This document shows positions 1 to 64,000 of a DNA stretch of 64,000 bases, piece after piece. This DNA is from a bacterium. GTDB taxonomy: Bacteria; CG2-30-53-67; CG2-30-70-394. Under the pieces are notes generated by a model that was not told the origin of the DNA, ran no database searches, and was given only the letters and a program-made list of their open reading frames with translations. The position numbers and the translations under genes were made by a program. The DNA lies in contig JAJRSX010000183.1 of the NCBI GenBank assembly GCA_024278555.1, forward strand, positions 4,043 to 68,042, in the 5' to 3' direction. How positions within the stretch are numbered: position 1 is the first letter of the stretch; each line of letters begins with the position of its first letter.

Positions 1-494
1 AGACGGTCACCGAGGGGATCCTGCGCTCGGGTATGCCGTCCCACGAGGATGTCTCCCTGGCAGATCGCAAGGCGGTGATCGCCTACATCAAGACCTTCTC
101 GCCGCGGTGGACCGAGGAGGAGCCGGGTGAGCCGATCAAGATCGGCAAGGTGCCCTCCTACGTGGGGACCGCCGCCTCGGTGAAGCGGGGCAAGGAGCTC
201 TACAAGAAGGTGGGCTGCTTCCAGTGTCACGGTCTGAGCGGCAAGGGCGACGGTCCCTCGTCGGCCACCCTGAAGGATGCATGGGGCGACGCGATCCTCC
301 CCTTCGATTTCACCTCGGGTGCCTTGAAGATGGGGTCGGGGCCGGTCGACATCTACCGGACCTTCGTTACCGGCCTTGACGGGACCCCGATGCCGTCGTA
401 CGAGGAGTCGCTGAGCGAGAAGCAGCGGTGGGATATCGTCTCCTACTGCCTCGCGGTGATGCAGCAGGGGAAGCCTCACCTCGCCGAGCGGTGA
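1..494 (+). CDS. c-type cytochrome, 5' end truncated by window edge (CxxCH = CFQCH); the frame is open from base 3
   Basis: The single CFQCH heme-binding motif is followed by GLSGKGDG. It lies immediately upstream of nosZ, as in clade II nos clusters, which carry a cytochrome c gene there. Confidence 0.6.
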   Translation, partial: TVTEGILRSGMPSHEDVSLADRKAVIAYIKTFSPRWTEEEPGEPIKIGKVPSYVGTAASVKRGKELYKKVGCFQCHGLSGKGDGPSSATLKDAWGDAILPFDFTSGALKMGSGPVDIYRTFVTGLDGTPMPSYEESLSEKQRWDIVSYCLAVMQQGKPHLAER

Positions 495-550
495 CCGTGG
501 CGCTCCCCAATCGAACCTGAGCCCCAAGTACGAAACGCAAGGAGATCCTG

Positions 551-2380
551 ATGTCTAAATATTGGTTGCCAAAAACGCTGCGCTCTCGGCGTGGCATTCT
601 GTTTACCTTCTTGACCGCTTCGATTGCGACGGCGCTGGTGGTGGGCATCGTGTCCGTCCCCAGCCTCGTAGAGGCAAAAAAGAACAAGCTGCGCACCGAG
701 GTCCACCCCGGCGAGCTCGACGACTACTACGGCTTCTTCAGCGGTGGCCACTCGGGCGAGGTGCGGGTCCTCGGCCTGCCCTCCATGCGGCTCTTGAAGC
801 GCATCGCGGTGTTCAACGTCGACACCGGCAGCGGCTGGGGGATCACCAACGAGAGCAAGGCGATGATGGGCGGGATGATCGTCGGCGATACCCACCACTG
901 CCACGGCTCCTACAAGGACGGGACTTACGATGGCAAGTATCTGTGGGTCAACGACAAGGCGAACAACCGCCTCGCCCGCATCCGGCTGGATCTCATGGAG
1001 ACGGACTCGATCATCAAGATCCCCCACGTCCAGGGGACCCACGGCACCTTCCCGCAGCGCTACCCGCAGACCGACTGGGTGGTGGTGAACAGTGAGTTCC
1101 GGACCCCGGTGGACAACGAGGGCAAGGGGAACTTCGAGGATCCGTCCACCTACGGCGGTGTCCACACGATCGTCGATGCCCACAAGATGGAGGTGATCGC
1201 CCAGGTGATCGTGCCGTGCAACCTCGACCTCGCCGGCACCGACTACCAGGGCAAGTACTCCTTTGCCACCTCCTATAACTCCGAGGGGGGCGCCACCATC
1301 TCGCAGATGCTCGCCAGGGATCGGGACTGGCTGGTGGTCTTTAACTGGGACGCGATCAAGCAGGCTCTGAAGAAGGGGAGCTACAAGGTGGTGGACGGGG
1401 TGAAGATGCTCGACGGCAAGCCGGGCACCGGCCTCGCGATCTACATCCCGATCCCCAAGAATCCGCACGGGGTGAACATCAGCCCGGACGGCAAGTACGC
1501 GATCGCCTCGGGCAAGGTCTCGCCGACCGCGAGCGTCATCGCCATTGACAAGCTCGCCGACGCCTTCGCCGGCAAGATCAAGCCGAAGGACTGCATCGTC
1601 GCCGAGCCGCAGATCGGCCTCGGGCCGCTGCACACCACCTTCGACGGCCGCGGCAACGCCTACACCTCGCTGTTCATCGACAGCCAGATCGTCAAGTGGA
1701 ATATCCAGAAGGCGATCGACCTCTACCAGCACCCGAAGGAGGGGGATACGGCGGTGGTCGACCGCCTCGACATCCACTACCAGGTGGGCCACACCATGGC
1801 GTCGATGGCCGAGACCAAGGAGGCGGACGGCAAGTTCCTGGTGTCGCTGAACAAGATCTCCAAGGACCGCTTCCTCAACGTCGGCCCCCTGAAGCCGGAG
1901 AACGACCAGCTCGTCGACATCTCCGGGAAGAAGATGCGGTTGATCGAGGACGAGCCCTCCTACGTGGAGCCCCATGACTGCATCATCGTCCGCCGCGACC
2001 TCGTCGAGCCGCACGTCCTCGATCGGGCGGTGATGGATGAGCACCCCCTGGCGGTGCACAAGAACGCCATTGAGCGCGACGGCAACAAGGTGACCGTCCA
2101 CCTCACCGCCAACGCCCCGGTCTATGGGATGCAGAAGGTTGAGGTAAACGAGGGGGATGAGGTGACCTTTATCGTCACCAACCACGATGAGATCCCCGAC
2201 CTCTCCCACGGCTTCTGCATCTCCGAGTACAACATCAACTTCGTGGTCGGCCCCTTCCAGACGAAGTCGGTGACCTTCACCGCCGACAAGCCGGGGATGT
2301 ACTGGATTTACTGCACCAACTTCTGCCACGCCCTTCACTTGGAGATGCGTCTCCGCCTCTTGGTGAAGGCGAAGGCGTGA
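551..2380 (+). CDS. nosZ: nitrous oxide reductase NosZ
   Basis: 609 aa with the C-terminal CuA motif HGFCISEY...YCTNFCHALHLEM and a His-rich CuZ region (DTHHCHGSYKDG). The N-terminus has RSRRGILF (TAT-like), and an AAGGAG RBS sits 7 bp upstream. Confidence 0.9.
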   Translation: MSKYWLPKTLRSRRGILFTFLTASIATALVVGIVSVPSLVEAKKNKLRTEVHPGELDDYYGFFSGGHSGEVRVLGLPSMRLLKRIAVFNVDTGSGWGITNESKAMMGGMIVGDTHHCHGSYKDGTYDGKYLWVNDKANNRLARIRLDLMETDSIIKIPHVQGTHGTFPQRYPQTDWVVVNSEFRTPVDNEGKGNFEDPSTYGGVHTIVDAHKMEVIAQVIVPCNLDLAGTDYQGKYSFATSYNSEGGATISQMLARDRDWLVVFNWDAIKQALKKGSYKVVDGVKMLDGKPGTGLAIYIPIPKNPHGVNISPDGKYAIASGKVSPTASVIAIDKLADAFAGKIKPKDCIVAEPQIGLGPLHTTFDGRGNAYTSLFIDSQIVKWNIQKAIDLYQHPKEGDTAVVDRLDIHYQVGHTMASMAETKEADGKFLVSLNKISKDRFLNVGPLKPENDQLVDISGKKMRLIEDEPSYVEPHDCIIVRRDLVEPHVLDRAVMDEHPLAVHKNAIERDGNKVTVHLTANAPVYGMQKVEVNEGDEVTFIVTNHDEIPDLSHGFCISEYNINFVVGPFQTKSVTFTADKPGMYWIYCTNFCHALHLEMRLRLLVKAKA

Positions 2381-2483
2381 GCAGAGCCCTGGCGGGATAG
2401 CTGTTTGGGGTGGCCGGTCGGTGGGGCCGGCCACCCCTCCCGCCTCCTTGGTGACGGTCTCTCCCTAACGCGGAAGGTCTCTC

Positions 2484-5400
2484 TTGTATCGCCAGTCCAT
2501 ACGAAGCCTCTTCATTCTCGCCGTACTCGCTCTGGTAGTGCTTGCCCGGGCGGCGTCGGCGCAGATCCTCTTTGGCGAGAAAAAGTACCCGTACGAGCTC
2601 GGTGACGTCCTCCCGGGCGCCGCGGAGTTCGTCGAGCAGGAGGGGTACTGGGAGGCGTATGGGGCGGGCGGCAAAGGCGGCGACCCGGTGGGGTACGTCT
2701 TCCTCTCCGACAACCTGGTGGAGATCCCGGGCTACTCGGGCCACACCCTGAACACCTTGGTGGGGCTCGATCCCACCGGCAAGCTCACCGGCGTAAAGAT
2801 CGTCAGCCACGCCGAGCCGATCGTCCTCATCGGCCTGGACGAGCAGGTGATCCTCGACTTCGTCGCCCAGTACCCGGGCCATGACATTCGCGACCGGATC
2901 CTTATCAGCAACACCCCGAAGAGCGGCTACGTGACCGTGGACGGGATCAGCGGCGCCACGGTCACCGCGGTGGCGGAGAACGCCACCATCCTCAAGGCGG
3001 CGCGGACCGTGGCCAAGCAGGTGGGGATCGTCAAGGCGTCGGAGGTGCGTAGCCGCCGCCCCGCACCGGACTACCGCCCCCTCGACTGGCCGGCGCTGGT
3101 GGCGAACAAGGCGATCGGCCACCTCTCCCTCACCCCGGAACAGCTCCACCGCAGTGGCGACGACTCCACCCTCGACCTCTACTACGCGATCCTCGACGCC
3201 CCGGCGATCGGCCGGAATCTCCTCGGAGAGCGCTACTTCAAGATCGTCCAGGAGCGGGTGGCGCACGATGGGGGGTGCGCCCTCTTCATCGGCGCCCGCG
3301 GCCCGGTCTCCTTCAAGGGGGCGGGGTTTGCCCGCGGCGGCGTCTTCGACCGCTTCTCCCTGGAGCAGCAGGGCGACCTCTTCGTCTTCAAGGACATGGA
3401 TTACGTCAACCACTTCGACCTCCCCATCGAGGGCGGCGTGGAGCTCCATGAGGGGGGGGTCTTCTACATGAAGAACCCCGACTTCGATCCCGCCCAGCCC
3501 TTCACCTTCCACCTCACCCTCCCGTACCGGGTGGGGGACAAGAAGGAGTACGCCACCTTCCTGAGCGACTACGAGCTGCCCGCCGATTTTGTCGAGGAGG
3601 AGGTCCCCTTCTGGGTGACCCGCTGGCACGAGGCGCAGATGGAGGCGGCGGGTCTCGGCCTCTTCCTGATCGCGGCGGCCGCCCTCTTCACCTTCCGCCG
3701 CCGCCTCCTGCCGTACCGCAAGTGGTTCCACCGGTCCATCGCGGTGGTGGCGGTGGTGTGGGTCGGCCTGCTGATGCATGCGCAGCCCTCCACCACCCAG
3801 ATCCTCACCCCGGTCAACGCGGCGGTGCGCGGCAAGTTCCCCTTCGAGATCTTCCTCTCCGAGCCGCTGATCTTCTTGTTCTGGATCGCGATCCTCCTCT
3901 CCCTGCCCCTGTGGGGACGGGGCTTCTTCTGCGGCTGGCTCTGCCCCTACGGGGCGCTTTTGGAGCTCCTCACCACCGTGTGGCACAAGGTCGCACCCAA
4001 GCGGCTGGTGCGGCGCATCGATCGATGGGATCCGGGGCGCCTGTGGCGGTGGGGTAAGTACGCCACCTTCCTGGTGATCCTCGCGGTGGCCTTCGCCTCC
4101 CTGCCGGCGGCGGAGATGCTCGATGAGGTGGAGCCGTTCAAGACCTTCATCCTGCGCCTCGTGCGTCCGTCCCACTTCGTCGCCTACTTTGTCGTGGTCA
4201 CCGTCGGTTCGATGGTCGTCTACCGCGCCTTCTGCCGCTTCCTCTGTCCCCTCGGCGGGGCGCTGGCCCTGGTCTCCTTCAAGCCTCTCGACAAGCTGAA
4301 GCGGTACGAGCACTGCGGGACGTGCCACATCTGCTACAAGGGGTGTGAGCCGAAGGCGATCTCTCACGAGACCGGCCGAATTGACTACCGCGAGTGCCTC
4401 CACTGCTGGGACTGCCAGTCCACCGGTGAGGACCCCGCCCGCTGCCCGGAGCTGATCACCGCGGCCAAGAAGGGGCGGCCGGTGCGCCTCATGCTCCGCG
4501 CCTCGATCCTGGCGCTGTGCCTCGTCGCCACCACCGCGAGCGCGCGCACCTGGCAGGTGGCGCCCGAGGGGCGCCCGCTTGCCAAGACGCTGGCGGCGGC
4601 CGCCGACGGTGACACCGTCGAGGTGGCCGCCGGTCTCTACCGCGGCAACTTCGTGGTGGCGACGCGGATCACCCTCCACGGCGCCGACGGCGCGATCCTC
4701 GACGCCGGCGGTACGGGCCACGTCCTCGGGATCCAGGCGGCGGGGGTGGTGGTGGAGGGGCTCACCCTGCGCAACAGCGGCACCAATTCGGAGCGCTCCG
4801 ACTCGGGGATCTTTCTGGCGCAGTTGGCCGCCGACGTGCGCCTCCTGCACAACCGGGTGGAGCACTGTTGGTTCGGGATCTGGATCCACGGCAGCCCGCG
4901 GCCGGTGCTCATCGGCAACCGCATCGAGGGGATGGCGGAGATGCGGGTGAACGATCGGGGCGACGGGATCCACCTGTGGGACGTGGACGGCGCCGAGATC
5001 CGCGACAACACGGTCGTTGACAGCCGCGACGGCATCTACATGGAGCTGAGCCGCAACTGCCGGATCGTCGGTAACACCATCGAGCGCTCCCGCTACTCGA
5101 TCCACACCATGTGGTGTGACGGCAGCGCTTACAACGAGAACGTGGCGCGGGGCAACTATGTGGGGCTCGCCCTGATGTTCTCCAAGGGGATCGAGGCGCG
5201 CGGCAACACCCTCTACGACAACCGCACCCACGGCATCCTCCTGGTCCAGGATACGCGCAGCGAGATCGTCGACAACCGCCTGATCTCCAACACCAAGGGG
5301 CTGTTCGTCTACAACTCCCTCTACAACAAGATCCGCGGCAACCTGGTCGCTCGCAACCACCTCGGGATGCACTACTGGGGCGGCTCGGAGGACAACGAGG

Positions 5401-5795
5401 TCAACGACAACGCCTTCATCGACAACGAGATCCAGGTAAAGTTCGTCGCCTCTCGCGACCAGCGGTGGGACGGCAACTACTGGAGCGACTACCTCGGCTG
5501 GGACATCGACCGCGACGGCCGCGGCGACGCCCCGTACCTGTCGAACACCCTGGTGGACTCCCTCCTGTGGAGGTACCCGGCGGCGAAGCTCCTGCTCACC
5601 AGCCCCGCCTTCCAACTCCTGGCGGCGGCGGAGCGCGCCTTCCCGGTGATCGCGGTGCCCAAGGGTGAGGACCGGTCGCCGCGCATGGCGCCGATGTTTG
5701 TCGACTGGCAGGGAACCCTCGACCGTTACCCGGAGGTGGCCCACCGGTACTACGGTCACCTCTCGAAGCTGCCCCATATTCCTGGGGGGCACTAA
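2484..5795 (+). CDS. NosR-like (periplasmic FMN-binding domain + TM + 2x4Fe-4S ferredoxin) fused in-frame to NosD (periplasmic parallel beta-helix Cu-insertion protein); TTG start
   Basis: The N-terminal part has the FMN_bind flavinylation motif DGISGATVT, multiple TM helices, CPYGALLEL, and the Cys clusters CGTCHICYKGCEP / CLHCWDCQS. An internal ATG at 4491 begins MLRASILALCLVATTASA (an intact signal peptide) followed by NosD hallmarks: RGDGIHLW, FIDNEIQVKFVASRDQRWDGNYWSDYLGWD, RAFPVIAVP. No stop codon separates the two parts. Confidence 0.75.
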   Translation: MYRQSIRSLFILAVLALVVLARAASAQILFGEKKYPYELGDVLPGAAEFVEQEGYWEAYGAGGKGGDPVGYVFLSDNLVEIPGYSGHTLNTLVGLDPTGKLTGVKIVSHAEPIVLIGLDEQVILDFVAQYPGHDIRDRILISNTPKSGYVTVDGISGATVTAVAENATILKAARTVAKQVGIVKASEVRSRRPAPDYRPLDWPALVANKAIGHLSLTPEQLHRSGDDSTLDLYYAILDAPAIGRNLLGERYFKIVQERVAHDGGCALFIGARGPVSFKGAGFARGGVFDRFSLEQQGDLFVFKDMDYVNHFDLPIEGGVELHEGGVFYMKNPDFDPAQPFTFHLTLPYRVGDKKEYATFLSDYELPADFVEEEVPFWVTRWHEAQMEAAGLGLFLIAAAALFTFRRRLLPYRKWFHRSIAVVAVVWVGLLMHAQPSTTQILTPVNAAVRGKFPFEIFLSEPLIFLFWIAILLSLPLWGRGFFCGWLCPYGALLELLTTVWHKVAPKRLVRRIDRWDPGRLWRWGKYATFLVILAVAFASLPAAEMLDEVEPFKTFILRLVRPSHFVAYFVVVTVGSMVVYRAFCRFLCPLGGALALVSFKPLDKLKRYEHCGTCHICYKGCEPKAISHETGRIDYRECLHCWDCQSTGEDPARCPELITAAKKGRPVRLMLRASILALCLVATTASARTWQVAPEGRPLAKTLAAAADGDTVEVAAGLYRGNFVVATRITLHGADGAILDAGGTGHVLGIQAAGVVVEGLTLRNSGTNSERSDSGIFLAQLAADVRLLHNRVEHCWFGIWIHGSPRPVLIGNRIEGMAEMRVNDRGDGIHLWDVDGAEIRDNTVVDSRDGIYMELSRNCRIVGNTIERSRYSIHTMWCDGSAYNENVARGNYVGLALMFSKGIEARGNTLYDNRTHGILLVQDTRSEIVDNRLISNTKGLFVYNSLYNKIRGNLVARNHLGMHYWGGSEDNEVNDNAFIDNEIQVKFVASRDQRWDGNYWSDYLGWDIDRDGRGDAPYLSNTLVDSLLWRYPAAKLLLTSPAFQLLAAAERAFPVIAVPKGEDRSPRMAPMFVDWQGTLDRYPEVAHRYYGHLSKLPHIPGGH

Positions 5796-5997
5796 TCCAA
5801 GGGAGGTAGGGATTAGGGATGTAGGAAAATAGGGGAGGACAGCCCTTCGGGCTGATAAATATGCTGATGGAAGCCACCCACAAAACAATCATCGTCGGCC
5901 GCAGGCCGGCACCACCCCGATCTCCCTCACCCCTCACCCCTAACCCCTAAACCATGTCCATTGAGCAAATAGAGGCACCTCGTTTCGGGAGCACCCC

Positions 5998-6888
5998 ATG
6001 ATCCGTCTCGAAGCGGTCTCCAAGCGGTACGGCGAGCAGGTCGCCCTGCGCGCCATCGATCTGGAGATCCACCGGGGGGAGTGGCTCGGACTCTTCGGCC
6101 ACAACGGCTCGGGCAAGTCGACCCTCCTGCGCCTGCTGCTCGGCCTCACCCGCCCGACCACCGGGAGCCTGCTCATCGACGGCAAGGCGCCGAGCCCGGC
6201 CGGGTGGCGCCGCCTGCGCGAGCGCATCGGCTTCATGCCGGAGCGCATCGCCTTCTACGACCACCTCACCGGCCGCGAGATCCTCGCCTATTTCGGCCGC
6301 CTGCGCGGCGTCGGCGGGGAGCGGGTGGCGGCGGTCCTGGAGCAGGTGGGGCTGGAGGCGGCGGCGGATCGGCGGTTGGCGGGCTACTCCAAGGGGATGC
6401 GCCAGCGTCTCAACCTCGGCCAGGCCCTCCTCGGCGATCCCGAGATCATCTTCGCCGATGAGCCGGTGGAGGGGCTCGACCCCCAGGGGGTACGCGCCTT
6501 CTTCGACCTCCTCCACGCCGGGCGGGTGGAGACGGTGGTGATGTCGTCGCACCGGCTGGCCGAGTGTAGCCACCGGGTCGACCGTATCTGCGTCCTCAAC
6601 CAGGGGGAGGTGCGGGCACTCGGGTCGGTGGAGGAGCTCAGTCGCGACCTCCACCCCCCGGTCCACGTCCACGTCTACCCCTCCGAGTCCGCCAACGGCT
6701 CCCTCCAGACTACCCTCACCAATCTCGGCGCCACCGACGTGTCGATGCACCAGGGGGCGTGGGTGGCGGAGGTAGCGCAGGGGTCGAAGGTCGCATTCCT
6801 CGCCGGTCTGGCGGGGTGTCAGCCGCAGATCCGCCACCTCCACATCGAGGAGCCGAGCCTCGAGGAGCTCTACTTTGAACACGAGTGA
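5998..6888 (+). CDS. nosF: ABC transporter ATP-binding protein NosF
   Basis: Walker A motif GHNGSGKST, an ABC signature, and position directly after nosD. Confidence 0.8.
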   Translation: MIRLEAVSKRYGEQVALRAIDLEIHRGEWLGLFGHNGSGKSTLLRLLLGLTRPTTGSLLIDGKAPSPAGWRRLRERIGFMPERIAFYDHLTGREILAYFGRLRGVGGERVAAVLEQVGLEAAADRRLAGYSKGMRQRLNLGQALLGDPEIIFADEPVEGLDPQGVRAFFDLLHAGRVETVVMSSHRLAECSHRVDRICVLNQGEVRALGSVEELSRDLHPPVHVHVYPSESANGSLQTTLTNLGATDVSMHQGAWVAEVAQGSKVAFLAGLAGCQPQIRHLHIEEPSLEELYFEHE

Positions 6889-7711
6889 CCAGGTCCTGGC
6901 CATCGCCCGCAAGGAGCTCACCGACCGCCTCCGCAACCGGTGGGTGTGGACGGTCTCCGCCCTCCTCTTCCTCTGTACCGTGGTGATCGCCCTCTTCGGC
7001 GCCGCACCGGTGGGGGTGGTGGGCAACAAGGGGGCGGGTGCGGCCATGGCGAGCCTGATGAACCTGGTGGCCTACCTGGTGCCGCTCATCGCCCTCATCC
7101 TCGGCTGCGGGGCGATCATCGACGAGAAGCAGCGCGGCACCCTCGACCTCATCCTCGTCTACCCCCTGTCGCCGCGGGCCTACTTCGCCGGCACCTTCCT
7201 CGGCTTCACCCTCGCCCTGGCCATCGCGGTGGTGGTGGGCTTCGCCCTCTCCGGCCTGCTGCTCGTCTTCTGGGTGGGGGTCCCCGCTGTCGAGTACCTC
7301 ACCCTCACCGCGCTGGCCCTGCTCCTCGGGACGGCCTTCCTCGCCCTGTCGTTTTTCGTCTCCCTCCTGTCGCGCGAGCGCGGCCGGGCGATCGCCTCGT
7401 CCGTCTTCCTGTGGATCTTCGCGATCTTTGTCTTCGACCTGATCCTCGTGGGGATCCTGGTCCTCTCCGGCGGCAAGGTGCCCGCCTCCCTCTTCGGGGC
7501 GCTGCTCCTCGCCAACCCGGCCGACTGCTTCCGGATCCTCTGCTTCCAGTGGATCGGCAGCGCCGCCACCCCCCTCGGGCTGGCCTCGGTTGCCCCGGCG
7601 GGGCTGCCGGCGCCGCTCCTCCTGGTGATCCTCGCCTTCTGGGTAGTGGTCCCGGTGGTGGCGAGCTACTGGCTCTTTCAACGTCGCGTCGACCGTGACG
7701 CGCTGGTGTGA
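6875..7711 (+). CDS. nosY: ABC-2 type permease NosY
   Basis: A 278-aa polytopic membrane protein that overlaps the nosF stop, occupying the nosDFY position. Confidence 0.7.
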   Translation: MNTSDQVLAIARKELTDRLRNRWVWTVSALLFLCTVVIALFGAAPVGVVGNKGAGAAMASLMNLVAYLVPLIALILGCGAIIDEKQRGTLDLILVYPLSPRAYFAGTFLGFTLALAIAVVVGFALSGLLLVFWVGVPAVEYLTLTALALLLGTAFLALSFFVSLLSRERGRAIASSVFLWIFAIFVFDLILVGILVLSGGKVPASLFGALLLANPADCFRILCFQWIGSAATPLGLASVAPAGLPAPLLLVILAFWVVVPVVASYWLFQRRVDRDALV

Positions 7712-7739
7712 TTTGTGGTTCCTCTTTAAGGAGAAGTCG

Positions 7740-8378
7740 ATGTTCACAGACGCGTGGGTGGTGGCGACGGCGCTGTTGTTGGTGGCGGTGGGTGGGGCGG
7801 AGGCCGGCGAGCTCCACGGCCGGATCGCCACCCCGAGCTGGGGTACGGCGGTGGTGTGGGTGGAGGGGGTCAAGGGCGACGTACCGCACCAGGAGACCCC
7901 CCTCACCCACGTCCGCGGCGGCAAGTTCCGTCCGCACGTGGCGATCGGCTTCGTGGGCAACGACTTCGTCTTCCGCAACAAAGACAACCGGATGCACAAC
8001 ATCCACCTCAACCTCCGCCTCGCCCGCCACGAGGCGGTCTCGGGTCGATCGCTCCTCTATGGGGCCACCCTCTACAACATCGCCCTGCCGGCGGGGAGCA
8101 AGTCGGTGCGGCGGCCGATCAAGGAGAGCTTTCGCTACCGTGACGAGACCGGCTTCATCGAGGTGACCTGCGACCCGCACCCGCGCGAGCGGGCCTTCAT
8201 CCTCGTCTTCGCCCACCCCTTCGCGGCGGTGACCGCGGAGGACGGCACCTTCTCCATCCCTGGCGTCCCCGCGGGGCGCCACCCGGTGCGCTACTGGCAG
8301 GGAGGGAAGGTGGCCGACGGGGGGGTGGTGGAGGTGGGCGCGTCGGGGGTGACGGAGGTGGTGGTGGGCAAGGAGTAG
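7740..8378 (+). CDS. hypothetical periplasmic protein (Sec signal peptide ...GGAEA), occupying the NosL position in the nos cluster but lacking the NosL motif
   Basis: ATG with an AAGGAG RBS. The signal peptide is MFTDAWVVATALLLVAVGGAEA. The protein has only one Cys and no recognisable copper motif. Confidence 0.45.
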   Translation: MFTDAWVVATALLLVAVGGAEAGELHGRIATPSWGTAVVWVEGVKGDVPHQETPLTHVRGGKFRPHVAIGFVGNDFVFRNKDNRMHNIHLNLRLARHEAVSGRSLLYGATLYNIALPAGSKSVRRPIKESFRYRDETGFIEVTCDPHPRERAFILVFAHPFAAVTAEDGTFSIPGVPAGRHPVRYWQGGKVADGGVVEVGASGVTEVVVGKE

Positions 8379-8385
8379 CTCGGTC

Positions 8386-8973
8386 GTGGGGCGGGTGAGG
8401 CGGATGGTGGCGGCGGCCGGGCTGGCTGTCGTGACCCTGATCGGGAGCGGGGCCGGGCGTGCTTCCGCGGCGCCCCTGCAGCCTTCCGCGGCGTCCCTGC
8501 CACGCTTTGCGCTGCCCAACTGGGACGGCCGGGTGGTGACCAACGACGCCCTCCTCGGGCAGCGCGCCATCCTCGTCTTCACCTACGCCAAGTGCGTGGT
8601 CGGCTGCCCCACGGTCACCTTTCGTCTCAAGGGGCTCGACGACGAGCTCGGCCACCCGTCGGACCTCCGCTTCGTGCTGATCTCGGTCAACCCCGCCATC
8701 GACACCGCGGAGGAGGTCCTGCGTCACTTCCACACCTGCGACATCGACCCGCAGCGCGATCCCCGCTGGCTTTTTCTCGGCGGGAGCGAGCAGCAGGTCG
8801 CACCGGTCCTGGCGGAGTACGGCATCGTGGTGAAGCATACGGCCACCCCTCTGGGGGACCTCATCAAGCACACCATCAAGGTGGTGGTGGTCGGCCCCGA
8901 CGGGCGGCCGACAGCCACCTTTTCCACCTACCAGTGGGATTCAGAGGAGATGCGCCATGCCCTTGGCCTGTGA
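8386..8973 (+). CDS. SCO1/SenC family copper chaperone (thioredoxin-like, CxxxCP)
   Basis: Signal peptide, then the FTYAKCVVGCPTVT motif and a conserved His in VVKHTATP. Confidence 0.8.
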   Translation: MGRVRRMVAAAGLAVVTLIGSGAGRASAAPLQPSAASLPRFALPNWDGRVVTNDALLGQRAILVFTYAKCVVGCPTVTFRLKGLDDELGHPSDLRFVLISVNPAIDTAEEVLRHFHTCDIDPQRDPRWLFLGGSEQQVAPVLAEYGIVVKHTATPLGDLIKHTIKVVVVGPDGRPTATFSTYQWDSEEMRHALGL

Positions 8974-10027
8974 CCGCGACGCGGACGGAACCCTCGACCG
9001 GCGGGCCTTCCTGCGCCTGGCCGGATACGGCAGCCTCACCCTCCTCGGTGGTCCGCTCCTGCCGCGCCGCGCCGCCGCGGCGGTGGACCCGGCGGCGGTC
9101 ACCCGGATGGAGATCGAGGTGAGCTACCGCACCGAGGTGCGGAGCCTGCCCAGCGACGCGGAGCGGCTTCACCTCTGGATGCCCCTGCCGCCGGCGACGC
9201 CGAGCCAGGAGGTCCACGACCTCACCGTGCAGGCGTCGCTCCCCCACGAGGTGCGCAGCGAGCCGCTGTTTGGCAACCGGATGGTCTACGTCGCCAGCGG
9301 TCGCACGCCGAGCCGCTTCACGGTCGAGGCGCGCTATCGGATCGTGCGCCACCGGGCTACGGTGGAGTCGGCGGCGCTGTCACCAGCGGCGACGAAGCGT
9401 TACCTCCGCCTGCCGGGGAGGATGCGGGTCACCCCCGAGATCGACGCCTTCGCCCGCAAGGCGATCGGGGGGGCGAACGAGCCGACGCAGGTCGCCCGAC
9501 GGGTCTATGACGCCCTCATCGACTACCTCACCTACGACAAGCAGATCGCCGGCTGCGGCACCGGCGACACTGCCTGGATCATGAAGAGCCGGCGCGGCAA
9601 GTGCAGCGACTACCACGCCCTCTACACCGCCATCCTCCGTTCGCGAGGGATCCCGGTGCGCTGGGAGCAGGGCTTCCCCCTCCCGTACCCCACCGCCGGA
9701 GTCCGGGCACACGGCAAGCTGGCGGGTGATTGCACCGGCGCCCACTGCTGGGTGAGCTTCCATGATCCGGCGCGCGGCTGGGTGCCGGTGGACTGCTCCG
9801 AGGCGGACAAGCACCCCGAGCTGCACGACTTCTTCTTCGGCCACCTCACCCCGAACCGCTTCCAGATCTCCGAGGGGCGCTCCATCACCCTCAGCCCCGC
9901 CCAGGGGGGAGAGCCGCTGCCCGACTTCGCCTTCGCCTACGTCGAGGCGGACTCCATTCCGCTGATCTACCCGGCGAACTACGAGAACCTCGTCCGCTTC
10001 CGGGTTACCCGGATGGAGACCGCATGA
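8957..10027 (+). CDS. transglutaminase-like cysteine protease superfamily protein with TAT signal
   Basis: The TAT-type N-terminus is DRRAFLRLAGYGSLTLLGGPLLPRRAAAA. The transglutaminase core is GKCSDYHALYTAILRSRGIPVRWEQG ... GAHCWVSFHD ... VDCSEAD (Cys-His-Asp). Confidence 0.65.
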   Translation: MPLACDRDADGTLDRRAFLRLAGYGSLTLLGGPLLPRRAAAAVDPAAVTRMEIEVSYRTEVRSLPSDAERLHLWMPLPPATPSQEVHDLTVQASLPHEVRSEPLFGNRMVYVASGRTPSRFTVEARYRIVRHRATVESAALSPAATKRYLRLPGRMRVTPEIDAFARKAIGGANEPTQVARRVYDALIDYLTYDKQIAGCGTGDTAWIMKSRRGKCSDYHALYTAILRSRGIPVRWEQGFPLPYPTAGVRAHGKLAGDCTGAHCWVSFHDPARGWVPVDCSEADKHPELHDFFFGHLTPNRFQISEGRSITLSPAQGGEPLPDFAFAYVEADSIPLIYPANYENLVRFRVTRMETA

Positions 10028-10533
10028 CCTCCCGTTGTGCCAGGACCCTCGCCCCGATCCTCGCCGGCCTCCTCCTTCTCGGGGGAGTGGCCGAGGCGAA
10101 GGTCGCCAGGGTCGGTGAGCCGCCGCCCCTCTTCGCCCTGAAGGACGAGCAGGGGAGGATGCACCGCCTCCAGGACCTCCTCGGCAAGCCGATCATCCTC
10201 TACTTCACCCAGAACATGTGCCACTACTGCACCCAGGTGATCGGCTTCCTGAAGCGGGCCAACGCCGCCTATGGGGACCGGGGGCTTACCATCCTCACCC
10301 TCAACGTCTGGGCGGACAGCCCCAAGTACATCCGCCGCTACCGGGAGCAGTTTGGCCTGCCGTTCACCATGCTCCGCGGCAAGGACCGGGACCTCCTGCG
10401 GGGCTACGAGGTGAACTACGTCCCGATCATCGTCTTCATCGGCCGCGACGGCCGGATCCACCGCATCTTCGACCACTACATCCTCCCGGCCGACTTCGAG
10501 GCGAGCGTCCGGGAGATCGTGGAGGGGAAATGA
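10024..10533 (+). CDS. TlpA-like periplasmic thiol:disulfide oxidoreductase (redoxin family)
   Basis: Signal peptide plus the CxxC motif FTQNMCHYC, on a thioredoxin fold. Confidence 0.75.
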   Translation: MTSRCARTLAPILAGLLLLGGVAEAKVARVGEPPPLFALKDEQGRMHRLQDLLGKPIILYFTQNMCHYCTQVIGFLKRANAAYGDRGLTILTLNVWADSPKYIRRYREQFGLPFTMLRGKDRDLLRGYEVNYVPIIVFIGRDGRIHRIFDHYILPADFEASVREIVEGK

Positions 10534-10748
10534 CCGCCTGCCCGCTGCCCGCCCTGAGAGGTCCCCGCCTCGCCCTCGCCACCCTGCTCATGGCCCTGGC
10601 CGCCGCCGCCGGCCTCACCGCCTGTCACGGCGACACCGAGGTCCACGCCGCCTACATGTGCCCCATGGAGTGCGAGGGCGACAAACGCTACCCCGAACCG
10701 GGAACCTGCCCCGTCTGCGGCATGGACCTGGTGGAGGTGCAGCAGTAG
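10530..10748 (+). CDS. small (72 aa) copper/heavy-metal-binding lipoprotein (MxCPMxC ... CPVCGMDL motifs)
   Basis: Lipobox LTAC. AYMCPMECEG and GTCPVCGMDLV match the heavy-metal-binding domain found at N-termini of CusB/P-type ATPases, and resemble the NosL CxVCGM motif. Confidence 0.5.
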   Translation: MTACPLPALRGPRLALATLLMALAAAAGLTACHGDTEVHAAYMCPMECEGDKRYPEPGTCPVCGMDLVEVQQ

Positions 10749-10867
10749 GCCGACGGGGGGGGCGCAGGAGGCATGCGTCACAGTGGCGAGGGAGGTCGTG
10801 GGCTGGAATGCGGGGCTCGCGCGAAGGCGCGAAGGGCGGTGGGGCCGATGGGTGGGGTGCCTCCGCT

Positions 10868-11036
10868 CTAGGAGTCTGTCGGACTTTGGCGATCGTCGCG
10901 AGGGGAAGCGGGCCCGAGTTCGGATTGTGACCCGTTCGAGGAGCATAGTGGGCCTATGCGACGAAGAACGGGGCGCGATCCGGGCCGAGATCCGCTTTCC
11001 CGCAGTAGATCGGGCCAAAATCCGACAGACTCCTGG
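10868..11036 (-). mobile_element. MITE-like repeat copy A (TIR AGGAGTCTGTCGGA), reverse orientation relative to copies B/C
   Basis: About 170 bp bounded by inverted repeats. The internal sequence is the reverse complement of the core shared with copies B and C (GATCTACTGCGGGAAAGCGGATCTCGGCCCGGATCGCGCCCCG). Confidence 0.7.
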
Positions 11037-11205
11037 GGCTGGGGATTGGGCTGGGGCTTGAAAGGGGGGGCCAGTTACAAGGGCGCGAAGAGGGGGAGAT
11101 CCTCCCCGTGATATGGGAGGGGTGGGGGGAGTAGGGTGGGGAGATTGGAGGTGGAGGCGGGGGCTGAGGGGCAGCGGATGGGGCAGGGCGGACAGGGGTG
11201 GTGAT

Positions 11206-13619
11206 ATGGGGTGCGAGAGCTTTGATGGATTGTTCCGGCGGGCCACTGGCTTCGAGGAGCCATTCGGCTATCAACAGCGACTTGCCTGCGATTACGGGGC
11301 GGACGATTTCCCGGAGCTGGTGGATGTTCCCACCGGGTTGGGCAAGACGGCGGCAGTGGTGTTGGCGTGGCTGTGGCGGCGCCGGTTTCATCCGGATCGC
11401 GCGGTGCGCAACGCGACTCCACGGCGCTTGGTCTATTGCCTCCCGATGCGGGTGTTAGTGGAGCAGACCCACGACAACGTTGTCGCGTGGCTGGACCGTC
11501 TCGGCCTTCACGGCGAAGCGGGAGAGGGCAAGGTCTCCGTTCATCTCCTCATGGGCGGCGAGGACGACCTCCGTTCGTGGGCGGACTACCCCGAGGAGGA
11601 GATGGTCCTCATCGGTACCCAGGACATGTTGCTCTCTCGGGCACTGATGCGCGGCTACGGTATGAGCCGCTACCAATGGCCAGTCCACTTTGCCCTCCTG
11701 CACAACGATGCCCTGTGGGTTCTGGATGAGGTGCAGCTCATGGGGCCGGGGCTGGCCACCGCCTGCCAGCTTGAAGGGTTGCGGCGACGTCATGCGACAG
11801 CGCGGCCGGCGGCGACTCTGTGGGTTTCCGCTACCTTGCACCGTGACTGGCTCAGCACGGTCGATCTGCGGCCTCATCTGGACGGCTTCTCCATCCACCG
11901 AGTGAGCGGCGAGGAGATTGGTCACGACGCCATCCGAGAACGGTGTGAGGCGACAAAGACGATCGCGGCGGCATCTGTGAGTGCCCCAGCGCAGGCGGCT
12001 ACACAGGCGGGTACACGCGCCTACGTTCAGGCCCTCGTCGAAGAAGTTGCCGCTCGACACAAGCCTGGCTCCACCACCCTGGTTGTGGTCAACACCGTGG
12101 GCCGAGCGCAGGCGGTGTACACCGCCCTCGGCAAGGCAGGTGTTACGGCGGACCGGTTGCTGGTCCACGGCCGATTTCGTCCGTCAGAGAGGCGGCGTGC
12201 AAACGAAGCTCTGCGTGAGGAGCCGGGCCACGACGGTCGCATCATCGTTGCCACCCAGGCAGTGGAAGCGGGGGTCGACCTCACCAGCCGCACCCTCTTC
12301 ACCGAGCTTGCGCCGTGGTCTTCCCTGGTTCAGCGGTTCGGTCGCTGCAATCGGTACGGAGAAGAGGCGGAGGCACACATCTATTGGATCGATCTCGATG
12401 AGACCAAGCTCGCCCCGCCGTATGAGGCCGAAGAGCTGGCGCGGGCGCGCGCGGTGGTGGAACAGCTTTCCAGTGCTAGCCCAGTGGACCTGCCCCCGGT
12501 CTCCGGCGACCGGCCCCTCTACCCGGTCCTGCGCGACAAGGACCTCCTCGACCTCTTCAATACCGACTCCGACCTGTCGGGCTTCGATGTCGATGTCTCC
12601 CCCTACATCCGCGACGCCCAGACCACCGACCTGCGTGTCTTCTGGCGCGACCTTTCCGCCGGCGTGGACGGCCAGCCGCGGCCGGAACGCGACGAGCTCT
12701 GCACCTGCCCGGTGGGGGAGGTGGCGGCATACCTCAAACGGATCGCCAAGGATGGCGGCCGTGTCTACCTCTGGGATGGGCTCGGCGAGCGGTGGGCTCC
12801 CCTGTCCGGGCGGCCCCGCCCCGGCGTGGTCCTGATGCTCGATGCCGCCCGTGGCGGTTACGACGAGGGGCTCGGTTTCGCCAGTGGAGCGAAGAGGCCG
12901 GTGGCTCCCGTGGTGTCGCCCGACGTTTCGGTTCCGGAGACTTACGGTGGAGACACACGTAGCCACCTCACTGAACCGATCCCTCTCACGGATCACATCG
13001 GCCACGTAGCAGCGGTGACAGCCCAACTTGGTCGGGTGGTCGGGGCCGATGGAGACACTGAAGCCGTGTGCCGGGCCGCTGCCTGGCACGACGTGGGCAA
13101 GGCCCACGAGGTGTTTCAGCAGACCCTGACCCGTTGCCCACGGATGACCGACCGCCCCGGCGGTCCGTGGGCCAAATCACCCTGTGGTGGTCGCCACGCC
13201 CGCCCCTACTTCCGCCACGAGCTCGCCTCGGCCCTTGCCTGGCTCGCCCACCATGGTGACGAACCAGAGGCCGACCTGGTCGCGTACCTCATCGCCGCCC
13301 ACCACGGGCGGGTGCGCATGGGGATTCGTGCCCTGCCCGGCGAGAAAGAGCCGCCTGGGCCCGGTCGCCGTTTTGCCCGCGGCATCTGGGAAGGTGACGA
13401 CCTGCCGGCGCTCGTGCTCAACGACGGCGAGAGACTGCCGGCCATCCGGCTTGACCTCCACCTGATGGAGCTAGGCACCGGGCCTCAGGGCCATTCATGG
13501 ACAGCTCGCACCCAGGGACTGCTGGCGCGCTTCGGTCCCTTCCATCTCGCCTGGCTAGAGAGCCTGGTGCGCGTCGCCGACTGGCGCGCCTCGCGCGTCG
13601 AGCAGGAGGAGGAGCTGTC

Positions 13620-13623
<4 letters not shown>
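11206..13623 (+). CDS. cas3: Cas3 helicase with C-terminal HD nuclease domain (type I-G/I-U architecture)
   Basis: DEAD/DEAH helicase motifs (VPTGLGKTA, VLDEVQLMG), a helicase C region, and C-terminal HD motifs (AAWHDVGKAHEVF, AAHHGRV). ATG at 11206, though the ORF is open from 11113. Confidence 0.85.
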
Positions 13624-16729
<3,106 letters not shown>

Positions 16730-16730
16730 G

Positions 16731-18257
16731 ATGGTCGCCATTGCCTTCCGCTTCCCTGGGGGGCGCTACCACGCCACCCCCTGGGGACGCCATGTGAACG
16801 AGGCGGCAGTGGCGTGGCCGCCGGAGCCGTGGCGCATCGTCCGCAGCCTCATCGCCATCTGGCACCGCAAGACCGACCACGACGTCTATTCCGAGGAGGC
16901 GCTGACCTCGCTGCTCGCGGCGCTGGCGCGGGGGGAGCCGGTCTACCGTCTCCCCGAAGCAACCCATGCCCACACTCGCCACTACATGCCTGTGCGCTCG
17001 GGTCGGCAGGACAAGAACACCTTGATCTTCGACGCCTTCGTTCGTTTGGCGCCTGAGGCCGAGTTGGTGGTGGCCTGGCCCTCTGTCGACCTCGACGCCA
17101 ACCAAACCACGCTCCTCGACGCCCTCCTCACACCCCTCGGTTATCTCGGGCGCGCCGAGAGCTGGGTGGAGGCTCGGCGGCTGGAGGTGTGGGAGGGAGA
17201 ACCTAACTGTGTCCCTGGAGAAGAATCTGTCGATCCGGAGACCGGCGAGATCCTCGGTGAACCGGTACTCCTCCATCTGCCACAGACTCCCGATGACTAT
17301 CACCAGTTTCGCGTGCGAATGCTGGCAGGGCTTGAAGACTGCGAGTTGAAGCCACGAGAGCGCCAACGCGTCGAGGCGACCCTCCCCGAGGCGTGGCTCG
17401 CGGCGGTCTCGCTGGATACCTCCGACCTCCAGGCTGCCGGTTGGAGCGCGCCTCCGGCCGCGCGGCTCGTCCACTACCTGCGTCCTGAGACGGCTCTCCA
17501 GCCCATGGCCTCTCCCCAACCAAAACCGTCTCGCCCGTCAGCCGCCCCCACCACCGCTCGCTTCGCCCTTTACGGCCGCCCCCTGCCGCCCATGGAAGAT
17601 GCGGTGAAGGTGGGTGAGTGGCTGCGATGGGGGATCATGGGTAAGGCAAAACGGCTGTTGGGAGAGAATCGCATTCCACCGGAACTTGCCGGCCACAACG
17701 GCGGTCGCCCCGCCGAGGGACACGGTCATGCCTTTTTTCTCCCCGAGGACGTGGACGGCGACGGCCGTATCGACCACGTCGCCATTCACGTCCCCGGTGG
17801 GCTGTCGCCAGACGGATGCCGAGTGGTGGCCGCGTTGCGCCGTTTGTGGACGCGGGAGGGGCACGAGTGGCAGATCATTCTCGAAGCCCTGGGTGATGGG
17901 CCAGCGCTGGCGACGGCCACGCCACTGTTCGGCGAGAATCAGACCTGGCTTTCCGTCACCCCCTACCTACATCCGTGGCACGTGAAGAGGCGGTTCACTG
18001 TGGCGGACCAACTCCTCCGGGAGTGCGGCGAGCGGGGTCTTCCCGAGCTGTCGACGGTTGAGGCGATCCCCACGGTGCAGGTCGGTTCCCGCTCTCGCCA
18101 CGCCGTCCACTTCCACCGCTTCCGCGCTAAGCGCGGTCTCACCCAGCCGGACACCCACGGCTCTTTCTGGCGCCTCACCTTCGCCGAGCCCATCACCGGC
18201 CCCCTCGCCCTCGGCTTCGCCTGCCACTTCGGCCTCGGTCTGTTTCGCCCCGAGTAG
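16731..18257 (+). CDS. csb2: Csb2 (Cas5-Cas6 fusion, type I-G)
   Basis: The N-terminus FRFPGGRYHATPWGRHVNEAAVAWPPEPWRIVRSL fits GSU0054-family Cas5/6. Confidence 0.8.
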   Translation: MVAIAFRFPGGRYHATPWGRHVNEAAVAWPPEPWRIVRSLIAIWHRKTDHDVYSEEALTSLLAALARGEPVYRLPEATHAHTRHYMPVRSGRQDKNTLIFDAFVRLAPEAELVVAWPSVDLDANQTTLLDALLTPLGYLGRAESWVEARRLEVWEGEPNCVPGEESVDPETGEILGEPVLLHLPQTPDDYHQFRVRMLAGLEDCELKPRERQRVEATLPEAWLAAVSLDTSDLQAAGWSAPPAARLVHYLRPETALQPMASPQPKPSRPSAAPTTARFALYGRPLPPMEDAVKVGEWLRWGIMGKAKRLLGENRIPPELAGHNGGRPAEGHGHAFFLPEDVDGDGRIDHVAIHVPGGLSPDGCRVVAALRRLWTREGHEWQIILEALGDGPALATATPLFGENQTWLSVTPYLHPWHVKRRFTVADQLLRECGERGLPELSTVEAIPTVQVGSRSRHAVHFHRFRAKRGLTQPDTHGSFWRLTFAEPITGPLALGFACHFGLGLFRPE

Positions 18258-18391
18258 CCTCATCTTCTCGGTAACCTCCATGCCCTCCCTCGCTTCGTGG
18301 TGAAAAGACCGTGTAAATCCTTCACGACTACGAGGGTCGGTCCATCCGCCTGACGGACGAGCGCCTCGCCCATGTCTTGGAGCATCCGGAG

Positions 18392-18625
18392 ATGGTCGGG
18401 ATGGAGGCGGCGACCGAGGAGACCTTGGTGAAGCCGGAAGCGGTGGTCGGGTCGTTCAGCGACGAGACAGCCCATCTGTACTACCGTTTCTATGTGGGTA
18501 CCCGGGTCGGCGATAAGTACGTTTGTGTGGTGGTCAAGGTCGTTTCGGACGACGCCTTTGTGCTGACCGCGTATCTCACGGACAAGACGAAGAAGGGAAC
18601 GCAGATATGGCCAAACGAAACGTGA
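18392..18625 (+). CDS. DUF4258-like putative toxin; the conserved domain extends upstream of the first ATG into a frame closed by TAA at 18314-16 with no canonical start, so it is possibly decayed
   Basis: ...HLYYRFYVGTRVGDKYVCVVVKVVSDDAFVLTAYLT matches the DUF4258 C-terminal pattern. The upstream in-frame IRLTDERLAHVLEHPEM also fits the family but lacks ATG/GTG (only TTG at 18377). Confidence 0.4.
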   Translation: MVGMEAATEETLVKPEAVVGSFSDETAHLYYRFYVGTRVGDKYVCVVVKVVSDDAFVLTAYLTDKTKKGTQIWPNET

Positions 18626-18807
18626 AGATCTGGTACGACGCCGAAGGGGATTACCTGGAGGTGATCTACGATCAGCGGTCGGGCTATTTCCGTGAAACGG
18701 CTGCCGACCAGGTGACGGAGAAGGTGGATGAGGAGGGGGAGATTCTCGGGTTCTCCGTGTTACGGGTGAGCTCGTTGACGCGGAGCCCCCTGGAGGTGGC
18801 GCTCTGA
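18607..18807 (+). CDS. DUF2283 family protein (putative antitoxin partner)
   Basis: MAKRNVKIWYDAEGDYLEVIY...GEILGFSVL fits the DUF2283 signature. It overlaps the preceding gene's stop. Confidence 0.55.
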   Translation: MAKRNVKIWYDAEGDYLEVIYDQRSGYFRETAADQVTEKVDEEGEILGFSVLRVSSLTRSPLEVAL

Positions 18808-18832
18808 CGTCTCGCCGACGTGGGGCCGTAGG

Positions 18833-19033
18833 ATGATTGTGAAAATCACCTACGACAAAGAGGCGGACGCCCTCTACATTCGGCTGCTCGATGGGCATCA
18901 CGAGTGCCGGAATCTCGGAAGATCGAGTGTCCGATGGCCAGGTAGCTTGGGTCCCGGGTGTGTCCGTCGCGCGAGTCGTTCAGTCGCGGCCAGGTCCGTG
19001 CCGATCCGTAGAGAACTTTGTTTCTTTCGGTGA
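18833..19033 (+). pseudogene. second DUF2283 copy, truncated or frameshifted after ~21 aa
   Basis: MIVKITYDKEADALYIRLLDG matches the DUF2283 consensus almost perfectly, after which the frame degenerates into low-complexity Arg/Ser sequence. Confidence 0.35.
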
Positions 19034-19042
19034 GGTGCGGAA

Positions 19043-20788
19043 ATGGAAGCTGCCGACTCTGATGGCCGTGCGGGACGGGCGGGTGGGCCCGCGTCTCCCC
19101 CGCAGATCCCGGTGCGGATGCTCAACGAGTTCACCTACTGCCCGCGGTTGGGCTACCTCATGTGGGTCGACTCCGAGTGGGCGGATAGCCACCACACGGT
19201 GGAGGGACGGTGGCGCCACAAGCGGGTAGACAAGGCCCCGACCGAGGGGTTGCCCGAGGCAGACGGTACGCGCGATGAGCCGTTGCACGTGCGCTCGGTC
19301 AACCTGGGGAGTGAGCGGCTCGGCCTGGTGGCGAAGCTGGACGTGGTCGAGGCGGATGGCGAGACGGCCACCCCGGTGGACTACAAGCGAGGCAAGCGTC
19401 CCAAGGTCGAGGGTGGCGCGTATGACCCGGAGCGGGTCCAGCTCTGCGCCCAGGGGCTGTTGCTCCGCGAGCACGGTTATCGTTCGGAGGAGGGGGTCCT
19501 CTACTACGTCGGCTCGAAGGATCGGGTCACCGTCCCCTTCGATGATGACCTGGTCGCCTTGACCATGCGTCAGATCGAGCTCTTTGGGTTGGCGGCAGCG
19601 GCACCTCAGGCGCCGCCGCCGCTGGCCGACTCTCCCAAGTGTCCGTACTGCTCCCTGGTGGGAATTTGCCTGCCTGATGAGACCCGGATGCTGGCGCAAG
19701 AGACGACGGCGGATGCCGGCGACAACGGCAACGGCTCGAAGCCGGCACGCCATCGACCGCGACGTCTCCTGCCGGCGAGTGTCGATGCCCTGCCCCTCTA
19801 CGTCACCACCCAGGGGGCATACGTGGGAAAGAAACAGGAGGTACTGGTGATCAAGGAAAAGGGCGCCGTGGTGGCGGATGCGCGTATTCGCCACACCTCA
19901 CAGGTTGCCCTCTTCGGGAATGCTCAGGTCTCCACTCAGGCGCTGCGGGAGCTGTGCCGGAGGGGCATCCCGATCACCTACTTCTCCTCCGGCGGCTACT
20001 TCTACGGACTCAGCCATGGCATGAGCCACAAGAACGTGGGGTTGCGTATCGCCCAGTACGACACCGCGCGCAGGCCATCCCGTTGTCTCGACCTTGCCCG
20101 CCGTTTCGTGGCCGGAAAGATTGCCAACAGTCGCACGCTCCTGCGTCGCAACCATCGGAGCAAGCCGGAGGCAGAGCTCCGAGCACTCGCCCAATTGTTG
20201 CAGGAGGCGGAGGGCGCTGCTTCACTTCAGACACTCCTCGGTGTCGAGGGAATGGCCGCCCGAACCTATTTCGGTCGCTTCGGCGATCTACTCCGTCCCC
20301 CGGCCGGTGGTGATCCGGGGTTCGATTTCGAGCACCGCAACCGCCGTCCCCCGAGGGATCCGGTCAACGCCATGCTCTCCTTCGGCTACGCCCTCCTCAC
20401 GCGTGATTGGACCGTGACCCTGCTTTCCGTCGGTTTCGACCCCTATCTCGGTTTCTACCACCAGCCGCGCTACGGCCGTCCCGCCCTGGCGTTGGACATG
20501 ATGGAGGAGTTCCGCTCGTTGATCGTCGACTCTGTAGTGATATCAGCCATCAATAACGGTGAGCTCGGGGAGCCCGACTTCGTTCACGCCACCGGCGCGG
20601 TTGCCATGAGCACTCGTGGTCGTAAGGCCTTTCTTGCTGCGTACGAGAGGCGTCTTGCCCAGGAGATTTCCCACCCCGTGTTTGGCTACCGTATCAGCTA
20701 CAGGCGTATCTTTGAGGTACAAGCGAGACTACTCGCCCGAGTCATTCAAGGGGAAATTCCGGAGCTCCCCGCCTTTCGTCCGAGGTGA
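19043..20788 (+). CDS. cas1: Cas4-Cas1 fusion protein (probable true start ATG 19118)
   Basis: The N-terminal Cas4 part has MLNEFTYCPRLGY and the Fe-S Cys cluster CPYCSLVGICLPDE. The C-terminal Cas1 part has LPLYVTTQGAYVGKKQEVLVIKEKG. Confidence 0.85.
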   Translation: MEAADSDGRAGRAGGPASPPQIPVRMLNEFTYCPRLGYLMWVDSEWADSHHTVEGRWRHKRVDKAPTEGLPEADGTRDEPLHVRSVNLGSERLGLVAKLDVVEADGETATPVDYKRGKRPKVEGGAYDPERVQLCAQGLLLREHGYRSEEGVLYYVGSKDRVTVPFDDDLVALTMRQIELFGLAAAAPQAPPPLADSPKCPYCSLVGICLPDETRMLAQETTADAGDNGNGSKPARHRPRRLLPASVDALPLYVTTQGAYVGKKQEVLVIKEKGAVVADARIRHTSQVALFGNAQVSTQALRELCRRGIPITYFSSGGYFYGLSHGMSHKNVGLRIAQYDTARRPSRCLDLARRFVAGKIANSRTLLRRNHRSKPEAELRALAQLLQEAEGAASLQTLLGVEGMAARTYFGRFGDLLRPPAGGDPGFDFEHRNRRPPRDPVNAMLSFGYALLTRDWTVTLLSVGFDPYLGFYHQPRYGRPALALDMMEEFRSLIVDSVVISAINNGELGEPDFVHATGAVAMSTRGRKAFLAAYERRLAQEISHPVFGYRISYRRIFEVQARLLARVIQGEIPELPAFRPR

Positions 20789-20790
20789 CC

Positions 20791-21081
20791 ATGAAACGCG
20801 ACTATCTTGTCACCTACGACATCTGCGACGACAGGCGTCTGCGCCGCACATTCGAGGCCGTAAAGGGTTTCGGCCTCCACCTGCAGTACTCGGTTTTTCT
20901 CTGCTCACTCACACAGCGGCAACACATGGAGCTGCTTGCAATCCTGGATGAGATCATCCACCATCGTGAAGATCAAGTGATGGTGATCGACCTTGGTCAA
21001 TCCGGCTCGCGATTCAATCCCCGAATTGCCACACTCGGCAAACCCGGCCCGGATGCCACCGACAAGCCCATCATCATTTGA
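20791..21081 (+). CDS. cas2: Cas2
   Basis: A ~96-aa protein with KRDYLVTYDICDDRRLRRTFEAVKGFGLHLQYSVFLC typical of Cas2, lying directly upstream of the leader/array. Confidence 0.8.
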   Translation: MKRDYLVTYDICDDRRLRRTFEAVKGFGLHLQYSVFLCSLTQRQHMELLAILDEIIHHREDQVMVIDLGQSGSRFNPRIATLGKPGPDATDKPIII

Positions 21082-21264
21082 CAGCCCCTTCGAGCGGTCA
21101 TGTGACGGGCCGGTCATGGCCACCTCTCGAAGCAGTAAGTTCTTTGATAATAAGGTGTTTTTGTAAGATTCAGGTCCTATCCCCCTGTGATGTTCATGCG
21201 TCTGCGTGACCGATCGATCCGATGCATGCAAGTTGCTGAGTCGAAAAAGAAAATCGAGCATGCT
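21082..21264 (+). promoter_or_regulatory. CRISPR leader (AT-rich relative to genome)
   Basis: A ~180-bp AT-enriched segment between the cas2 stop and the first repeat. The repeat's 3' end ATTGAAGC (type I 8-nt handle) indicates + strand transcription away from cas2. Confidence 0.5.
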
Positions 21265-22241
21265 ATTTCCGCAGCGTTAACGCTGCGGCCCCATTGAAGC
21301 TTGCGGATGATCTTGAACGCATGGCGACGCGGCAGATTTCCGCAGCGTTAACGCTGCGGCCCCATTGAAGCATTGCGACCTCCTCTTCAGAGCGCTTCTT
21401 TTTAGCGATTTCCGCAGCGTTAACGCTGCGGCCCCATTGAAGCAGCCCTCAGCGGGAGGGAGATTCGCAAGTTTTCCGGGATTTCCGCAGCGTTAACGCT
21501 GCGGCCCCATTGAAGCCAGGCGGGATTTGGTAGAAACGAATGAGGTCGTCACATTTCCGCAGCGTTAACGCTGCGGCCCCATTGAAGCGTGGCGTGGGTC
21601 ACGGCGGCGGCGGTGCTCTGCCTCGTTACCGCAGCGTTAACGCTGCGGCCCCATTGAAGCCGAGGAGCGGCACAAAGACGGGCGCACGTTCTATTTTATT
21701 TCCGCAGCGTTAACGCTGCGGCCCCATTGAAGCCCGACCGCGACAGTCTCAGCACGCCCCGCGCGGCCATATTTCCGCAGCGTTAACGCTGCGGCCCCAT
21801 TGAAGCTACGCAGTAGTCATAAGAGATCGACATCCCTAGCGTAATTTCCGCAGCGTTAACGCTGCGGCCCCATTGAAGCCCACGTCCTTCGACATGGACT
21901 TCGTCGTTGAGTTGATTTCCGCAGCGTTAACGCTGCGGCCCCATTGAAGCTCTAGGGCTGCTTTCGACGAGGTTCTGAAACTCCTCGCATTTCCGCAGCG
22001 TTAACGCTGCGGCCCCATTGAAGCGATCCATTGATTCCCACCCATGAGATTGCTCCATCTCATTTCCGCAGCGTTAACGCTGCGGCCCCATTGAAGCTCC
22101 AGCGGCAAGGTGGGGGACGGAGTCTACGGGTATGATTTCCGCAGCGTTAACGCTGCGGCCCCATTGAAGCACCCACTTCACTTCCCCCGCCACGGTTTTT
22201 TTGGTATTTCCGCAGCGTTAACGCTGCGGCCCCATTGAAGC
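21265..22241 (+). CRISPR. CRISPR array, 14 repeats / 13 spacers
   Basis: The 36-bp repeat ATTTCCGCAGCGTTAACGCTGCGGCCCCATTGAAGC has a palindromic core CCGCAGCG-TTAA-CGCTGCGG. Spacers are 35-38 bp. Repeat 6 (21625-21660) is a variant (GTTACC... instead of ATTTCC...). Confidence 0.95.
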
Positions 22242-22289
22242 GTAATGGGTTCGATGGCGTCGGCTATGTCGTCCGTTAAGGAGAGCGCC

Positions 22290-22520
22290 ATGGAAGTGGT
22301 CCATCTGATGGCCGACATCGAGGCTGATGGCCACCTGCATGTGGACATCCCCACGAAGCTCGCATCCGGCGCGGTGGAGGTGGTGGTGATCCAGCGCGCC
22401 GGCGGCAAGGCCGGCGCGAAGGTGGCCGGGTACGATTTCAGCGACATCACCGGCCACCTCCAGTGGCAGGGCGATGCTATTGCCGCCCGGCGAAGCCTTC
22501 CGGCCGGCTTCGTGATGTAG
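22290..22520 (+). CDS. hypothetical small protein (76 aa) immediately after the array; possibly an AbrB/SpoVT-like antitoxin fold
   Basis: An AAGGAG RBS lies 6 bp upstream of the ATG. DGHLHVDIPTKLASGAVEVVVI resembles looped-hinge beta-barrel antitoxins, but the match is weak. Confidence 0.35.
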   Translation: MEVVHLMADIEADGHLHVDIPTKLASGAVEVVVIQRAGGKAGAKVAGYDFSDITGHLQWQGDAIAARRSLPAGFVM

Positions 22521-22557
22521 CTCCAGTCGTGTCGATTCGCGGCCGGCTTTCCCCTTC

Positions 22558-23046
22558 TCAGTAGCTCCGCGCCCCCGGGCCCTTTTGCCATGCCTTGAAG
22601 AGGGCGCGGCAGGCGGCGCGTTCGATGCCTTCTACCACCACCAGGGGGCTGCCGCCGAGGCGGGCGAGCTCTGCTGCCGGGAGGTGGAGCTCGTGGAAGC
22701 CGGCGGCGGCGGCGTCGGCGATGGTGGCGCCGAAGTAGAGGGTGCGGATCCGCGCCCAGTGGCTAGCGGCGAGGCACATGGGGCACGGCTCGCAGGTGGT
22801 GTAGAGGTCGCAGCCGGTGAGGTCGATCGTGGCCAGCGCCCGGCAGGCGGAGCGGATGGCGTTGATCTCGGCGTGGGCGGTGATGTCGGTGTCCTGCCAG
22901 ACGGTGTTGTGGGCGCTCGCGACCACCTCGCCGTTGCGGGCGATGACGCAGCCGAAGGGGGTCTGGCCGGCGGCGATGGAGTCGCGGCAGGCGGCGATGG
23001 CACGTCCCATGAGGCGGGTGTGGACCGAGGCGGTAGAGGAGTCCAT
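22558..23046 (-). CDS. CMP/dCMP-type zinc deaminase (TadA/guanine deaminase-like)
   Basis: HAEINAIR and CEPCPMC zinc-binding motifs; 162 aa. Confidence 0.75.
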   Translation of the reverse strand: MDSSTASVHTRLMGRAIAACRDSIAAGQTPFGCVIARNGEVVASAHNTVWQDTDITAHAEINAIRSACRALATIDLTGCDLYTTCEPCPMCLAASHWARIRTLYFGATIADAAAAGFHELHLPAAELARLGGSPLVVVEGIERAACRALFKAWQKGPGARSY

Positions 23047-23132
23047 GGGTGTCGTTGCGGCGGGTTTTTGGGGGTGGTAGCTTGCGGATCAATGATGTAC
23101 GTGCGGGTCAACCAATCTGCTTGAGGCACGCC

Positions 23133-23538
23133 ATGCTCGATAAGACGGTTCGGGAGATCATGTCCACCCAGGTATACACCGCGGAGCGTGACGAAATCCT
23201 CTTCGAGGTGGCGGCGCGCATGGCGAGCCACAACATCGGCGCGGTGGTGGTCACCGAGGGGGGGGGCGCCGGTGGGGATGTTCAGCGAGCGCGACCTCCT
23301 CAAGCGGGTGGTCTACCGCGATATCTCCGTCCACTCGTGCTACCTGGGCGAGGTGATGACCCCGAAGGTGGAGTCGGTCTCCCCGGACGATGCGGTGCAG
23401 GCGGTGACCGAGCGGATGAAGCTGTATCGCCACCGCCACCTGCCGGTGGTGGAGGACGGCAACCTCGTCGGGATCGTGTCGCTGCGCGACCTCCTCGCCG
23501 CCTACACCGAGGCGTACGAGCAGATCGTCGCGGAGTAG
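23133..23538 (+). CDS. CBS-pair domain protein interrupted by an apparent +1 frameshift at a G9 homopolymer (~23266-23274)
   Basis: Frame A (23133..) gives the CBS N-terminal half, MLDKTVREIMSTQVYTA...IGAVVVTEGG. Frame B (..23538) gives the second CBS half, GMFSERDLLKRVVY...HLPVVEDGNLVGIVSLRDLL. The switch occurs at gaggggggggggcgcc. Confidence 0.55.
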
Positions 23539-23786
23539 GAGCGGGCCATGCCCGCGATCGGGGTGCTCCCGATCACGGGGGGGAGTAGGCCATCCCCGCG
23601 GACCGGACGGAGCCTCCTTTCCATTCCCTGTCTCTCCGATCGGGGGCGTGGCCCCCTCCTACCCCGATCCCGGCCTCCTACCCGGGTAGGAACCGGCGGG
23701 TCATACCCGCGACCCCTGCGCTTCCCGCCGGGCAGGCGCAGGCCATGCACGCAATCCGGCCCTCGTGTCGGCGGCGTCTGCCGCGG

Positions 23787-24362
23787 CTACCCGGCGGTCG
23801 GCGGCTCGGGGCGTTGCGCGGCGATGACCTCGATCGCCCGTGGGGTGGTGGGGCAGACAAAGGCGCAGGCGCCGCAGCCGGTGCAGCGGGTGGCCTCCAC
23901 CGTGGGCAGGCCGAGGTTGCGCAGGTCGATGGCGGACTCGGGGCAGCGCTCTCGGCACGACAGGCACATGGCGAAGCCGGCCTGGTTGAGGCAGTGGTCG
24001 GCGATGACCTCCGCGACCCCAGGGTCGGCCACGCCGCCCTCCACTCCGCGCTGCAGGGCGCCGCTGGGACAGGCGTCGGCGCAGGCGCGGCACCGCTCGC
24101 AGTAGCCGTCCACGAAGGCCATCCACGGGGTTCTGTCCACGGCCTCGCCGCGGCCGGTGACCGGCGCGAGGACGTTGTTCGGGCAGGCCTCGATACAGGC
24201 GTGGCACCGCTCACAGGTGTCCAGGAAGGCGGACTCGGGGAGGGCGCCGGGAGGGCGTACCGGTGGCGGCAGGGGGGGCGTGTCGGGCTGCTCGGTGAGC
24301 CGTTGCCGCAGCCGCGAGAGGCCGCCGAGGAGGAGGTCGCGCCGGGTCCAGGTGGCAGCCAT
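23787..24362 (-). CDS. NapG/MauM-like periplasmic ferredoxin-type protein (4x [4Fe-4S] Cys motifs, TAT-like N-terminus)
   Basis: Contains CERCHACIEACP, CERCRACADACP, CLSCRERCP and CTGCGACAFVCP, with TWTRRDLLLGG at the N-terminus. Confidence 0.7.
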   Translation of the reverse strand: MAATWTRRDLLLGGLSRLRQRLTEQPDTPPLPPPVRPPGALPESAFLDTCERCHACIEACPNNVLAPVTGRGEAVDRTPWMAFVDGYCERCRACADACPSGALQRGVEGGVADPGVAEVIADHCLNQAGFAMCLSCRERCPESAIDLRNLGLPTVEATRCTGCGACAFVCPTTPRAIEVIAAQRPEPPTAG

Positions 24363-24469
24363 GGTCAGCTTTCGTTGGTGTGCCGCGCGGCGCGCCGATG
24401 CCCCTCATTCCCCTCGTGCGCTTCGTGGTCTTCGTGGTTTTGGCCTCTCCCGATGTGGGAAGCCCGGCG

Positions 24470-25582
24470 TTACTCCTTCCCCTCGAAGAGCTCCTTCACC
24501 TTCTGGAAGAAGCCCTGGCCGCGCGGGTGGGTCTCTTCGCCGCTGATCCGGGCGAGCTCTTCGAGGAGCTCGCGCTGGCGGGGGGTGAGCTTGGTGGGGG
24601 TCTCGACGACGACCCGCACCAGCTCGTCGCCGACGCCGTGGCCGTGGACGTTGGGGATCCCCTTGTGGCGCAGGCGAAAGACGGCGTCGGTCTGGGTGCC
24701 GGCGGGGATGTTGAGACTCTCCTCACCTTTGAGGGTGGGGACGCGGATCTCGGCGCCGAGGGCCGCCTGGCTGATGGAGATGGGGACCTCGCACAGGAGG
24801 TCGTCGCCGGAGCGGGAGAAGAGGGGGTGCTCCTTGACCACGATGATGACGTAGAGGTCGCCGCGGCCGCCGCCGTGGATGCCGCCCTCGCCCTCACCGC
24901 CGAGCCGGAGGCGGGTACCGGTCTCCACCCCCGGCGGCACCTTCACGGTGATCTGGCGGCTCTGCCGCACACGGCCGCTCCCCTTGCACCCGGGGCACGG
25001 GTCGGTGACCACCTGCCCCTCGCCGTTGCAGGCGGAGCAGGGGCGGGCGAGGGAGAAGAAGCCCTGCTGGTAGCGCACCTGGCCGCTGCCGCCGCAGGTG
25101 GGGCAGGGGCGGGCGCCGGCACCGCTCGTGCTGCGTCGGCCGCCGCACTCGCCGCACGTCTCCATGCGCGGTACCTCGACCGGGATCTCGGCACCGAAGG
25201 CGGCCTGTTCGAAGTCGATCTCGATGTCGAGCCGGAGGTCGGCGCCGCGCCTGGGCGCCTGGGCACGGCGCCGGCCCCCGCCGAAGAAGTCGCCGAAGAT
25301 GTCCTCGAAGATGTCCGAGAAGCCGCCCCCGGCAAAGCCGCCCCCACCGCCGCCGTTGGCGCCGAGACCGGCGTGGCCGAACTGGTCGTAGCGGGCCCGT
25401 TTGTCCGGGTCGGAGAGGACCTCGTACGCTTCGCTCAGCTCCTTGAACTTGTGTTCCGCCTGCTCGTCGCCCGGGTTCTTGTCCGGGTGAAAGCGCATCG
25501 CCCCCTTGCGATAGGCGCGTTTGATCTCCGTCGGCGAGGCGTCGCGGGAGACGCCGAGGGTCTCGTAGTAGTCGGTGGGCAT
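24470..25582 (-). CDS. dnaJ: chaperone DnaJ
   Basis: J-domain with HPD ([13 protein letters not shown]), a G/F-rich region, and four CxxCxGxG zinc-finger repeats. Confidence 0.9.
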
Positions 25583-25802
25583 GCGCTCGCTACGCTCGCG
25601 GGGATGGGGGGCGGGGGATGGGGGGTGAGGGGGTGGATGGCCGCTGCGCGGCCACCGATGGCGTGTGGTGGATGGCTCTCATCGTCGTCTCACGTGGCCC
25701 GAAGGGCCAACCATTCCCCCATCCCTCACCCCCCATCCCCGGGACAGGATCGCATCCAGGGAATGGAGAGCCGCCCCGGGGGGCGGTCAACCCCGGGCCG
25801 CT

Positions 25803-27719
<1,917 letters not shown>

Positions 27720-27961
27720 GCTCTCTCCTTGGTTCGTCGGTCGGATGCAAAAAGGTCTACGGGGTCAATGCTTGAACGGGAGCGAGACGGTCATCCGCCG
27801 CTCCCGCAATGGAATATGGGGACGCTCGGGTGGAGGCGCTACCCCCCGGCTCGCGGCGCGAGTTCGGGGGCTCTCAGCTTTTCGTTTTCAGCAACCGGCT
27901 TTCAGCGCACGGCGCTTCGAGTCGACTCCGTAGGTGTCGCGTGGTCGTCGCCGGAAGGGGC

Positions 27962-28543
27962 TCACTTCCGGCACACCAACACCATCGACGGGCGCAGGAG
28001 GCGGTCGTGGAGGAGGTAGCCGCGTTGGAGCTCATCGGCCACCTGGCCCGCCTCCACCGTGTCCGAGGCGGTCTCGCCGACCGCCTCGTGGAGGTTCGGG
28101 TCGAAGGGGGCGCCCACCGCCTCGATCGGGGTGACCCCGTGGCGCTTGAGGGTGTCGAGGAGCAGCTTGAGGGTCATCTCCACCCCGGTCGCCAGGGCGG
28201 CGTCGGCGTCCGCCGCGGCACCCTCGTTGTGGTGGGCCAGGGCGCGTTCCAGGTTGTCCACCGACTCTAGGAGGTCGCGTGCCAGCTTCTCGTTGGCGTA
28301 GCGCATGAATTCCGCCTTCTCCCGGGCGGTACGCTTTTTGTAGTTGTCGAGCTCGGCGCTCACCCGCAGGAGCCGTTCGTAGGTCTCCCGGGCCTGGCGC
28401 TCGATCTCCTCCTCGCGCGACGGCGCGGTCTCGTCGTCGTTCACCGCGGTGACCTCGATGTCCGGCATCCCCTCGGCGGCCACGTCGAGGGTCTCGGGGG
28501 TGAGGTCACTCTCTTCGTCACTCGGCTTTGGCTGGGTGCTCAT
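27962..28543 (-). CDS. grpE: nucleotide exchange factor GrpE
   Basis: A GrpE-like coiled-coil plus a C-terminal beta domain. It overlaps the hrcA stop and is in operon order hrcA-grpE-dnaK-dnaJ. Confidence 0.85.
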   Translation of the reverse strand: MSTQPKPSDEESDLTPETLDVAAEGMPDIEVTAVNDDETAPSREEEIERQARETYERLLRVSAELDNYKKRTAREKAEFMRYANEKLARDLLESVDNLERALAHHNEGAAADADAALATGVEMTLKLLLDTLKRHGVTPIEAVGAPFDPNLHEAVGETASDTVEAGQVADELQRGYLLHDRLLRPSMVLVCRK

Positions 28544-29577
28544 ACGCCTTGTAGCTTCCTTTCCACCGTCCGTGAGGTGAACTCCACCAAGGGAATTACC
28601 CGCGAGTAGTCCATTCGCCGCGGGCCGATGACGCCGACCGCGCCCAGGACCCGCCCTTCGATACCGTACTTGGCCGCCACCACGCTGCAGTCCACGTTAT
28701 TCCCGAGCAGGGTCTCGGCGCCGATGAAGACCTGCACCCCCTCCGCCTCCACCACCCGGTCGAGGATGGTGAGGAGGTTGCGCCGCTCCTCCAGGGCGGC
28801 GAGGAGCTCGCGGGCGCGGTCGATGTCGTCGAACTCCGGCTCGTCGAGGAGGGTGCTCGCTCCCTCCAGAAAGAGGAGGTGGGTCGCCGAATCGGCGGTC
28901 AGTTGCTCCTCGCGCACGGCCTCCATGATTAGGTGGTAGTAGACCTCTCGTGTCTTGTGCAGCTCCCGCTCCGCCCGCTGTCGTACCGCCTCCAGGGTGA
29001 GGCCGTGGAACTGCTCGTTGAGGTGGCGGGAGATGCGCGCCAGCTCCCTCTCCGAGACGTCACGGTCGGTGTGGAAGATGCGATTCTGCACATAATTGGA
29101 ACCGCTCACCAGGATGGCAAGGATGCGATGGCGGTCGAGACGGACGAGCTCGATGTGCTCCAGGACCGTCTCCCCGAGACACGGGGCGGAGACCAGCCCC
29201 ACGTGGTGGGTGAGGCCGGAGAGGAGCCGGGAGGAGGAGGCGAGGAGCCCCTCCACCCCGTGGTCGGTGGGGGGGGCGGCGATGATCTTGCGCTCCGCCT
29301 CCGACGGCCCCTGGGTGGAGAGGAGGGTGTCGACGTAGAGGCGGTAGCCGAGGTCGGTGGGGACGCGACCGGCGGAGGCGTGGGGCTGGGTGATGAGGCC
29401 GATCTCGGCGAGGTCGGCCATCACGTTGCGCACCGTGGCGGCGCTCACCTTGATGCCGTGGCGGCGCACCACGGTGCGCGAGCTCACCGGCGCCGCGGTG
29501 ACGATATAGTCCTGAACGATCGCCCTGAGGATCGCCTGGTCACGCGGCTCGATTTCTGGAGTCTCCATGTTTTTCAA
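28540..29577 (-). CDS. hrcA: heat-inducible transcription repressor HrcA
   Basis: An N-terminal winged HTH (RDQAILRAIVQDYIVTAAPVSSRTV) and the HrcA C-terminal domain; 345 aa. Confidence 0.85.
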   Translation of the reverse strand: MKNMETPEIEPRDQAILRAIVQDYIVTAAPVSSRTVVRRHGIKVSAATVRNVMADLAEIGLITQPHASAGRVPTDLGYRLYVDTLLSTQGPSEAERKIIAAPPTDHGVEGLLASSSRLLSGLTHHVGLVSAPCLGETVLEHIELVRLDRHRILAILVSGSNYVQNRIFHTDRDVSERELARISRHLNEQFHGLTLEAVRQRAERELHKTREVYYHLIMEAVREEQLTADSATHLLFLEGASTLLDEPEFDDIDRARELLAALEERRNLLTILDRVVEAEGVQVFIGAETLLGNNVDCSVVAAKYGIEGRVLGAVGVIGPRRMDYSRVIPLVEFTSRTVERKLQGV

Positions 29578-29865
29578 TAAGTTACGACGTAACCGGGGGA
29601 TGGATCATCCTCGTGAAGAGGGTGGCCAGTCAAGCTCCCGGCCGCGACCGCGGAGGTCGCGTGCGGGGGAGAGGTACGGAATGGGGGGCCGCCTTTGACC
29701 TTCGAAGAGGTAGGAGCGAGCGCCCGCTCGCGATTCGGGGCGGAAGGCCCGGCCCGCTCCGGCGGGGCGGGCTCGCCGGCGGCAGCCGGCTCCTACCGGG
29801 AAGGGGTCGCGCGGCAGGCCCCTTTTTTGACACGCCTCCGCTCCCCGGCGTACAAGCGTCGCCCC

Positions 29866-30540
29866 GTGGCGACCCTCCGTGCCGAGAATCTGTGTAAGCG
29901 CTTCGAGCGCGACGGTGCCGCCCTGGAGGTGCTCCGCGGGGTGGATGTGACCCTGGAGGCGGGGGAGTGCGTCTCCATTGTCGGCGTCTCGGGTGCCGGC
30001 AAGTCGACCCTGCTGCACTGCCTCGGCGGCCTGGAGCGGCCCACCCACGGGACCGTGTGGCTCGGCGACGACGACCTCTACCGCCTCCGCGACCGGCGTC
30101 GGGCGCAGCTTCGCAACCGCGAGGTCGGCTTTGTCTTCCAGTTTCACCACCTGCTCTCCGACTTCACCGCCCTGGAGAACGTCGCCATGCCCCTGCGGTT
30201 GGGGTCCGCCTCGGGGCGCCGGGCGGAGGCGCGGGCGCGGGAGCTTTTGGAGCGCGTCGGCCTCGGCGAGCGGGTCGAACACCGTCCCGGCGAGCTCTCC
30301 GGCGGCGAGCAGCAGCGGGTAGCGATCGCCCGTGCCCTGGCCTGCAAGCCGTCGATCCTCCTCACCGACGAGCCGACCGGCAACCTCGACGAGGAGACCG
30401 CTGACGCGGTCCACCAGCTCCTCCTGTCGCTCAACCGTGAGCTGCACACCACCCTGGTCTACGTCACCCACAACGCCGCCTTTGCCGCCACCGCCGAACG
30501 CCAGCTTCGTCTCCACCGTGGGCGGCTGGAGGCGGTGTAG
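29866..30540 (+). CDS. lolD: lipoprotein-releasing system ATP-binding protein LolD (GTG start; the ORF is open from 29695)
   Basis: Walker A GVSGAGKST, LSGGEQQRVAIARAL, Walker B ILLTDEPTGNLD; ~224 aa. Confidence 0.75.
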   Translation: MATLRAENLCKRFERDGAALEVLRGVDVTLEAGECVSIVGVSGAGKSTLLHCLGGLERPTHGTVWLGDDDLYRLRDRRRAQLRNREVGFVFQFHHLLSDFTALENVAMPLRLGSASGRRAEARARELLERVGLGERVEHRPGELSGGEQQRVAIARALACKPSILLTDEPTGNLDEETADAVHQLLLSLNRELHTTLVYVTHNAAFAATAERQLRLHRGRLEAV

Positions 30541-30570
30541 GGGTATGGCGGCTCGCAGTCGCCGGGACCA

Positions 30571-31530
30571 TCACGACGCGGCGGTGGGGCAGGGCGCCGG
30601 CCGGTCGATCTGCTCGGGGGCGAGCTCGGTGTAGTAGACGACTCGGTTTCTTCCTCCCTCCTTGGCGCGGTAGAGGGCGTCGTCGGCGCAGCGCAGCACT
30701 CCGCGCTGGCGTATTGCCGGGGCGAGATCGTCGCTGCTGATCACCCCGATGGAGAGGGTGATGGTGAGCGGGGTGCCGCCCTTCCACGGAATGGAGAGTT
30801 GTGCCACCCGTTCCCGTAGCCGCTCCGCGACCTGAACGGCGGTCTCGCGGTGGGCGTGGTCGAGGAGGATGACAAACTCCTCGCCGCCGATCCGACCCAC
30901 CGAGTCCTCGGTCCGGGCCACATCGAGGAGGAGGTCGGAGAGCGACGTCAGGACCTGGTCGCCCGCCTCGTGGCCGTAGGTGTCGTTGATCCGCTTGAAG
31001 TGGTCGATGTCCGCCATGAGCAGGGCAAAGGGCTCCTGGCGACGGCGCCAGCGCGACAGGCGGCTGTTGATCTGGCCGCTGGTCGCCCGCCGGTTGCCGA
31101 GGCCGGTGAGGGGGTCGGTGAGGGCGAGGAGGCGGAGCCGGTCGTTTTCCTCCTTCAGCCTCAGGGCGGCACGGACCCGGGCGACCAGCTCATCGGGATC
31201 GAACGGCTTGGTGATGTAGTCGCTGGCGCCGAGGGCGAGGCCGTGGCAGACGCTCTCCGTGTCGTCCGCCCGGGCGGTGACGAAGATCACCGGGGTCAAG
31301 GCGGTCTCCAGGTTCCGTTGTAGGTGGCGGCAGACGTCGAAGCCGTCCATCTCCGGCATGGCGACGTCGAGGAGGATCACGTCCGGCGGGTCTTGGATCG
31401 CCAGACGCAACCCCTCTTTGCCGCTACACGCCAGGATCGGGCAAAACCCCTCCTCCTCCAGGATCGCCTCCAGGAGCTCCCGGTTGGCGGCCCGGTCGTC
31501 GACCACCAGGATGCGCGGCCTCTCCCTCAT
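30571..31530 (-). CDS. response regulator receiver + GGDEF diguanylate cyclase
   Basis: REC domain (ILVVDDRAANRELLEA...DVILLDVAMPEMDG) and a GGDEF domain (RIGGEEFVILL). Confidence 0.8.
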   Translation of the reverse strand: MRERPRILVVDDRAANRELLEAILEEEGFCPILACSGKEGLRLAIQDPPDVILLDVAMPEMDGFDVCRHLQRNLETALTPVIFVTARADDTESVCHGLALGASDYITKPFDPDELVARVRAALRLKEENDRLRLLALTDPLTGLGNRRATSGQINSRLSRWRRRQEPFALLMADIDHFKRINDTYGHEAGDQVLTSLSDLLLDVARTEDSVGRIGGEEFVILLDHAHRETAVQVAERLRERVAQLSIPWKGGTPLTITLSIGVISSDDLAPAIRQRGVLRCADDALYRAKEGGRNRVVYYTELAPEQIDRPAPCPTAAS

Positions 31531-32696
31531 TGGGAGACCCCGTGGAGGGCCGGGGCGAACGCCTCGTCGGTGGTCTGGGTCGCTGCCGCGGGCAGGTGGA
31601 GGGTGAAGGTCGACCCCTCTCCCACCCCGCTCACCACCTTGATCTCACCCCCGAGGAGGTGGGCGAGGCTGCGGGATACCGACAGGCCGAGGCCGGTCCC
31701 CTCGTGCTCGCGGGTGGAGGAGCCGTCCGCCTGGCGGAACTTGTCGAAGATGGTGGGCAGGGCGGCGGCGGGGATGCCGATGCCGGTGTCGTGGACCACG
31801 TAGGCGAGCCCCTCCGGCCCCTCGGCGACGGTGAAGGTGACCCGCCCCTCGCGGGTGAACTTGATCGCGTTGCCGCCGAGATTCAGGAGGATCTGCTGGA
31901 GGCGCAGGGGGTCGGTGAAGAGGGTCGGCAGGTTGCTGTGGACCACCACCTCCAGATCGATGTCCCGCTCCTCGGCCAGGGGCAGGAGGGTCTCCACCGC
32001 CTGGGTGACGGCGGCGGCGGGATCGATCTCCTCCACCGTGATGGAGACCCTGCCGGCCTCGATCTTCGACAGGTCGAGGAGGTCGTTGATGACCGCCAGC
32101 AGGTGGGTGCCGTTCTCGTGGATGAGCTCCAGTTGGCGGAGCTGGCGGACGTCGCAGGTGCCGTGCGGGTTGCGTCGCAACAGGGCCGAGAAGCCGAGGA
32201 TCGCGGTGAGCGGGGTACGCAGCTCGTGGGAGACGTTGGCGAGGAACTCCGACTTCAGCCGCACCGCCTCCACCGCCTCGTCGCGCGCCGCCTTCAGCTC
32301 GCTCTTCAGCCGCTCCCGCTCAATGGCGTAGCGGAGACACCGGCCAAGGGCGTGGCCGTTGATCGTCCCCTTCACCAGGTAGTCCTGGGCACCCTCCTGC
32401 ACCGCTTGGAGCGCCAACTTCTCGTCGTTCAGGCTGGTAAGTACCACCAGGGGCACCCGGCCGGCGTGGCGTCGCACCCGGCGCACGCAGTCGAGGCCGT
32501 GGCCGTCGGGGAGGGTGAGGTCCTGGAGGACGACATCAATCTCGCCCCGGTTGAGCCACGCCAACCCGTCGGCGAGGGTGTCGGCGTAGAGGAGGTGGTA
32601 GTTGTCGGCGCCACTCTCCGTCAGCAGCTCGCGGATGAGACGGGCATCACCGGGGTCGTCCTCTACCAGTAAGAGGGTGAGTGCTTCTTGCTCCAT
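31527..32696 (-). CDS. hybrid histidine kinase (N-terminal REC + HisKA + HATPase_c, no sensor domain)
   Basis: REC domain (LLLVEDDPGDARLIRE...DVVLQDLTLPDGHG), H-box NVSHELRTPLTAILGF, and N/G1/G2 boxes. Overlaps the downstream REC-GGDEF gene by 4 bp. Confidence 0.8.
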   Translation of the reverse strand: MEQEALTLLLVEDDPGDARLIRELLTESGADNYHLLYADTLADGLAWLNRGEIDVVLQDLTLPDGHGLDCVRRVRRHAGRVPLVVLTSLNDEKLALQAVQEGAQDYLVKGTINGHALGRCLRYAIERERLKSELKAARDEAVEAVRLKSEFLANVSHELRTPLTAILGFSALLRRNPHGTCDVRQLRQLELIHENGTHLLAVINDLLDLSKIEAGRVSITVEEIDPAAAVTQAVETLLPLAEERDIDLEVVVHSNLPTLFTDPLRLQQILLNLGGNAIKFTREGRVTFTVAEGPEGLAYVVHDTGIGIPAAALPTIFDKFRQADGSSTREHEGTGLGLSVSRSLAHLLGGEIKVVSGVGEGSTFTLHLPAAATQTTDEAFAPALHGVSQ

Positions 32697-32923
32697 GTCT
32701 CACTCGTCGGTGAAAAATCACCGCTCATGAGCAAGAAACGGTCGATGTGAGAGGAAATGTGTCCGCCTCGCCGCCGGCCGCGGCCGGCGCGGCACGCTTT
32801 GCTGGATTGCCCGATGGCGGAGGGGGATGTCGCGCGTCCCCCTCGCTGTCCGTGGAGGGCGGGCCGACGCCCGACCTCAGGCCGCAGGGTGCGTCCGATC
32901 TTCGCGTGAGACCGCCACGCCTA

Positions 32924-33157
32924 CCGCTTCGGGGTCACCTTGGTCACCACCCCGTGGCGGCCGATCTCCTCGGCGCACGCCTGCGCGGAGGCCTCGTCGG
33001 GAAACTCGAAGAGGCGGAGCTGGGCGTCGAGGACGTCGAGGATCACCTGGTGGGCCTCTTCGTAGTCGATGCCCAGGTGCTTGGCGAGACACTCCCCCGC
33101 CGCCTTGGGCATGAGGTCGTCGGTGGTGGTGAAGAGGCGGAGCTGATAGGCGGACAT
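32924..33157 (-). CDS. hypothetical small protein (78 aa), downstream of proS
   Basis: The ORF MSAYQLRLFTTTDDLMPKAAGECLAKHLGIDYEEAHQVILD... has a weak resemblance to the L7/L12 C-terminal fold. Confidence 0.3.
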
Positions 33158-33273
33158 GGCAGGTAGGGGAGTGGGTGAGGGAAAACAGCGGCCCGGCAAC
33201 AAAAGGGCGAACCGCGGGATTGTCCGCCGCTTCGGCTGCACGACGCAAACCGAGGTGGCGGCGCACCGGCGGG

Positions 33274-34980
33274 CTACGCGCACCGTTCGGTGAGCCACCC
33301 CACCGCCTGCTCCACCGCCACCTCGACCCGCTCGCCGGTGGCCCGCGCCTTGATCTCCACCTTCCCCTCCTTCAGACCACGCGGTCCGACGGTCACGCAG
33401 TACGGCAGGCCGAGGAGGTCTCCGTCGTTGAACTTCACCCCCGGCCGCTCCTTGCGGTCGTCCACCAGGGGCTCGTGGCCGGCGGCGGTGAGCTCGCGCT
33501 CCATGGCTGCCGCGACCTCCAGGCTCGCCGCGTCGGTCTCGCGGATGAGGATGATCTCGACGGTGAACGGGGCGATCGGGACGGGCCAGACAATGCCGTT
33601 GTCGTCGTGGTTTTGCTCGATCGACGCGGCCATGGTGCGGCCGATGCCGATGCCGTAGCACCCCATCACCGCCGGCGTCTCCGCCCCCTCGGCGTTGAGG
33701 AAGGTGGCACCCATGGCCGCCGAGTACTTCGTCCCGAGCTTGAAGATGTGGCCGACCTCGATGCCGCGGGAGAGGTGCAGGGTGCCGGCGCAGCGCGGGC
33801 AGGGGTCGCCGTCGTCGGCGTTGATGAGGTCGGCGACGTTGTCGGTGGCGAAGTCGCGTCCCGGCTGCACCCCCGCAAGGTGGGTGTCCGCATGGTTGGC
33901 GCCGGTGACCGCCGTGGCCATCGCCGCCACCTCCCGGTCGACCCACACCGCCACGTCGCCGGCGAGCCCCACCGGCCCGGCGAAGCCGCACGGGGCGCCG
34001 GTGGCCGCCTCCACCTCTCCGTCGCTCGCCAGGGCGAGGTTGTCCGCGCCGAGGGCGTGGGCGAGCTTGATCTCGTTCACCTCCCGGTCGCCGCGTACCA
34101 ACGCGGCGACGGTCTGCTCGCCGGCGCGGTAGAGCAGGGTCTTGATGAAGTCGGTGGGCTCCCGGTGCAGGAAGGCGGCGACCTCGTCGACCGCCTTCTT
34201 GTCCGGCGTCGCCACCGCCTCCGGGGCGGGGGCGTTGGCGGCGGGCGGTGTCGCCTCCGGGGCGCGGGCGGTCGCCTTCTCCTGGTTGGCGGCGTAGTCG
34301 CAGGTGTCGCAGGAGAGGATCGCGTCCTCTCCCGAGTCGGCCAGGACCATGAACTCGTGGGAGAAGGCGCCGCCGATGGCGCCGGAGTCCGCCTCCACCG
34401 GCCGGAAGCGGAGGCCGCACCGCTCGAAGATTCGGGTGTACGCGGCGTGCATCCGCTCGTAGGTGGCGGCGGCACCGGCGTCGTCGCGGTCGAAGGAGTA
34501 GCCGTCCTTCATGATGAACTCGCGGCCGCGCATGAGGCCGAAGCGGGGGCGGATCTCGTCGCGGAACTTCGCCTGGATCTGGAAGAGGTTCACCGGCAGC
34601 TGGCGCCATGAGCGGATCTGGGCGCGGACGATGTCGGTGATCACCTCCTCGTGGGTGGGCCCGAGGCAGAACTCGCGGTCGTGGCGATCGTGCATCCGCA
34701 GGAGCTCGCGGCCGTACTTGTCCCAGCGCCCCGACTGCTGCCACAGCTCCGCCGGCTGCACCGCCGGCATGAGGAGCTCCTGGGCGCCGGCGGCCACCAT
34801 CTCCTCGCGGACGATGGCGGAGATCTTGGTGATCGACCGCAGGGCCAGGGGGAGGTAGGCGTAGATGCCCGCCGCCACCTTGTGGATCATCCCGGCGCGC
34901 AGCATCAGCCGGTGGCTGATGACCTCCGCCTCCGACGGGGTCTCACGGACGGTATTGATCAGGGCGTGGCTGTAGCGCAT
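33274..34980 (-). CDS. proS: proline--tRNA ligase (bacterial type with editing domain)
   Basis: MRYSHALINTVRETPSEAEVISHRLMLRAGMIHKVAAGIYAYLPL plus class II aaRS motifs; 568 aa. Confidence 0.9.
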   Translation of the reverse strand: MRYSHALINTVRETPSEAEVISHRLMLRAGMIHKVAAGIYAYLPLALRSITKISAIVREEMVAAGAQELLMPAVQPAELWQQSGRWDKYGRELLRMHDRHDREFCLGPTHEEVITDIVRAQIRSWRQLPVNLFQIQAKFRDEIRPRFGLMRGREFIMKDGYSFDRDDAGAAATYERMHAAYTRIFERCGLRFRPVEADSGAIGGAFSHEFMVLADSGEDAILSCDTCDYAANQEKATARAPEATPPAANAPAPEAVATPDKKAVDEVAAFLHREPTDFIKTLLYRAGEQTVAALVRGDREVNEIKLAHALGADNLALASDGEVEAATGAPCGFAGPVGLAGDVAVWVDREVAAMATAVTGANHADTHLAGVQPGRDFATDNVADLINADDGDPCPRCAGTLHLSRGIEVGHIFKLGTKYSAAMGATFLNAEGAETPAVMGCYGIGIGRTMAASIEQNHDDNGIVWPVPIAPFTVEIILIRETDAASLEVAAAMERELTAAGHEPLVDDRKERPGVKFNDGDLLGLPYCVTVGPRGLKEGKVEIKARATGERVEVAVEQAVGWLTERCA

Positions 34981-35382
34981 GGCAGACCGAGGATAGAGGG
35001 ATTCGAAGGCGCACAGGGAACCACGCCCGGCGGTCGCGGGCCAGATGTCACCTCACCCCATCATCGTCGGGTGAGGATCTCCCGCGTAGAGGCCAAGACG
35101 CAGAGGAGGCCTTCGCGGTCGATGCTGAAGCCGATCCCGCTCTGACGTGAGCCGTGGGCGACGGCCGCGCCGTCGCTCGATCTCCGATCCATTCCGGGAG
35201 TGTTTCATGGGTACCCTGCTTTTCGCGGGGGGCTCTGGCCGGCCGCCGCCACCGCTGCTCAGGATCCGCACCACATCCCCCCCCGGGCCTCATCGCCCGC
35301 CTGCACCGCACCGACCTCGAAAGAGGGTCGGGCCGGACCACCGGGAGAGGGGGCATCTCCCCTCTCCCGGTGGCTCTCCTGC

Positions 35383-35787
35383 CTACCCGTCGATGCAGTC
35401 GTACGGCTTCGGCAGGCCGGCAAACTTGGTGCCCTGGAAGGCCGGCCCCTTGGGGAAGAGCTCGTACAGGTGGTCGCGGTCGAGCTTCTCGTCGCCCCAC
35501 TCCGCGCGCAGGTGGCGCAAGAGGATGCGGACATTGGGGGAGATGAGGTACTCGGCGTAGTAGCGGCGCAGGTAGTCGAGGATCCGCCAGTGCTCCTCGG
35601 TGAGGGCAATCCCGTCGAGGTGGGCGAGGACCGCGGCGATCTCCGGCGTCCACTGGTCTCGCTTGAGCATGTAGCCGTCATGGTTGGTCTCGACGGTCAT
35701 GCCGTGCATGGTGATCTCTTTGCCGTGCGGGGTCGGGCGGACGGTGACCTTGCCGGCGGGGGTGTTGAGCGTTGCGGTGGTGGACAT
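35383..35787 (-). CDS. TusE/DsrC family sulfur-relay protein, TusE-type (single C-terminal Cys: ...AGLPKPYDCIDG)
   Basis: The conserved DsrC/TusE C-terminal arm GLPKP..C is present. The second (DsrC CysB) cysteine is absent (QGTK). Confidence 0.7.
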   Translation of the reverse strand: MSTTATLNTPAGKVTVRPTPHGKEITMHGMTVETNHDGYMLKRDQWTPEIAAVLAHLDGIALTEEHWRILDYLRRYYAEYLISPNVRILLRHLRAEWGDEKLDRDHLYELFPKGPAFQGTKFAGLPKPYDCIDG

Positions 35788-35797
35788 GGCGGTCTCC

Positions 35798-36037
35798 TCA
35801 AGGTTGGGGGTTGTGTCCGAGGGCCTCGATCCGTGCCGCCACCTCCCCCTCTTCGGGAAAACGGCCCGTGGTGCGCTTGGAGAAGAGGAGCTCCCCGTTG
35901 ACGGCCACCTCGAAAACCCCCCCGTTGCCGCGCACCAGCTCGGGGGTGGCTCCGAAACGGTGCTCCAGCTCGGTCGCCAGCCTGGCGGCCCGGGGGCGGT
36001 AGTTTCACTGGCCGCAGTAGAGGATCTCGATCTTCAA
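35798..36037 (-). CDS. SelW/Rdx-family selenoprotein with in-frame UGA (Sec) codon at 36007..36005; TTG start
   Basis: Translation through the TGA gives [M]KIEILYCGQ-U-NYRPRAARLATELEHRFGATPELVRGNGGVFEVAVNGELLFSKRTTGRFPEEGEVAARIEALG. The CxxU motif sits in the Rdx position, and strong family conservation continues after the TGA (RPRA, GGVFEV, FSK, GRFP). The gene stop overlaps the tusE RBS. Confidence 0.7.
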
Positions 36038-36244
36038 GGGTTGGCTCCACGGTGGATCTCGGACTCGGTGTGGAGAAAACATACCAAAAAACATAGAGAT
36101 TGTCCGTTGATCCCGTTGCAGTCCTACCTTGGCCTTCGAATTCTTGCCTGACTGAATTGCCTGGGGCATGGTGCCGACCCTTTGACCTCGTGTTGGTTTT
36201 GACCCATCTCTATAGTTTGCTGTGTCTAAAGGAGGGCCTCATCC

Positions 36245-38179
<1,935 letters not shown>

Positions 38180-38186
38180 CACCTTT

Positions 38187-38220
38187 GGGGCGGGAGAGAG
38201 GAGATCCTCTCTCCCGCCCC
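38187..38220 (+). terminator. GC-rich hairpin terminator after acs
   Basis: GGGGCGGGAGAGAGG-agatc-CCTCTCTCCCGCCCC, a perfect 15-bp stem, 8 bp after the acs stop. Confidence 0.6.
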
Positions 38221-38442
38221 GGCAAATGCTGTCGATCGGGGGCGGGCGGTGACGGGGGGATCAACCGCACTCACCTGAAGCTCTACGTGGTGCGCAGCGG
38301 CGCCTTCGAGCTGGACAACAACGCCCAGGCCGCGGTGAAGCTGAAGTTCACCGGCCATCTGTGATGCACCGCCTGCGGCAGCTCTTGCGCTGGAGCCGCA
38401 CCCGGTGACAGTAGCGGGGGCTACTTGAGCCCGGCGTCGCCG

Positions 38443-38610
38443 GGAGCCTATCGAACCCATGCACGATCTACTGCGGGAAAGCGGATCTCGGCCCGGATCG
38501 CGCCCCGTTCTTCGTTGCATAGGCCCGCGTAGCGCTCGAACGGGTCGCAATCCGGACTCGAGCCAACTTCCCCTCGCGACGATCGCATAAGTCCGACAGA
38601 CTCCTAGATC
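38443..38610 (+). mobile_element. MITE-like repeat copy B (left TIR degenerate)
   Basis: Shares the core ...GCACGATCTACTGCGGGAAAGCGGATCTCGGCCCGGATCGCGCCCCGTTCTTCGTTGCATAGGCC...GATCGCATAAGTCCGACAGACTCCTAGATC with copies A and C. Confidence 0.7.
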
Positions 38611-38657
38611 CTTAACCAGCTTGAGCCGAGTTTGTGAATATGCGATATATTGATTAG

Positions 38658-39398
38658 GTGCGCGGTGCGCCGGAGCCCTCGGGGGAGGGGAAGACAAAAT
38701 TCGTGACCCGACCAGGAGAACAGCCCCCGGCGTTGTGCGCGCCAGCCGCCGAGTGGCGGCTGGCGCTTCCGTGGCGCCGTCTCGGTTCGATCCTCCGCCG
38801 CCTGTGCCCGTGCGTCCTCCTCCTCACCCTGTGGGGAACCGGAGCGGCGGTCGCCCAGGACCTGGGCAGAGACGGTGGCGTGGTGCAGAGCCAGAGCCTC
38901 GGCCCCGACCCCACCGTCGAGAGTCGTCTCGCCCTGCAAGAGCGAAGTCGCGACCTGGCGCGCTGGCAGCCCGGTGAGCGTGAAGGGTACTTCGATGAGC
39001 AGGATCGCCAGCACCAGGCGCGTCAGGTAAAGGGGTACTACCGCAAGATGGCCCTGCGGGCCCTACGCCGCTGGTCGGGCGACTGCTTCGGCTCCCTTCT
39101 TACCGACGACGGCATGCGCCTGCCGTGTCACCTCAACGGCGCCGGCACGGGCAGCGCCACGGGGACGATGGCGCGGCTGGTGAACGACACCGACCTCGAG
39201 CTCCACTACGGCGACAGTGGAGCCTCCCTGTCGTTCGGCCGTGACCTCGACCTGGGTCGGATCGGTTGTCGCTCGGGTCGCCTGGAGGTGGATCCGGTGC
39301 GCGGCGAGGTGGAGTTGGGCGTCGACCTCGACCGCACCTCCCTGGCGTGGACCATGGGAAACGGCCAAATGCGTCTAAGCTGGTCGATCCCGTTTTAG
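38658..39398 (+). CDS. hypothetical exported protein (start uncertain; internal signal-peptide-like segment LCPCVLLLTLWGTGAAVAQD; ends ...LSWSIPF)
   Basis: Long ORF with no recognisable domain. The C-terminal aromatic residue could suggest an OM beta-barrel, but this is weak. Confidence 0.3.
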   Translation: MRGAPEPSGEGKTKFVTRPGEQPPALCAPAAEWRLALPWRRLGSILRRLCPCVLLLTLWGTGAAVAQDLGRDGGVVQSQSLGPDPTVESRLALQERSRDLARWQPGEREGYFDEQDRQHQARQVKGYYRKMALRALRRWSGDCFGSLLTDDGMRLPCHLNGAGTGSATGTMARLVNDTDLELHYGDSGASLSFGRDLDLGRIGCRSGRLEVDPVRGEVELGVDLDRTSLAWTMGNGQMRLSWSIPF

Positions 39399-39676
39399 GG
39401 GATCCATCCGTAGGGTCGAGTAGCCGCTGAATCGTTCCCCCATCGAGGGGGCGATTTCGGCGATGCGCTTTTCCCCCCAATCCGTACCGTGTTTGCTCGC
39501 GGGTGGCTGGGGGAGACGACAGAGGTGGGGAGCCGCGGATGGCGTTGATCGTCTCCGTCCGGCACGCGCCGCCTTCCATGGGGTGGCGCAAATTGGATCA
39601 CGTCCCTGCCGCGATGCACCGATAGGGGGAGTGATACCCGAACCACGGAAGTCTCACGAGGTGAAGAGCTAAATCG

Positions 39677-40507
39677 GTGAGTCACATGGCGAGGTCAGAC
39701 ACAGCGCCAGAGAGCACGACGGGGGCGGCAAAGTCCGGTGAGTCGGAGCGGCAGCGGGTCCCGTCTCGCCGGCGGATCCGAGGTCACCGCCTGTTGCAGG
39801 GGAGCGTCATGGCCCCCTTCGATCTCAAGGCCGCGGACTCCATTGAGGACGTCACGGCGGCGCTCTCCCTGGTTCACGACAGCTACGTCGAGCTCGGTCT
39901 CATCGATCCCCACCCGTCAGGACTGCGGCTGCTGCCCCACCACCTCCTCCCGGAGACCCGGGTCTTCCTCGCCCGCGAGCACGAAGAGGTGGTTGCCACC
40001 CTCACCCTCATCCCCGACACGGAGGCTGGCCTGCCGCTGGACTCGGCGTACCGGCAGGCTGCCGATGGGTTGCGGCTGGAAGGGCGAAGGATCGGTGAGA
40101 TCTCCTGCCTGGCGCTTGCCCCTCGCTACCGTCGTCATGACGTCCTCCTCCATCTCTTCCGGATGATGCATGTCTGCGCCCGGGCCACTGGCCTCGACGA
40201 CCTGTGCGTCGTCGTCGCCCCCAAACACGGCCGTTTTTATCAGCACATCCTGCTCTTTGAGCCGTACGGCGGCTTTGCCGAGCTCGACCACCTCAACGGT
40301 GCTCCGGCGCTCCTCTATCGCCAGGACCTGCGCACGATCGAGGAGACCACTCATGGGTACTACGCCTCCTCGCCGGCTGCCGCGGACCTCTACCAGTTCT
40401 TCTTCGAAGAGGCGGCGACCGTCAGAGCACGGGCGACCGCCGGCCGCGGCTTGACCCCCGCGGAGGTCGAGACGCTCCTCATGGGCCATCCGGAGCTTCA
40501 TATCTAG
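39677..40507 (+). CDS. GNAT-fold N-acyltransferase, Acetyltransf_5 / N-acyl amino acid synthase-like (paralog 1)
   Basis: FDLKAADSIEDVTAALSLVHDSYVELGLID...TLTLIPDTEAGLPLDSAY...GEISCLALAPRYRR fits autoinducer-synthase-like N-acyl amino acid synthases. Known from memory: a PEP-CTERM/exosortase-associated subfamily exists. Confidence 0.5.
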   Translation: MSHMARSDTAPESTTGAAKSGESERQRVPSRRRIRGHRLLQGSVMAPFDLKAADSIEDVTAALSLVHDSYVELGLIDPHPSGLRLLPHHLLPETRVFLAREHEEVVATLTLIPDTEAGLPLDSAYRQAADGLRLEGRRIGEISCLALAPRYRRHDVLLHLFRMMHVCARATGLDDLCVVVAPKHGRFYQHILLFEPYGGFAELDHLNGAPALLYRQDLRTIEETTHGYYASSPAAADLYQFFFEEAATVRARATAGRGLTPAEVETLLMGHPELHI

Positions 40508-40751
40508 GAGTCTGTCGGTGGGCGCGTCGAGGGGGTGGGTGTCGGTGATTGACCGACGTTCGGTGTAGTAAAAACGCGACGGTATTGCCCGGCTGGGAGA
40601 GCGGAGGCGCTGGCGGTGTATGCCTTTCCAGCCACTTCCACGCCACCGCGCGAATACGGCGCTGTGAACCCCTGGCACGGTAATTGCTTCTTAACTAAAA
40701 GCTGCACCGCGGAACCCCTCCTAGTTCTTCCCTCCCCTCCTGGATATCTCG

Positions 40752-41573
40752 ATGGAGCTTTCCCTTGTCCCCCGTCAGGAGCGTCGCCACGCCCATTCCG
40801 TCGAAGAGGTGTGGAACGTCCACTTTGCCCGGAGCGACCACGATTTCGCCGAGGCCCTCAGGCTGGTCCAGTCGCGCTACGAGATGCGTGGCTACACCCC
40901 GGAGGGCCCGGAGCGGGCGGAACTGACCCTCTATCATGTCCTCCCCGAGACCCGGACGATCTTGGTGAAGGCGCTGTCGCGTGTGCTCGCCACCGTTACC
41001 TTCGTTCCGGACTCGCCCCTCGGCCTGCCTGCCGAGCAGGTCTTCCGGGACGAGGTGGCCCCGTTGCGATCGGAGGGACGCCACCTCTCCGAGCTCTCCG
41101 CCCTGGCGGTGGCCGACCAGATCCGCATCGAGGATCGCCCCCACCTTTCCCGCTGGCTCTTCCACTCGATCGAGGCGCAGGTGCGTGGCGAGGGACGGGT
41201 CGATGACCTCCTGATCACCGTCAATCCGCGTCACGTCGCCTTCTATGATCGTCGACTCGGCTTCGAGGTGATCGCCGGACCGCGTCCCCATCCAAAAGTT
41301 CAGGGGGCGGATGCGGTGCTCATGCGCCTGCGGGCCGACGTCGACCGCACCCACCTCACCTGGTGGGAGCGCGCCAAGGAAGAGAGCCAGGGGCTCATCG
41401 CCTCCCTGCTGGCGAATGATCCCGGCTGGACCTGGGACGACCACCGTCTCATCGACTGGGCCGACACCCTTCGCCTAGTGGCCAACGAGGTCACCCACAC
41501 GGGTTGCGACTACCTCCGTCACCTCTTCCCGACCTTCCCCTGGCCGGAGGAGTGCGGCGCGCATCGCGGTTGA
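40752..41573 (+). CDS. GNAT-fold N-acyltransferase, Acetyltransf_5-like (paralog 2)
   Basis: Same architecture and motif order as 39677..40507 (FARSDHDFAEALRLVQSRYEMRGY...TVTFVPDSPLGLPAEQVF...SELSALAVAD). Confidence 0.5.
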   Translation: MELSLVPRQERRHAHSVEEVWNVHFARSDHDFAEALRLVQSRYEMRGYTPEGPERAELTLYHVLPETRTILVKALSRVLATVTFVPDSPLGLPAEQVFRDEVAPLRSEGRHLSELSALAVADQIRIEDRPHLSRWLFHSIEAQVRGEGRVDDLLITVNPRHVAFYDRRLGFEVIAGPRPHPKVQGADAVLMRLRADVDRTHLTWWERAKEESQGLIASLLANDPGWTWDDHRLIDWADTLRLVANEVTHTGCDYLRHLFPTFPWPEECGAHRG

Positions 41574-42505
41574 GCCGCACCATGGCCCCGAGGTGGAGAG
41601 CTCCCTGGACCACCCTCGCCGCCCTCTGAGGGGTTGCTGAAGTGGTTTCTCAGCTTTATCGGTAGGACGTCGAGGGTGGTCTGGTAGCCGCGTTGGACGA
41701 GCGCGCTCTTTTCTTCGACGGAGAGGTTGAGTTTGACCGGCGGTACCGTGCCGATGTCGATCAGGACCGTGTGGTTCCACGCCCAGGGGCCGAGCCTGCG
41801 GGTAGAGGTGGCGTAGGTAAAGGTGTCGGCGAGGAGGGAGAAGTAGTCCGCGAGGCGAAACCGTCGGGATGTGGGCGACGGGGGGCGGATGGCGGCCTCC
41901 ACCTCGAAGGTGAAGGCGGGAGTCTCCTGCCGTTGTGTCTCGGTCAGTAAGATCTCGTTGGCGAGGATCTCTCCATCCACCAATACCGCTGCACCATATC
42001 GTTGGTAATCAAAGAGCACGGGGATCCCGGTGGAGAAACGCACCGCCCGTGCCACCCGTAGCTCGGGGGTGGTGTCCCGGGAGAAGACCACCGCTCGACG
42101 GAGGCGGATGTCGGTGGCTACCACCGCCAGATCGAGATCCAGGTCGCCGAAGGTGGCGCCGTGGAGCCGTTCGTCCAGCCATGCCTCGAAGGTCTTCCCC
42201 GAGCACATCCCGCCCCGTAAGAGGAGGCGGGGCGGGGTGAAGCGGACGAGGCTACGGAAGTCGGTTTCACACGCCCACTGTTCGATCTCGGTGGCCGTGG
42301 CGCCGGCGGCGAAGAGGGAGGCAACGATACTTCCTCCAGAGAGCCCCACCAGACGGTGGAATTCGACGCCCAACTCCTCCAGCGCCCGCAACACCCCCAC
42401 ATGGGCAGGAAAGCGGGTTCCACCGCCGCTCAGGATGGGGACAATTTCGCCACCACCCACGGGAGGAGGCGGGGTAGCGGGAGCAGAGGTTGATGTCTTG
42501 GCCAT
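41519..42505 (-). CDS. patatin-like phospholipase
   Basis: Oxyanion hole motif SGGGTRFPAHVGVLRAL, nucleophile elbow GLSGGS, and a catalytic DG(A/T) motif. Confidence 0.8.
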   Translation of the reverse strand: MAKTSTSAPATPPPPVGGGEIVPILSGGGTRFPAHVGVLRALEELGVEFHRLVGLSGGSIVASLFAAGATATEIEQWACETDFRSLVRFTPPRLLLRGGMCSGKTFEAWLDERLHGATFGDLDLDLAVVATDIRLRRAVVFSRDTTPELRVARAVRFSTGIPVLFDYQRYGAAVLVDGEILANEILLTETQRQETPAFTFEVEAAIRPPSPTSRRFRLADYFSLLADTFTYATSTRRLGPWAWNHTVLIDIGTVPPVKLNLSVEEKSALVQRGYQTTLDVLPIKLRNHFSNPSEGGEGGPGSSPPRGHGAAQPRCAPHSSGQGKVGKR

Positions 42506-42665
42506 CTTCGACGAGCCCCTTCGCTACCGGCAGAGGATGGTCGTGCGCGAATATAAGATCAAATGCGAAATCCGCACGGGTTTGGGGAGCCACCGCGAAC
42601 CGGGCGAGGAGCTGGGCCTTGGGGTCACTGTCGTCGACCGGACAGCGTAATGGTCGTTCAATACA

Positions 42666-43916
42666 TCATCGTTGGGCGTTTCGCCGGAGCTGCCGGCTGA
42701 CGACCTGCTCAATGCGCTGCAAGGCCGGGTACTCACCCACCTGTTCCGTGAAGGCCTCGCGCACCGGCGCGAGCTGCTCCCGCAGACGGGTGGCCACTCC
42801 GCCCAACAGCCCCAGCAGGAACCGTGGCCTGATATCGCAGGCCCTTGCCAATGTCTCCCAGTGGGCGCGGGTGACGAGGCAGGGGTTGCGCTCGCCGCCG
42901 ACATCGAGGGCCAGATGCTCATCGATGCGCTTGATGGCGCGGGTGCACACCAGATCGTAGAATGGCGCCAGCCGGATGCCCTCGTGTGGGTGATACAACA
43001 GGGCGAGATTCTTCGCGTGTCCATCCGAGTTACCGGCGAGCACGTTGAAGATCTGCCAGCGCAGCAGGTGCTGTGCGTCGATGGCCGGCTCGCTGGAGAC
43101 CTCCCGCACCAGGCGATAGCACTGGGCAAAGGTCGGGCCACCATGTTCCTGGTACTTGTGCTCATGCCCATACCCCAGCGCCTGGCACAAATCCTCCTGG
43201 TGCAGCCGTTGCACCTCACCCTGTTCGTCGAAGAAACGGTCATAGCGACCAATTTCGGCAAACCGGTTCTCCCCGATGGTGTGCAGATGGATCTCCACCA
43301 CGGGCAGGCCCACGGCAGCGGCAAGGTGCATGGTGAAGGTCTCGTAGGCAGGCACATGACGGTAGTCGGCCAGCTCGAACTTCAGGATATGGCTGGAGGG
43401 TGCCTCGCCTCGGGGCAACCCGTAGCGGCCGTTTTGCAGCAACACCGGGCACTTGTTCTGGGCGCCGGCCAAGGACAGTCGTGGCCGCTCAACGGCGGGA
43501 TCGGTCGTATAGATCTGGCCGCGCCGGGCGGCCAGACCGGCCAGATCCTCGTCGCTCAGGGGCCGGTAACGTCGCTCCCGCGAGGGAGCCCGATCCAGGG
43601 GTAGGATCGACAACGCGCCGGCGCACTCGCCGCCAATGGCGCGCAGCAGCTCGAAATCGGTGTTGGGCAGCTTGAGGTCGTGGACAATCTGGTCGCGGAC
43701 GCCCCCCTCGGGCAGGAGATTGGCGAAGAAGCGATGGGCGATGGCCGCCTCGGGCGGAAACTCGCCGGTGGCCAGCGGCAGACTCTGGGAGATCGCAAAT
43801 CCGCTCGTGATCCACTCGGTGTCGTACCGAAACCCCATCGCGCCGATGGCGTTGCGCCAGAGGGTGCCGACCCGGCGCCGTTCGTACCAGACGTGAAGCG
43901 AATCCAGGTCGCTCAT
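42666..43916 (-). CDS. hipA: HipA-family serine/threonine kinase toxin
   Basis: An N-terminal HipA coupling domain (LHVWYERRRVGTL) and the C-terminal kinase domain; 416 aa. Overlaps hipB by 4 bp. Confidence 0.8.
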   Translation of the reverse strand: MSDLDSLHVWYERRRVGTLWRNAIGAMGFRYDTEWITSGFAISQSLPLATGEFPPEAAIAHRFFANLLPEGGVRDQIVHDLKLPNTDFELLRAIGGECAGALSILPLDRAPSRERRYRPLSDEDLAGLAARRGQIYTTDPAVERPRLSLAGAQNKCPVLLQNGRYGLPRGEAPSSHILKFELADYRHVPAYETFTMHLAAAVGLPVVEIHLHTIGENRFAEIGRYDRFFDEQGEVQRLHQEDLCQALGYGHEHKYQEHGGPTFAQCYRLVREVSSEPAIDAQHLLRWQIFNVLAGNSDGHAKNLALLYHPHEGIRLAPFYDLVCTRAIKRIDEHLALDVGGERNPCLVTRAHWETLARACDIRPRFLLGLLGGVATRLREQLAPVREAFTEQVGEYPALQRIEQVVSRQLRRNAQR

Positions 43917-44203
43917 GAGCTTGGCACGCGCTCGTCATCAGGCCGCGCCTCCGGTTGCCCGCGCGGCCGAACGATCACCTCCAGCCCCAAGGTGCGCAAC
44001 GCCTTCAGCACCTTGCCGATCTCTGCGGTCTCCTTGCCCCGCTCGAGCTCGGAGAGAAATCGCACACTCAGATTACCCAGCCCCGAGATCACCTCCAGGG
44101 TCAGCTTTCGTTGCTTGCGGTGGGCGCGCAGCAGGTAGCCGAGCTCCTCGATCGTGCGGATGGGGCCGTAAGGGAGATCTGTCTTGGGCATGTGCGCCCT
44201 CAA
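43913..44203 (-). CDS. hipB: HipB-like XRE-family HTH antitoxin
   Basis: HTH motif RKQRKLTLEVISGLGNLSVRFLSELERGKE, located immediately upstream of hipA. Confidence 0.7.
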   Translation of the reverse strand: MRAHMPKTDLPYGPIRTIEELGYLLRAHRKQRKLTLEVISGLGNLSVRFLSELERGKETAEIGKVLKALRTLGLEVIVRPRGQPEARPDDERVPSS

Positions 44204-44219
44204 AAATGTACTGTACGGG

Positions 44220-44340
44220 AAAAACTAGCACGTACTATGGTCTGTTGCAACAAATTATTACCGTACGTGAAAGTCGACGCCATCACTCCACGAAACAAGA
44301 GGAATTATTACGTACGATACAAATATTGACCCTGGTGGAT
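44220..44340 (-). promoter_or_regulatory. AT-rich hipBA upstream region with multiple TACGTA/GTAC palindromes (candidate HipB operators)
   Basis: The motifs tactgtacggg, cacgtact, ccgtacgtg and ttacgtacga recur within ~100 bp immediately upstream of the hipB start. Confidence 0.35.
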
Positions 44341-44413
44341 GAGCCCGTCGTGTCGCCCGATCGTCGATCCACGCCTCCCCCTGCCTGTGATCGGCTTCGC
44401 CGGCCGTCCCCGA

Positions 44414-45484
44414 TCACGGCCCCGCGAGGAAGCTCGCCGCCGGCCGCCGCAGGCTTCGGGCGCGGGCGGGGGGGCCGTGGCCGACGCGAAAGAGGAGGAC
44501 CATGGCGCTCGCCTCGTCCACCGGGAAGAGGCCGCGAAGCAGCTTCCACGCCTCCTCCAGCCAGCGCCGCTGGCGACCGTCGAAGGCGTCCGGGCCGTGG
44601 CGCAGAAGCCGGCGGATGAAGAGGGTGGCGACGGTCATCGGCTGGAAACGGATCGACTCGGCAGTGGCGGCGAGCCAGATGCGTTCCATCGCCCTCCCCC
44701 CCTTGAGAAAGGTGGTCTCCCCCTCCTGTGGTGACCACAGGAGCCCGATCGCCGGGGCGGAGACGGCCAGACGGGTGGTGGGGAGGGTGAGGCCGCGATA
44801 GGCGCCCAGGCGGTTGAGGGCGGCCATACGCGGCCACGGTCGCACCGCCTTCAGAAAGGGGCCGGCGAAGGGGCCCGCCTCCAGGGTAGGGATCGCCATG
44901 CCGTCGCGGGTCGCCTCCGCCTCGGCGCGGGAGAAGCGCAGCTCCGCCATGAGCGACTCGTGGGCGAGCGGATGGGTGTAGCGGACCCAGTCGGCGAGGC
45001 GGATCACATGGCAAATCTTCGAGAGCGCTGCCTGCTCCGTGAGCCAGGTGAGGGTCGTGTCGGAGGTGGCGGCATCCGCCACCTGGTTCGCCAGCCAGTC
45101 GGCAGGCAACGGCCGCCGGTCGAAGGGCCGCCGGTTCACGCACCGCCCGGGGATCGCCGCGGCGAGCGGCGAGTCAAGAGGCTCTGCGGGCTCGAAGGTC
45201 AGGCGCGCCACCGGCCCCTCCCCCCCCTCGGGCCACCATGCCATCTCGGCGCCAAACCCCCGCGCCCCTGCCTCCAGCTCGACGTTGGCCGCCACGGCGC
45301 CCGCCGAGGCCAGCGCCCCGACTCGGTCTACCTCGAAGAAGTTGTCGCTCCGCTCAGCGTCCAAGAAGAGGTAGAGGCTCTCTCCCTGCCACCGGAACCG
45401 CCACGGCTGCGAGTTGTCCCCCGACGGGGCGCGTATCGCCGCCGCCAGGAGGGCTTGCCGGGTCGCCTCGTCCATTCCCGTCAT
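44414..45484 (-). CDS. nitroreductase-family / SagB-type dehydrogenase-like protein
   Basis: Nitroreductase signature IRAPSGDNSQPWRF. At 356 aa it is about twice the size of a single nitroreductase domain. Its ATG overlaps the ThiF-like gene stop (ATGA). Confidence 0.55.
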   Translation of the reverse strand: MTGMDEATRQALLAAAIRAPSGDNSQPWRFRWQGESLYLFLDAERSDNFFEVDRVGALASAGAVAANVELEAGARGFGAEMAWWPEGGEGPVARLTFEPAEPLDSPLAAAIPGRCVNRRPFDRRPLPADWLANQVADAATSDTTLTWLTEQAALSKICHVIRLADWVRYTHPLAHESLMAELRFSRAEAEATRDGMAIPTLEAGPFAGPFLKAVRPWPRMAALNRLGAYRGLTLPTTRLAVSAPAIGLLWSPQEGETTFLKGGRAMERIWLAATAESIRFQPMTVATLFIRRLLRHGPDAFDGRQRRWLEEAWKLLRGLFPVDEASAMVLLFRVGHGPPARARSLRRPAASFLAGP

Positions 45485-46311
45485 CCGAGTTTCCGACGCA
45501 GGTACCACAGCTTCGCCCGCTGGATCGGGTTGCGGTTGCCCCACGGCATTACCCCCTTCTTGTAGATCCTGCAGTAGGGATCGAACTGGAAGTAGCGGGG
45601 TGCGCAGGGCGGCCGGCCGCGCTTGAGGAGGATTCGGATCGCCTCGGTGGCCGCCATGCCGGCGCACAGGTCTGTGGCCAGCGCCAGCGAAGGCCCCTTG
45701 CCCGAGCGCAGGTCCACGTGGCCGAGGTCCATGTAGGCGAGCTGGGTTGCCCGGGGGGTGAGGCCGAGGGCGAAGCGGAGGCGTTGATCGAACACCTCCT
45801 GCCCATCGTGAATGTCGAAGTAGTCATCGAAGGTGGTCCCGCGGGGGTCAAACACCAGCATGGCGCAAGAGAAGCCGATGGGCCCCGCGGTGATTACGTA
45901 GATGCCACGCTCAGCGGCCTCCCGGAAGAGGAGTCGCCTGGCGTCGAGGGCGAAGAAGTCGAGTCCGTCCACCACCAGATCCACGCCGTCGAGGAAGGCA
46001 TCGATGTTCCCCGCGTGGATCCCCTCGGGAAAGGAGACCACCTCCGACTCCGGGTTGATCTTCGCCACCCACTCCGCCATCACCTCCACCTTCGCCCGTC
46101 CTACCGTATCCACGCTTGCCCCGAATTGGCGGTTGAAGTTCGCCTCCTCGAAGAGGTCGAGGTCGGCAAGGTGGAAGCGGCCGATCCCGAGGCGTGCGAA
46201 GGTGGCGGTGTGGATGCCACCGACCCCACCGAGACCTGGGATCGCGATGCATCGTGTCGCGAGCAATTGCTGCTCCACCTCATCGATCAGGCCACGATTG
46301 CGAGAGTACAC
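45481..46311 (-). CDS. ThiF/MoeB/HesA-family E1-like adenylyltransferase
   Basis: Nucleotide-binding motif IAIPGLGGVGG and E1-like Rossmann fold; 276 aa, no rhodanese or E2 domain. Confidence 0.6.
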   Translation of the reverse strand: MYSRNRGLIDEVEQQLLATRCIAIPGLGGVGGIHTATFARLGIGRFHLADLDLFEEANFNRQFGASVDTVGRAKVEVMAEWVAKINPESEVVSFPEGIHAGNIDAFLDGVDLVVDGLDFFALDARRLLFREAAERGIYVITAGPIGFSCAMLVFDPRGTTFDDYFDIHDGQEVFDQRLRFALGLTPRATQLAYMDLGHVDLRSGKGPSLALATDLCAGMAATEAIRILLKRGRPPCAPRYFQFDPYCRIYKKGVMPWGNRNPIQRAKLWYLRRKLG

Positions 46312-46393
46312 GGGCGGTCCGGGGTGGCGGGGGTGTTGCCTGGAGGCTCCCAGGGGAGGAGGGGAGAGGCTACGGCAAGAGGTCGATGATCAC

Positions 46394-46582
46394 TAGGAGC
46401 CTGTCGGACTTATGCACGATCTACTGCGGAAAAGCCGATCTCGGCCCGGATCGCGCCCCGCTCTTCGTTGCATCGAATCGCGGGCAGGAGCCCGCTCCTA
46501 CCGCTCCTCGAACGGGTCGCAATCCGGACTCGAGTCCGCTTTCCGTCGTGACGATCGCATAAGTCCGACAGACTCCTAGATC
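46394..46582 (+). mobile_element. MITE-like repeat copy C (best preserved, 22-bp TIRs CTAGGAG[C/T]CTGTCGGACTTATGC)
   Basis: The left end is CTAGGAGCCTGTCGGACTTATGCACGATCTACTGCGG... The right end ...CGCATAAGTCCGACAGACTCCTAGATC is its inverted complement. Confidence 0.75.
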
Positions 46583-46590
46583 GGCAACGT

Positions 46591-47895
46591 CTAGGAATCA
46601 ACCGCCAGCCGGTAGTACGCCTTCTGGTAATCGACACGGGTGGGGCGGAGTTCCATGGCGCGGCGGTACTCGCGCATCGCCGCGGCACGGTCTCCTTGAA
46701 GCTCGTAACACTTCCCGAGCCAGTAGGCGGCGCTGCCACTTTTCGGCTTGCCTGCGACCCGGCCTTCGGCGATCCGCAGGGCACGCCGCAGGTGGATCTC
46801 GGAGCTTTTCGCATTTCCGAGCTGTCGGTAGCTCCGTGCCAGGGAGAGGTTGGCGGAGACGCTCTCGCGCCCCCGTTCTCGCTTTTTCGCGATGCGTTTG
46901 AGGTCGAGGGTGATCGCCTGGACGAGGTACTTGCGGGCCACCTCTTTGTCGCCCAGGTGGCTGTAACAGTTGGCGAGCTTCCGGAGGATGGAGCACCGAT
47001 CCGGCTCCTGGTCATGGACCCGGCCGTAAAGATCGGCCGCCGTTTCCCACCGCTGGTAGCGCTCGTAGCGTCCGGCGAACTTCTCGAAGCCGTTGCTGAT
47101 TCGGTTGTCGATTCGTGCCCGGCCCTGGGGGGTGGCGTACGAGCCGTAGGTGGAGGCAGCGGCGAGAAGCGCCACCACCGCCACCGCGCCGGCGAGACGG
47201 GCGGTCAGGCCGACGGAGCTCCTCCCGGCACCCCCCTCTGTCTCGGTGGCGGCGTGGCCACGGTGGTCGTGCCAGTAGGTGATGGCCATGAGGGCGAGGG
47301 CGCACGAGATCAGCACCTCGGCGAGCTCTGCCTCGTTGAAGTGGAGGGGGCCGAGCTCGAGGACCGCCGCGGTGACGAAGAAGGGCCACAGGTGCGGGTG
47401 CGGCGGTGCCACCCCCAGGCGGTCAAGCCAGGCCGCCGGCGGGAATCGTAGGCGCACGGCAAAGGGGTAGATGGCGCCGTAGAGGACCATCCCGGCCGCC
47501 ATCAGGTACTCGATGGCCTGTTTGAGCGGGGTCGCGATGGGACCGGTGAAAAGGTTGTGGAGGTTGGCCTCGTGCTGGAGGTTGTGTTCCTGGAGCAGGG
47601 TGGGGGTGGCGAAGGAGAAGATGCGCTGGCCCCAGGAGATCTCCTCTCCCGAGACGTAGAAGAGAGACACGGCGAGGAGGGCGAAGTACCACCGGTAGGG
47701 GGAGCGCACCCGGGCGAGTCGGAGGGCGAAGAGGAAGGCGGTGGCGAAGAACCAGAACTGTGCCCACTCGCCGACGAGATCCTCGTAGGTCGCCCACAGG
47801 TAGGCGATCGTGAAGTAGGCCGCGAGGACCCCGTACAGGGTGACGATCGCGGCAAAGAGGAGGTAGACGAAGAGGACGGAGCTGCGTCGATTCAT
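46591..47895 (-). CDS. integral membrane protein with C-terminal TPR repeats
   Basis: About 8 predicted TM helices, followed by a TPR-like region (LANCYSHLGDKEVARKYLVQAITLD ... LGKCYELQGDRAAAMREYRRAMEL). Confidence 0.5.
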   Translation of the reverse strand: MNRRSSVLFVYLLFAAIVTLYGVLAAYFTIAYLWATYEDLVGEWAQFWFFATAFLFALRLARVRSPYRWYFALLAVSLFYVSGEEISWGQRIFSFATPTLLQEHNLQHEANLHNLFTGPIATPLKQAIEYLMAAGMVLYGAIYPFAVRLRFPPAAWLDRLGVAPPHPHLWPFFVTAAVLELGPLHFNEAELAEVLISCALALMAITYWHDHRGHAATETEGGAGRSSVGLTARLAGAVAVVALLAAASTYGSYATPQGRARIDNRISNGFEKFAGRYERYQRWETAADLYGRVHDQEPDRCSILRKLANCYSHLGDKEVARKYLVQAITLDLKRIAKKRERGRESVSANLSLARSYRQLGNAKSSEIHLRRALRIAEGRVAGKPKSGSAAYWLGKCYELQGDRAAAMREYRRAMELRPTRVDYQKAYYRLAVDS

Positions 47896-48012
47896 GGCGA
47901 GGCTCGTGTCGGTGGGCGTACCGCCATTGCACCACGGGTGCCGCGGGTGGCGGAACCCGCTGATCGAAGATCAATCGCCGTGGGCTTTTGCCGGCAGGCT
48001 GCAATCCAGGCC

Positions 48013-48044
48013 GAAAAAAAAGAGGCCCGCCGGAGCGGGCCTCT
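48013..48044 (-). terminator. rho-independent terminator (hairpin + U8 on minus strand) downstream of the giant repeat protein gene
   Basis: The minus strand reads GAGGCCCGC-tccgg-CGGGCCTC followed by TTTTTTTT. A second GC hairpin lies at 48057-48085. Confidence 0.65.
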
Positions 48045-48106
48045 GAAGGGTGCGAAGGAGGCGGGGCAACGTACGCCCCGCCTCCTTGGTGTGATCTCCC
48101 CGGCGG

Positions 48107-51100
48107 CTACTTCACCGGGCAGAGGGGACCACCGTTACGGCTGTCGCCATCGACGACCTCGAAGTCACCGCGCACCAGTCCCGGGCCGATCGGCTGGGAA
48201 CAGCTCGTGTGGATCTTGGCGTGGAACTTTCCCTCCACGTAGATCTTGATCTCGGTGCCGAGGGTGCCCTTCTTGTCGTTCCCCACCAGGTTGATCAGGT
48301 CGCCCGGGACAACCGTGTCCTGGAAGACGCGGCTCCCCTTCTTCTGCTGCACCTCGACAAACGCCGCGGTGGCGCCGTTGTAGCGCAGGGTCAGGTTGGT
48401 CACCCTGCCGTCGCAGCCGCAGGCGGCCGGCGGAGTGGACGGCGGCTCAGGCATGGCGACATCTTCGGAGTCGCTGTCGCCGTCGCCGTTCGAATCCTCG
48501 CCGGAATCACTGTCCGAATCGGGGCAACCGGAGAGGGCCGCCTCGGAGTCGCTGTCGCCGTCGCCGTTGGTGTCGATCCCGGAGTCGCTGTCCGAGTCCC
48601 CCGCGCTGCTCGTACCGCAGGGCGAGTCCACCGGGCAGAGGAGCGAGAACTCACGGCTCGCACCGTCGACCACCTCGAAGTCACCACGGATCAGCCCCGG
48701 CCCGATGGGCTGCGAGCAGCTCGTGTGGATCTTCGTCTGCAGCTCACCGTTGACGTAGACCTTGATCTCCGTCCCCAGAGTGCCCTTCTTGTCGGTGCCG
48801 GTGAAGGAGAAGCTCATATTCGGATCGACATCCCCCTCGAAGACGACCGTGTGGTCCTTTTTCTCCTCCACGCGGATCGCCGCGGTGGCGCTACCGAGGT
48901 AGCGCAGGGTGAGGGAGGTCACCTTGCCCTCACAGCCACAGGGCTCTTCGGGCGGAGTCTGCTGGCAGGTGACCGTGGCCGTGTCCGTCGCCTCACACAC
49001 GGCACCGGTGGCCAAAGAGCCGGTCGCCGTTACCGTGTTGGTGGTGTCGGCGCAGACGGAGGCTACCTTCGAGACCGTCTGGCTCTCGCCGGTCGCCAGC
49101 ACCGGGATGGTGGCGACAACGCCCAGCTTGTCATCGACCACCTGCACGTTCGCCACCGGCGGCCCATTATTGGTCACCACGTAGGTGTAGGTGACGTTGT
49201 CGCCGGTGCAGGCGGGGGCCGGCGGAGGTGTCCCGCCGGTCGCTTCCGAGTCGGAGTCACCATCGCCATTGGTGTCGATGCCGGAGTCGCTGTCCGAGTC
49301 GCCGGGGAGTGCCTCGGAGTCGCTGTCGCCGTCACCGTTGCGGTCGATGCCGGAGTCGCTGTCCGAATCGCCCGGGAGGGCTTCCGAGTCGCTATCGCCG
49401 TCACCGTCGCGGTCGATGCCGGAGTCGCTGTCGCTGTCGGCCGTGCTGCCGGAGACATCCATAGCGCACAGCTTGCCGCCCTCCTTGCTCGATCCGTCGA
49501 CCACTTCGAAATCGCCACTTACCAGCCCCGGACCGATGGGCTGCGAGCAGCTCGTGTGGATCTTCGTGTGCAGCGCGCCGTTGACGTAGATCTGGATCTC
49601 CGTGCCGAGGGTCCAGTGCTTGTCGGTGCCGATGAAGGAGAAGATCTCTCCCGGTGCCACCGTACCGCTGAAGACCACGTCACCATCCTTTTTCTGCTGG
49701 ACCGCGACAAAGGCCGGGTCGCTGCCGTTGTAGCGCAGGCTCAGCTCGGTCACCTTGCCCTCGCAGCCACACTCGGCCGGCGGCGGGGGGGGAGTCGTGC
49801 AGTCAACGACCTCGGGAGAGGCGGTCTTCACCACCGTCAGATCACACGTCTCGATGGTACAGGTCGCCGAGCAGCCGTCACCGTTGATCGTGTTGCCGTC
49901 GTCGCACTCCTCGCCCACGTCGAGGATCCCGTCGCCGCAGGTGGGGTTCATGCAGTTGGCCTGGCAGCCGTCGCCATCGATATTGTTGCCGTCGTCGCAC
50001 TGCTCGGGCGGAGTGAGGATGCCGTCGCCGCAGAACTCGTTGCCGCAGTTGGCGTTACAACCGTCGCCGTTGACGTTGTTGCCGTCATCACACTGCTCAC
50101 CCGGGTCGAGGATTCCGTCACCACAGGCGGGAAGCCTGCAATCGGCCTGGCAGCCGTCACCGCTGATGTTGTTGCCGTCGTCGCACTGCTCGCCCGTGTC
50201 GAGGATGCCGTCACCGCAGAAGGGCAGGGAGCAATCGGCCTGGCAGCCGTCGCCGCTGATGTTGTTGCCGTCGTCGCATTGCTCGCCGGCATCGACGATG
50301 CCGTCGCCGCAGACGGGCAGGGCGCAGTTGGCCTGGCAGCCATCGCCGTTGATGTTGTTGCCGTCATCGCACTGCTCGCCGGCATCGGGGATCCCATCGC
50401 CGCAGCGCGGGTTCATGCAGTCGGCCTGGCAGCCATCGCCGTTGATGTTGTTGCCGTCGTCACACTGCTCACCGGCATCGAGGATCCCATCGCCGCAGCG
50501 CGGGTTCATGCAATTGGCCTGGCAGCCGTCACCGTCGATGTTGTTGCCGTCGTCGCATTGCTCGGGCGGAGTGAGGATGCCGTCGCCGCAGAACTCGTTA
50601 CCGCAGTTGGCGTTACAGCCGTCGCCACTGATGTTGTTGCCGTCATCGCACTGCTCGCCGGCATCGAGGATCCCATCACCGCAGATGGGATACATGCAAT
50701 TGGCCTGGCAGCCGTCACCGTCGATGTTGTTGCCGTCATCGCACTGCTCACCCGGGTCGAGATAACCATCGCCACAACGGGCGACCGTACAGTCGCTGTG
50801 ACAGCCATCGGTCTCGACCAAGTTGCCGTCATCGCACTCCTCGCCGGGATCGACGATCCCGTCACCGCAGACCGGCACGGTGCAGTCATTTCGGCAACCG
50901 TCCGTATTGTCCATATTGCCGTCATCGCACTGCTCGCCGGCGTCGACGATCCCGTCGCCGCAGAAGGGCAAGGTGCAGTCGTTACGGCAGGCGTCAAAAT
51001 TGTCCTGATTTCCGTCGTCGCACTCCTCGCCTGGATCGACGATGCCGTTACCGCAGACAGGAGTAATGATAGGATAAACGATGACCGGATCATTGCTCGA

Positions 51101-51961
51101 GAAATACCATGGAGAGGTTTCGTCGCCACTGTTGAGTACAGCGTCGAAGCCCGCAAAATCATTGTTTTGTTGCAACTCTGATGCCCCGACAAGATCCGTC
51201 AGTACCTGGGGAGTGGTGTCGCCAAGTTCGATCTCGTTCGGGTCATTCAAGCCGGAAAAGGCAAATCCGGTATTGTTCATGATGGCATTGAGTGCCAGTT
51301 GTGCATTGCCCACAAAGGCACCAAATGCGGCGTTAATGGGGACATGGCTATAGGCGAATCCATCGCTCGGATCGTTGTCGGCGCCGGCCCCGCAGCTGAG
51401 CCAAAGGAGGCCGTCTGTTGCCTTGGCAACATCGTCCATGAGGTTGGCTACGGTGATCTCAGCGCCCCGTCCCGGGGCGGTTCCTTTGCCGTTTGTGGGT
51501 ACCGTCCCGTTGAACTCAAAGGGCGTTGCTCCGGGTCCACTATCGTGCCAAATCCGGTACATTTCTCCAGCAGCCAGGTCGAGCTTGCCGAAGGGATCGA
51601 ACGTGGGCTGCCCAAGAGTCAGGTGAGGGTTGAGCCCGGGATTAGCAGAGAATGGATCTGGAGGTCCATCGATTGCGATGACCTTTTGTACAAAGTATCC
51701 GGTAAGCTGATCGGTTGCAGATTTAGTCCACGATGAAACGCCATTGGTGACGATCTCCTGGACATCGAGAATGCCAATAATGTGGTCACCGACCTCGATG
51801 GGAACTCCGGAAAACGGTGCTGAAAACAGGGTGCCATCGGCCTTGTAGAGCACTTCGAAATTCTTGAAAAAAATCTGGTTCGCGGCGTCAGGGACGAGCA
51901 CTTGGGCAGAGACCGGGGTTGAGGTTGCCCCCATAGTCAGAAGAAACAACACGAGCAACAT
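48107..51961 (-). CDS. large secreted repeat protein (~1284 aa): novel N-terminal domain + ~20 Myxococcus cysteine-rich repeats + three ~100-aa modules separated by Asp/Ser-rich Ca-binding-like repeats
   Basis: Signal peptide MLLVLFLLTMGATSTPVSAQ. Myxococcus cysteine-rich repeats of the form CGDGI(L/V)D.GEQCDDGNN..GDGCQA.C. The triplicated module is CGCEGKVT.L.LRY.G...A...V..KKD..VVF.G.V.P...F.F.GTDK.GTLGTEI..YVNG.L.TKIHTSCSQPIGPGL..GDFEVVDG. The SDSDSGID.NGDGDSDSE repeats resemble thrombospondin type 3-like calcium-binding repeats. Confidence 0.75.
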   Translation of the reverse strand: MLLVLFLLTMGATSTPVSAQVLVPDAANQIFFKNFEVLYKADGTLFSAPFSGVPIEVGDHIIGILDVQEIVTNGVSSWTKSATDQLTGYFVQKVIAIDGPPDPFSANPGLNPHLTLGQPTFDPFGKLDLAAGEMYRIWHDSGPGATPFEFNGTVPTNGKGTAPGRGAEITVANLMDDVAKATDGLLWLSCGAGADNDPSDGFAYSHVPINAAFGAFVGNAQLALNAIMNNTGFAFSGLNDPNEIELGDTTPQVLTDLVGASELQQNNDFAGFDAVLNSGDETSPWYFSSNDPVIVYPIITPVCGNGIVDPGEECDDGNQDNFDACRNDCTLPFCGDGIVDAGEQCDDGNMDNTDGCRNDCTVPVCGDGIVDPGEECDDGNLVETDGCHSDCTVARCGDGYLDPGEQCDDGNNIDGDGCQANCMYPICGDGILDAGEQCDDGNNISGDGCNANCGNEFCGDGILTPPEQCDDGNNIDGDGCQANCMNPRCGDGILDAGEQCDDGNNINGDGCQADCMNPRCGDGIPDAGEQCDDGNNINGDGCQANCALPVCGDGIVDAGEQCDDGNNISGDGCQADCSLPFCGDGILDTGEQCDDGNNISGDGCQADCRLPACGDGILDPGEQCDDGNNVNGDGCNANCGNEFCGDGILTPPEQCDDGNNIDGDGCQANCMNPTCGDGILDVGEECDDGNTINGDGCSATCTIETCDLTVVKTASPEVVDCTTPPPPPAECGCEGKVTELSLRYNGSDPAFVAVQQKKDGDVVFSGTVAPGEIFSFIGTDKHWTLGTEIQIYVNGALHTKIHTSCSQPIGPGLVSGDFEVVDGSSKEGGKLCAMDVSGSTADSDSDSGIDRDGDGDSDSEALPGDSDSDSGIDRNGDGDSDSEALPGDSDSDSGIDTNGDGDSDSEATGGTPPPAPACTGDNVTYTYVVTNNGPPVANVQVVDDKLGVVATIPVLATGESQTVSKVASVCADTTNTVTATGSLATGAVCEATDTATVTCQQTPPEEPCGCEGKVTSLTLRYLGSATAAIRVEEKKDHTVVFEGDVDPNMSFSFTGTDKKGTLGTEIKVYVNGELQTKIHTSCSQPIGPGLIRGDFEVVDGASREFSLLCPVDSPCGTSSAGDSDSDSGIDTNGDGDSDSEAALSGCPDSDSDSGEDSNGDGDSDSEDVAMPEPPSTPPAACGCDGRVTNLTLRYNGATAAFVEVQQKKGSRVFQDTVVPGDLINLVGNDKKGTLGTEIKIYVEGKFHAKIHTSCSQPIGPGLVRGDFEVVDGDSRNGGPLCPVK

Positions 51962-52056
51962 GGAGCGGTTCGTTTTCTGGTTGATCCTCACGGTGGATTC
52001 CTTTCTGAAAGGGTACGGCTGGAAGGTGAACGAGAGAAGAGCCGGTACTTGGTTCT

Positions 52057-52182
52057 GGGAGTCTGTCGGACTCGGCCCGGAAGGGCTTCGTAACTCATTG
52101 AAACCATTGCGTTCGTGTTTCAGAATCCAATGATGCACTTTCAATGAAAACAAACCCACATGGAGAAAATCCGACAGATGCT
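52057..52182 (+). mobile_element. MITE-like element copy E (same TIRs GGAGTCTGTCGGAC...ATCCGACAGATGCTC, different low-GC internal sequence)
   Basis: The terminal inverted repeats match the family, but the internal ~100 bp is unrelated and AT-richer. It lies ~100 bp upstream of the giant protein start. Confidence 0.5.
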
Positions 52183-52899
52183 CTCTGAAGTTGAACTCTC
52201 AATGTTCAATGCATGCAAGTTTGATGCCGTGTGCCGCGAGCCCCCCTCTGTCGAGGGCGTTGTGGCGGAGTGAAACCCTGAAAAATTATATAGTTGCAGG
52301 CAGCGCCTTTGGTGCCGTCCGGGTCCATTGAGGGGGGCGCTGTCGCTAATAGATACAGACAGCAGGAGTCGGGTCGCGAGTAAGTTGTAAACGCTGTGGA
52401 CACTTTACCGCCGTGCTATTGCATGGATGATGCTGCATTTCTCGTGTTTACCGCTAGTTATGGGCGCAAAGCAGTTGTTTATTTCTTTGACAGTTCTCCT
52501 CCCGGAGTTTTCTGGATGAGACGGGCGCGGCACATACGGCACACCGAGAAGAGGGCGCCGGAGTCGGTCGAGTCGTGGTGGCGATTGGCGACGATACAAG
52601 AATTGTTGCCGCCGGCCGCCGAGGGTGGTTGCCGAGGGTGGTTGTCGTTCAACCATTGCGAGGCTCAAGATTTGTCACGCCCGGTTTCCCGGAGGTACGC
52701 GATAGTGGAGGATGTCCGGCCCATGGAGGTTTCGCAGATGAGCCACGTGCGGGGGCAGAGGGGGGCTTCGATCCCATCAATGGGCGCGGGGGCTGGCCGT
52801 GTGGCGACCGACGTGTTTTCCGGAGTCGCCGTGCTGCCGCGTCGATCGGCGGAGCCGGAGAGCCGGCGATGGGGGAATGCAATCGCTCCCCAGCTCTTG

Positions 52900-53030
52900 T
52901 CAGGGGGCTTTCGGACCTGGCCCCGATCTACTGCGAAAAGAGGGATTACGGACCCGGTCGCCATCCCGCCCTACGGCGCATGGGCCTCCTGCGTTCCGAG
53001 AAGGGGAGGCAACCCGGACTACGAACCCGT
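52900..53030 (+). repeat. partial/divergent MITE-family copy D
   Basis: ...TTTCGGACCTGGCCCCGATCTACTGCGAAAAGAGGGATTACGGACCCGGTCGCCATCCCGCC... shares the core GATCTACTGCG(G/A)AAAG with the other copies. Confidence 0.45.
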
Positions 53031-53382
53031 TTCACGTCGTGCCGATCGTCAGACCACAGCAGCCTCTTGGGCGAGCCACAGGTTACGGCGCCCAGGGACC
53101 CGGATGTGCCGAGCTGCCGTTCGGAAGGAGATACTGTCGTGCTCGAACGAGGAAAAAGTTCGTGAGGTAGCCGCTACACGGGTGAATGCTCTGGCCGATC
53201 CCCTCTAGATCTGAGATGGCTGCCAGCCGCTCACCATCAACACCCGCCTCATCGCCTATGAGGAGAAGTAGATCGTTCGTGTGTGGATCTTCAGCCGTAG
53301 AGCCATATAACCCAATCCTGCGCGTCCATGAAGCTATCACTATACAGACGATCAGCTGAGTGATAGTGAAGGAGAACAAGGT

Positions 53383-55032
53383 TTGACGAACTACAAACAT
53401 TTCGACGTGTGCATCGTCGGCACCGGTGCTGCTGGAGGGATTTTGGCTCACGCACTAGTGCGCTCTGGTTTGCGTGTCGTTTCTCTGGAGCAGGGGGAAA
53501 TTGTCAACCAGGATGAATTTCACAATGAACTAACCCCGGAGCAGAAAGGAAACTTCGGAATCACGAGGAACACCAAGTTTCCAGAAGTAGACCCGGACGT
53601 TCTTCAGCATGGTTTGTATGCGGGGCTGAGTACAAGGTCAACCTCTTCCGGGAGTGAGTCTGTTTTTAAGCAGTATCAAATCTACGCAGTAGGTGGTCTC
53701 CAGAATCTGTGGAGTGGCGTGAGTGTTAGATTTTCCCCGAGTGATTTCAGCACCAGAGTGCTTGGTCTTGAAGGACCTGATTGGCCGATTGACTACAAGG
53801 ACATTGCGGATCATTACGAGGCTGTTGAGCGCCGTATCGTGGTCTGCGGTACACGAGAGAATCTCGCGGACATTCCGGATGGTAAGTTCATTCCTCCAAA
53901 GCCATTACGACCGCCAGATCTACTCGTTGCCGGTGCGATTGAGCGATGTTCCGGTGGCACAGTGAAAGCAGTTCCATGCCGAAAGGCCGTGGAGACGCGG
54001 AAGGACAGGGGAAACGCATGTAGTAGCTGCGGGCACTGTTACGAGGGGTGTCAGCGTGGAAGTGTATATACATTCGGCAGCAGGCTGTTGCCGGAAATAC
54101 AGAATAAAGAGAACTATCTGCTAAAGCAAAACGTAAAGGTCGTGGCGCTGCGCTGCGGAGCATCAAACGCCATCTGTGGCCTTGACTGTATAGATGTCAA
54201 GACGCTGCGTCGGTTCAGCGTAGAGGCAGGTCTATACATAATGTCTGCTGGCGCCATCGAAACGCCCCGGGTGCTGCTGAATTCGGAATCGTCTCGTTCG
54301 GGATGCGCAGTCGCAAACGGGTCTGGTCTGGTAGGACGGTATCTTCAGGATAACCCAAGCGTTATGTACGGCGGATCGTTGATGAAGTTGTGGGTACGAG
54401 GCGTACCATACGATGTCGGATATGGTGAGCACATGCTCATCTCTGGCGTCTTGGGAGATGCGGGGGGCAGCGACGTCGACGAGGAATTTTCGGTATTTGG
54501 TCAGCTGTACCATGACTTCTGTAGGGAGCCGCTGTATTTGAAAGATATTTACTGGCTGCCATCGTGGTTGCGGTCGGTGGTCGCGAAAAAGATATTTGGG
54601 AGCACGATTGGTCTCGTGTTGTGGTCCTCGGCCGATCCATCAAGAGAAAACATGCTCACTGTTTCAGACGAGCGGGACTGTTATGGGGTTCGTAAAGTTG
54701 ATGTTTCTTACGGCTGCTCACAACTGGAGAGCGCAAGGATGGCGGTGCTGCGTAAATTCTCCAGACGCGTCATGAAAAGGGCATCGGCGTTGGTTTCTGT
54801 TGAGCTCCCGAGGCCTCCTGGTTCCGGTATCCACTATGTCGGAACGTGCCGTATGTCGGACGCGGAAGAACAAGGTGTCGTCGACAAGAACCTCAAGGCG
54901 CACAACCATCCAAACCTATATATTTGCGACGGTAGTGTCTTGCCAACATTACCCCCAAAACACTGCACACTGACGATAATGGCGCTCGCCGACAGGCTGG
55001 CAGAGCATCTGATATCCCTGCAGAAGGAATAG
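53383..55032 (+). CDS. GMC-family FAD-dependent oxidoreductase (TTG start)
   Basis: An FAD-binding N-terminus (DVCIVGTGAAGGILAHAL) and a GMC C-terminal region (IHYVGTCRMS), in visibly lower-GC sequence than the flanks. Confidence 0.75.
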   Translation: MTNYKHFDVCIVGTGAAGGILAHALVRSGLRVVSLEQGEIVNQDEFHNELTPEQKGNFGITRNTKFPEVDPDVLQHGLYAGLSTRSTSSGSESVFKQYQIYAVGGLQNLWSGVSVRFSPSDFSTRVLGLEGPDWPIDYKDIADHYEAVERRIVVCGTRENLADIPDGKFIPPKPLRPPDLLVAGAIERCSGGTVKAVPCRKAVETRKDRGNACSSCGHCYEGCQRGSVYTFGSRLLPEIQNKENYLLKQNVKVVALRCGASNAICGLDCIDVKTLRRFSVEAGLYIMSAGAIETPRVLLNSESSRSGCAVANGSGLVGRYLQDNPSVMYGGSLMKLWVRGVPYDVGYGEHMLISGVLGDAGGSDVDEEFSVFGQLYHDFCREPLYLKDIYWLPSWLRSVVAKKIFGSTIGLVLWSSADPSRENMLTVSDERDCYGVRKVDVSYGCSQLESARMAVLRKFSRRVMKRASALVSVELPRPPGSGIHYVGTCRMSDAEEQGVVDKNLKAHNHPNLYICDGSVLPTLPPKHCTLTIMALADRLAEHLISLQKE

Positions 55033-55066
55033 GTAATGACGGTGTCGCGCGTGGCGAGAGAATGTA

Positions 55067-56056
55067 ATGCTGTATGGTAAGATTCGCGGTTTGGATAAGC
55101 GGGCCTCGCGATTGGTCCTGGGTACGGATTCTCTGTGGCTGAATCCGTTTCATAGGGTTTTCGGTAGGTTAGAGAAATGTAGTTGTTTGAATATTCTCGA
55201 TGTTGCAGTGGAGGTTGGTATTAACACGTTTGATACAGCCGCTGTGTACGGGAGTGAGCCGCTAATCGGGTCCTGGATCAGATCCAGAGGATGCCGTGAC
55301 GAAGTTGTCGTTGTGACGAAGTGTGGTCACCCAAGCCTGATTACAGGTCGTTCGCGTACCTCATTGCGGGCTGTCACTGCCGATATCCACAGGTCTCTCA
55401 GGCGGCTCGATCTTTCTGAGATAGATGTCTTGCTGATGCATTACGACGACGACGAAATCGAGGTTTCCGAGATTGTCGGTTGGTTAGAGATGCACAGGGT
55501 CGCGGGGAATATTCGATGCTATGGGGTGTCGAATTGGGATGGTTATCGTATACGTGAGGCGCACAGGTGTGCGGCGGATAATGGTGCCAGCGGATTGGCG
55601 GCCGTCAGCGCGTACTGTGGCTTGGTTGAGTGGACGCAGCCAATGTGGCCGAAAGCCAAGAGCCTCGCGGGCAGGCAGGGAGAGGAGACTCTTGAATATT
55701 GCAGCCAGCATGGGATTTCCATCCTGGCGTGGTCCCCATTGTCTGCGGGCTACCTGTCTGGAAGGACAACCCACCCGAGAGGGTGGGTGAGGAAAAGGCG
55801 GTATTCTCAGGCGCAGCGGATTTTTGATTGTGAGGACAATAGAAAAATCCGACAGAGGGTCGAGACGCTGGCGGACCGGCACGGTGTCGGTAGTGCAGAG
55901 ATCGTGCTTGCCTATTTGTTAGGGAGCAGAAAAGAGGTGTTTCCGATAATCGGTTGCGGGACCGCGGAACATATAAGAAGAAATGCAGCCGCGGTTTCGG
56001 TTGATCTCAGCATGGAAGAGATGCGCTGGCTTGATGTGCAGTCGGTTGATCTCTAG
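55067..56056 (+). CDS. aldo/keto reductase family oxidoreductase
   Basis: AKR fold motifs (INTFDTAAVYG, VVVTKCGH, and LSEIDVLLMHYDD, which matches the AKR LDLYLIHxPD-type motif region). Confidence 0.7.
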   Translation: MLYGKIRGLDKRASRLVLGTDSLWLNPFHRVFGRLEKCSCLNILDVAVEVGINTFDTAAVYGSEPLIGSWIRSRGCRDEVVVVTKCGHPSLITGRSRTSLRAVTADIHRSLRRLDLSEIDVLLMHYDDDEIEVSEIVGWLEMHRVAGNIRCYGVSNWDGYRIREAHRCAADNGASGLAAVSAYCGLVEWTQPMWPKAKSLAGRQGEETLEYCSQHGISILAWSPLSAGYLSGRTTHPRGWVRKRRYSQAQRIFDCEDNRKIRQRVETLADRHGVGSAEIVLAYLLGSRKEVFPIIGCGTAEHIRRNAAAVSVDLSMEEMRWLDVQSVDL

Positions 56057-56438
56057 GTTATTTCGGCTACCGTAGCAGTTGCTTGTCGTGCTAAGTCGTG
56101 TCGCCGTTTTACCTGTCCTTTGTGGGGGGGGGGGTCACGGCACAGGATTGCGCGAAGTCGTCAGAGGCGAAGTATATGTAGGTGAGAAAATAATGTAGTT
56201 TGTTTCGCTGCTTGCGCAACCTCCAGTTATTCGGTCGTAAAAGGGGGCCGAAGGCGCATGGATGCTGGAGTTGCTCAAGTATGGTTCGAATTTGATCGTT
56301 GGACTCGGCTACAGCGGCGATAGTTGCGAGCTTCGGACGGAGACTTGTCCGGTAGGGGTTGCGTTCGATGGCTTCCTTCAGCACGGTGAGATGGAGGCTT
56401 TCGCGCTGTGGCGATGGGGAGTTGTCCATTACAGTGCC

Positions 56439-57635
56439 CTACGGAGTGATGACCACGGTATCGGTGGTGGAGCGAAGTTCATAGCAGATTCCGCGCCAGC
56501 AGATCCTACGTGTTCCAAGGGAGTAGAGGGTGTTGATCAGGCTAAGTAATGAAGCGATTGGCGCCGCGAACATGTAGTGAAATCGGAGGCGTGAAAGCTC
56601 TTCGTTTAGTTGGGGTAACAAGTTCTGAATGGGCTTTAAGAGAAGCGCCGCATTGGCGATCTCCAGAGGGGCGAGGAGCAGGCACAGGGTACCGATTGCG
56701 GAGGTTTGCCCTCCATTGGTTACCCAAATCAACAGGCTGACGACGCCGTAGAAGAGTAGGAGGTTGGAGGCCGAGTGGGCAATTGCTGCGCCCCACCACA
56801 AGGGAGGGAAATAGACACGCGATATAACCGATTGACGGTTGGTAAACTCTATGGTGTCGGCGAGCGTGGAGGCTTCGTAGGAGACAGCAATGCAGGTCGG
56901 TACGAAGTGAAGTTGTAGCCCGAGTTCCCGTACGCCGAGAGTGAAGGGGAAATCATCGGAGACAGCGTACTCCCAGCGCTGGGCGATTCTTGCACGTCTG
57001 AATGTGTCGTACCGGATTGCCATTGCGCCGCCCCAGGCGAAGTTGCGTTTGGGGTCGACCAAGAAGGGAAGGGCGCCGGCGTTCCACGTGCTTCGCAGGA
57101 TGGAGCCGAGGGTGGGGCGAGGAGGGTGGTACCAGCGAAAGCCGGTGGTGGCGCCAACTTGGGGGTTGGACAGGGGAACGATGAGCCGACGGACGAAGCC
57201 GGCATCGGGGCGAATGTCCGAGTCGAGGAAGACGAGGTATTCGGTGTCGTGGGGGGCCTCGCGCAGGGCAGCCAGTTGGTTGGTGAGTTTTTGTGCCCGT
57301 CTGTTGTTGACGCCGGCAACGATGAGTTGGGTATCAACCGTGGTGTCCTGCAGGAGTTTTTTGAGTGTCGAGTGGGCGGGATCCTCTGCGTGGGCGACGA
57401 CAAAAATAAGATGTATGGACGGATAGTCTTGCTGGAGGAAGGCGCTGATGTTTTCTCGGAATCCCGGGTCCAGCCCCTTGCAGGGGATGATGAGAGTTGC
57501 CAGTCCATCGGGTGGTGTGGGGTCTTGCGTAGGGACGACTCGGATGCGACGGCGGAAGGAGAGTGTGAGAAGCAGGGGAATCGACCCCATGAGGAGGGTC
57601 AAGACCAGAGGGATCATACTCAGATGGATAGACAT
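56439..57635 (-). CDS. GT2/GT21-family membrane glycosyltransferase (ceramide-glucosyltransferase/HpnI-like)
   Basis: N-terminal TM segment, GT-A motifs (IIPCKG, FLDSDIRPD), and multiple C-terminal TM segments. Confidence 0.6.
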   Translation of the reverse strand: MSIHLSMIPLVLTLLMGSIPLLLTLSFRRRIRVVPTQDPTPPDGLATLIIPCKGLDPGFRENISAFLQQDYPSIHLIFVVAHAEDPAHSTLKKLLQDTTVDTQLIVAGVNNRRAQKLTNQLAALREAPHDTEYLVFLDSDIRPDAGFVRRLIVPLSNPQVGATTGFRWYHPPRPTLGSILRSTWNAGALPFLVDPKRNFAWGGAMAIRYDTFRRARIAQRWEYAVSDDFPFTLGVRELGLQLHFVPTCIAVSYEASTLADTIEFTNRQSVISRVYFPPLWWGAAIAHSASNLLLFYGVVSLLIWVTNGGQTSAIGTLCLLLAPLEIANAALLLKPIQNLLPQLNEELSRLRFHYMFAAPIASLLSLINTLYSLGTRRICWRGICYELRSTTDTVVITP

Positions 57636-57707
57636 GGCGGCTTTCCGTGGCGTGCGAGTCAGACCGCGACACTGAAAGCCTTATCGGCGGATTTCTTCGA
57701 CAGAGCA

Positions 57708-57746
57708 AAAACAAAAAAGGAGGGGCGACCTTCGGGCCGCCCCTCC
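57708..57746 (-). terminator. rho-independent terminator downstream of PEP-CTERM gene
   Basis: The minus strand reads GGAGGGGCGGCC-cgaa-GGTCGCCCCTCC followed by TTTTTTGTTTTT. Confidence 0.6.
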
Positions 57747-57771
57747 TCGGGAACACACGCTGTCGGGGTGA

Positions 57772-58860
57772 TTACCGCCGCTGCCGACGGGCGACGCCCG
57801 CCAGTCCAACGAGGCCGAGGCCCATGAGGATCACGGTGCCAGGCTCTGGAATGCCCGTGGGGGCGACAAGGACTGGATCGTTGGAGGCGAAGTACCAGGG
57901 AGACGTCTCGTCGCCCGTGCCCTGCCACGCACCGCCCATGAACGCACCGAGGTTCGCATCGAATCCGGCGAAGTCGTTGTTCTGGGTGAGTTCGCTATTG
58001 CCTACCAGGTGGTATCCGGGAGCAACACTGCGGCCATCGGTTCCCACCTCGTTGGGGTCGACCAAGTCTCCCCACATGTAGCTGGGGACGTTAAGGATGT
58101 TGTCCATTGCAAGCCATGCTTCACCCGCGAAACCGCCAAAGGCGGAGGCAATGGGAAGATGGCTGTAGGCGAAGCCGTCCGTGTCATCACCGTCGGCTCC
58201 GACGCCGAAGCTCAGCCAGGCGGTACCGTCGGTGGCCTTGTCCACATCGTCCTTCAGGTTGGCGGTCGTGACCTCGGCACCGAGGCCGGCACCCAGGCCC
58301 ACGCCGTTAACCGGGACCGTGCCGTTGGACTCGAAGGGGGTGGCACCGGCGCCGCTGTCCACGTAGAACCGCATCATCTCGCCGGCAGCCAGATCCAGTT
58401 TGCCAAACGGGTCGAAATCAGACGTCCCAAGCTCAAGATGGGTGTCGGTCGGGCTCCCTGGCACCGGTGCGGTGCTTGTAATCTTCTGCACGAAGTAGCC
58501 GGAGAACTGGTCCGTATTGGATTTATTCCACGTAGTAACACCGTTGACCGTTATCTCCTGGACGTCAATGATCCCCACCAGATAGTCGCCGGCCTGCGCC
58601 TGGTGGCCGCCATGGGCCACCGCAAAGGGATCGGTCAGAAGATTCCCCGCTGAATCGTAGAGAACCTCGAAGTTCTTGAAAAAGATCTGGTTGTTGTTCC
58701 CGAACGAGAAGCTCGGCATGGCCTGGGCGGTGGTGCTCACCGCCAAACCTGCCGCCAGGGCGGCGGGTGCGAGGAATAGGTGTTTCTTCATGATGGTTCT
58801 CCTTTTGATGGGTTGTGGATCGCCCGTGGTTGGGAACTGCGATTGAGTGAATACACCCAC
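57772..58860 (-). CDS. PEP-CTERM sorting-domain protein; N-terminal ~330 aa homologous to the N-terminus of the 48107..51961 protein
   Basis: The C-terminus is ...GIPEPGTVILMGLGLVGLAGVARRQRR (PEP motif + TM + basic tail). The shared N-terminal motifs are NQIFFKNFEVLY, FSGYFVQK, FDPFGKLDLAAGEM, GFAYSH(L/V)PI, and SPWYF.SNDPV. Confidence 0.8.
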   Translation of the reverse strand: MGVFTQSQFPTTGDPQPIKRRTIMKKHLFLAPAALAAGLAVSTTAQAMPSFSFGNNNQIFFKNFEVLYDSAGNLLTDPFAVAHGGHQAQAGDYLVGIIDVQEITVNGVTTWNKSNTDQFSGYFVQKITSTAPVPGSPTDTHLELGTSDFDPFGKLDLAAGEMMRFYVDSGAGATPFESNGTVPVNGVGLGAGLGAEVTTANLKDDVDKATDGTAWLSFGVGADGDDTDGFAYSHLPIASAFGGFAGEAWLAMDNILNVPSYMWGDLVDPNEVGTDGRSVAPGYHLVGNSELTQNNDFAGFDANLGAFMGGAWQGTGDETSPWYFASNDPVLVAPTGIPEPGTVILMGLGLVGLAGVARRQRR

Positions 58861-59166
58861 TCATGCAGATTGCGTGCCAGGTCGTGGGTGAGTTTCGGGT
58901 TGTGCGTCGGAGTTGTTGTAACGCATTGGTATTATTAGATTTAGATGCGGTTCACTTGGGTGCGCGAAGGGCGAGACGCGATTTCTGCTCCCCGGCGATG
59001 GCCGCCGGAGAGGAAAAATTGGAAAGGATGTCGACATGTCTATCGGGAAAAATGGCGGGAGGTCTGTTAAAGCCTTAAAAATCAATGCGTTAGTGTGTGT
59101 AAAGGGAGTCGACATTGGCCTCAGTGTTGCTGACATGGGGGTGGGAACGACTTATTCCGCAAGGAG

Positions 59167-61689
59167 TTATGGTACGGCTGTCCGGGCTGCGGGAATCGTA
59201 TGGCGCCGGGGGCGGAGGGTGACGAGGAGCGCCGGCAGGAAGAGCAGGTCCGCCACCAACGCCGAGACCATGGTGGTCGCCGTGAGAAGGCCGAAGTGGA
59301 CGACGGGCATAAAGGAGGAGACCACCAGGACCACGAAGGCGAAGAAGAGGACCACCGAGGTGGAGGCCATGGCGCGACCGCGCAGGAGCAGGGTGTGGCG
59401 GACGGCCTCGACGGCGTCGGCCCCCTTGGCCCGGGTGGTGCGGTACTCGGCGAGGAAGTGGACGGTGTCGTCCACGGCGATACCGATGGCCACCGCGGAG
59501 ATCATCGCGGTGGCGGGGTTGAGGGGGATCCCCGCCCACCCCATGAGGCCGAGGTTGAGGAGGATCGGGAGGAGATTCGGTGGCATGGCGATGAGGCCGT
59601 CGCGTAGCGATCGGAAGATGACGGCCACCATGGCGAAGATGAGGAGACTGGCCAGGGCCAGGGATTGGATCTGGGCGCTCATGATGGCGTTGATGAGGTT
59701 GACGGCGAGGAGGGAGTGGCCCGTGGTGCGGGTTTGACTGGACAGGTCGAGGGTGGCGAGGTGCTCCTTTGTGGCCTCCACGAGCCCCTTGAGCTCGGCG
59801 ACGCCGTGGACGTGGACGCGGGCGTTGAGGCTCGCCCAGCTCGCGTCGTCGGTGAGGACGTCGCGGATGTCGTTGCCGTCGTAGAGGAGCATGTACTGGG
59901 CGATGAGGTCGGCTGAGTCAGGAAGGGTGGAGTGGGCCGGGTCGTCGTCGTGGAAGGCGCGGTTCATCGACTTCAGGTAGTCGGGGAGGCCTACCACCTT
60001 GTCCACCTCAGGGCGGTCGCGGAGCCAGGTTTCGATTTGCTCCTGTGCCTTCACCGCCTCCAAGGTGAGGAGGGCGTCGGGTTCGGTGCCCTTCAGGGAG
60101 ATGTGCAGGTCCTCGGTCCCCGCAAGCCGCCGTTCTACCTCAAGGGTCTGGGTGACCGGCGGTGCGTCGGGGAAGAAGAACTCGAGGCCGTTGGTCTCCA
60201 TCCGAAGGCGGGCCATACCGGCGGCGGCGACGGCGGCGATCAGGCCGGCGCCGAGGAGAATGGGGCGCGGGTGGTGGGTGACGAGGCGGGTGATGCCACC
60301 GAGGAGGTTGTCGAGGATGTCGCTCTTGAGGGGTTGGGCGTGGCGCCGGGAGATGGGGCGGCGGATGATGACCAGGAGGGCCGGCAGGAGGGTGAAGGCC
60401 ATGACCAGCGTGTACCCGGCGCCGAGGCTGGCGGCGAGCCCGAAGTGGCGGATGGGCCCCACCTGGCTGATTGCCAGTGAGCCGAAGCCGGCCATGGTGG
60501 TGAGGATCGCCGCGAGGCAGGGACGCCACAGGTCCTCGACTACGTGGGTAACGATGTGGGTGTTGTGGCGGGCGAGGTGGTCGATGCGGCCGAGGTGGTC
60601 GAGCCAGGTGGCGATCTCGGCGCTGAGGGCCGGGTCGGCCGGTGGTTCGACATCGGCCGGCTGGGTGTCGGGCACCCCGCCGGCGAGGCGCCCCTGCCAC
60701 TGGCTCATGAGCTCTGCGGCGCCGGGTGTGGGGTCCGCGGGCGCTTCCGCGGGGAGTGGCGCCGCGTCCCCCATGGGGAGTGCCCCGGTGAGGAGCTGCT
60801 CGTGGTAGTCGGTGAGGAGGTGGATGGCGAGGCCGATCCCGGTGGCCATCATCAGGGCCGGGAGGATCGAGGTCACCATGTTGTTCGTCCCCCCTACGAG
60901 GACGAGGGCGGCCATCCCCCCGGCCATGGCACACCCCACCAGAAGCGAGGGGAGGAGGATCCCCAGGGGGTGGCGGAAGAGGAGCAGCAGGATGAGGAGC
61001 ATGAGGCCGACGCACAGGGGCATGAGGCGGCCCATGTCGCGGTTGAGGTAGGCGCCGAGGTAATAGTCGGTCACCTGCCGGCCGGCGATGGCGAAGCTCC
61101 GCTCGGGATGTTCCAGGGGGCGGAGCTGTGCCTCGATCGTCTCTACAAGGCGGGCGCGGGCGGTGTCGGTGGTCGCCTCCGCCGCCATCTCGACGATGAT
61201 TCCGGCGCTCTTGTGGTCCGCGGAGACGACGCCGCGGAAGTAGAGGGGCTTGCTCAGGGCGCGGTGGCGCAGGGCGGCGAGCGTTGCCGGGTCATCGGGG
61301 ATCTCCTCAAGGAAGGGCTCCACGAGGAACTCTCCCCGGCCGCCGCGGATATCCTCCACATTGGTGAGGCTGGTGACCTTTTCTACCCCATCGAGGTCGG
61401 CGAGCCAGTCGGTGAGGTGGGCGAGGATAGCGAGGTTCTCGTGGGTAAAGAGCTCACCGCACGTCATGGTCACGACGAAGAAGTCGTGGGTGTCAAAGGC
61501 CTCCTTGTAGGCGTCGAAGAACTGCTGATCCGGGTCGTCGGCGAGCTCGAAGATTTTCGAAGAGTTGTCCGAGCGGACCTGTGAGGCCGGTACGGCGAGG
61601 AGGCCGTTGACCACGACGCAGAGCAGCAGCGTCCACCACGGGTGGCGGATCGGCCAGGTGAGCCACCGCGGTGGGGCAGGGGTGCTCAT
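59167..61689 (-). CDS. MMPL/RND-superfamily membrane transporter (HpnN-like lipid exporter family)
   Basis: 840 aa with two 6-TM bundles each followed by a large periplasmic loop; family-typical GxxxD motifs in the TM regions. Confidence 0.75.
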   Translation of the reverse strand: MSTPAPPRWLTWPIRHPWWTLLLCVVVNGLLAVPASQVRSDNSSKIFELADDPDQQFFDAYKEAFDTHDFFVVTMTCGELFTHENLAILAHLTDWLADLDGVEKVTSLTNVEDIRGGRGEFLVEPFLEEIPDDPATLAALRHRALSKPLYFRGVVSADHKSAGIIVEMAAEATTDTARARLVETIEAQLRPLEHPERSFAIAGRQVTDYYLGAYLNRDMGRLMPLCVGLMLLILLLLFRHPLGILLPSLLVGCAMAGGMAALVLVGGTNNMVTSILPALMMATGIGLAIHLLTDYHEQLLTGALPMGDAAPLPAEAPADPTPGAAELMSQWQGRLAGGVPDTQPADVEPPADPALSAEIATWLDHLGRIDHLARHNTHIVTHVVEDLWRPCLAAILTTMAGFGSLAISQVGPIRHFGLAASLGAGYTLVMAFTLLPALLVIIRRPISRRHAQPLKSDILDNLLGGITRLVTHHPRPILLGAGLIAAVAAAGMARLRMETNGLEFFFPDAPPVTQTLEVERRLAGTEDLHISLKGTEPDALLTLEAVKAQEQIETWLRDRPEVDKVVGLPDYLKSMNRAFHDDDPAHSTLPDSADLIAQYMLLYDGNDIRDVLTDDASWASLNARVHVHGVAELKGLVEATKEHLATLDLSSQTRTTGHSLLAVNLINAIMSAQIQSLALASLLIFAMVAVIFRSLRDGLIAMPPNLLPILLNLGLMGWAGIPLNPATAMISAVAIGIAVDDTVHFLAEYRTTRAKGADAVEAVRHTLLLRGRAMASTSVVLFFAFVVLVVSSFMPVVHFGLLTATTMVSALVADLLFLPALLVTLRPRRHTIPAARTAVP

Positions 61690-62023
61690 GGGTGGGGGTT
61701 GGGGGGGCGCGGGTGGGGGGAGGACTGCGGGAGCCTGATACGGGTGTGGTAGGGGGTCGTGTCAGGGGAGTCAAGGCGGGTCATTTTCCTTATCGGTGGA
61801 GCGCAAGGTTTTCCACGGGGCGGGAAGTGCGAAGGGGGAGGGTGGTGGGTGGGAGAGGCCCGGGAGGATGGGCAAGCCGGCAGGGATCTGCATGCCGCCT
61901 GCACGCGAATCGGACCCCCGGGGGCGGGGGCATCGAAAGAGGTGGAGCGGTCAGGAGGGCAGCAGCCTGGAAGGCGGGTTTGCGTGAGCTATCTACGGTA
62001 GACTCAGCGCCAACTGTTGGAGA

Positions 62024-62368
62024 GTGGTAGGTAGACTCGAGGTGCCCGTGAACGAGCCATTACGCGAAAGGCTGGGGCAGACCCTTCGGCCGATCTTGCA
62101 GCGCTACGGCATCCGCCGAGCGATACTTTTTGGTTCGATGGCGCGCGGTGATCTGTCGCGCCACAGCGATGTCGATCTGATCCTCGTGCAGGAGACGGAG
62201 AAGCGGTTCCTCGATCGGTACGACGGGATCCTGGCGGAGATCACGACGGCACTCGGGGGGCGTGCGGTGGACCTGCTCATCTACACGCCCGAGGAGCTGG
62301 CGGCGGTCGCCGACCGCCCCTTCGTGGCGACGGCATTGGAGGAGGGAGAGGTGGTCTATGAGTCGTGA
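62024..62368 (+). CDS. minimal nucleotidyltransferase (MNT) antitoxin-like protein
   Basis: NTase motif LFGSMARGDLSRHSDVDLILV. Confidence 0.7.
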   Translation: MVGRLEVPVNEPLRERLGQTLRPILQRYGIRRAILFGSMARGDLSRHSDVDLILVQETEKRFLDRYDGILAEITTALGGRAVDLLIYTPEELAAVADRPFVATALEEGEVVYES

Positions 62369-62774
62369 GAAGAGTCGACACCAGGCGCAGCGATGGCTGG
62401 TGACCGCGGAAGGTGACCTGGAGACCGCGAAGATCCTGCTCCGGGAGGGGGTGTATGCCCACGCCTGTTTTCACGCCCAGCAGGCGGGAGAGAAGGCGTT
62501 GAAGGCCCTCTGGTACCTGGTGGATGGAGATCCCTGGGGCCACTCGGTCCAGAAGCTGGTGGAGGCGTTCCCCGAGCGTGATGACCTCCCCGATGTGGAT
62601 CACTGGGTGGAACAGGCGGCCATCCTCGACAAGTTCTATATCCCCACCCGCTATCCCAACGGTCTGCCCGATCTCACCCCGGCCGATGTCTATCGGGAGC
62701 GTGATGGGCTCCAGGGGGTGGAGGTCGCTGCTGCCCTCGTGGCGGCATGCCGCGAGTGGTTGGAAGGGCATTGA
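62358..62774 (+). CDS. HEPN domain protein (HepT-like toxin partner of MNT)
   Basis: HEPN-like helical domain with the R-x4-6-H-like segment YIPTRYPNGLP...; overlaps the MNT gene by 11 bp. Confidence 0.6.
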   Translation: MSREKSRHQAQRWLVTAEGDLETAKILLREGVYAHACFHAQQAGEKALKALWYLVDGDPWGHSVQKLVEAFPERDDLPDVDHWVEQAAILDKFYIPTRYPNGLPDLTPADVYRERDGLQGVEVAAALVAACREWLEGH

Positions 62775-63187
62775 TTGTGCCGGTCGGCGAAAAGCGCCCC
62801 CCGGCGCACCGGGCCCTCTTCGTATCTCTTCGTGTCCCTTCGTGGACAACCCAACCGGCCGAAGCGCCAGGGCGACTGGCGGGCGGGTTCGAGGTCGAAG
62901 CTCGCTCCTCCGCCATCCCCCCTCTACTTTTCTACCCTCTACTCCCTACCCCCGTTCCGCCCTTCCGTGTCGTTCCGTGGATTCCGTGGCGACGTCGGTG
63001 CGCCGCGCTGCGCTTGGCGCACCCTACTGAGGTTTCTGTTCCCCTTCGTGACTTTCGTGCTCTTCGTGGTTTTGTCCCCTTTCAGGTGACTCGCCAAGGG
63101 GCCACGCCCCCACGACGCCGGTGGTCTCGACCTTCACCCTGTGGGTGAACGGCCCCAGGATTACCGTTGAGCCCCGTCTCCCTCGGC

Positions 63188-64000
63188 TCAAAACCCGATT
63201 GTCGCCATCACGTACCCCTGGTCGTTGGCGGTGAAGGCGCCGAGGGCGGTGTGCTTGTTGCCGGTGAAGAGCTCCAGACCCGCCTCGACGGTGAGGTGGT
63301 CGTTCACCTTGTACTCGACCCGCGGTCGCAGGTAGCTGGCGTTGTCGCCGAGGTCCCAGGCGGCATAGAAGGCGGGGGTGAGGGTGCCGGCGAGGAGGTC
63401 GTACTGGAGGGTAGCGACCACGGTCGCCGCCTGTTTGCCGACGAAGAGCAGCGATCCGGATTCCTCCACCCACTGCTGGACGACCTGGAGGTTGCCGTAG
63501 AAGGCGTCCCGGGTGAGGTCGGCGCCGACGCCGATGAGGGTCTGGTCCGCCTCGTACACGGTGATGCTCCCGTCCGCCGCCTGCCCCTGGTACTGGGCGC
63601 CGAGGGTGCGGGCGACCTCGGCGCGGACGCCGTAGTCGCCGAGGGTCGTCTCCAGCTCGCCGCCCACGGTGACCACCCACGGGTAGTCGGCGGCCACCGC
63701 CGAGTCGGCGGCGAGGAGCGCCGCCCGCACCGCGGGCCCGGCGAGGGGGTCGGCGAGGGTGGCGGCGGTCGCCTCCGGGTCGAAGAGGGCGGCCAGCGTC
63801 GGGGCGTCGCCGCGGAAGACCGGGAAGCGCTGGTGGTAGACGAGTCCGTCGATGGCGAAGTCGACGTCGCCGATGGTGGAGCGGAGGCGCGCGCCGACCT
63901 CCGTGTCGCCCCAGCCCGGGGCGTTCACGTCGACGGCGAGGTCGTTGAAGCGGCGTGCTAGATCGACGTCGGCGGCGGTGGCCGCGGCGCCCGCCTGCCG
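63188..64000 (-). CDS. outer-membrane beta-barrel protein (DUF1302-like?), 5' end beyond window
   Basis: The C-terminus ...GYVMATIGF has a terminal Phe with an alternating hydrophobic pattern. The ORF remains open to the window edge. Confidence 0.4.
   Translation of the reverse strand, partial: RQAGAAATAADVDLARRFNDLAVDVNAPGWGDTEVGARLRSTIGDVDFAIDGLVYHQRFPVFRGDAPTLAALFDPEATAATLADPLAGPAVRAALLAADSAVAADYPWVVTVGGELETTLGDYGVRAEVARTLGAQYQGQAADGSITVYEADQTLIGVGADLTRDAFYGNLQVVQQWVEESGSLLFVGKQAATVVATLQYDLLAGTLTPAFYAAWDLGDNASYLRPRVEYKVNDHLTVEAGLELFTGNKHTALGAFTANDQGYVMATIGF

Follow-up and report, generated by a model that had tools for sequence, protein, structure and literature searches.

A domain shared by a giant Cys-rich-repeat protein and a PEP-CTERM protein, and the low-GC stretch between their genes

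Results

Genes and features of the locus

We analysed a 64-kb window (64,000 nucleotides) of a bacterial contig, to which all positions refer. A minus-strand gene at 48107..51991 encodes a giant, putatively secreted protein of 1,284 amino acids, counted from an ATG at 51961. A GTG at 51991, with an AAAGGA Shine-Dalgarno sequence 8 nt to its 5' side, appears to be the more likely start. The translation contains a signal peptide, an N-terminal domain (aa 21-302; 51056..51901, minus strand; delimited by BLASTP), thirteen Cys-rich DUF4215/TIGR02232 repeats of 31 aa (93 bp each; 49847..51055, minus strand) and three DUF7467 modules separated by acidic Ser/Asp-rich linkers, plus one DUF11/DUF7507-like domain. 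Pfam matches are DUF4215 at 2e-87 (13 stretches) and DUF7467 at 6.4e-38 (3 stretches), and NCBIfam TIGR02232 matches at 4.7e-109; the repeats were delimited by a repeat search and compared in a per-repeat table and identity matrix. The giant protein has no C-terminal sorting signal of the LPXTG, MYXO-CTERM or PEP-CTERM type. A hairpin and T-run resembling an intrinsic terminator (48021..48044, minus strand) lie 3' of the gene, and directly 3' is the gene for a TPR protein (46591..47895, minus strand) with only a weak PrsT-like match.

The second gene of interest (57772..58794, minus strand) encodes a 339-aa PEP-CTERM protein, identical to P0001 of an NCBI-derived collection. Its layout comprises a predicted signal peptide (ending …TTAQA and followed by MPSF), a domain at aa 25-313 and a sorting signal at aa 315-339, which scores 27.3 bits against PF07589 (cut-off 20.7) and 24.7 bits against TIGR02595 (cut-off 16). 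An AAGGAG Shine-Dalgarno sequence lies 7 nt 5' of the ATG. About 70 nt upstream of the start codon is a sigma-54-type -24/-12 element, TGGCACGCAATCTGC (58865..58879, minus strand), a consensus match only, with one mismatch to TGGCAC-N5-TTGC; this type of motif has been reported upstream of PEP-CTERM genes (PMC1569441). A strong intrinsic terminator with a 14-bp stem, 10 G-C pairs and a T-run (57717..57748, minus strand) separates the gene from a downstream glycosyltransferase gene. The same hairpin sequence occurs 3' of the orthologous genes in loci L012 and L014; in L011, whose contig stops at this point, only the 5' arm is seen. No exosortase gene was seen within the 64-kb window, so processing of the 339-aa protein by an exosortase is assumed.

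The downstream gene encodes a GT2/GT21 glycosyltransferase (56439..57635, minus strand; Pfam), HpnI-like but below the NCBIfam cut-off (HpnI 2.4e-27). Between it and the giant gene lie plus-strand genes for a GMC oxidoreductase (53383-55032) and an aldo-keto reductase (AKR; 55067-56056), all three as named in the preliminary description and assigned here with Pfam. Upstream of the PEP-CTERM gene is an RND/MMPL transporter gene (HAE3-type, HpnN-like; 59167..61689, minus strand), with a GC3 of 0.90. Farther to the left are a ThiF-family E1-like gene (45481-46311, minus strand; ThiF 4.2e-44) and, on its 3' side, a tandem-nitroreductase-like gene (Acg/Rv1355c C-half; 44414-45667, minus strand; PRK14851, Rv1355c and Acg matches). 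A plus-strand ORF at 45238-46389 was rejected as an antisense shadow, with GC1 (0.81) exceeding GC3 (0.64). Two plus-strand FeeM-like genes of the N-acyl amino acid synthase type (39677-40507 and 40752-41573) match the N-terminal region of PRK14852 at 3.9e-30 and 5.9e-20, respectively, and their homologue in L002 matches Pfam FeeM at 4.1e-51. A perfect TGGCAC-N5-TTGC stands upstream of the second (40673-40687).

The stretch upstream of the giant gene (52058..53052, plus strand) is non-coding and carries MITE remnants. The ORF at 52396-53208 has no match in Pfam or NCBIfam and is probably spurious. The MITE, a palindrome of about 190 bp, has three good copies in the window (10863-11036, 38440-38610 and 46395-46584). 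The two further copies proposed at the edge of the low-GC stretch do lie near its left edge, but the one is a diverged copy (52899-53052) and the other a lone terminal fragment (52058-52071).

The N-terminal domain and its family

The N-termini of the two proteins are 55% identical (163/294; BLASTP E 7e-91), and the motifs earlier quoted as common occur in both translations. The common part consists of a signal peptide of about 22-24 aa and about 285 further residues, giving an N-terminus of about 305-310 aa rather than the ~330 aa first suggested. The description of the domain as uncharacterised holds: the shared domain found no match in Pfam-A or NCBIfam, a domain-family profile found none among PDB sequences, and the 131 sequences aligned (129 from databases and the two from the window) gave no Pfam match over the domain region. 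The family is small: of 1.84 billion representatives, 322 clusters matched at E<=1e-3. The nearest relative of the giant's domain is at most 57% identical. A search for the domain in other PEP-CTERM proteins was productive, since 119 of the 129 sampled database members (92%) carry PEP-CTERM.

An AlphaFold model based on the 131 sequences (pLDDT 87.6, pTM 0.88) confidently predicts a core formed by an allene-oxide-cyclase/dirigent-like beta-barrel. Modelling thus yielded a barrel core and no known family for the whole domain: Foldseek returned no significant global structural match, and the barrel matches are to generic 8-stranded barrels that cover about 40% of the domain at 2-10% identity. 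In an alignment of 11 sequences, Q71, E114, D164, Y185, D221, E224, N247 and N280/D281 are invariant polar residues, and S186 and H187 are nearly invariant (>=90%); the 131-sequence alignment contains no strictly invariant column. Because the fold match spans so little of the domain at such low identity, "ligand-binding barrel" would be a weak label, and the invariant polar residues might just as well belong to a catalytic or metal site.

Related loci and long-format homologues

We compared the neighbourhood with eight other loci, from Geobacter, Nitrosovibrio, Rhodoferax, Thiobacillus, Omnitrophota and gamma- and betaproteobacterial MAGs. In six of them, the domain gene has homologues of the ThiF and nitroreductase-like genes no more than 10 kb away. 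Also nearby are FtsX permeases (7/8), ABC ATPases (7/8), LolA-like genes (6/8), FeeM (5/8) and DUF1302 (4/8), together with PIG-L and glycosyltransferase genes, and an exosortase gene lies 2 kb from that of P0009. In distant bacteria the domain gene sits in exosortase/PEP-CTERM loci with Lol-like ABC genes; the Lol-like ABC, LolA-like, DUF1302 and PIG-L genes are absent from the 64-kb window. The preliminary description had the two paralogs simply flanking an island. Instead, both belong to a larger PEP-CTERM-associated locus that includes the FeeM-like, ThiF, nitroreductase-like, TPR and RND genes.

With L012, a related metagenomic contig, added, the synteny comparison separates the genes of the low-GC stretch. 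In L012 (70% identity, GC3 0.91) and in the gammaproteobacterial MAG locus L006 (61%), a homologue of the GT2 gene comes directly 3' of the domain gene. Because GT2 keeps that place, the pairing of PEP-CTERM gene and GT2 gene is ancestral to the lineage, and GT2, as a conserved partner in two other loci, is thus not island cargo. The GMC and AKR genes adjoin no other family member in any of the eight loci. The best GMC homologues are 48% identical (Legionella), and, in place of an AKR, they are accompanied by a DegT aminotransferase and MFS transporters.

The domain also occurs in other long proteins, namely P0011 and P0124 (with DUF4215), P0151 (DUF7507 and DUF7467) and P0015 (SdrD_B and DUF7507). 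In the Geobacter locus L001, a short form is directly followed by a long form with DUF7507/DUF11 and DUF7467. The junction at which the giant's domain passes into DUF4215, SNDP-x4-P-x2-4-CG[DN]GIV, recurs at the equivalent position in P0011 and P0124, which are 30-38% identical, and it is at this point that the PEP-CTERM signal of the short form begins. The fusion of domain and DUF4215 is accordingly not a local invention, its architecture being older than this genome.

Composition of the low-GC stretch

The lower GC content proposed for roughly 51.0-57.65 kb is real, and the profile is not flat on computation. GC is 0.552 at 51001-57650 and 0.665 in the rest of the window; this is the lowest-GC 6.65-kb stretch, the next lowest outside it having 0.626. 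GC3 is 0.56 for GMC, 0.59 for AKR, 0.60 for the giant's N-terminal domain, 0.69 for GT2 and 0.75 for the PEP-CTERM gene, against 0.90-0.97 in the housekeeping genes of the window. The RND/MMPL gene is host-like and marks the right end of the anomaly. Codon usage gives the same picture: the correlation with host core genes is 0.95 for the C-terminal half of the giant, 0.63 for its N-terminal domain and 0.49 for GMC and AKR together.

Within the giant gene, maximum likelihood places a GC3 change-point at codon 322 (window position 50995, minus strand), in the first DUF4215 repeat and about 20 codons beyond the domain boundary. GC3 is 0.60 before this codon and 0.85 after it (Fisher p 4e-19). Repeats 1-3 form a separate subtype (CRNDCT/CHSDCT) with GC3 of 0.74-0.81, and repeats 6-13 have 0.84-0.94 except for repeat 11 (0.74). 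We infer that the change-point at about 50995 is a recombination breakpoint. Because the C-terminal half is host-like and the N-terminal domain, GMC and AKR are not, a recombinant, mosaic gene is the simplest reading.

The low-GC stretch is probably foreign DNA. Its clearly foreign-looking core consists of GMC and AKR with the giant gene's 5' end, and the GMC-AKR pair (53383..56056), as the compositional core, is likely the true cargo. In related loci the orthologues of the PEP-CTERM and GT2 genes have GC3 of 0.82-0.91. The copies here fall below the host's GC3, and the acquired mosaic may for this reason be larger or older than proposed.

Discussion

On balance, we favour the following account as a probable one. 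The shared region would be an extracellular domain, about 285 aa long and not described before, with a beta-barrel core, characteristic of PEP-CTERM (exosortase-sorted) envelope proteins and present in two formats within a PEP-CTERM-associated locus, of which the low-GC stretch is a mosaic derived from foreign DNA. In the commoner short format, exemplified by the 339-aa protein, signal peptide, domain and PEP-CTERM follow one another, and the protein would be exported by Sec and then presumably cleaved by an exosortase and anchored or released. In the rarer long format, to which the giant belongs, the domain would form the N-terminal tip, and DUF4215, DUF11/DUF7507, DUF7467 and the acidic Ser/Asp-rich linkers would form a stalk that is rich in repeats and disulfides and probably binds Ca; the giant has no sorting signal. 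Recombination would have brought in the GMC-AKR operon together with the 5' end of a long-format homologue, with one breakpoint in the first DUF4215 repeat at about 50995. The PEP-CTERM and GT2 genes would be old residents of this type of locus whose copies here are also somewhat GC-poor.

The preliminary description instead treated the whole of 51.0-57.65 kb, with the N-terminal domain, GMC, AKR and GT2, as a single acquired adhesin-plus-modification cassette, and the giant as a new chimera with native Myxococcus-type repeats. The continuity of the low-GC stretch, the GC3 step within the giant gene, the restriction of host-like codon usage to the giant's C-terminal half and the MITE remnants close to the left edge all fit this view. 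We nevertheless consider it unlikely: GT2 travels with the PEP-CTERM gene in L012 and L006, GMC and AKR are missing from all eight related loci, and the stretch has none of the marks of an island, be it an integrase or other mobility gene, a tRNA or flanking direct repeats. What stands of the acquisition is thus a strong compositional anomaly that begins, on its left, within the giant gene. The GC3 and codon-usage step likewise speaks for a chimera, but the recurrence of the junction in distant homologues means that a chimeric event, if there was one, exchanged part of an architecture already in place rather than creating a new fusion.

Two further readings dispense with acquisition. A local mutational bias, or relaxed selection on native accessory genes of low expression, would suit the form of the anomaly, which is a gradient and not a box (GC3 0.75, 0.69, 0.65, 0.59, 0.56, 0.60, ~0.76, 0.87), and other accessory genes also fall below core GC3 (CRISPR-Cas 0.71-0.78; genes at 38.6-47.9 kb 0.77-0.86). 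It is very unlikely to suffice, given that values of 0.56-0.60 against 0.90-0.97 lie far beyond the spread of other genes, the shift occurs inside one ORF within a few tens of codons, the relatives' PEP-CTERM and GT2 orthologues are less depressed, and the codon usage of GMC and AKR correlates only poorly with that of host core genes. An assembly artefact joining the DNA of two organisms within the DUF4215 repeats is the least probable account we considered. A tandem repeat array is a classic misassembly site, and the giant and GMC proteins are absent from a collection of 5.8 billion protein clusters in which the PEP-CTERM protein of the same contig is present. However, host-like DNA flanks the low-GC stretch on both sides (the giant's C-terminal half and the MMPL gene), which an artefact could explain only by two independent misjoins. 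The reading frame continues unbroken through the junction, repeats 1-3 grade into the later ones in sequence and GC3 without an abrupt switch, and the genome's own MITE family has left remnants in the stretch.

As the locus encodes FeeM, ThiF and nitroreductase-like proteins, a TPR protein, a lipid-type GT2/GT21 glycosyltransferase and an HAE3 RND transporter, the domain most likely acts as a binding head for something in the envelope or matrix that the neighbouring genes make, for example an exopolysaccharide, a glycolipid or a lipoamino acid. Proteins carrying it would probably contribute to a surface layer, biofilm or floc matrix. That the domain is instead an enzyme acting on an envelope lipid or glycan, whether AOC/dirigent/pericyclase-like or hydrolytic, is distinctly unlikely: the many invariant polar residues among the 11 aligned sequences suit it, but none persists as a strictly invariant column among 131, the barrel matches are generic, and positions at the tip of an adhesin-like stalk and before a PEP-CTERM anchor are more typical of binding modules.

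The 8-stranded barrels of AOC, dirigent proteins, PodA and bacterial Diels-Alderases resemble the domain over about 40% of its length at 2-10% identity, with no sequence-profile match to a PDB chain and no significant Foldseek match. The giant resembles Myxococcus-type Cys-rich acidic repeat proteins (TIGR02232/DUF4215) and MSCRAMM-like Ser-Asp repeat adhesins in its 13 repeats, its DUF11-type domain and its acidic Ser/Asp-rich linkers, which match SdrC/SdrD/ClfB far below cut-offs (35-39 bits against 999-2500), so that we rejected its assignment as an MSCRAMM. It also differs in that it lacks LPXTG, MYXO-CTERM and PEP-CTERM signals and bears an N-terminal head otherwise typical of PEP-CTERM proteins.

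A link between N-acyl amino acid synthases and PEP-CTERM/exosortase systems has been described (Craig, Cherry & Brady 2011, J Bacteriol 193:5707, as cited in PMC4897644). In NCBIfam, PRK14852 stands for a protein in which FeeM, ThiF and nitroreductase are fused; in the window, two FeeM-like genes occur with split ThiF and nitroreductase-like genes, and most related loci carry this module close to the domain gene. As cited in PMC4897644, the 2011 work concerns the synthases and not the domain family, of which we found no published description, the full text of Craig et al. aside. Small, secreted, RpoN-controlled and matrix-contributing PEP-CTERM proteins of floc-forming bacteria, such as PepA (NF033554; Aquincola/Zoogloea, PMC9850573), offer a plausible functional analogy for the short protein, which is unrelated to PepA in sequence (E 0.047; 13.5 bits against a cut-off of 80).

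The closest parallel is the PEP-CTERM/exosortase system itself (XrtA/EpsH; Haft et al. 2006, PMC1569441). The short protein has its signal peptide and a PEP-CTERM above both curated cut-offs, the sorting signal prevails in the family, and family loci contain PrsT-like TPR proteins, glycosyltransferases and, in one case, an exosortase. The sigma-54-like element resembles those of proteobacterial PEP-CTERM genes (PMC1569441), and the N-terminal part, as is usual for PEP-CTERM proteins, matches no recognised domain. Set against this, the window has no exosortase gene, the domain also occurs on long repeat proteins without PEP-CTERM, and it is a distinct family conserved across phyla with a predicted fold of its own. 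What is new is therefore an unnamed domain family within a kind of system, PEP-CTERM/exosortase, that is already known.

A shared N-terminal domain with no described family

The giant Cys-rich-repeat protein (1,284 aa counted from the ATG at 51961; gene 48107-51991, minus strand) and the short PEP-CTERM protein (339 aa, gene 57772-58794, minus strand) have a common N-terminal region. BLASTP aligns the two N-termini with 163/294 identities (55%, E 7e-91), and all the motifs quoted in the preliminary description are found in both translations. The length of ~330 aa given there does not hold. Because each protein opens with a typical Sec signal peptide, the shared module is ~285 aa, or ~305-310 aa with the signal. 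Read off the sequence, the signal peptides are (M)RINQKTNRSMLLVLFLLTMGATSTPVSA before Q in the giant and MKKHLFLAPAALAAGLAVSTTAQA before M in the short protein. The short gene (ORF 57772-58860) starts at the ATG at 58794, with an AAGGAG Shine-Dalgarno sequence ahead of it. For the giant gene (ORF 48107-52159), the GTG at 51991 is the more likely start, judging from an AAAGGA Shine-Dalgarno sequence 8 nt upstream.

The shared domain had been described as matching no recognised domain, and database searches agree. Neither Pfam-A 2025 nor NCBIfam 20.0 has a match over the domain in either protein at E<=1, a family profile found no PDB chain at E<=1 when searched against PDB sequences, and no Pfam model matches over the domain in any of 131 aligned sequences. 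A word-indexed search of 5.8 billion clusters returned only 10 relatives, every one PEP-CTERM-sized. When 1.84 billion representatives were searched exhaustively with a profile, 322 passed E<=1e-3 and 119 passed E<=1e-30, the majority being 300-360 aa long; the resulting family count of ~320 is one of clusters at 50% identity. The domain is present in other PEP-CTERM proteins, with a PEP-CTERM signal in 119/129 sampled database members and a VPDSG-CTERM signal in two. A search for closer relatives of the giant's domain yielded only the P0001-P0004 clade, at 54-57% identity. The short protein is itself in the 5.8-billion-cluster collection, as P0001 (NCBI). The giant and the GMC oxidoreductase have no entry there, not even a near-identical one; either gene may lack annotation in the source record or be marked there as a pseudogene.

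Short and long forms

The short protein consists of the signal peptide, the shared domain and a PEP-CTERM signal (PF07589, 27.3 bits against a cut-off of 20.7; TIGR02595, 24.7 bits against a cut-off of 16). Its C-terminal end, IPEPGTVILMGLGLVGLAGVARRQRR, has the defining PEP motif, then a hydrophobic helix, with basic residues clustered at the extreme C-terminus. No exosortase was found among the scanned ORFs of the window. Strong terminator-like hairpins end both the giant and the short gene, and the sequence of the short-gene hairpin is kept after orthologs in the metagenomic contigs L012 and L014; in L011 only its 5' arm is visible owing to the contig end. Consensus matching places one sigma-54-type -24/-12 element with a single mismatch at 58865-58879, ~70 nt upstream of the short gene, and a perfect one at 40673-40687, upstream of the second FeeM-like gene. 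Both are intergenic, where such elements are expected. Sites with two mismatches are not above chance (63 observed vs 57 expected), and only sites with at most one mismatch, rightly placed between genes, count as leads.

In the giant, the signal peptide and shared domain are followed by 13 tandem 31-aa Cys-rich repeats of the DUF4215/TIGR02232 type (PF13948 2e-87, TIGR02232 4.7e-109), which have the characteristic tandem ~31-aa arrangement and Cys pattern CGDG…C.DGN…DGC…C. The distal part comprises three DUF7467 modules (6.4e-38) with acidic Ser/Asp-rich linkers between them and one DUF11/DUF7507-like domain. No C-terminal sorting signal, PEP-CTERM included, was found in its translation or with Pfam and NCBIfam models.

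Long proteins are a minority of the family. P0011 and P0124 carry DUF4215, P0151 carries DUF7507 and DUF7467, and P0015 carries SdrD_B and DUF7507. In the giant, as in P0011 and P0124, SNDP-x4-P closes the domain, and a DUF4215 repeat (CG[DN]GIV…) begins a few residues on; in the short form the PEP-CTERM signal starts at this same point. The preliminary description had envisaged the giant as possibly a chimera of an acquired N-domain and native repeats. The identical junction occurs in P0011 and P0124, whose domains are only 30-38% identical to that of the giant, and the domain-DUF4215 architecture therefore long predates this genome. The pairing of a short and a long form is likewise found elsewhere: in a Geobacter MAG locus (L001) a short form has, directly behind it, ORFs for the domain with SdrD_B and then for DUF7507/DUF11 and DUF7467, matching the arrangement in the window.

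Two further observations concern the long forms. At 9905-16323 of L001, the short gene precedes two long ORFs that overlap and are read in different frames (10889-12703 and 12475-16323). Since these jointly resemble one giant protein with domain, SdrD_B, DUF7507, dockerin-like and DUF7467 parts, the record suggests a frameshift or assembly error. The long proteins P0018, P0020, P0022 and P0124 also have in common an extra C-terminal Cys/His-rich module (motifs CRMTGG…GGQIGAP…W(E/T)H…H…CxDPGxC…) without a Pfam match, which looks like a second undescribed domain travelling with the head domain.

Predicted fold of the shared domain

An AlphaFold model built from the 131-sequence alignment is confident (pLDDT 87.6, pTM 0.88). 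Its fold matches are soluble eight-stranded barrels, namely pyocyanin demethylase, a DUF3224-like protein, bacterial Diels-Alderases, AOC-like and dirigent proteins, and PagL. The AOC-barrel-like or dirigent-like fold is defined by a closed eight-stranded antiparallel up-and-down barrel with a central ligand pocket. Structural modelling, which the preliminary description had suggested, gave a likeness at the barrel core; Foldseek found no significant match to the model in the PDB. The domain is predicted to consist of a common barrel core plus ~170 more residues without a solved counterpart.

Conserved neighbourhood of the family

A genome scan turned up distant relatives only, giving eight loci with family genes (Geobacter, Nitrosovibrio, Rhodoferax, Thiobacillus, two Omnitrophota and gamma/beta-proteobacterial MAGs); we compared them by clustering all their ORFs. 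Locus L002 is that of Nitrosovibrio sp. Nv6, a culturable carrier. FtsX-type permeases and an ABC ATPase each recur in 7/8 loci, a ThiF gene with a nitroreductase-like gene in 6/8 as well as in the window, a LolA-like protein in 6/8, a FeeM-type acyltransferase in 5/8 and DUF1302 in 4/8. PIG-L deacetylases, glycosyltransferases and PrsT-like TPR proteins of ~940 aa also recur near family genes, the latter at full length in L002, L005 and L006, and an exosortase gene lies 2 kb away from the gene of P0009. FeeM, ThiF and nitroreductase-like genes are found near the domain gene in L002, L004, L005, L008 and others.

The window has the same combination, a FeeM-type synthase with ThiF and nitroreductase-like partners near PEP-CTERM genes. 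It holds two FeeM-like genes (39677-41573), ThiF (45481-46311, minus strand, Pfam 4.2e-44) and a tandem-nitroreductase-like gene (44414-45667) that matches the C-terminal halves of PRK14851 and Rv1355c. An HAE3/HpnN-like RND gene and a TPR gene whose 434-aa product has a weak PrsT-like match (TIGR02917 5e-09, 34.6 bits against a cut-off of 312) belong to the same locus. We treat the FeeM, ThiF and nitroreductase-like genes as one module because NCBIfam PRK14852 unites all three parts in one protein of 989 aa. They are separate genes in the window and in most related loci, and fused counterparts exist in some organisms, either as PRK14852 or as the ThiF-nitroreductase fusion PRK14851/Rv1355c; the fusions therefore argue for a single pathway. 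The PEP-CTERM system itself has been described (PMC1569441), and the passage of PMC4897644 citing Craig et al. 2011 reports that synthases of N-acyl amino acids are genetically linked to PEP-CTERM/exosortase systems.

One apparent conserved neighbour was rejected. The ORF at 45238-46389 (plus strand, 383 aa) has "homologs" in five other loci, but its GC1 (0.81) exceeds its GC3 (0.64) and the ThiF match is on the opposite strand. The ORF is an antisense shadow, cast by ThiF together with the 5' end of the nitroreductase-like gene, and shows that ORF-based synteny calls for care where GC is high. A HipA-family toxin gene (42666-44203, minus strand; HipA N-terminal domain 6.4e-20) and a small upstream ORF (43913-44203), likely a toxin-antitoxin pair, lie between the nitroreductase-like gene and a gene for a patatin-like phospholipase (41519-42505).

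A compositional mosaic between the two genes

The lower GC that the preliminary description reported between the two genes is borne out: GC is 0.552 at 51001-57650 vs 0.665 in the rest of the window, and the profile is not flat. This is the window's lowest 6.65-kb stretch (next lowest 0.626). GC at third codon positions (GC3) is 0.90-0.97 in the core genes dnaK, proS, acs and MMPL, 0.82-0.86 in the FeeM/ThiF/TPR block, 0.75 in the PEP-CTERM gene, 0.69 in the GT2/GT21 glycosyltransferase gene (GT2, 56439-57635, minus strand), 0.59 in the aldo-keto reductase gene (AKR, 55067-56056, plus strand) and 0.56 in the GMC oxidoreductase gene (53383-55032, plus strand). Within the giant gene, GC3 steps from 0.60 in codons 1-300 to 0.85 in the remainder (Fisher p 4e-19), with the maximum-likelihood change-point at codon 322 (~50995), inside the first DUF4215 repeat. 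By sequence, repeats 1-3 form a subtype of their own, and their GC3 is intermediate (0.74-0.81). Codon usage correlates with that of host core genes at r 0.95 for the C-terminal half of the giant, 0.63 for its N-domain and 0.49 for GMC and AKR together. The low-GC core is thus unlike the host in both respects (GC3 0.56-0.60 vs 0.90-0.97; r 0.49-0.63).

Horizontal acquisition, as proposed in the preliminary description, is supported by this composition and codon usage but not by mobility signatures at the borders. There is no tRNA in the window, there are no flanking direct repeats, and no integrase or transposase domain was found in the ORFs scanned. MITE copies had been placed at the edge, and remnants do occur near it, in the gap of 1.4 kb of non-coding DNA upstream of the giant gene; they are decayed and amount to one diverged copy (52899-53052) and one solitary end (52058-52071). 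The element is a palindrome of ~190 bp with ends GGAGYCTGTCGGAC…GTCCGACAGACTCC and has three well-conserved intergenic copies (10863-11036, 38440-38610 and 46395-46584); its 14-nt end motif occurs 7 times vs 0.44 expected. An ORF in the same gap (52396-53208, 270 aa) was discarded as probably spurious, having no family match and overlapping a MITE remnant. The only close relatives found are metagenomic contigs of 1-2 kb, which show the PEP-CTERM gene and GT2 to be a conserved pair but all end short of the GMC/AKR position. The best GMC homologs are 48% identical (Legionella); DegT aminotransferase and MFS transporter genes neighbour the nearest of these, and the GMC-AKR pair is not conserved around them.

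GT2, which the preliminary description counted in the acquired cassette, is not cargo. In L012 a GT2 gene of 70% identity (GC3 0.91) directly follows a short-gene ortholog of 66% identity, and in L006 a GT2 of 61% identity is in the same position; the order PEP-CTERM gene, terminator, GT2 is therefore ancestral. GC3 of the window's short gene and GT2 nonetheless falls below that of their orthologs (0.75 and 0.69 vs 0.82-0.91), so the mosaic may be larger or older than its GMC-AKR core.

Several origins of the mosaic can be weighed. Faster amelioration of repeated DNA fails to explain the GC3 step because the single-copy DUF11-like segment is also host-like. A misassembled contig we consider very improbable, because MITE remnants are present within the low-GC stretch and the DNA on either flank is host-like. 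The simplest account is recombination that, with the repeat array as homology, would have swapped the 5' end of a resident long-format gene for a foreign allele and carried in the divergently transcribed GMC-AKR pair. We infer transfer into the stretch from its composition alone. Overall, the interpretation in the preliminary description is partly supported. The low-GC stretch is an ordinary, though neatly delimited, compositional mosaic. The intragenic step would be a clean case of recombination inside a repeat array rebuilding the gene of a surface protein, and matters chiefly for annotation and for studies of adhesin evolution.

A second GC dip, at 20-22 kb, is due to a CRISPR array. It accompanies a complete type I-G CRISPR-Cas system (11113-20788 and 21265-22264) with Cas3g, Csx17/Cas8g1, Csb1, Csb2 and a Cas4g/Cas1g fusion; in the array the 36-nt repeat ATTTCCGCAGCGTTAACGCTGCGGCCCCATTGAAGC occurs at least 14 times, and GC3 of the cas genes is 0.71-0.78, under that of the host core. 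Elsewhere in the window, downstream of a TAT-type nosZ (551-2380), the ORF at 2484-5795 (plus strand, 1,103 aa) matches NosR at residues 37-663 and NosD at residues 699-1068, an apparent NosR-NosD fusion or an over-extended ORF.

Proposed role and relation to known systems

Both proteins would be exported by Sec. An exosortase whose gene lies elsewhere in the genome would presumably process the short form at its PEP-CTERM signal, and the product would then stay in the envelope or matrix or be released into it. In the long form, a disulfide-rich and probably calcium-binding stalk would carry the shared domain at its far end. The domain itself is probably a head that binds some envelope or matrix component produced by the locus, and would play a part in a surface layer, biofilm or floc matrix. 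This reading draws on the barrel core, on the domain's place at the tip of adhesin-like proteins, and on neighbouring genes that serve to make or move lipids and glycoconjugates (those for N-acyl amino acid synthases, a GT21/HpnI-like transferase, PIG-L, and Lol-like and RND exporters). The residues Q71, E114, D164, Y185, D221, E224, N247 and N280/D281, invariant in an 11-sequence alignment of the domain, and the almost invariant S-H pair (with H187) that comes after Y185 would suit an enzymatic role instead, which we regard as improbable.

The binding-head proposal has a more specific extension. Lol-like ABC, LolA-like, DUF1302 and RND lipid-export genes and the FeeM module co-occur with the family across phyla, and the family could be their dedicated partner, the barrel binding the locus's N-acyl amino acid-derived (glyco)lipid or the exosortase joining protein to lipid. 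We hold this to be a long shot; if true, it would provide a tractable handle on what PEP-CTERM proteins attach to after exosortase cleavage.

The domain family is compact, confidently modellable and absent from Pfam, NCBIfam and the PDB, and would merit a new family entry. In Proteobacteria, Geobacter-like bacteria and Omnitrophota it is a marker for one conserved sub-type of exosortase/PEP-CTERM locus. Through its close association with N-acyl amino acid synthase, ThiF, nitroreductase-like and Lol-like genes, the family is a concrete candidate for work on what such surface systems, still poorly understood, build. Neither the family nor the GC3 mosaic overturns current understanding. The shared domain is a new, unnamed family rather than something categorically new, and it sits inside a known system, that of PEP-CTERM surface proteins in exosortase- and N-acyl-amino-acid-synthase-associated loci.
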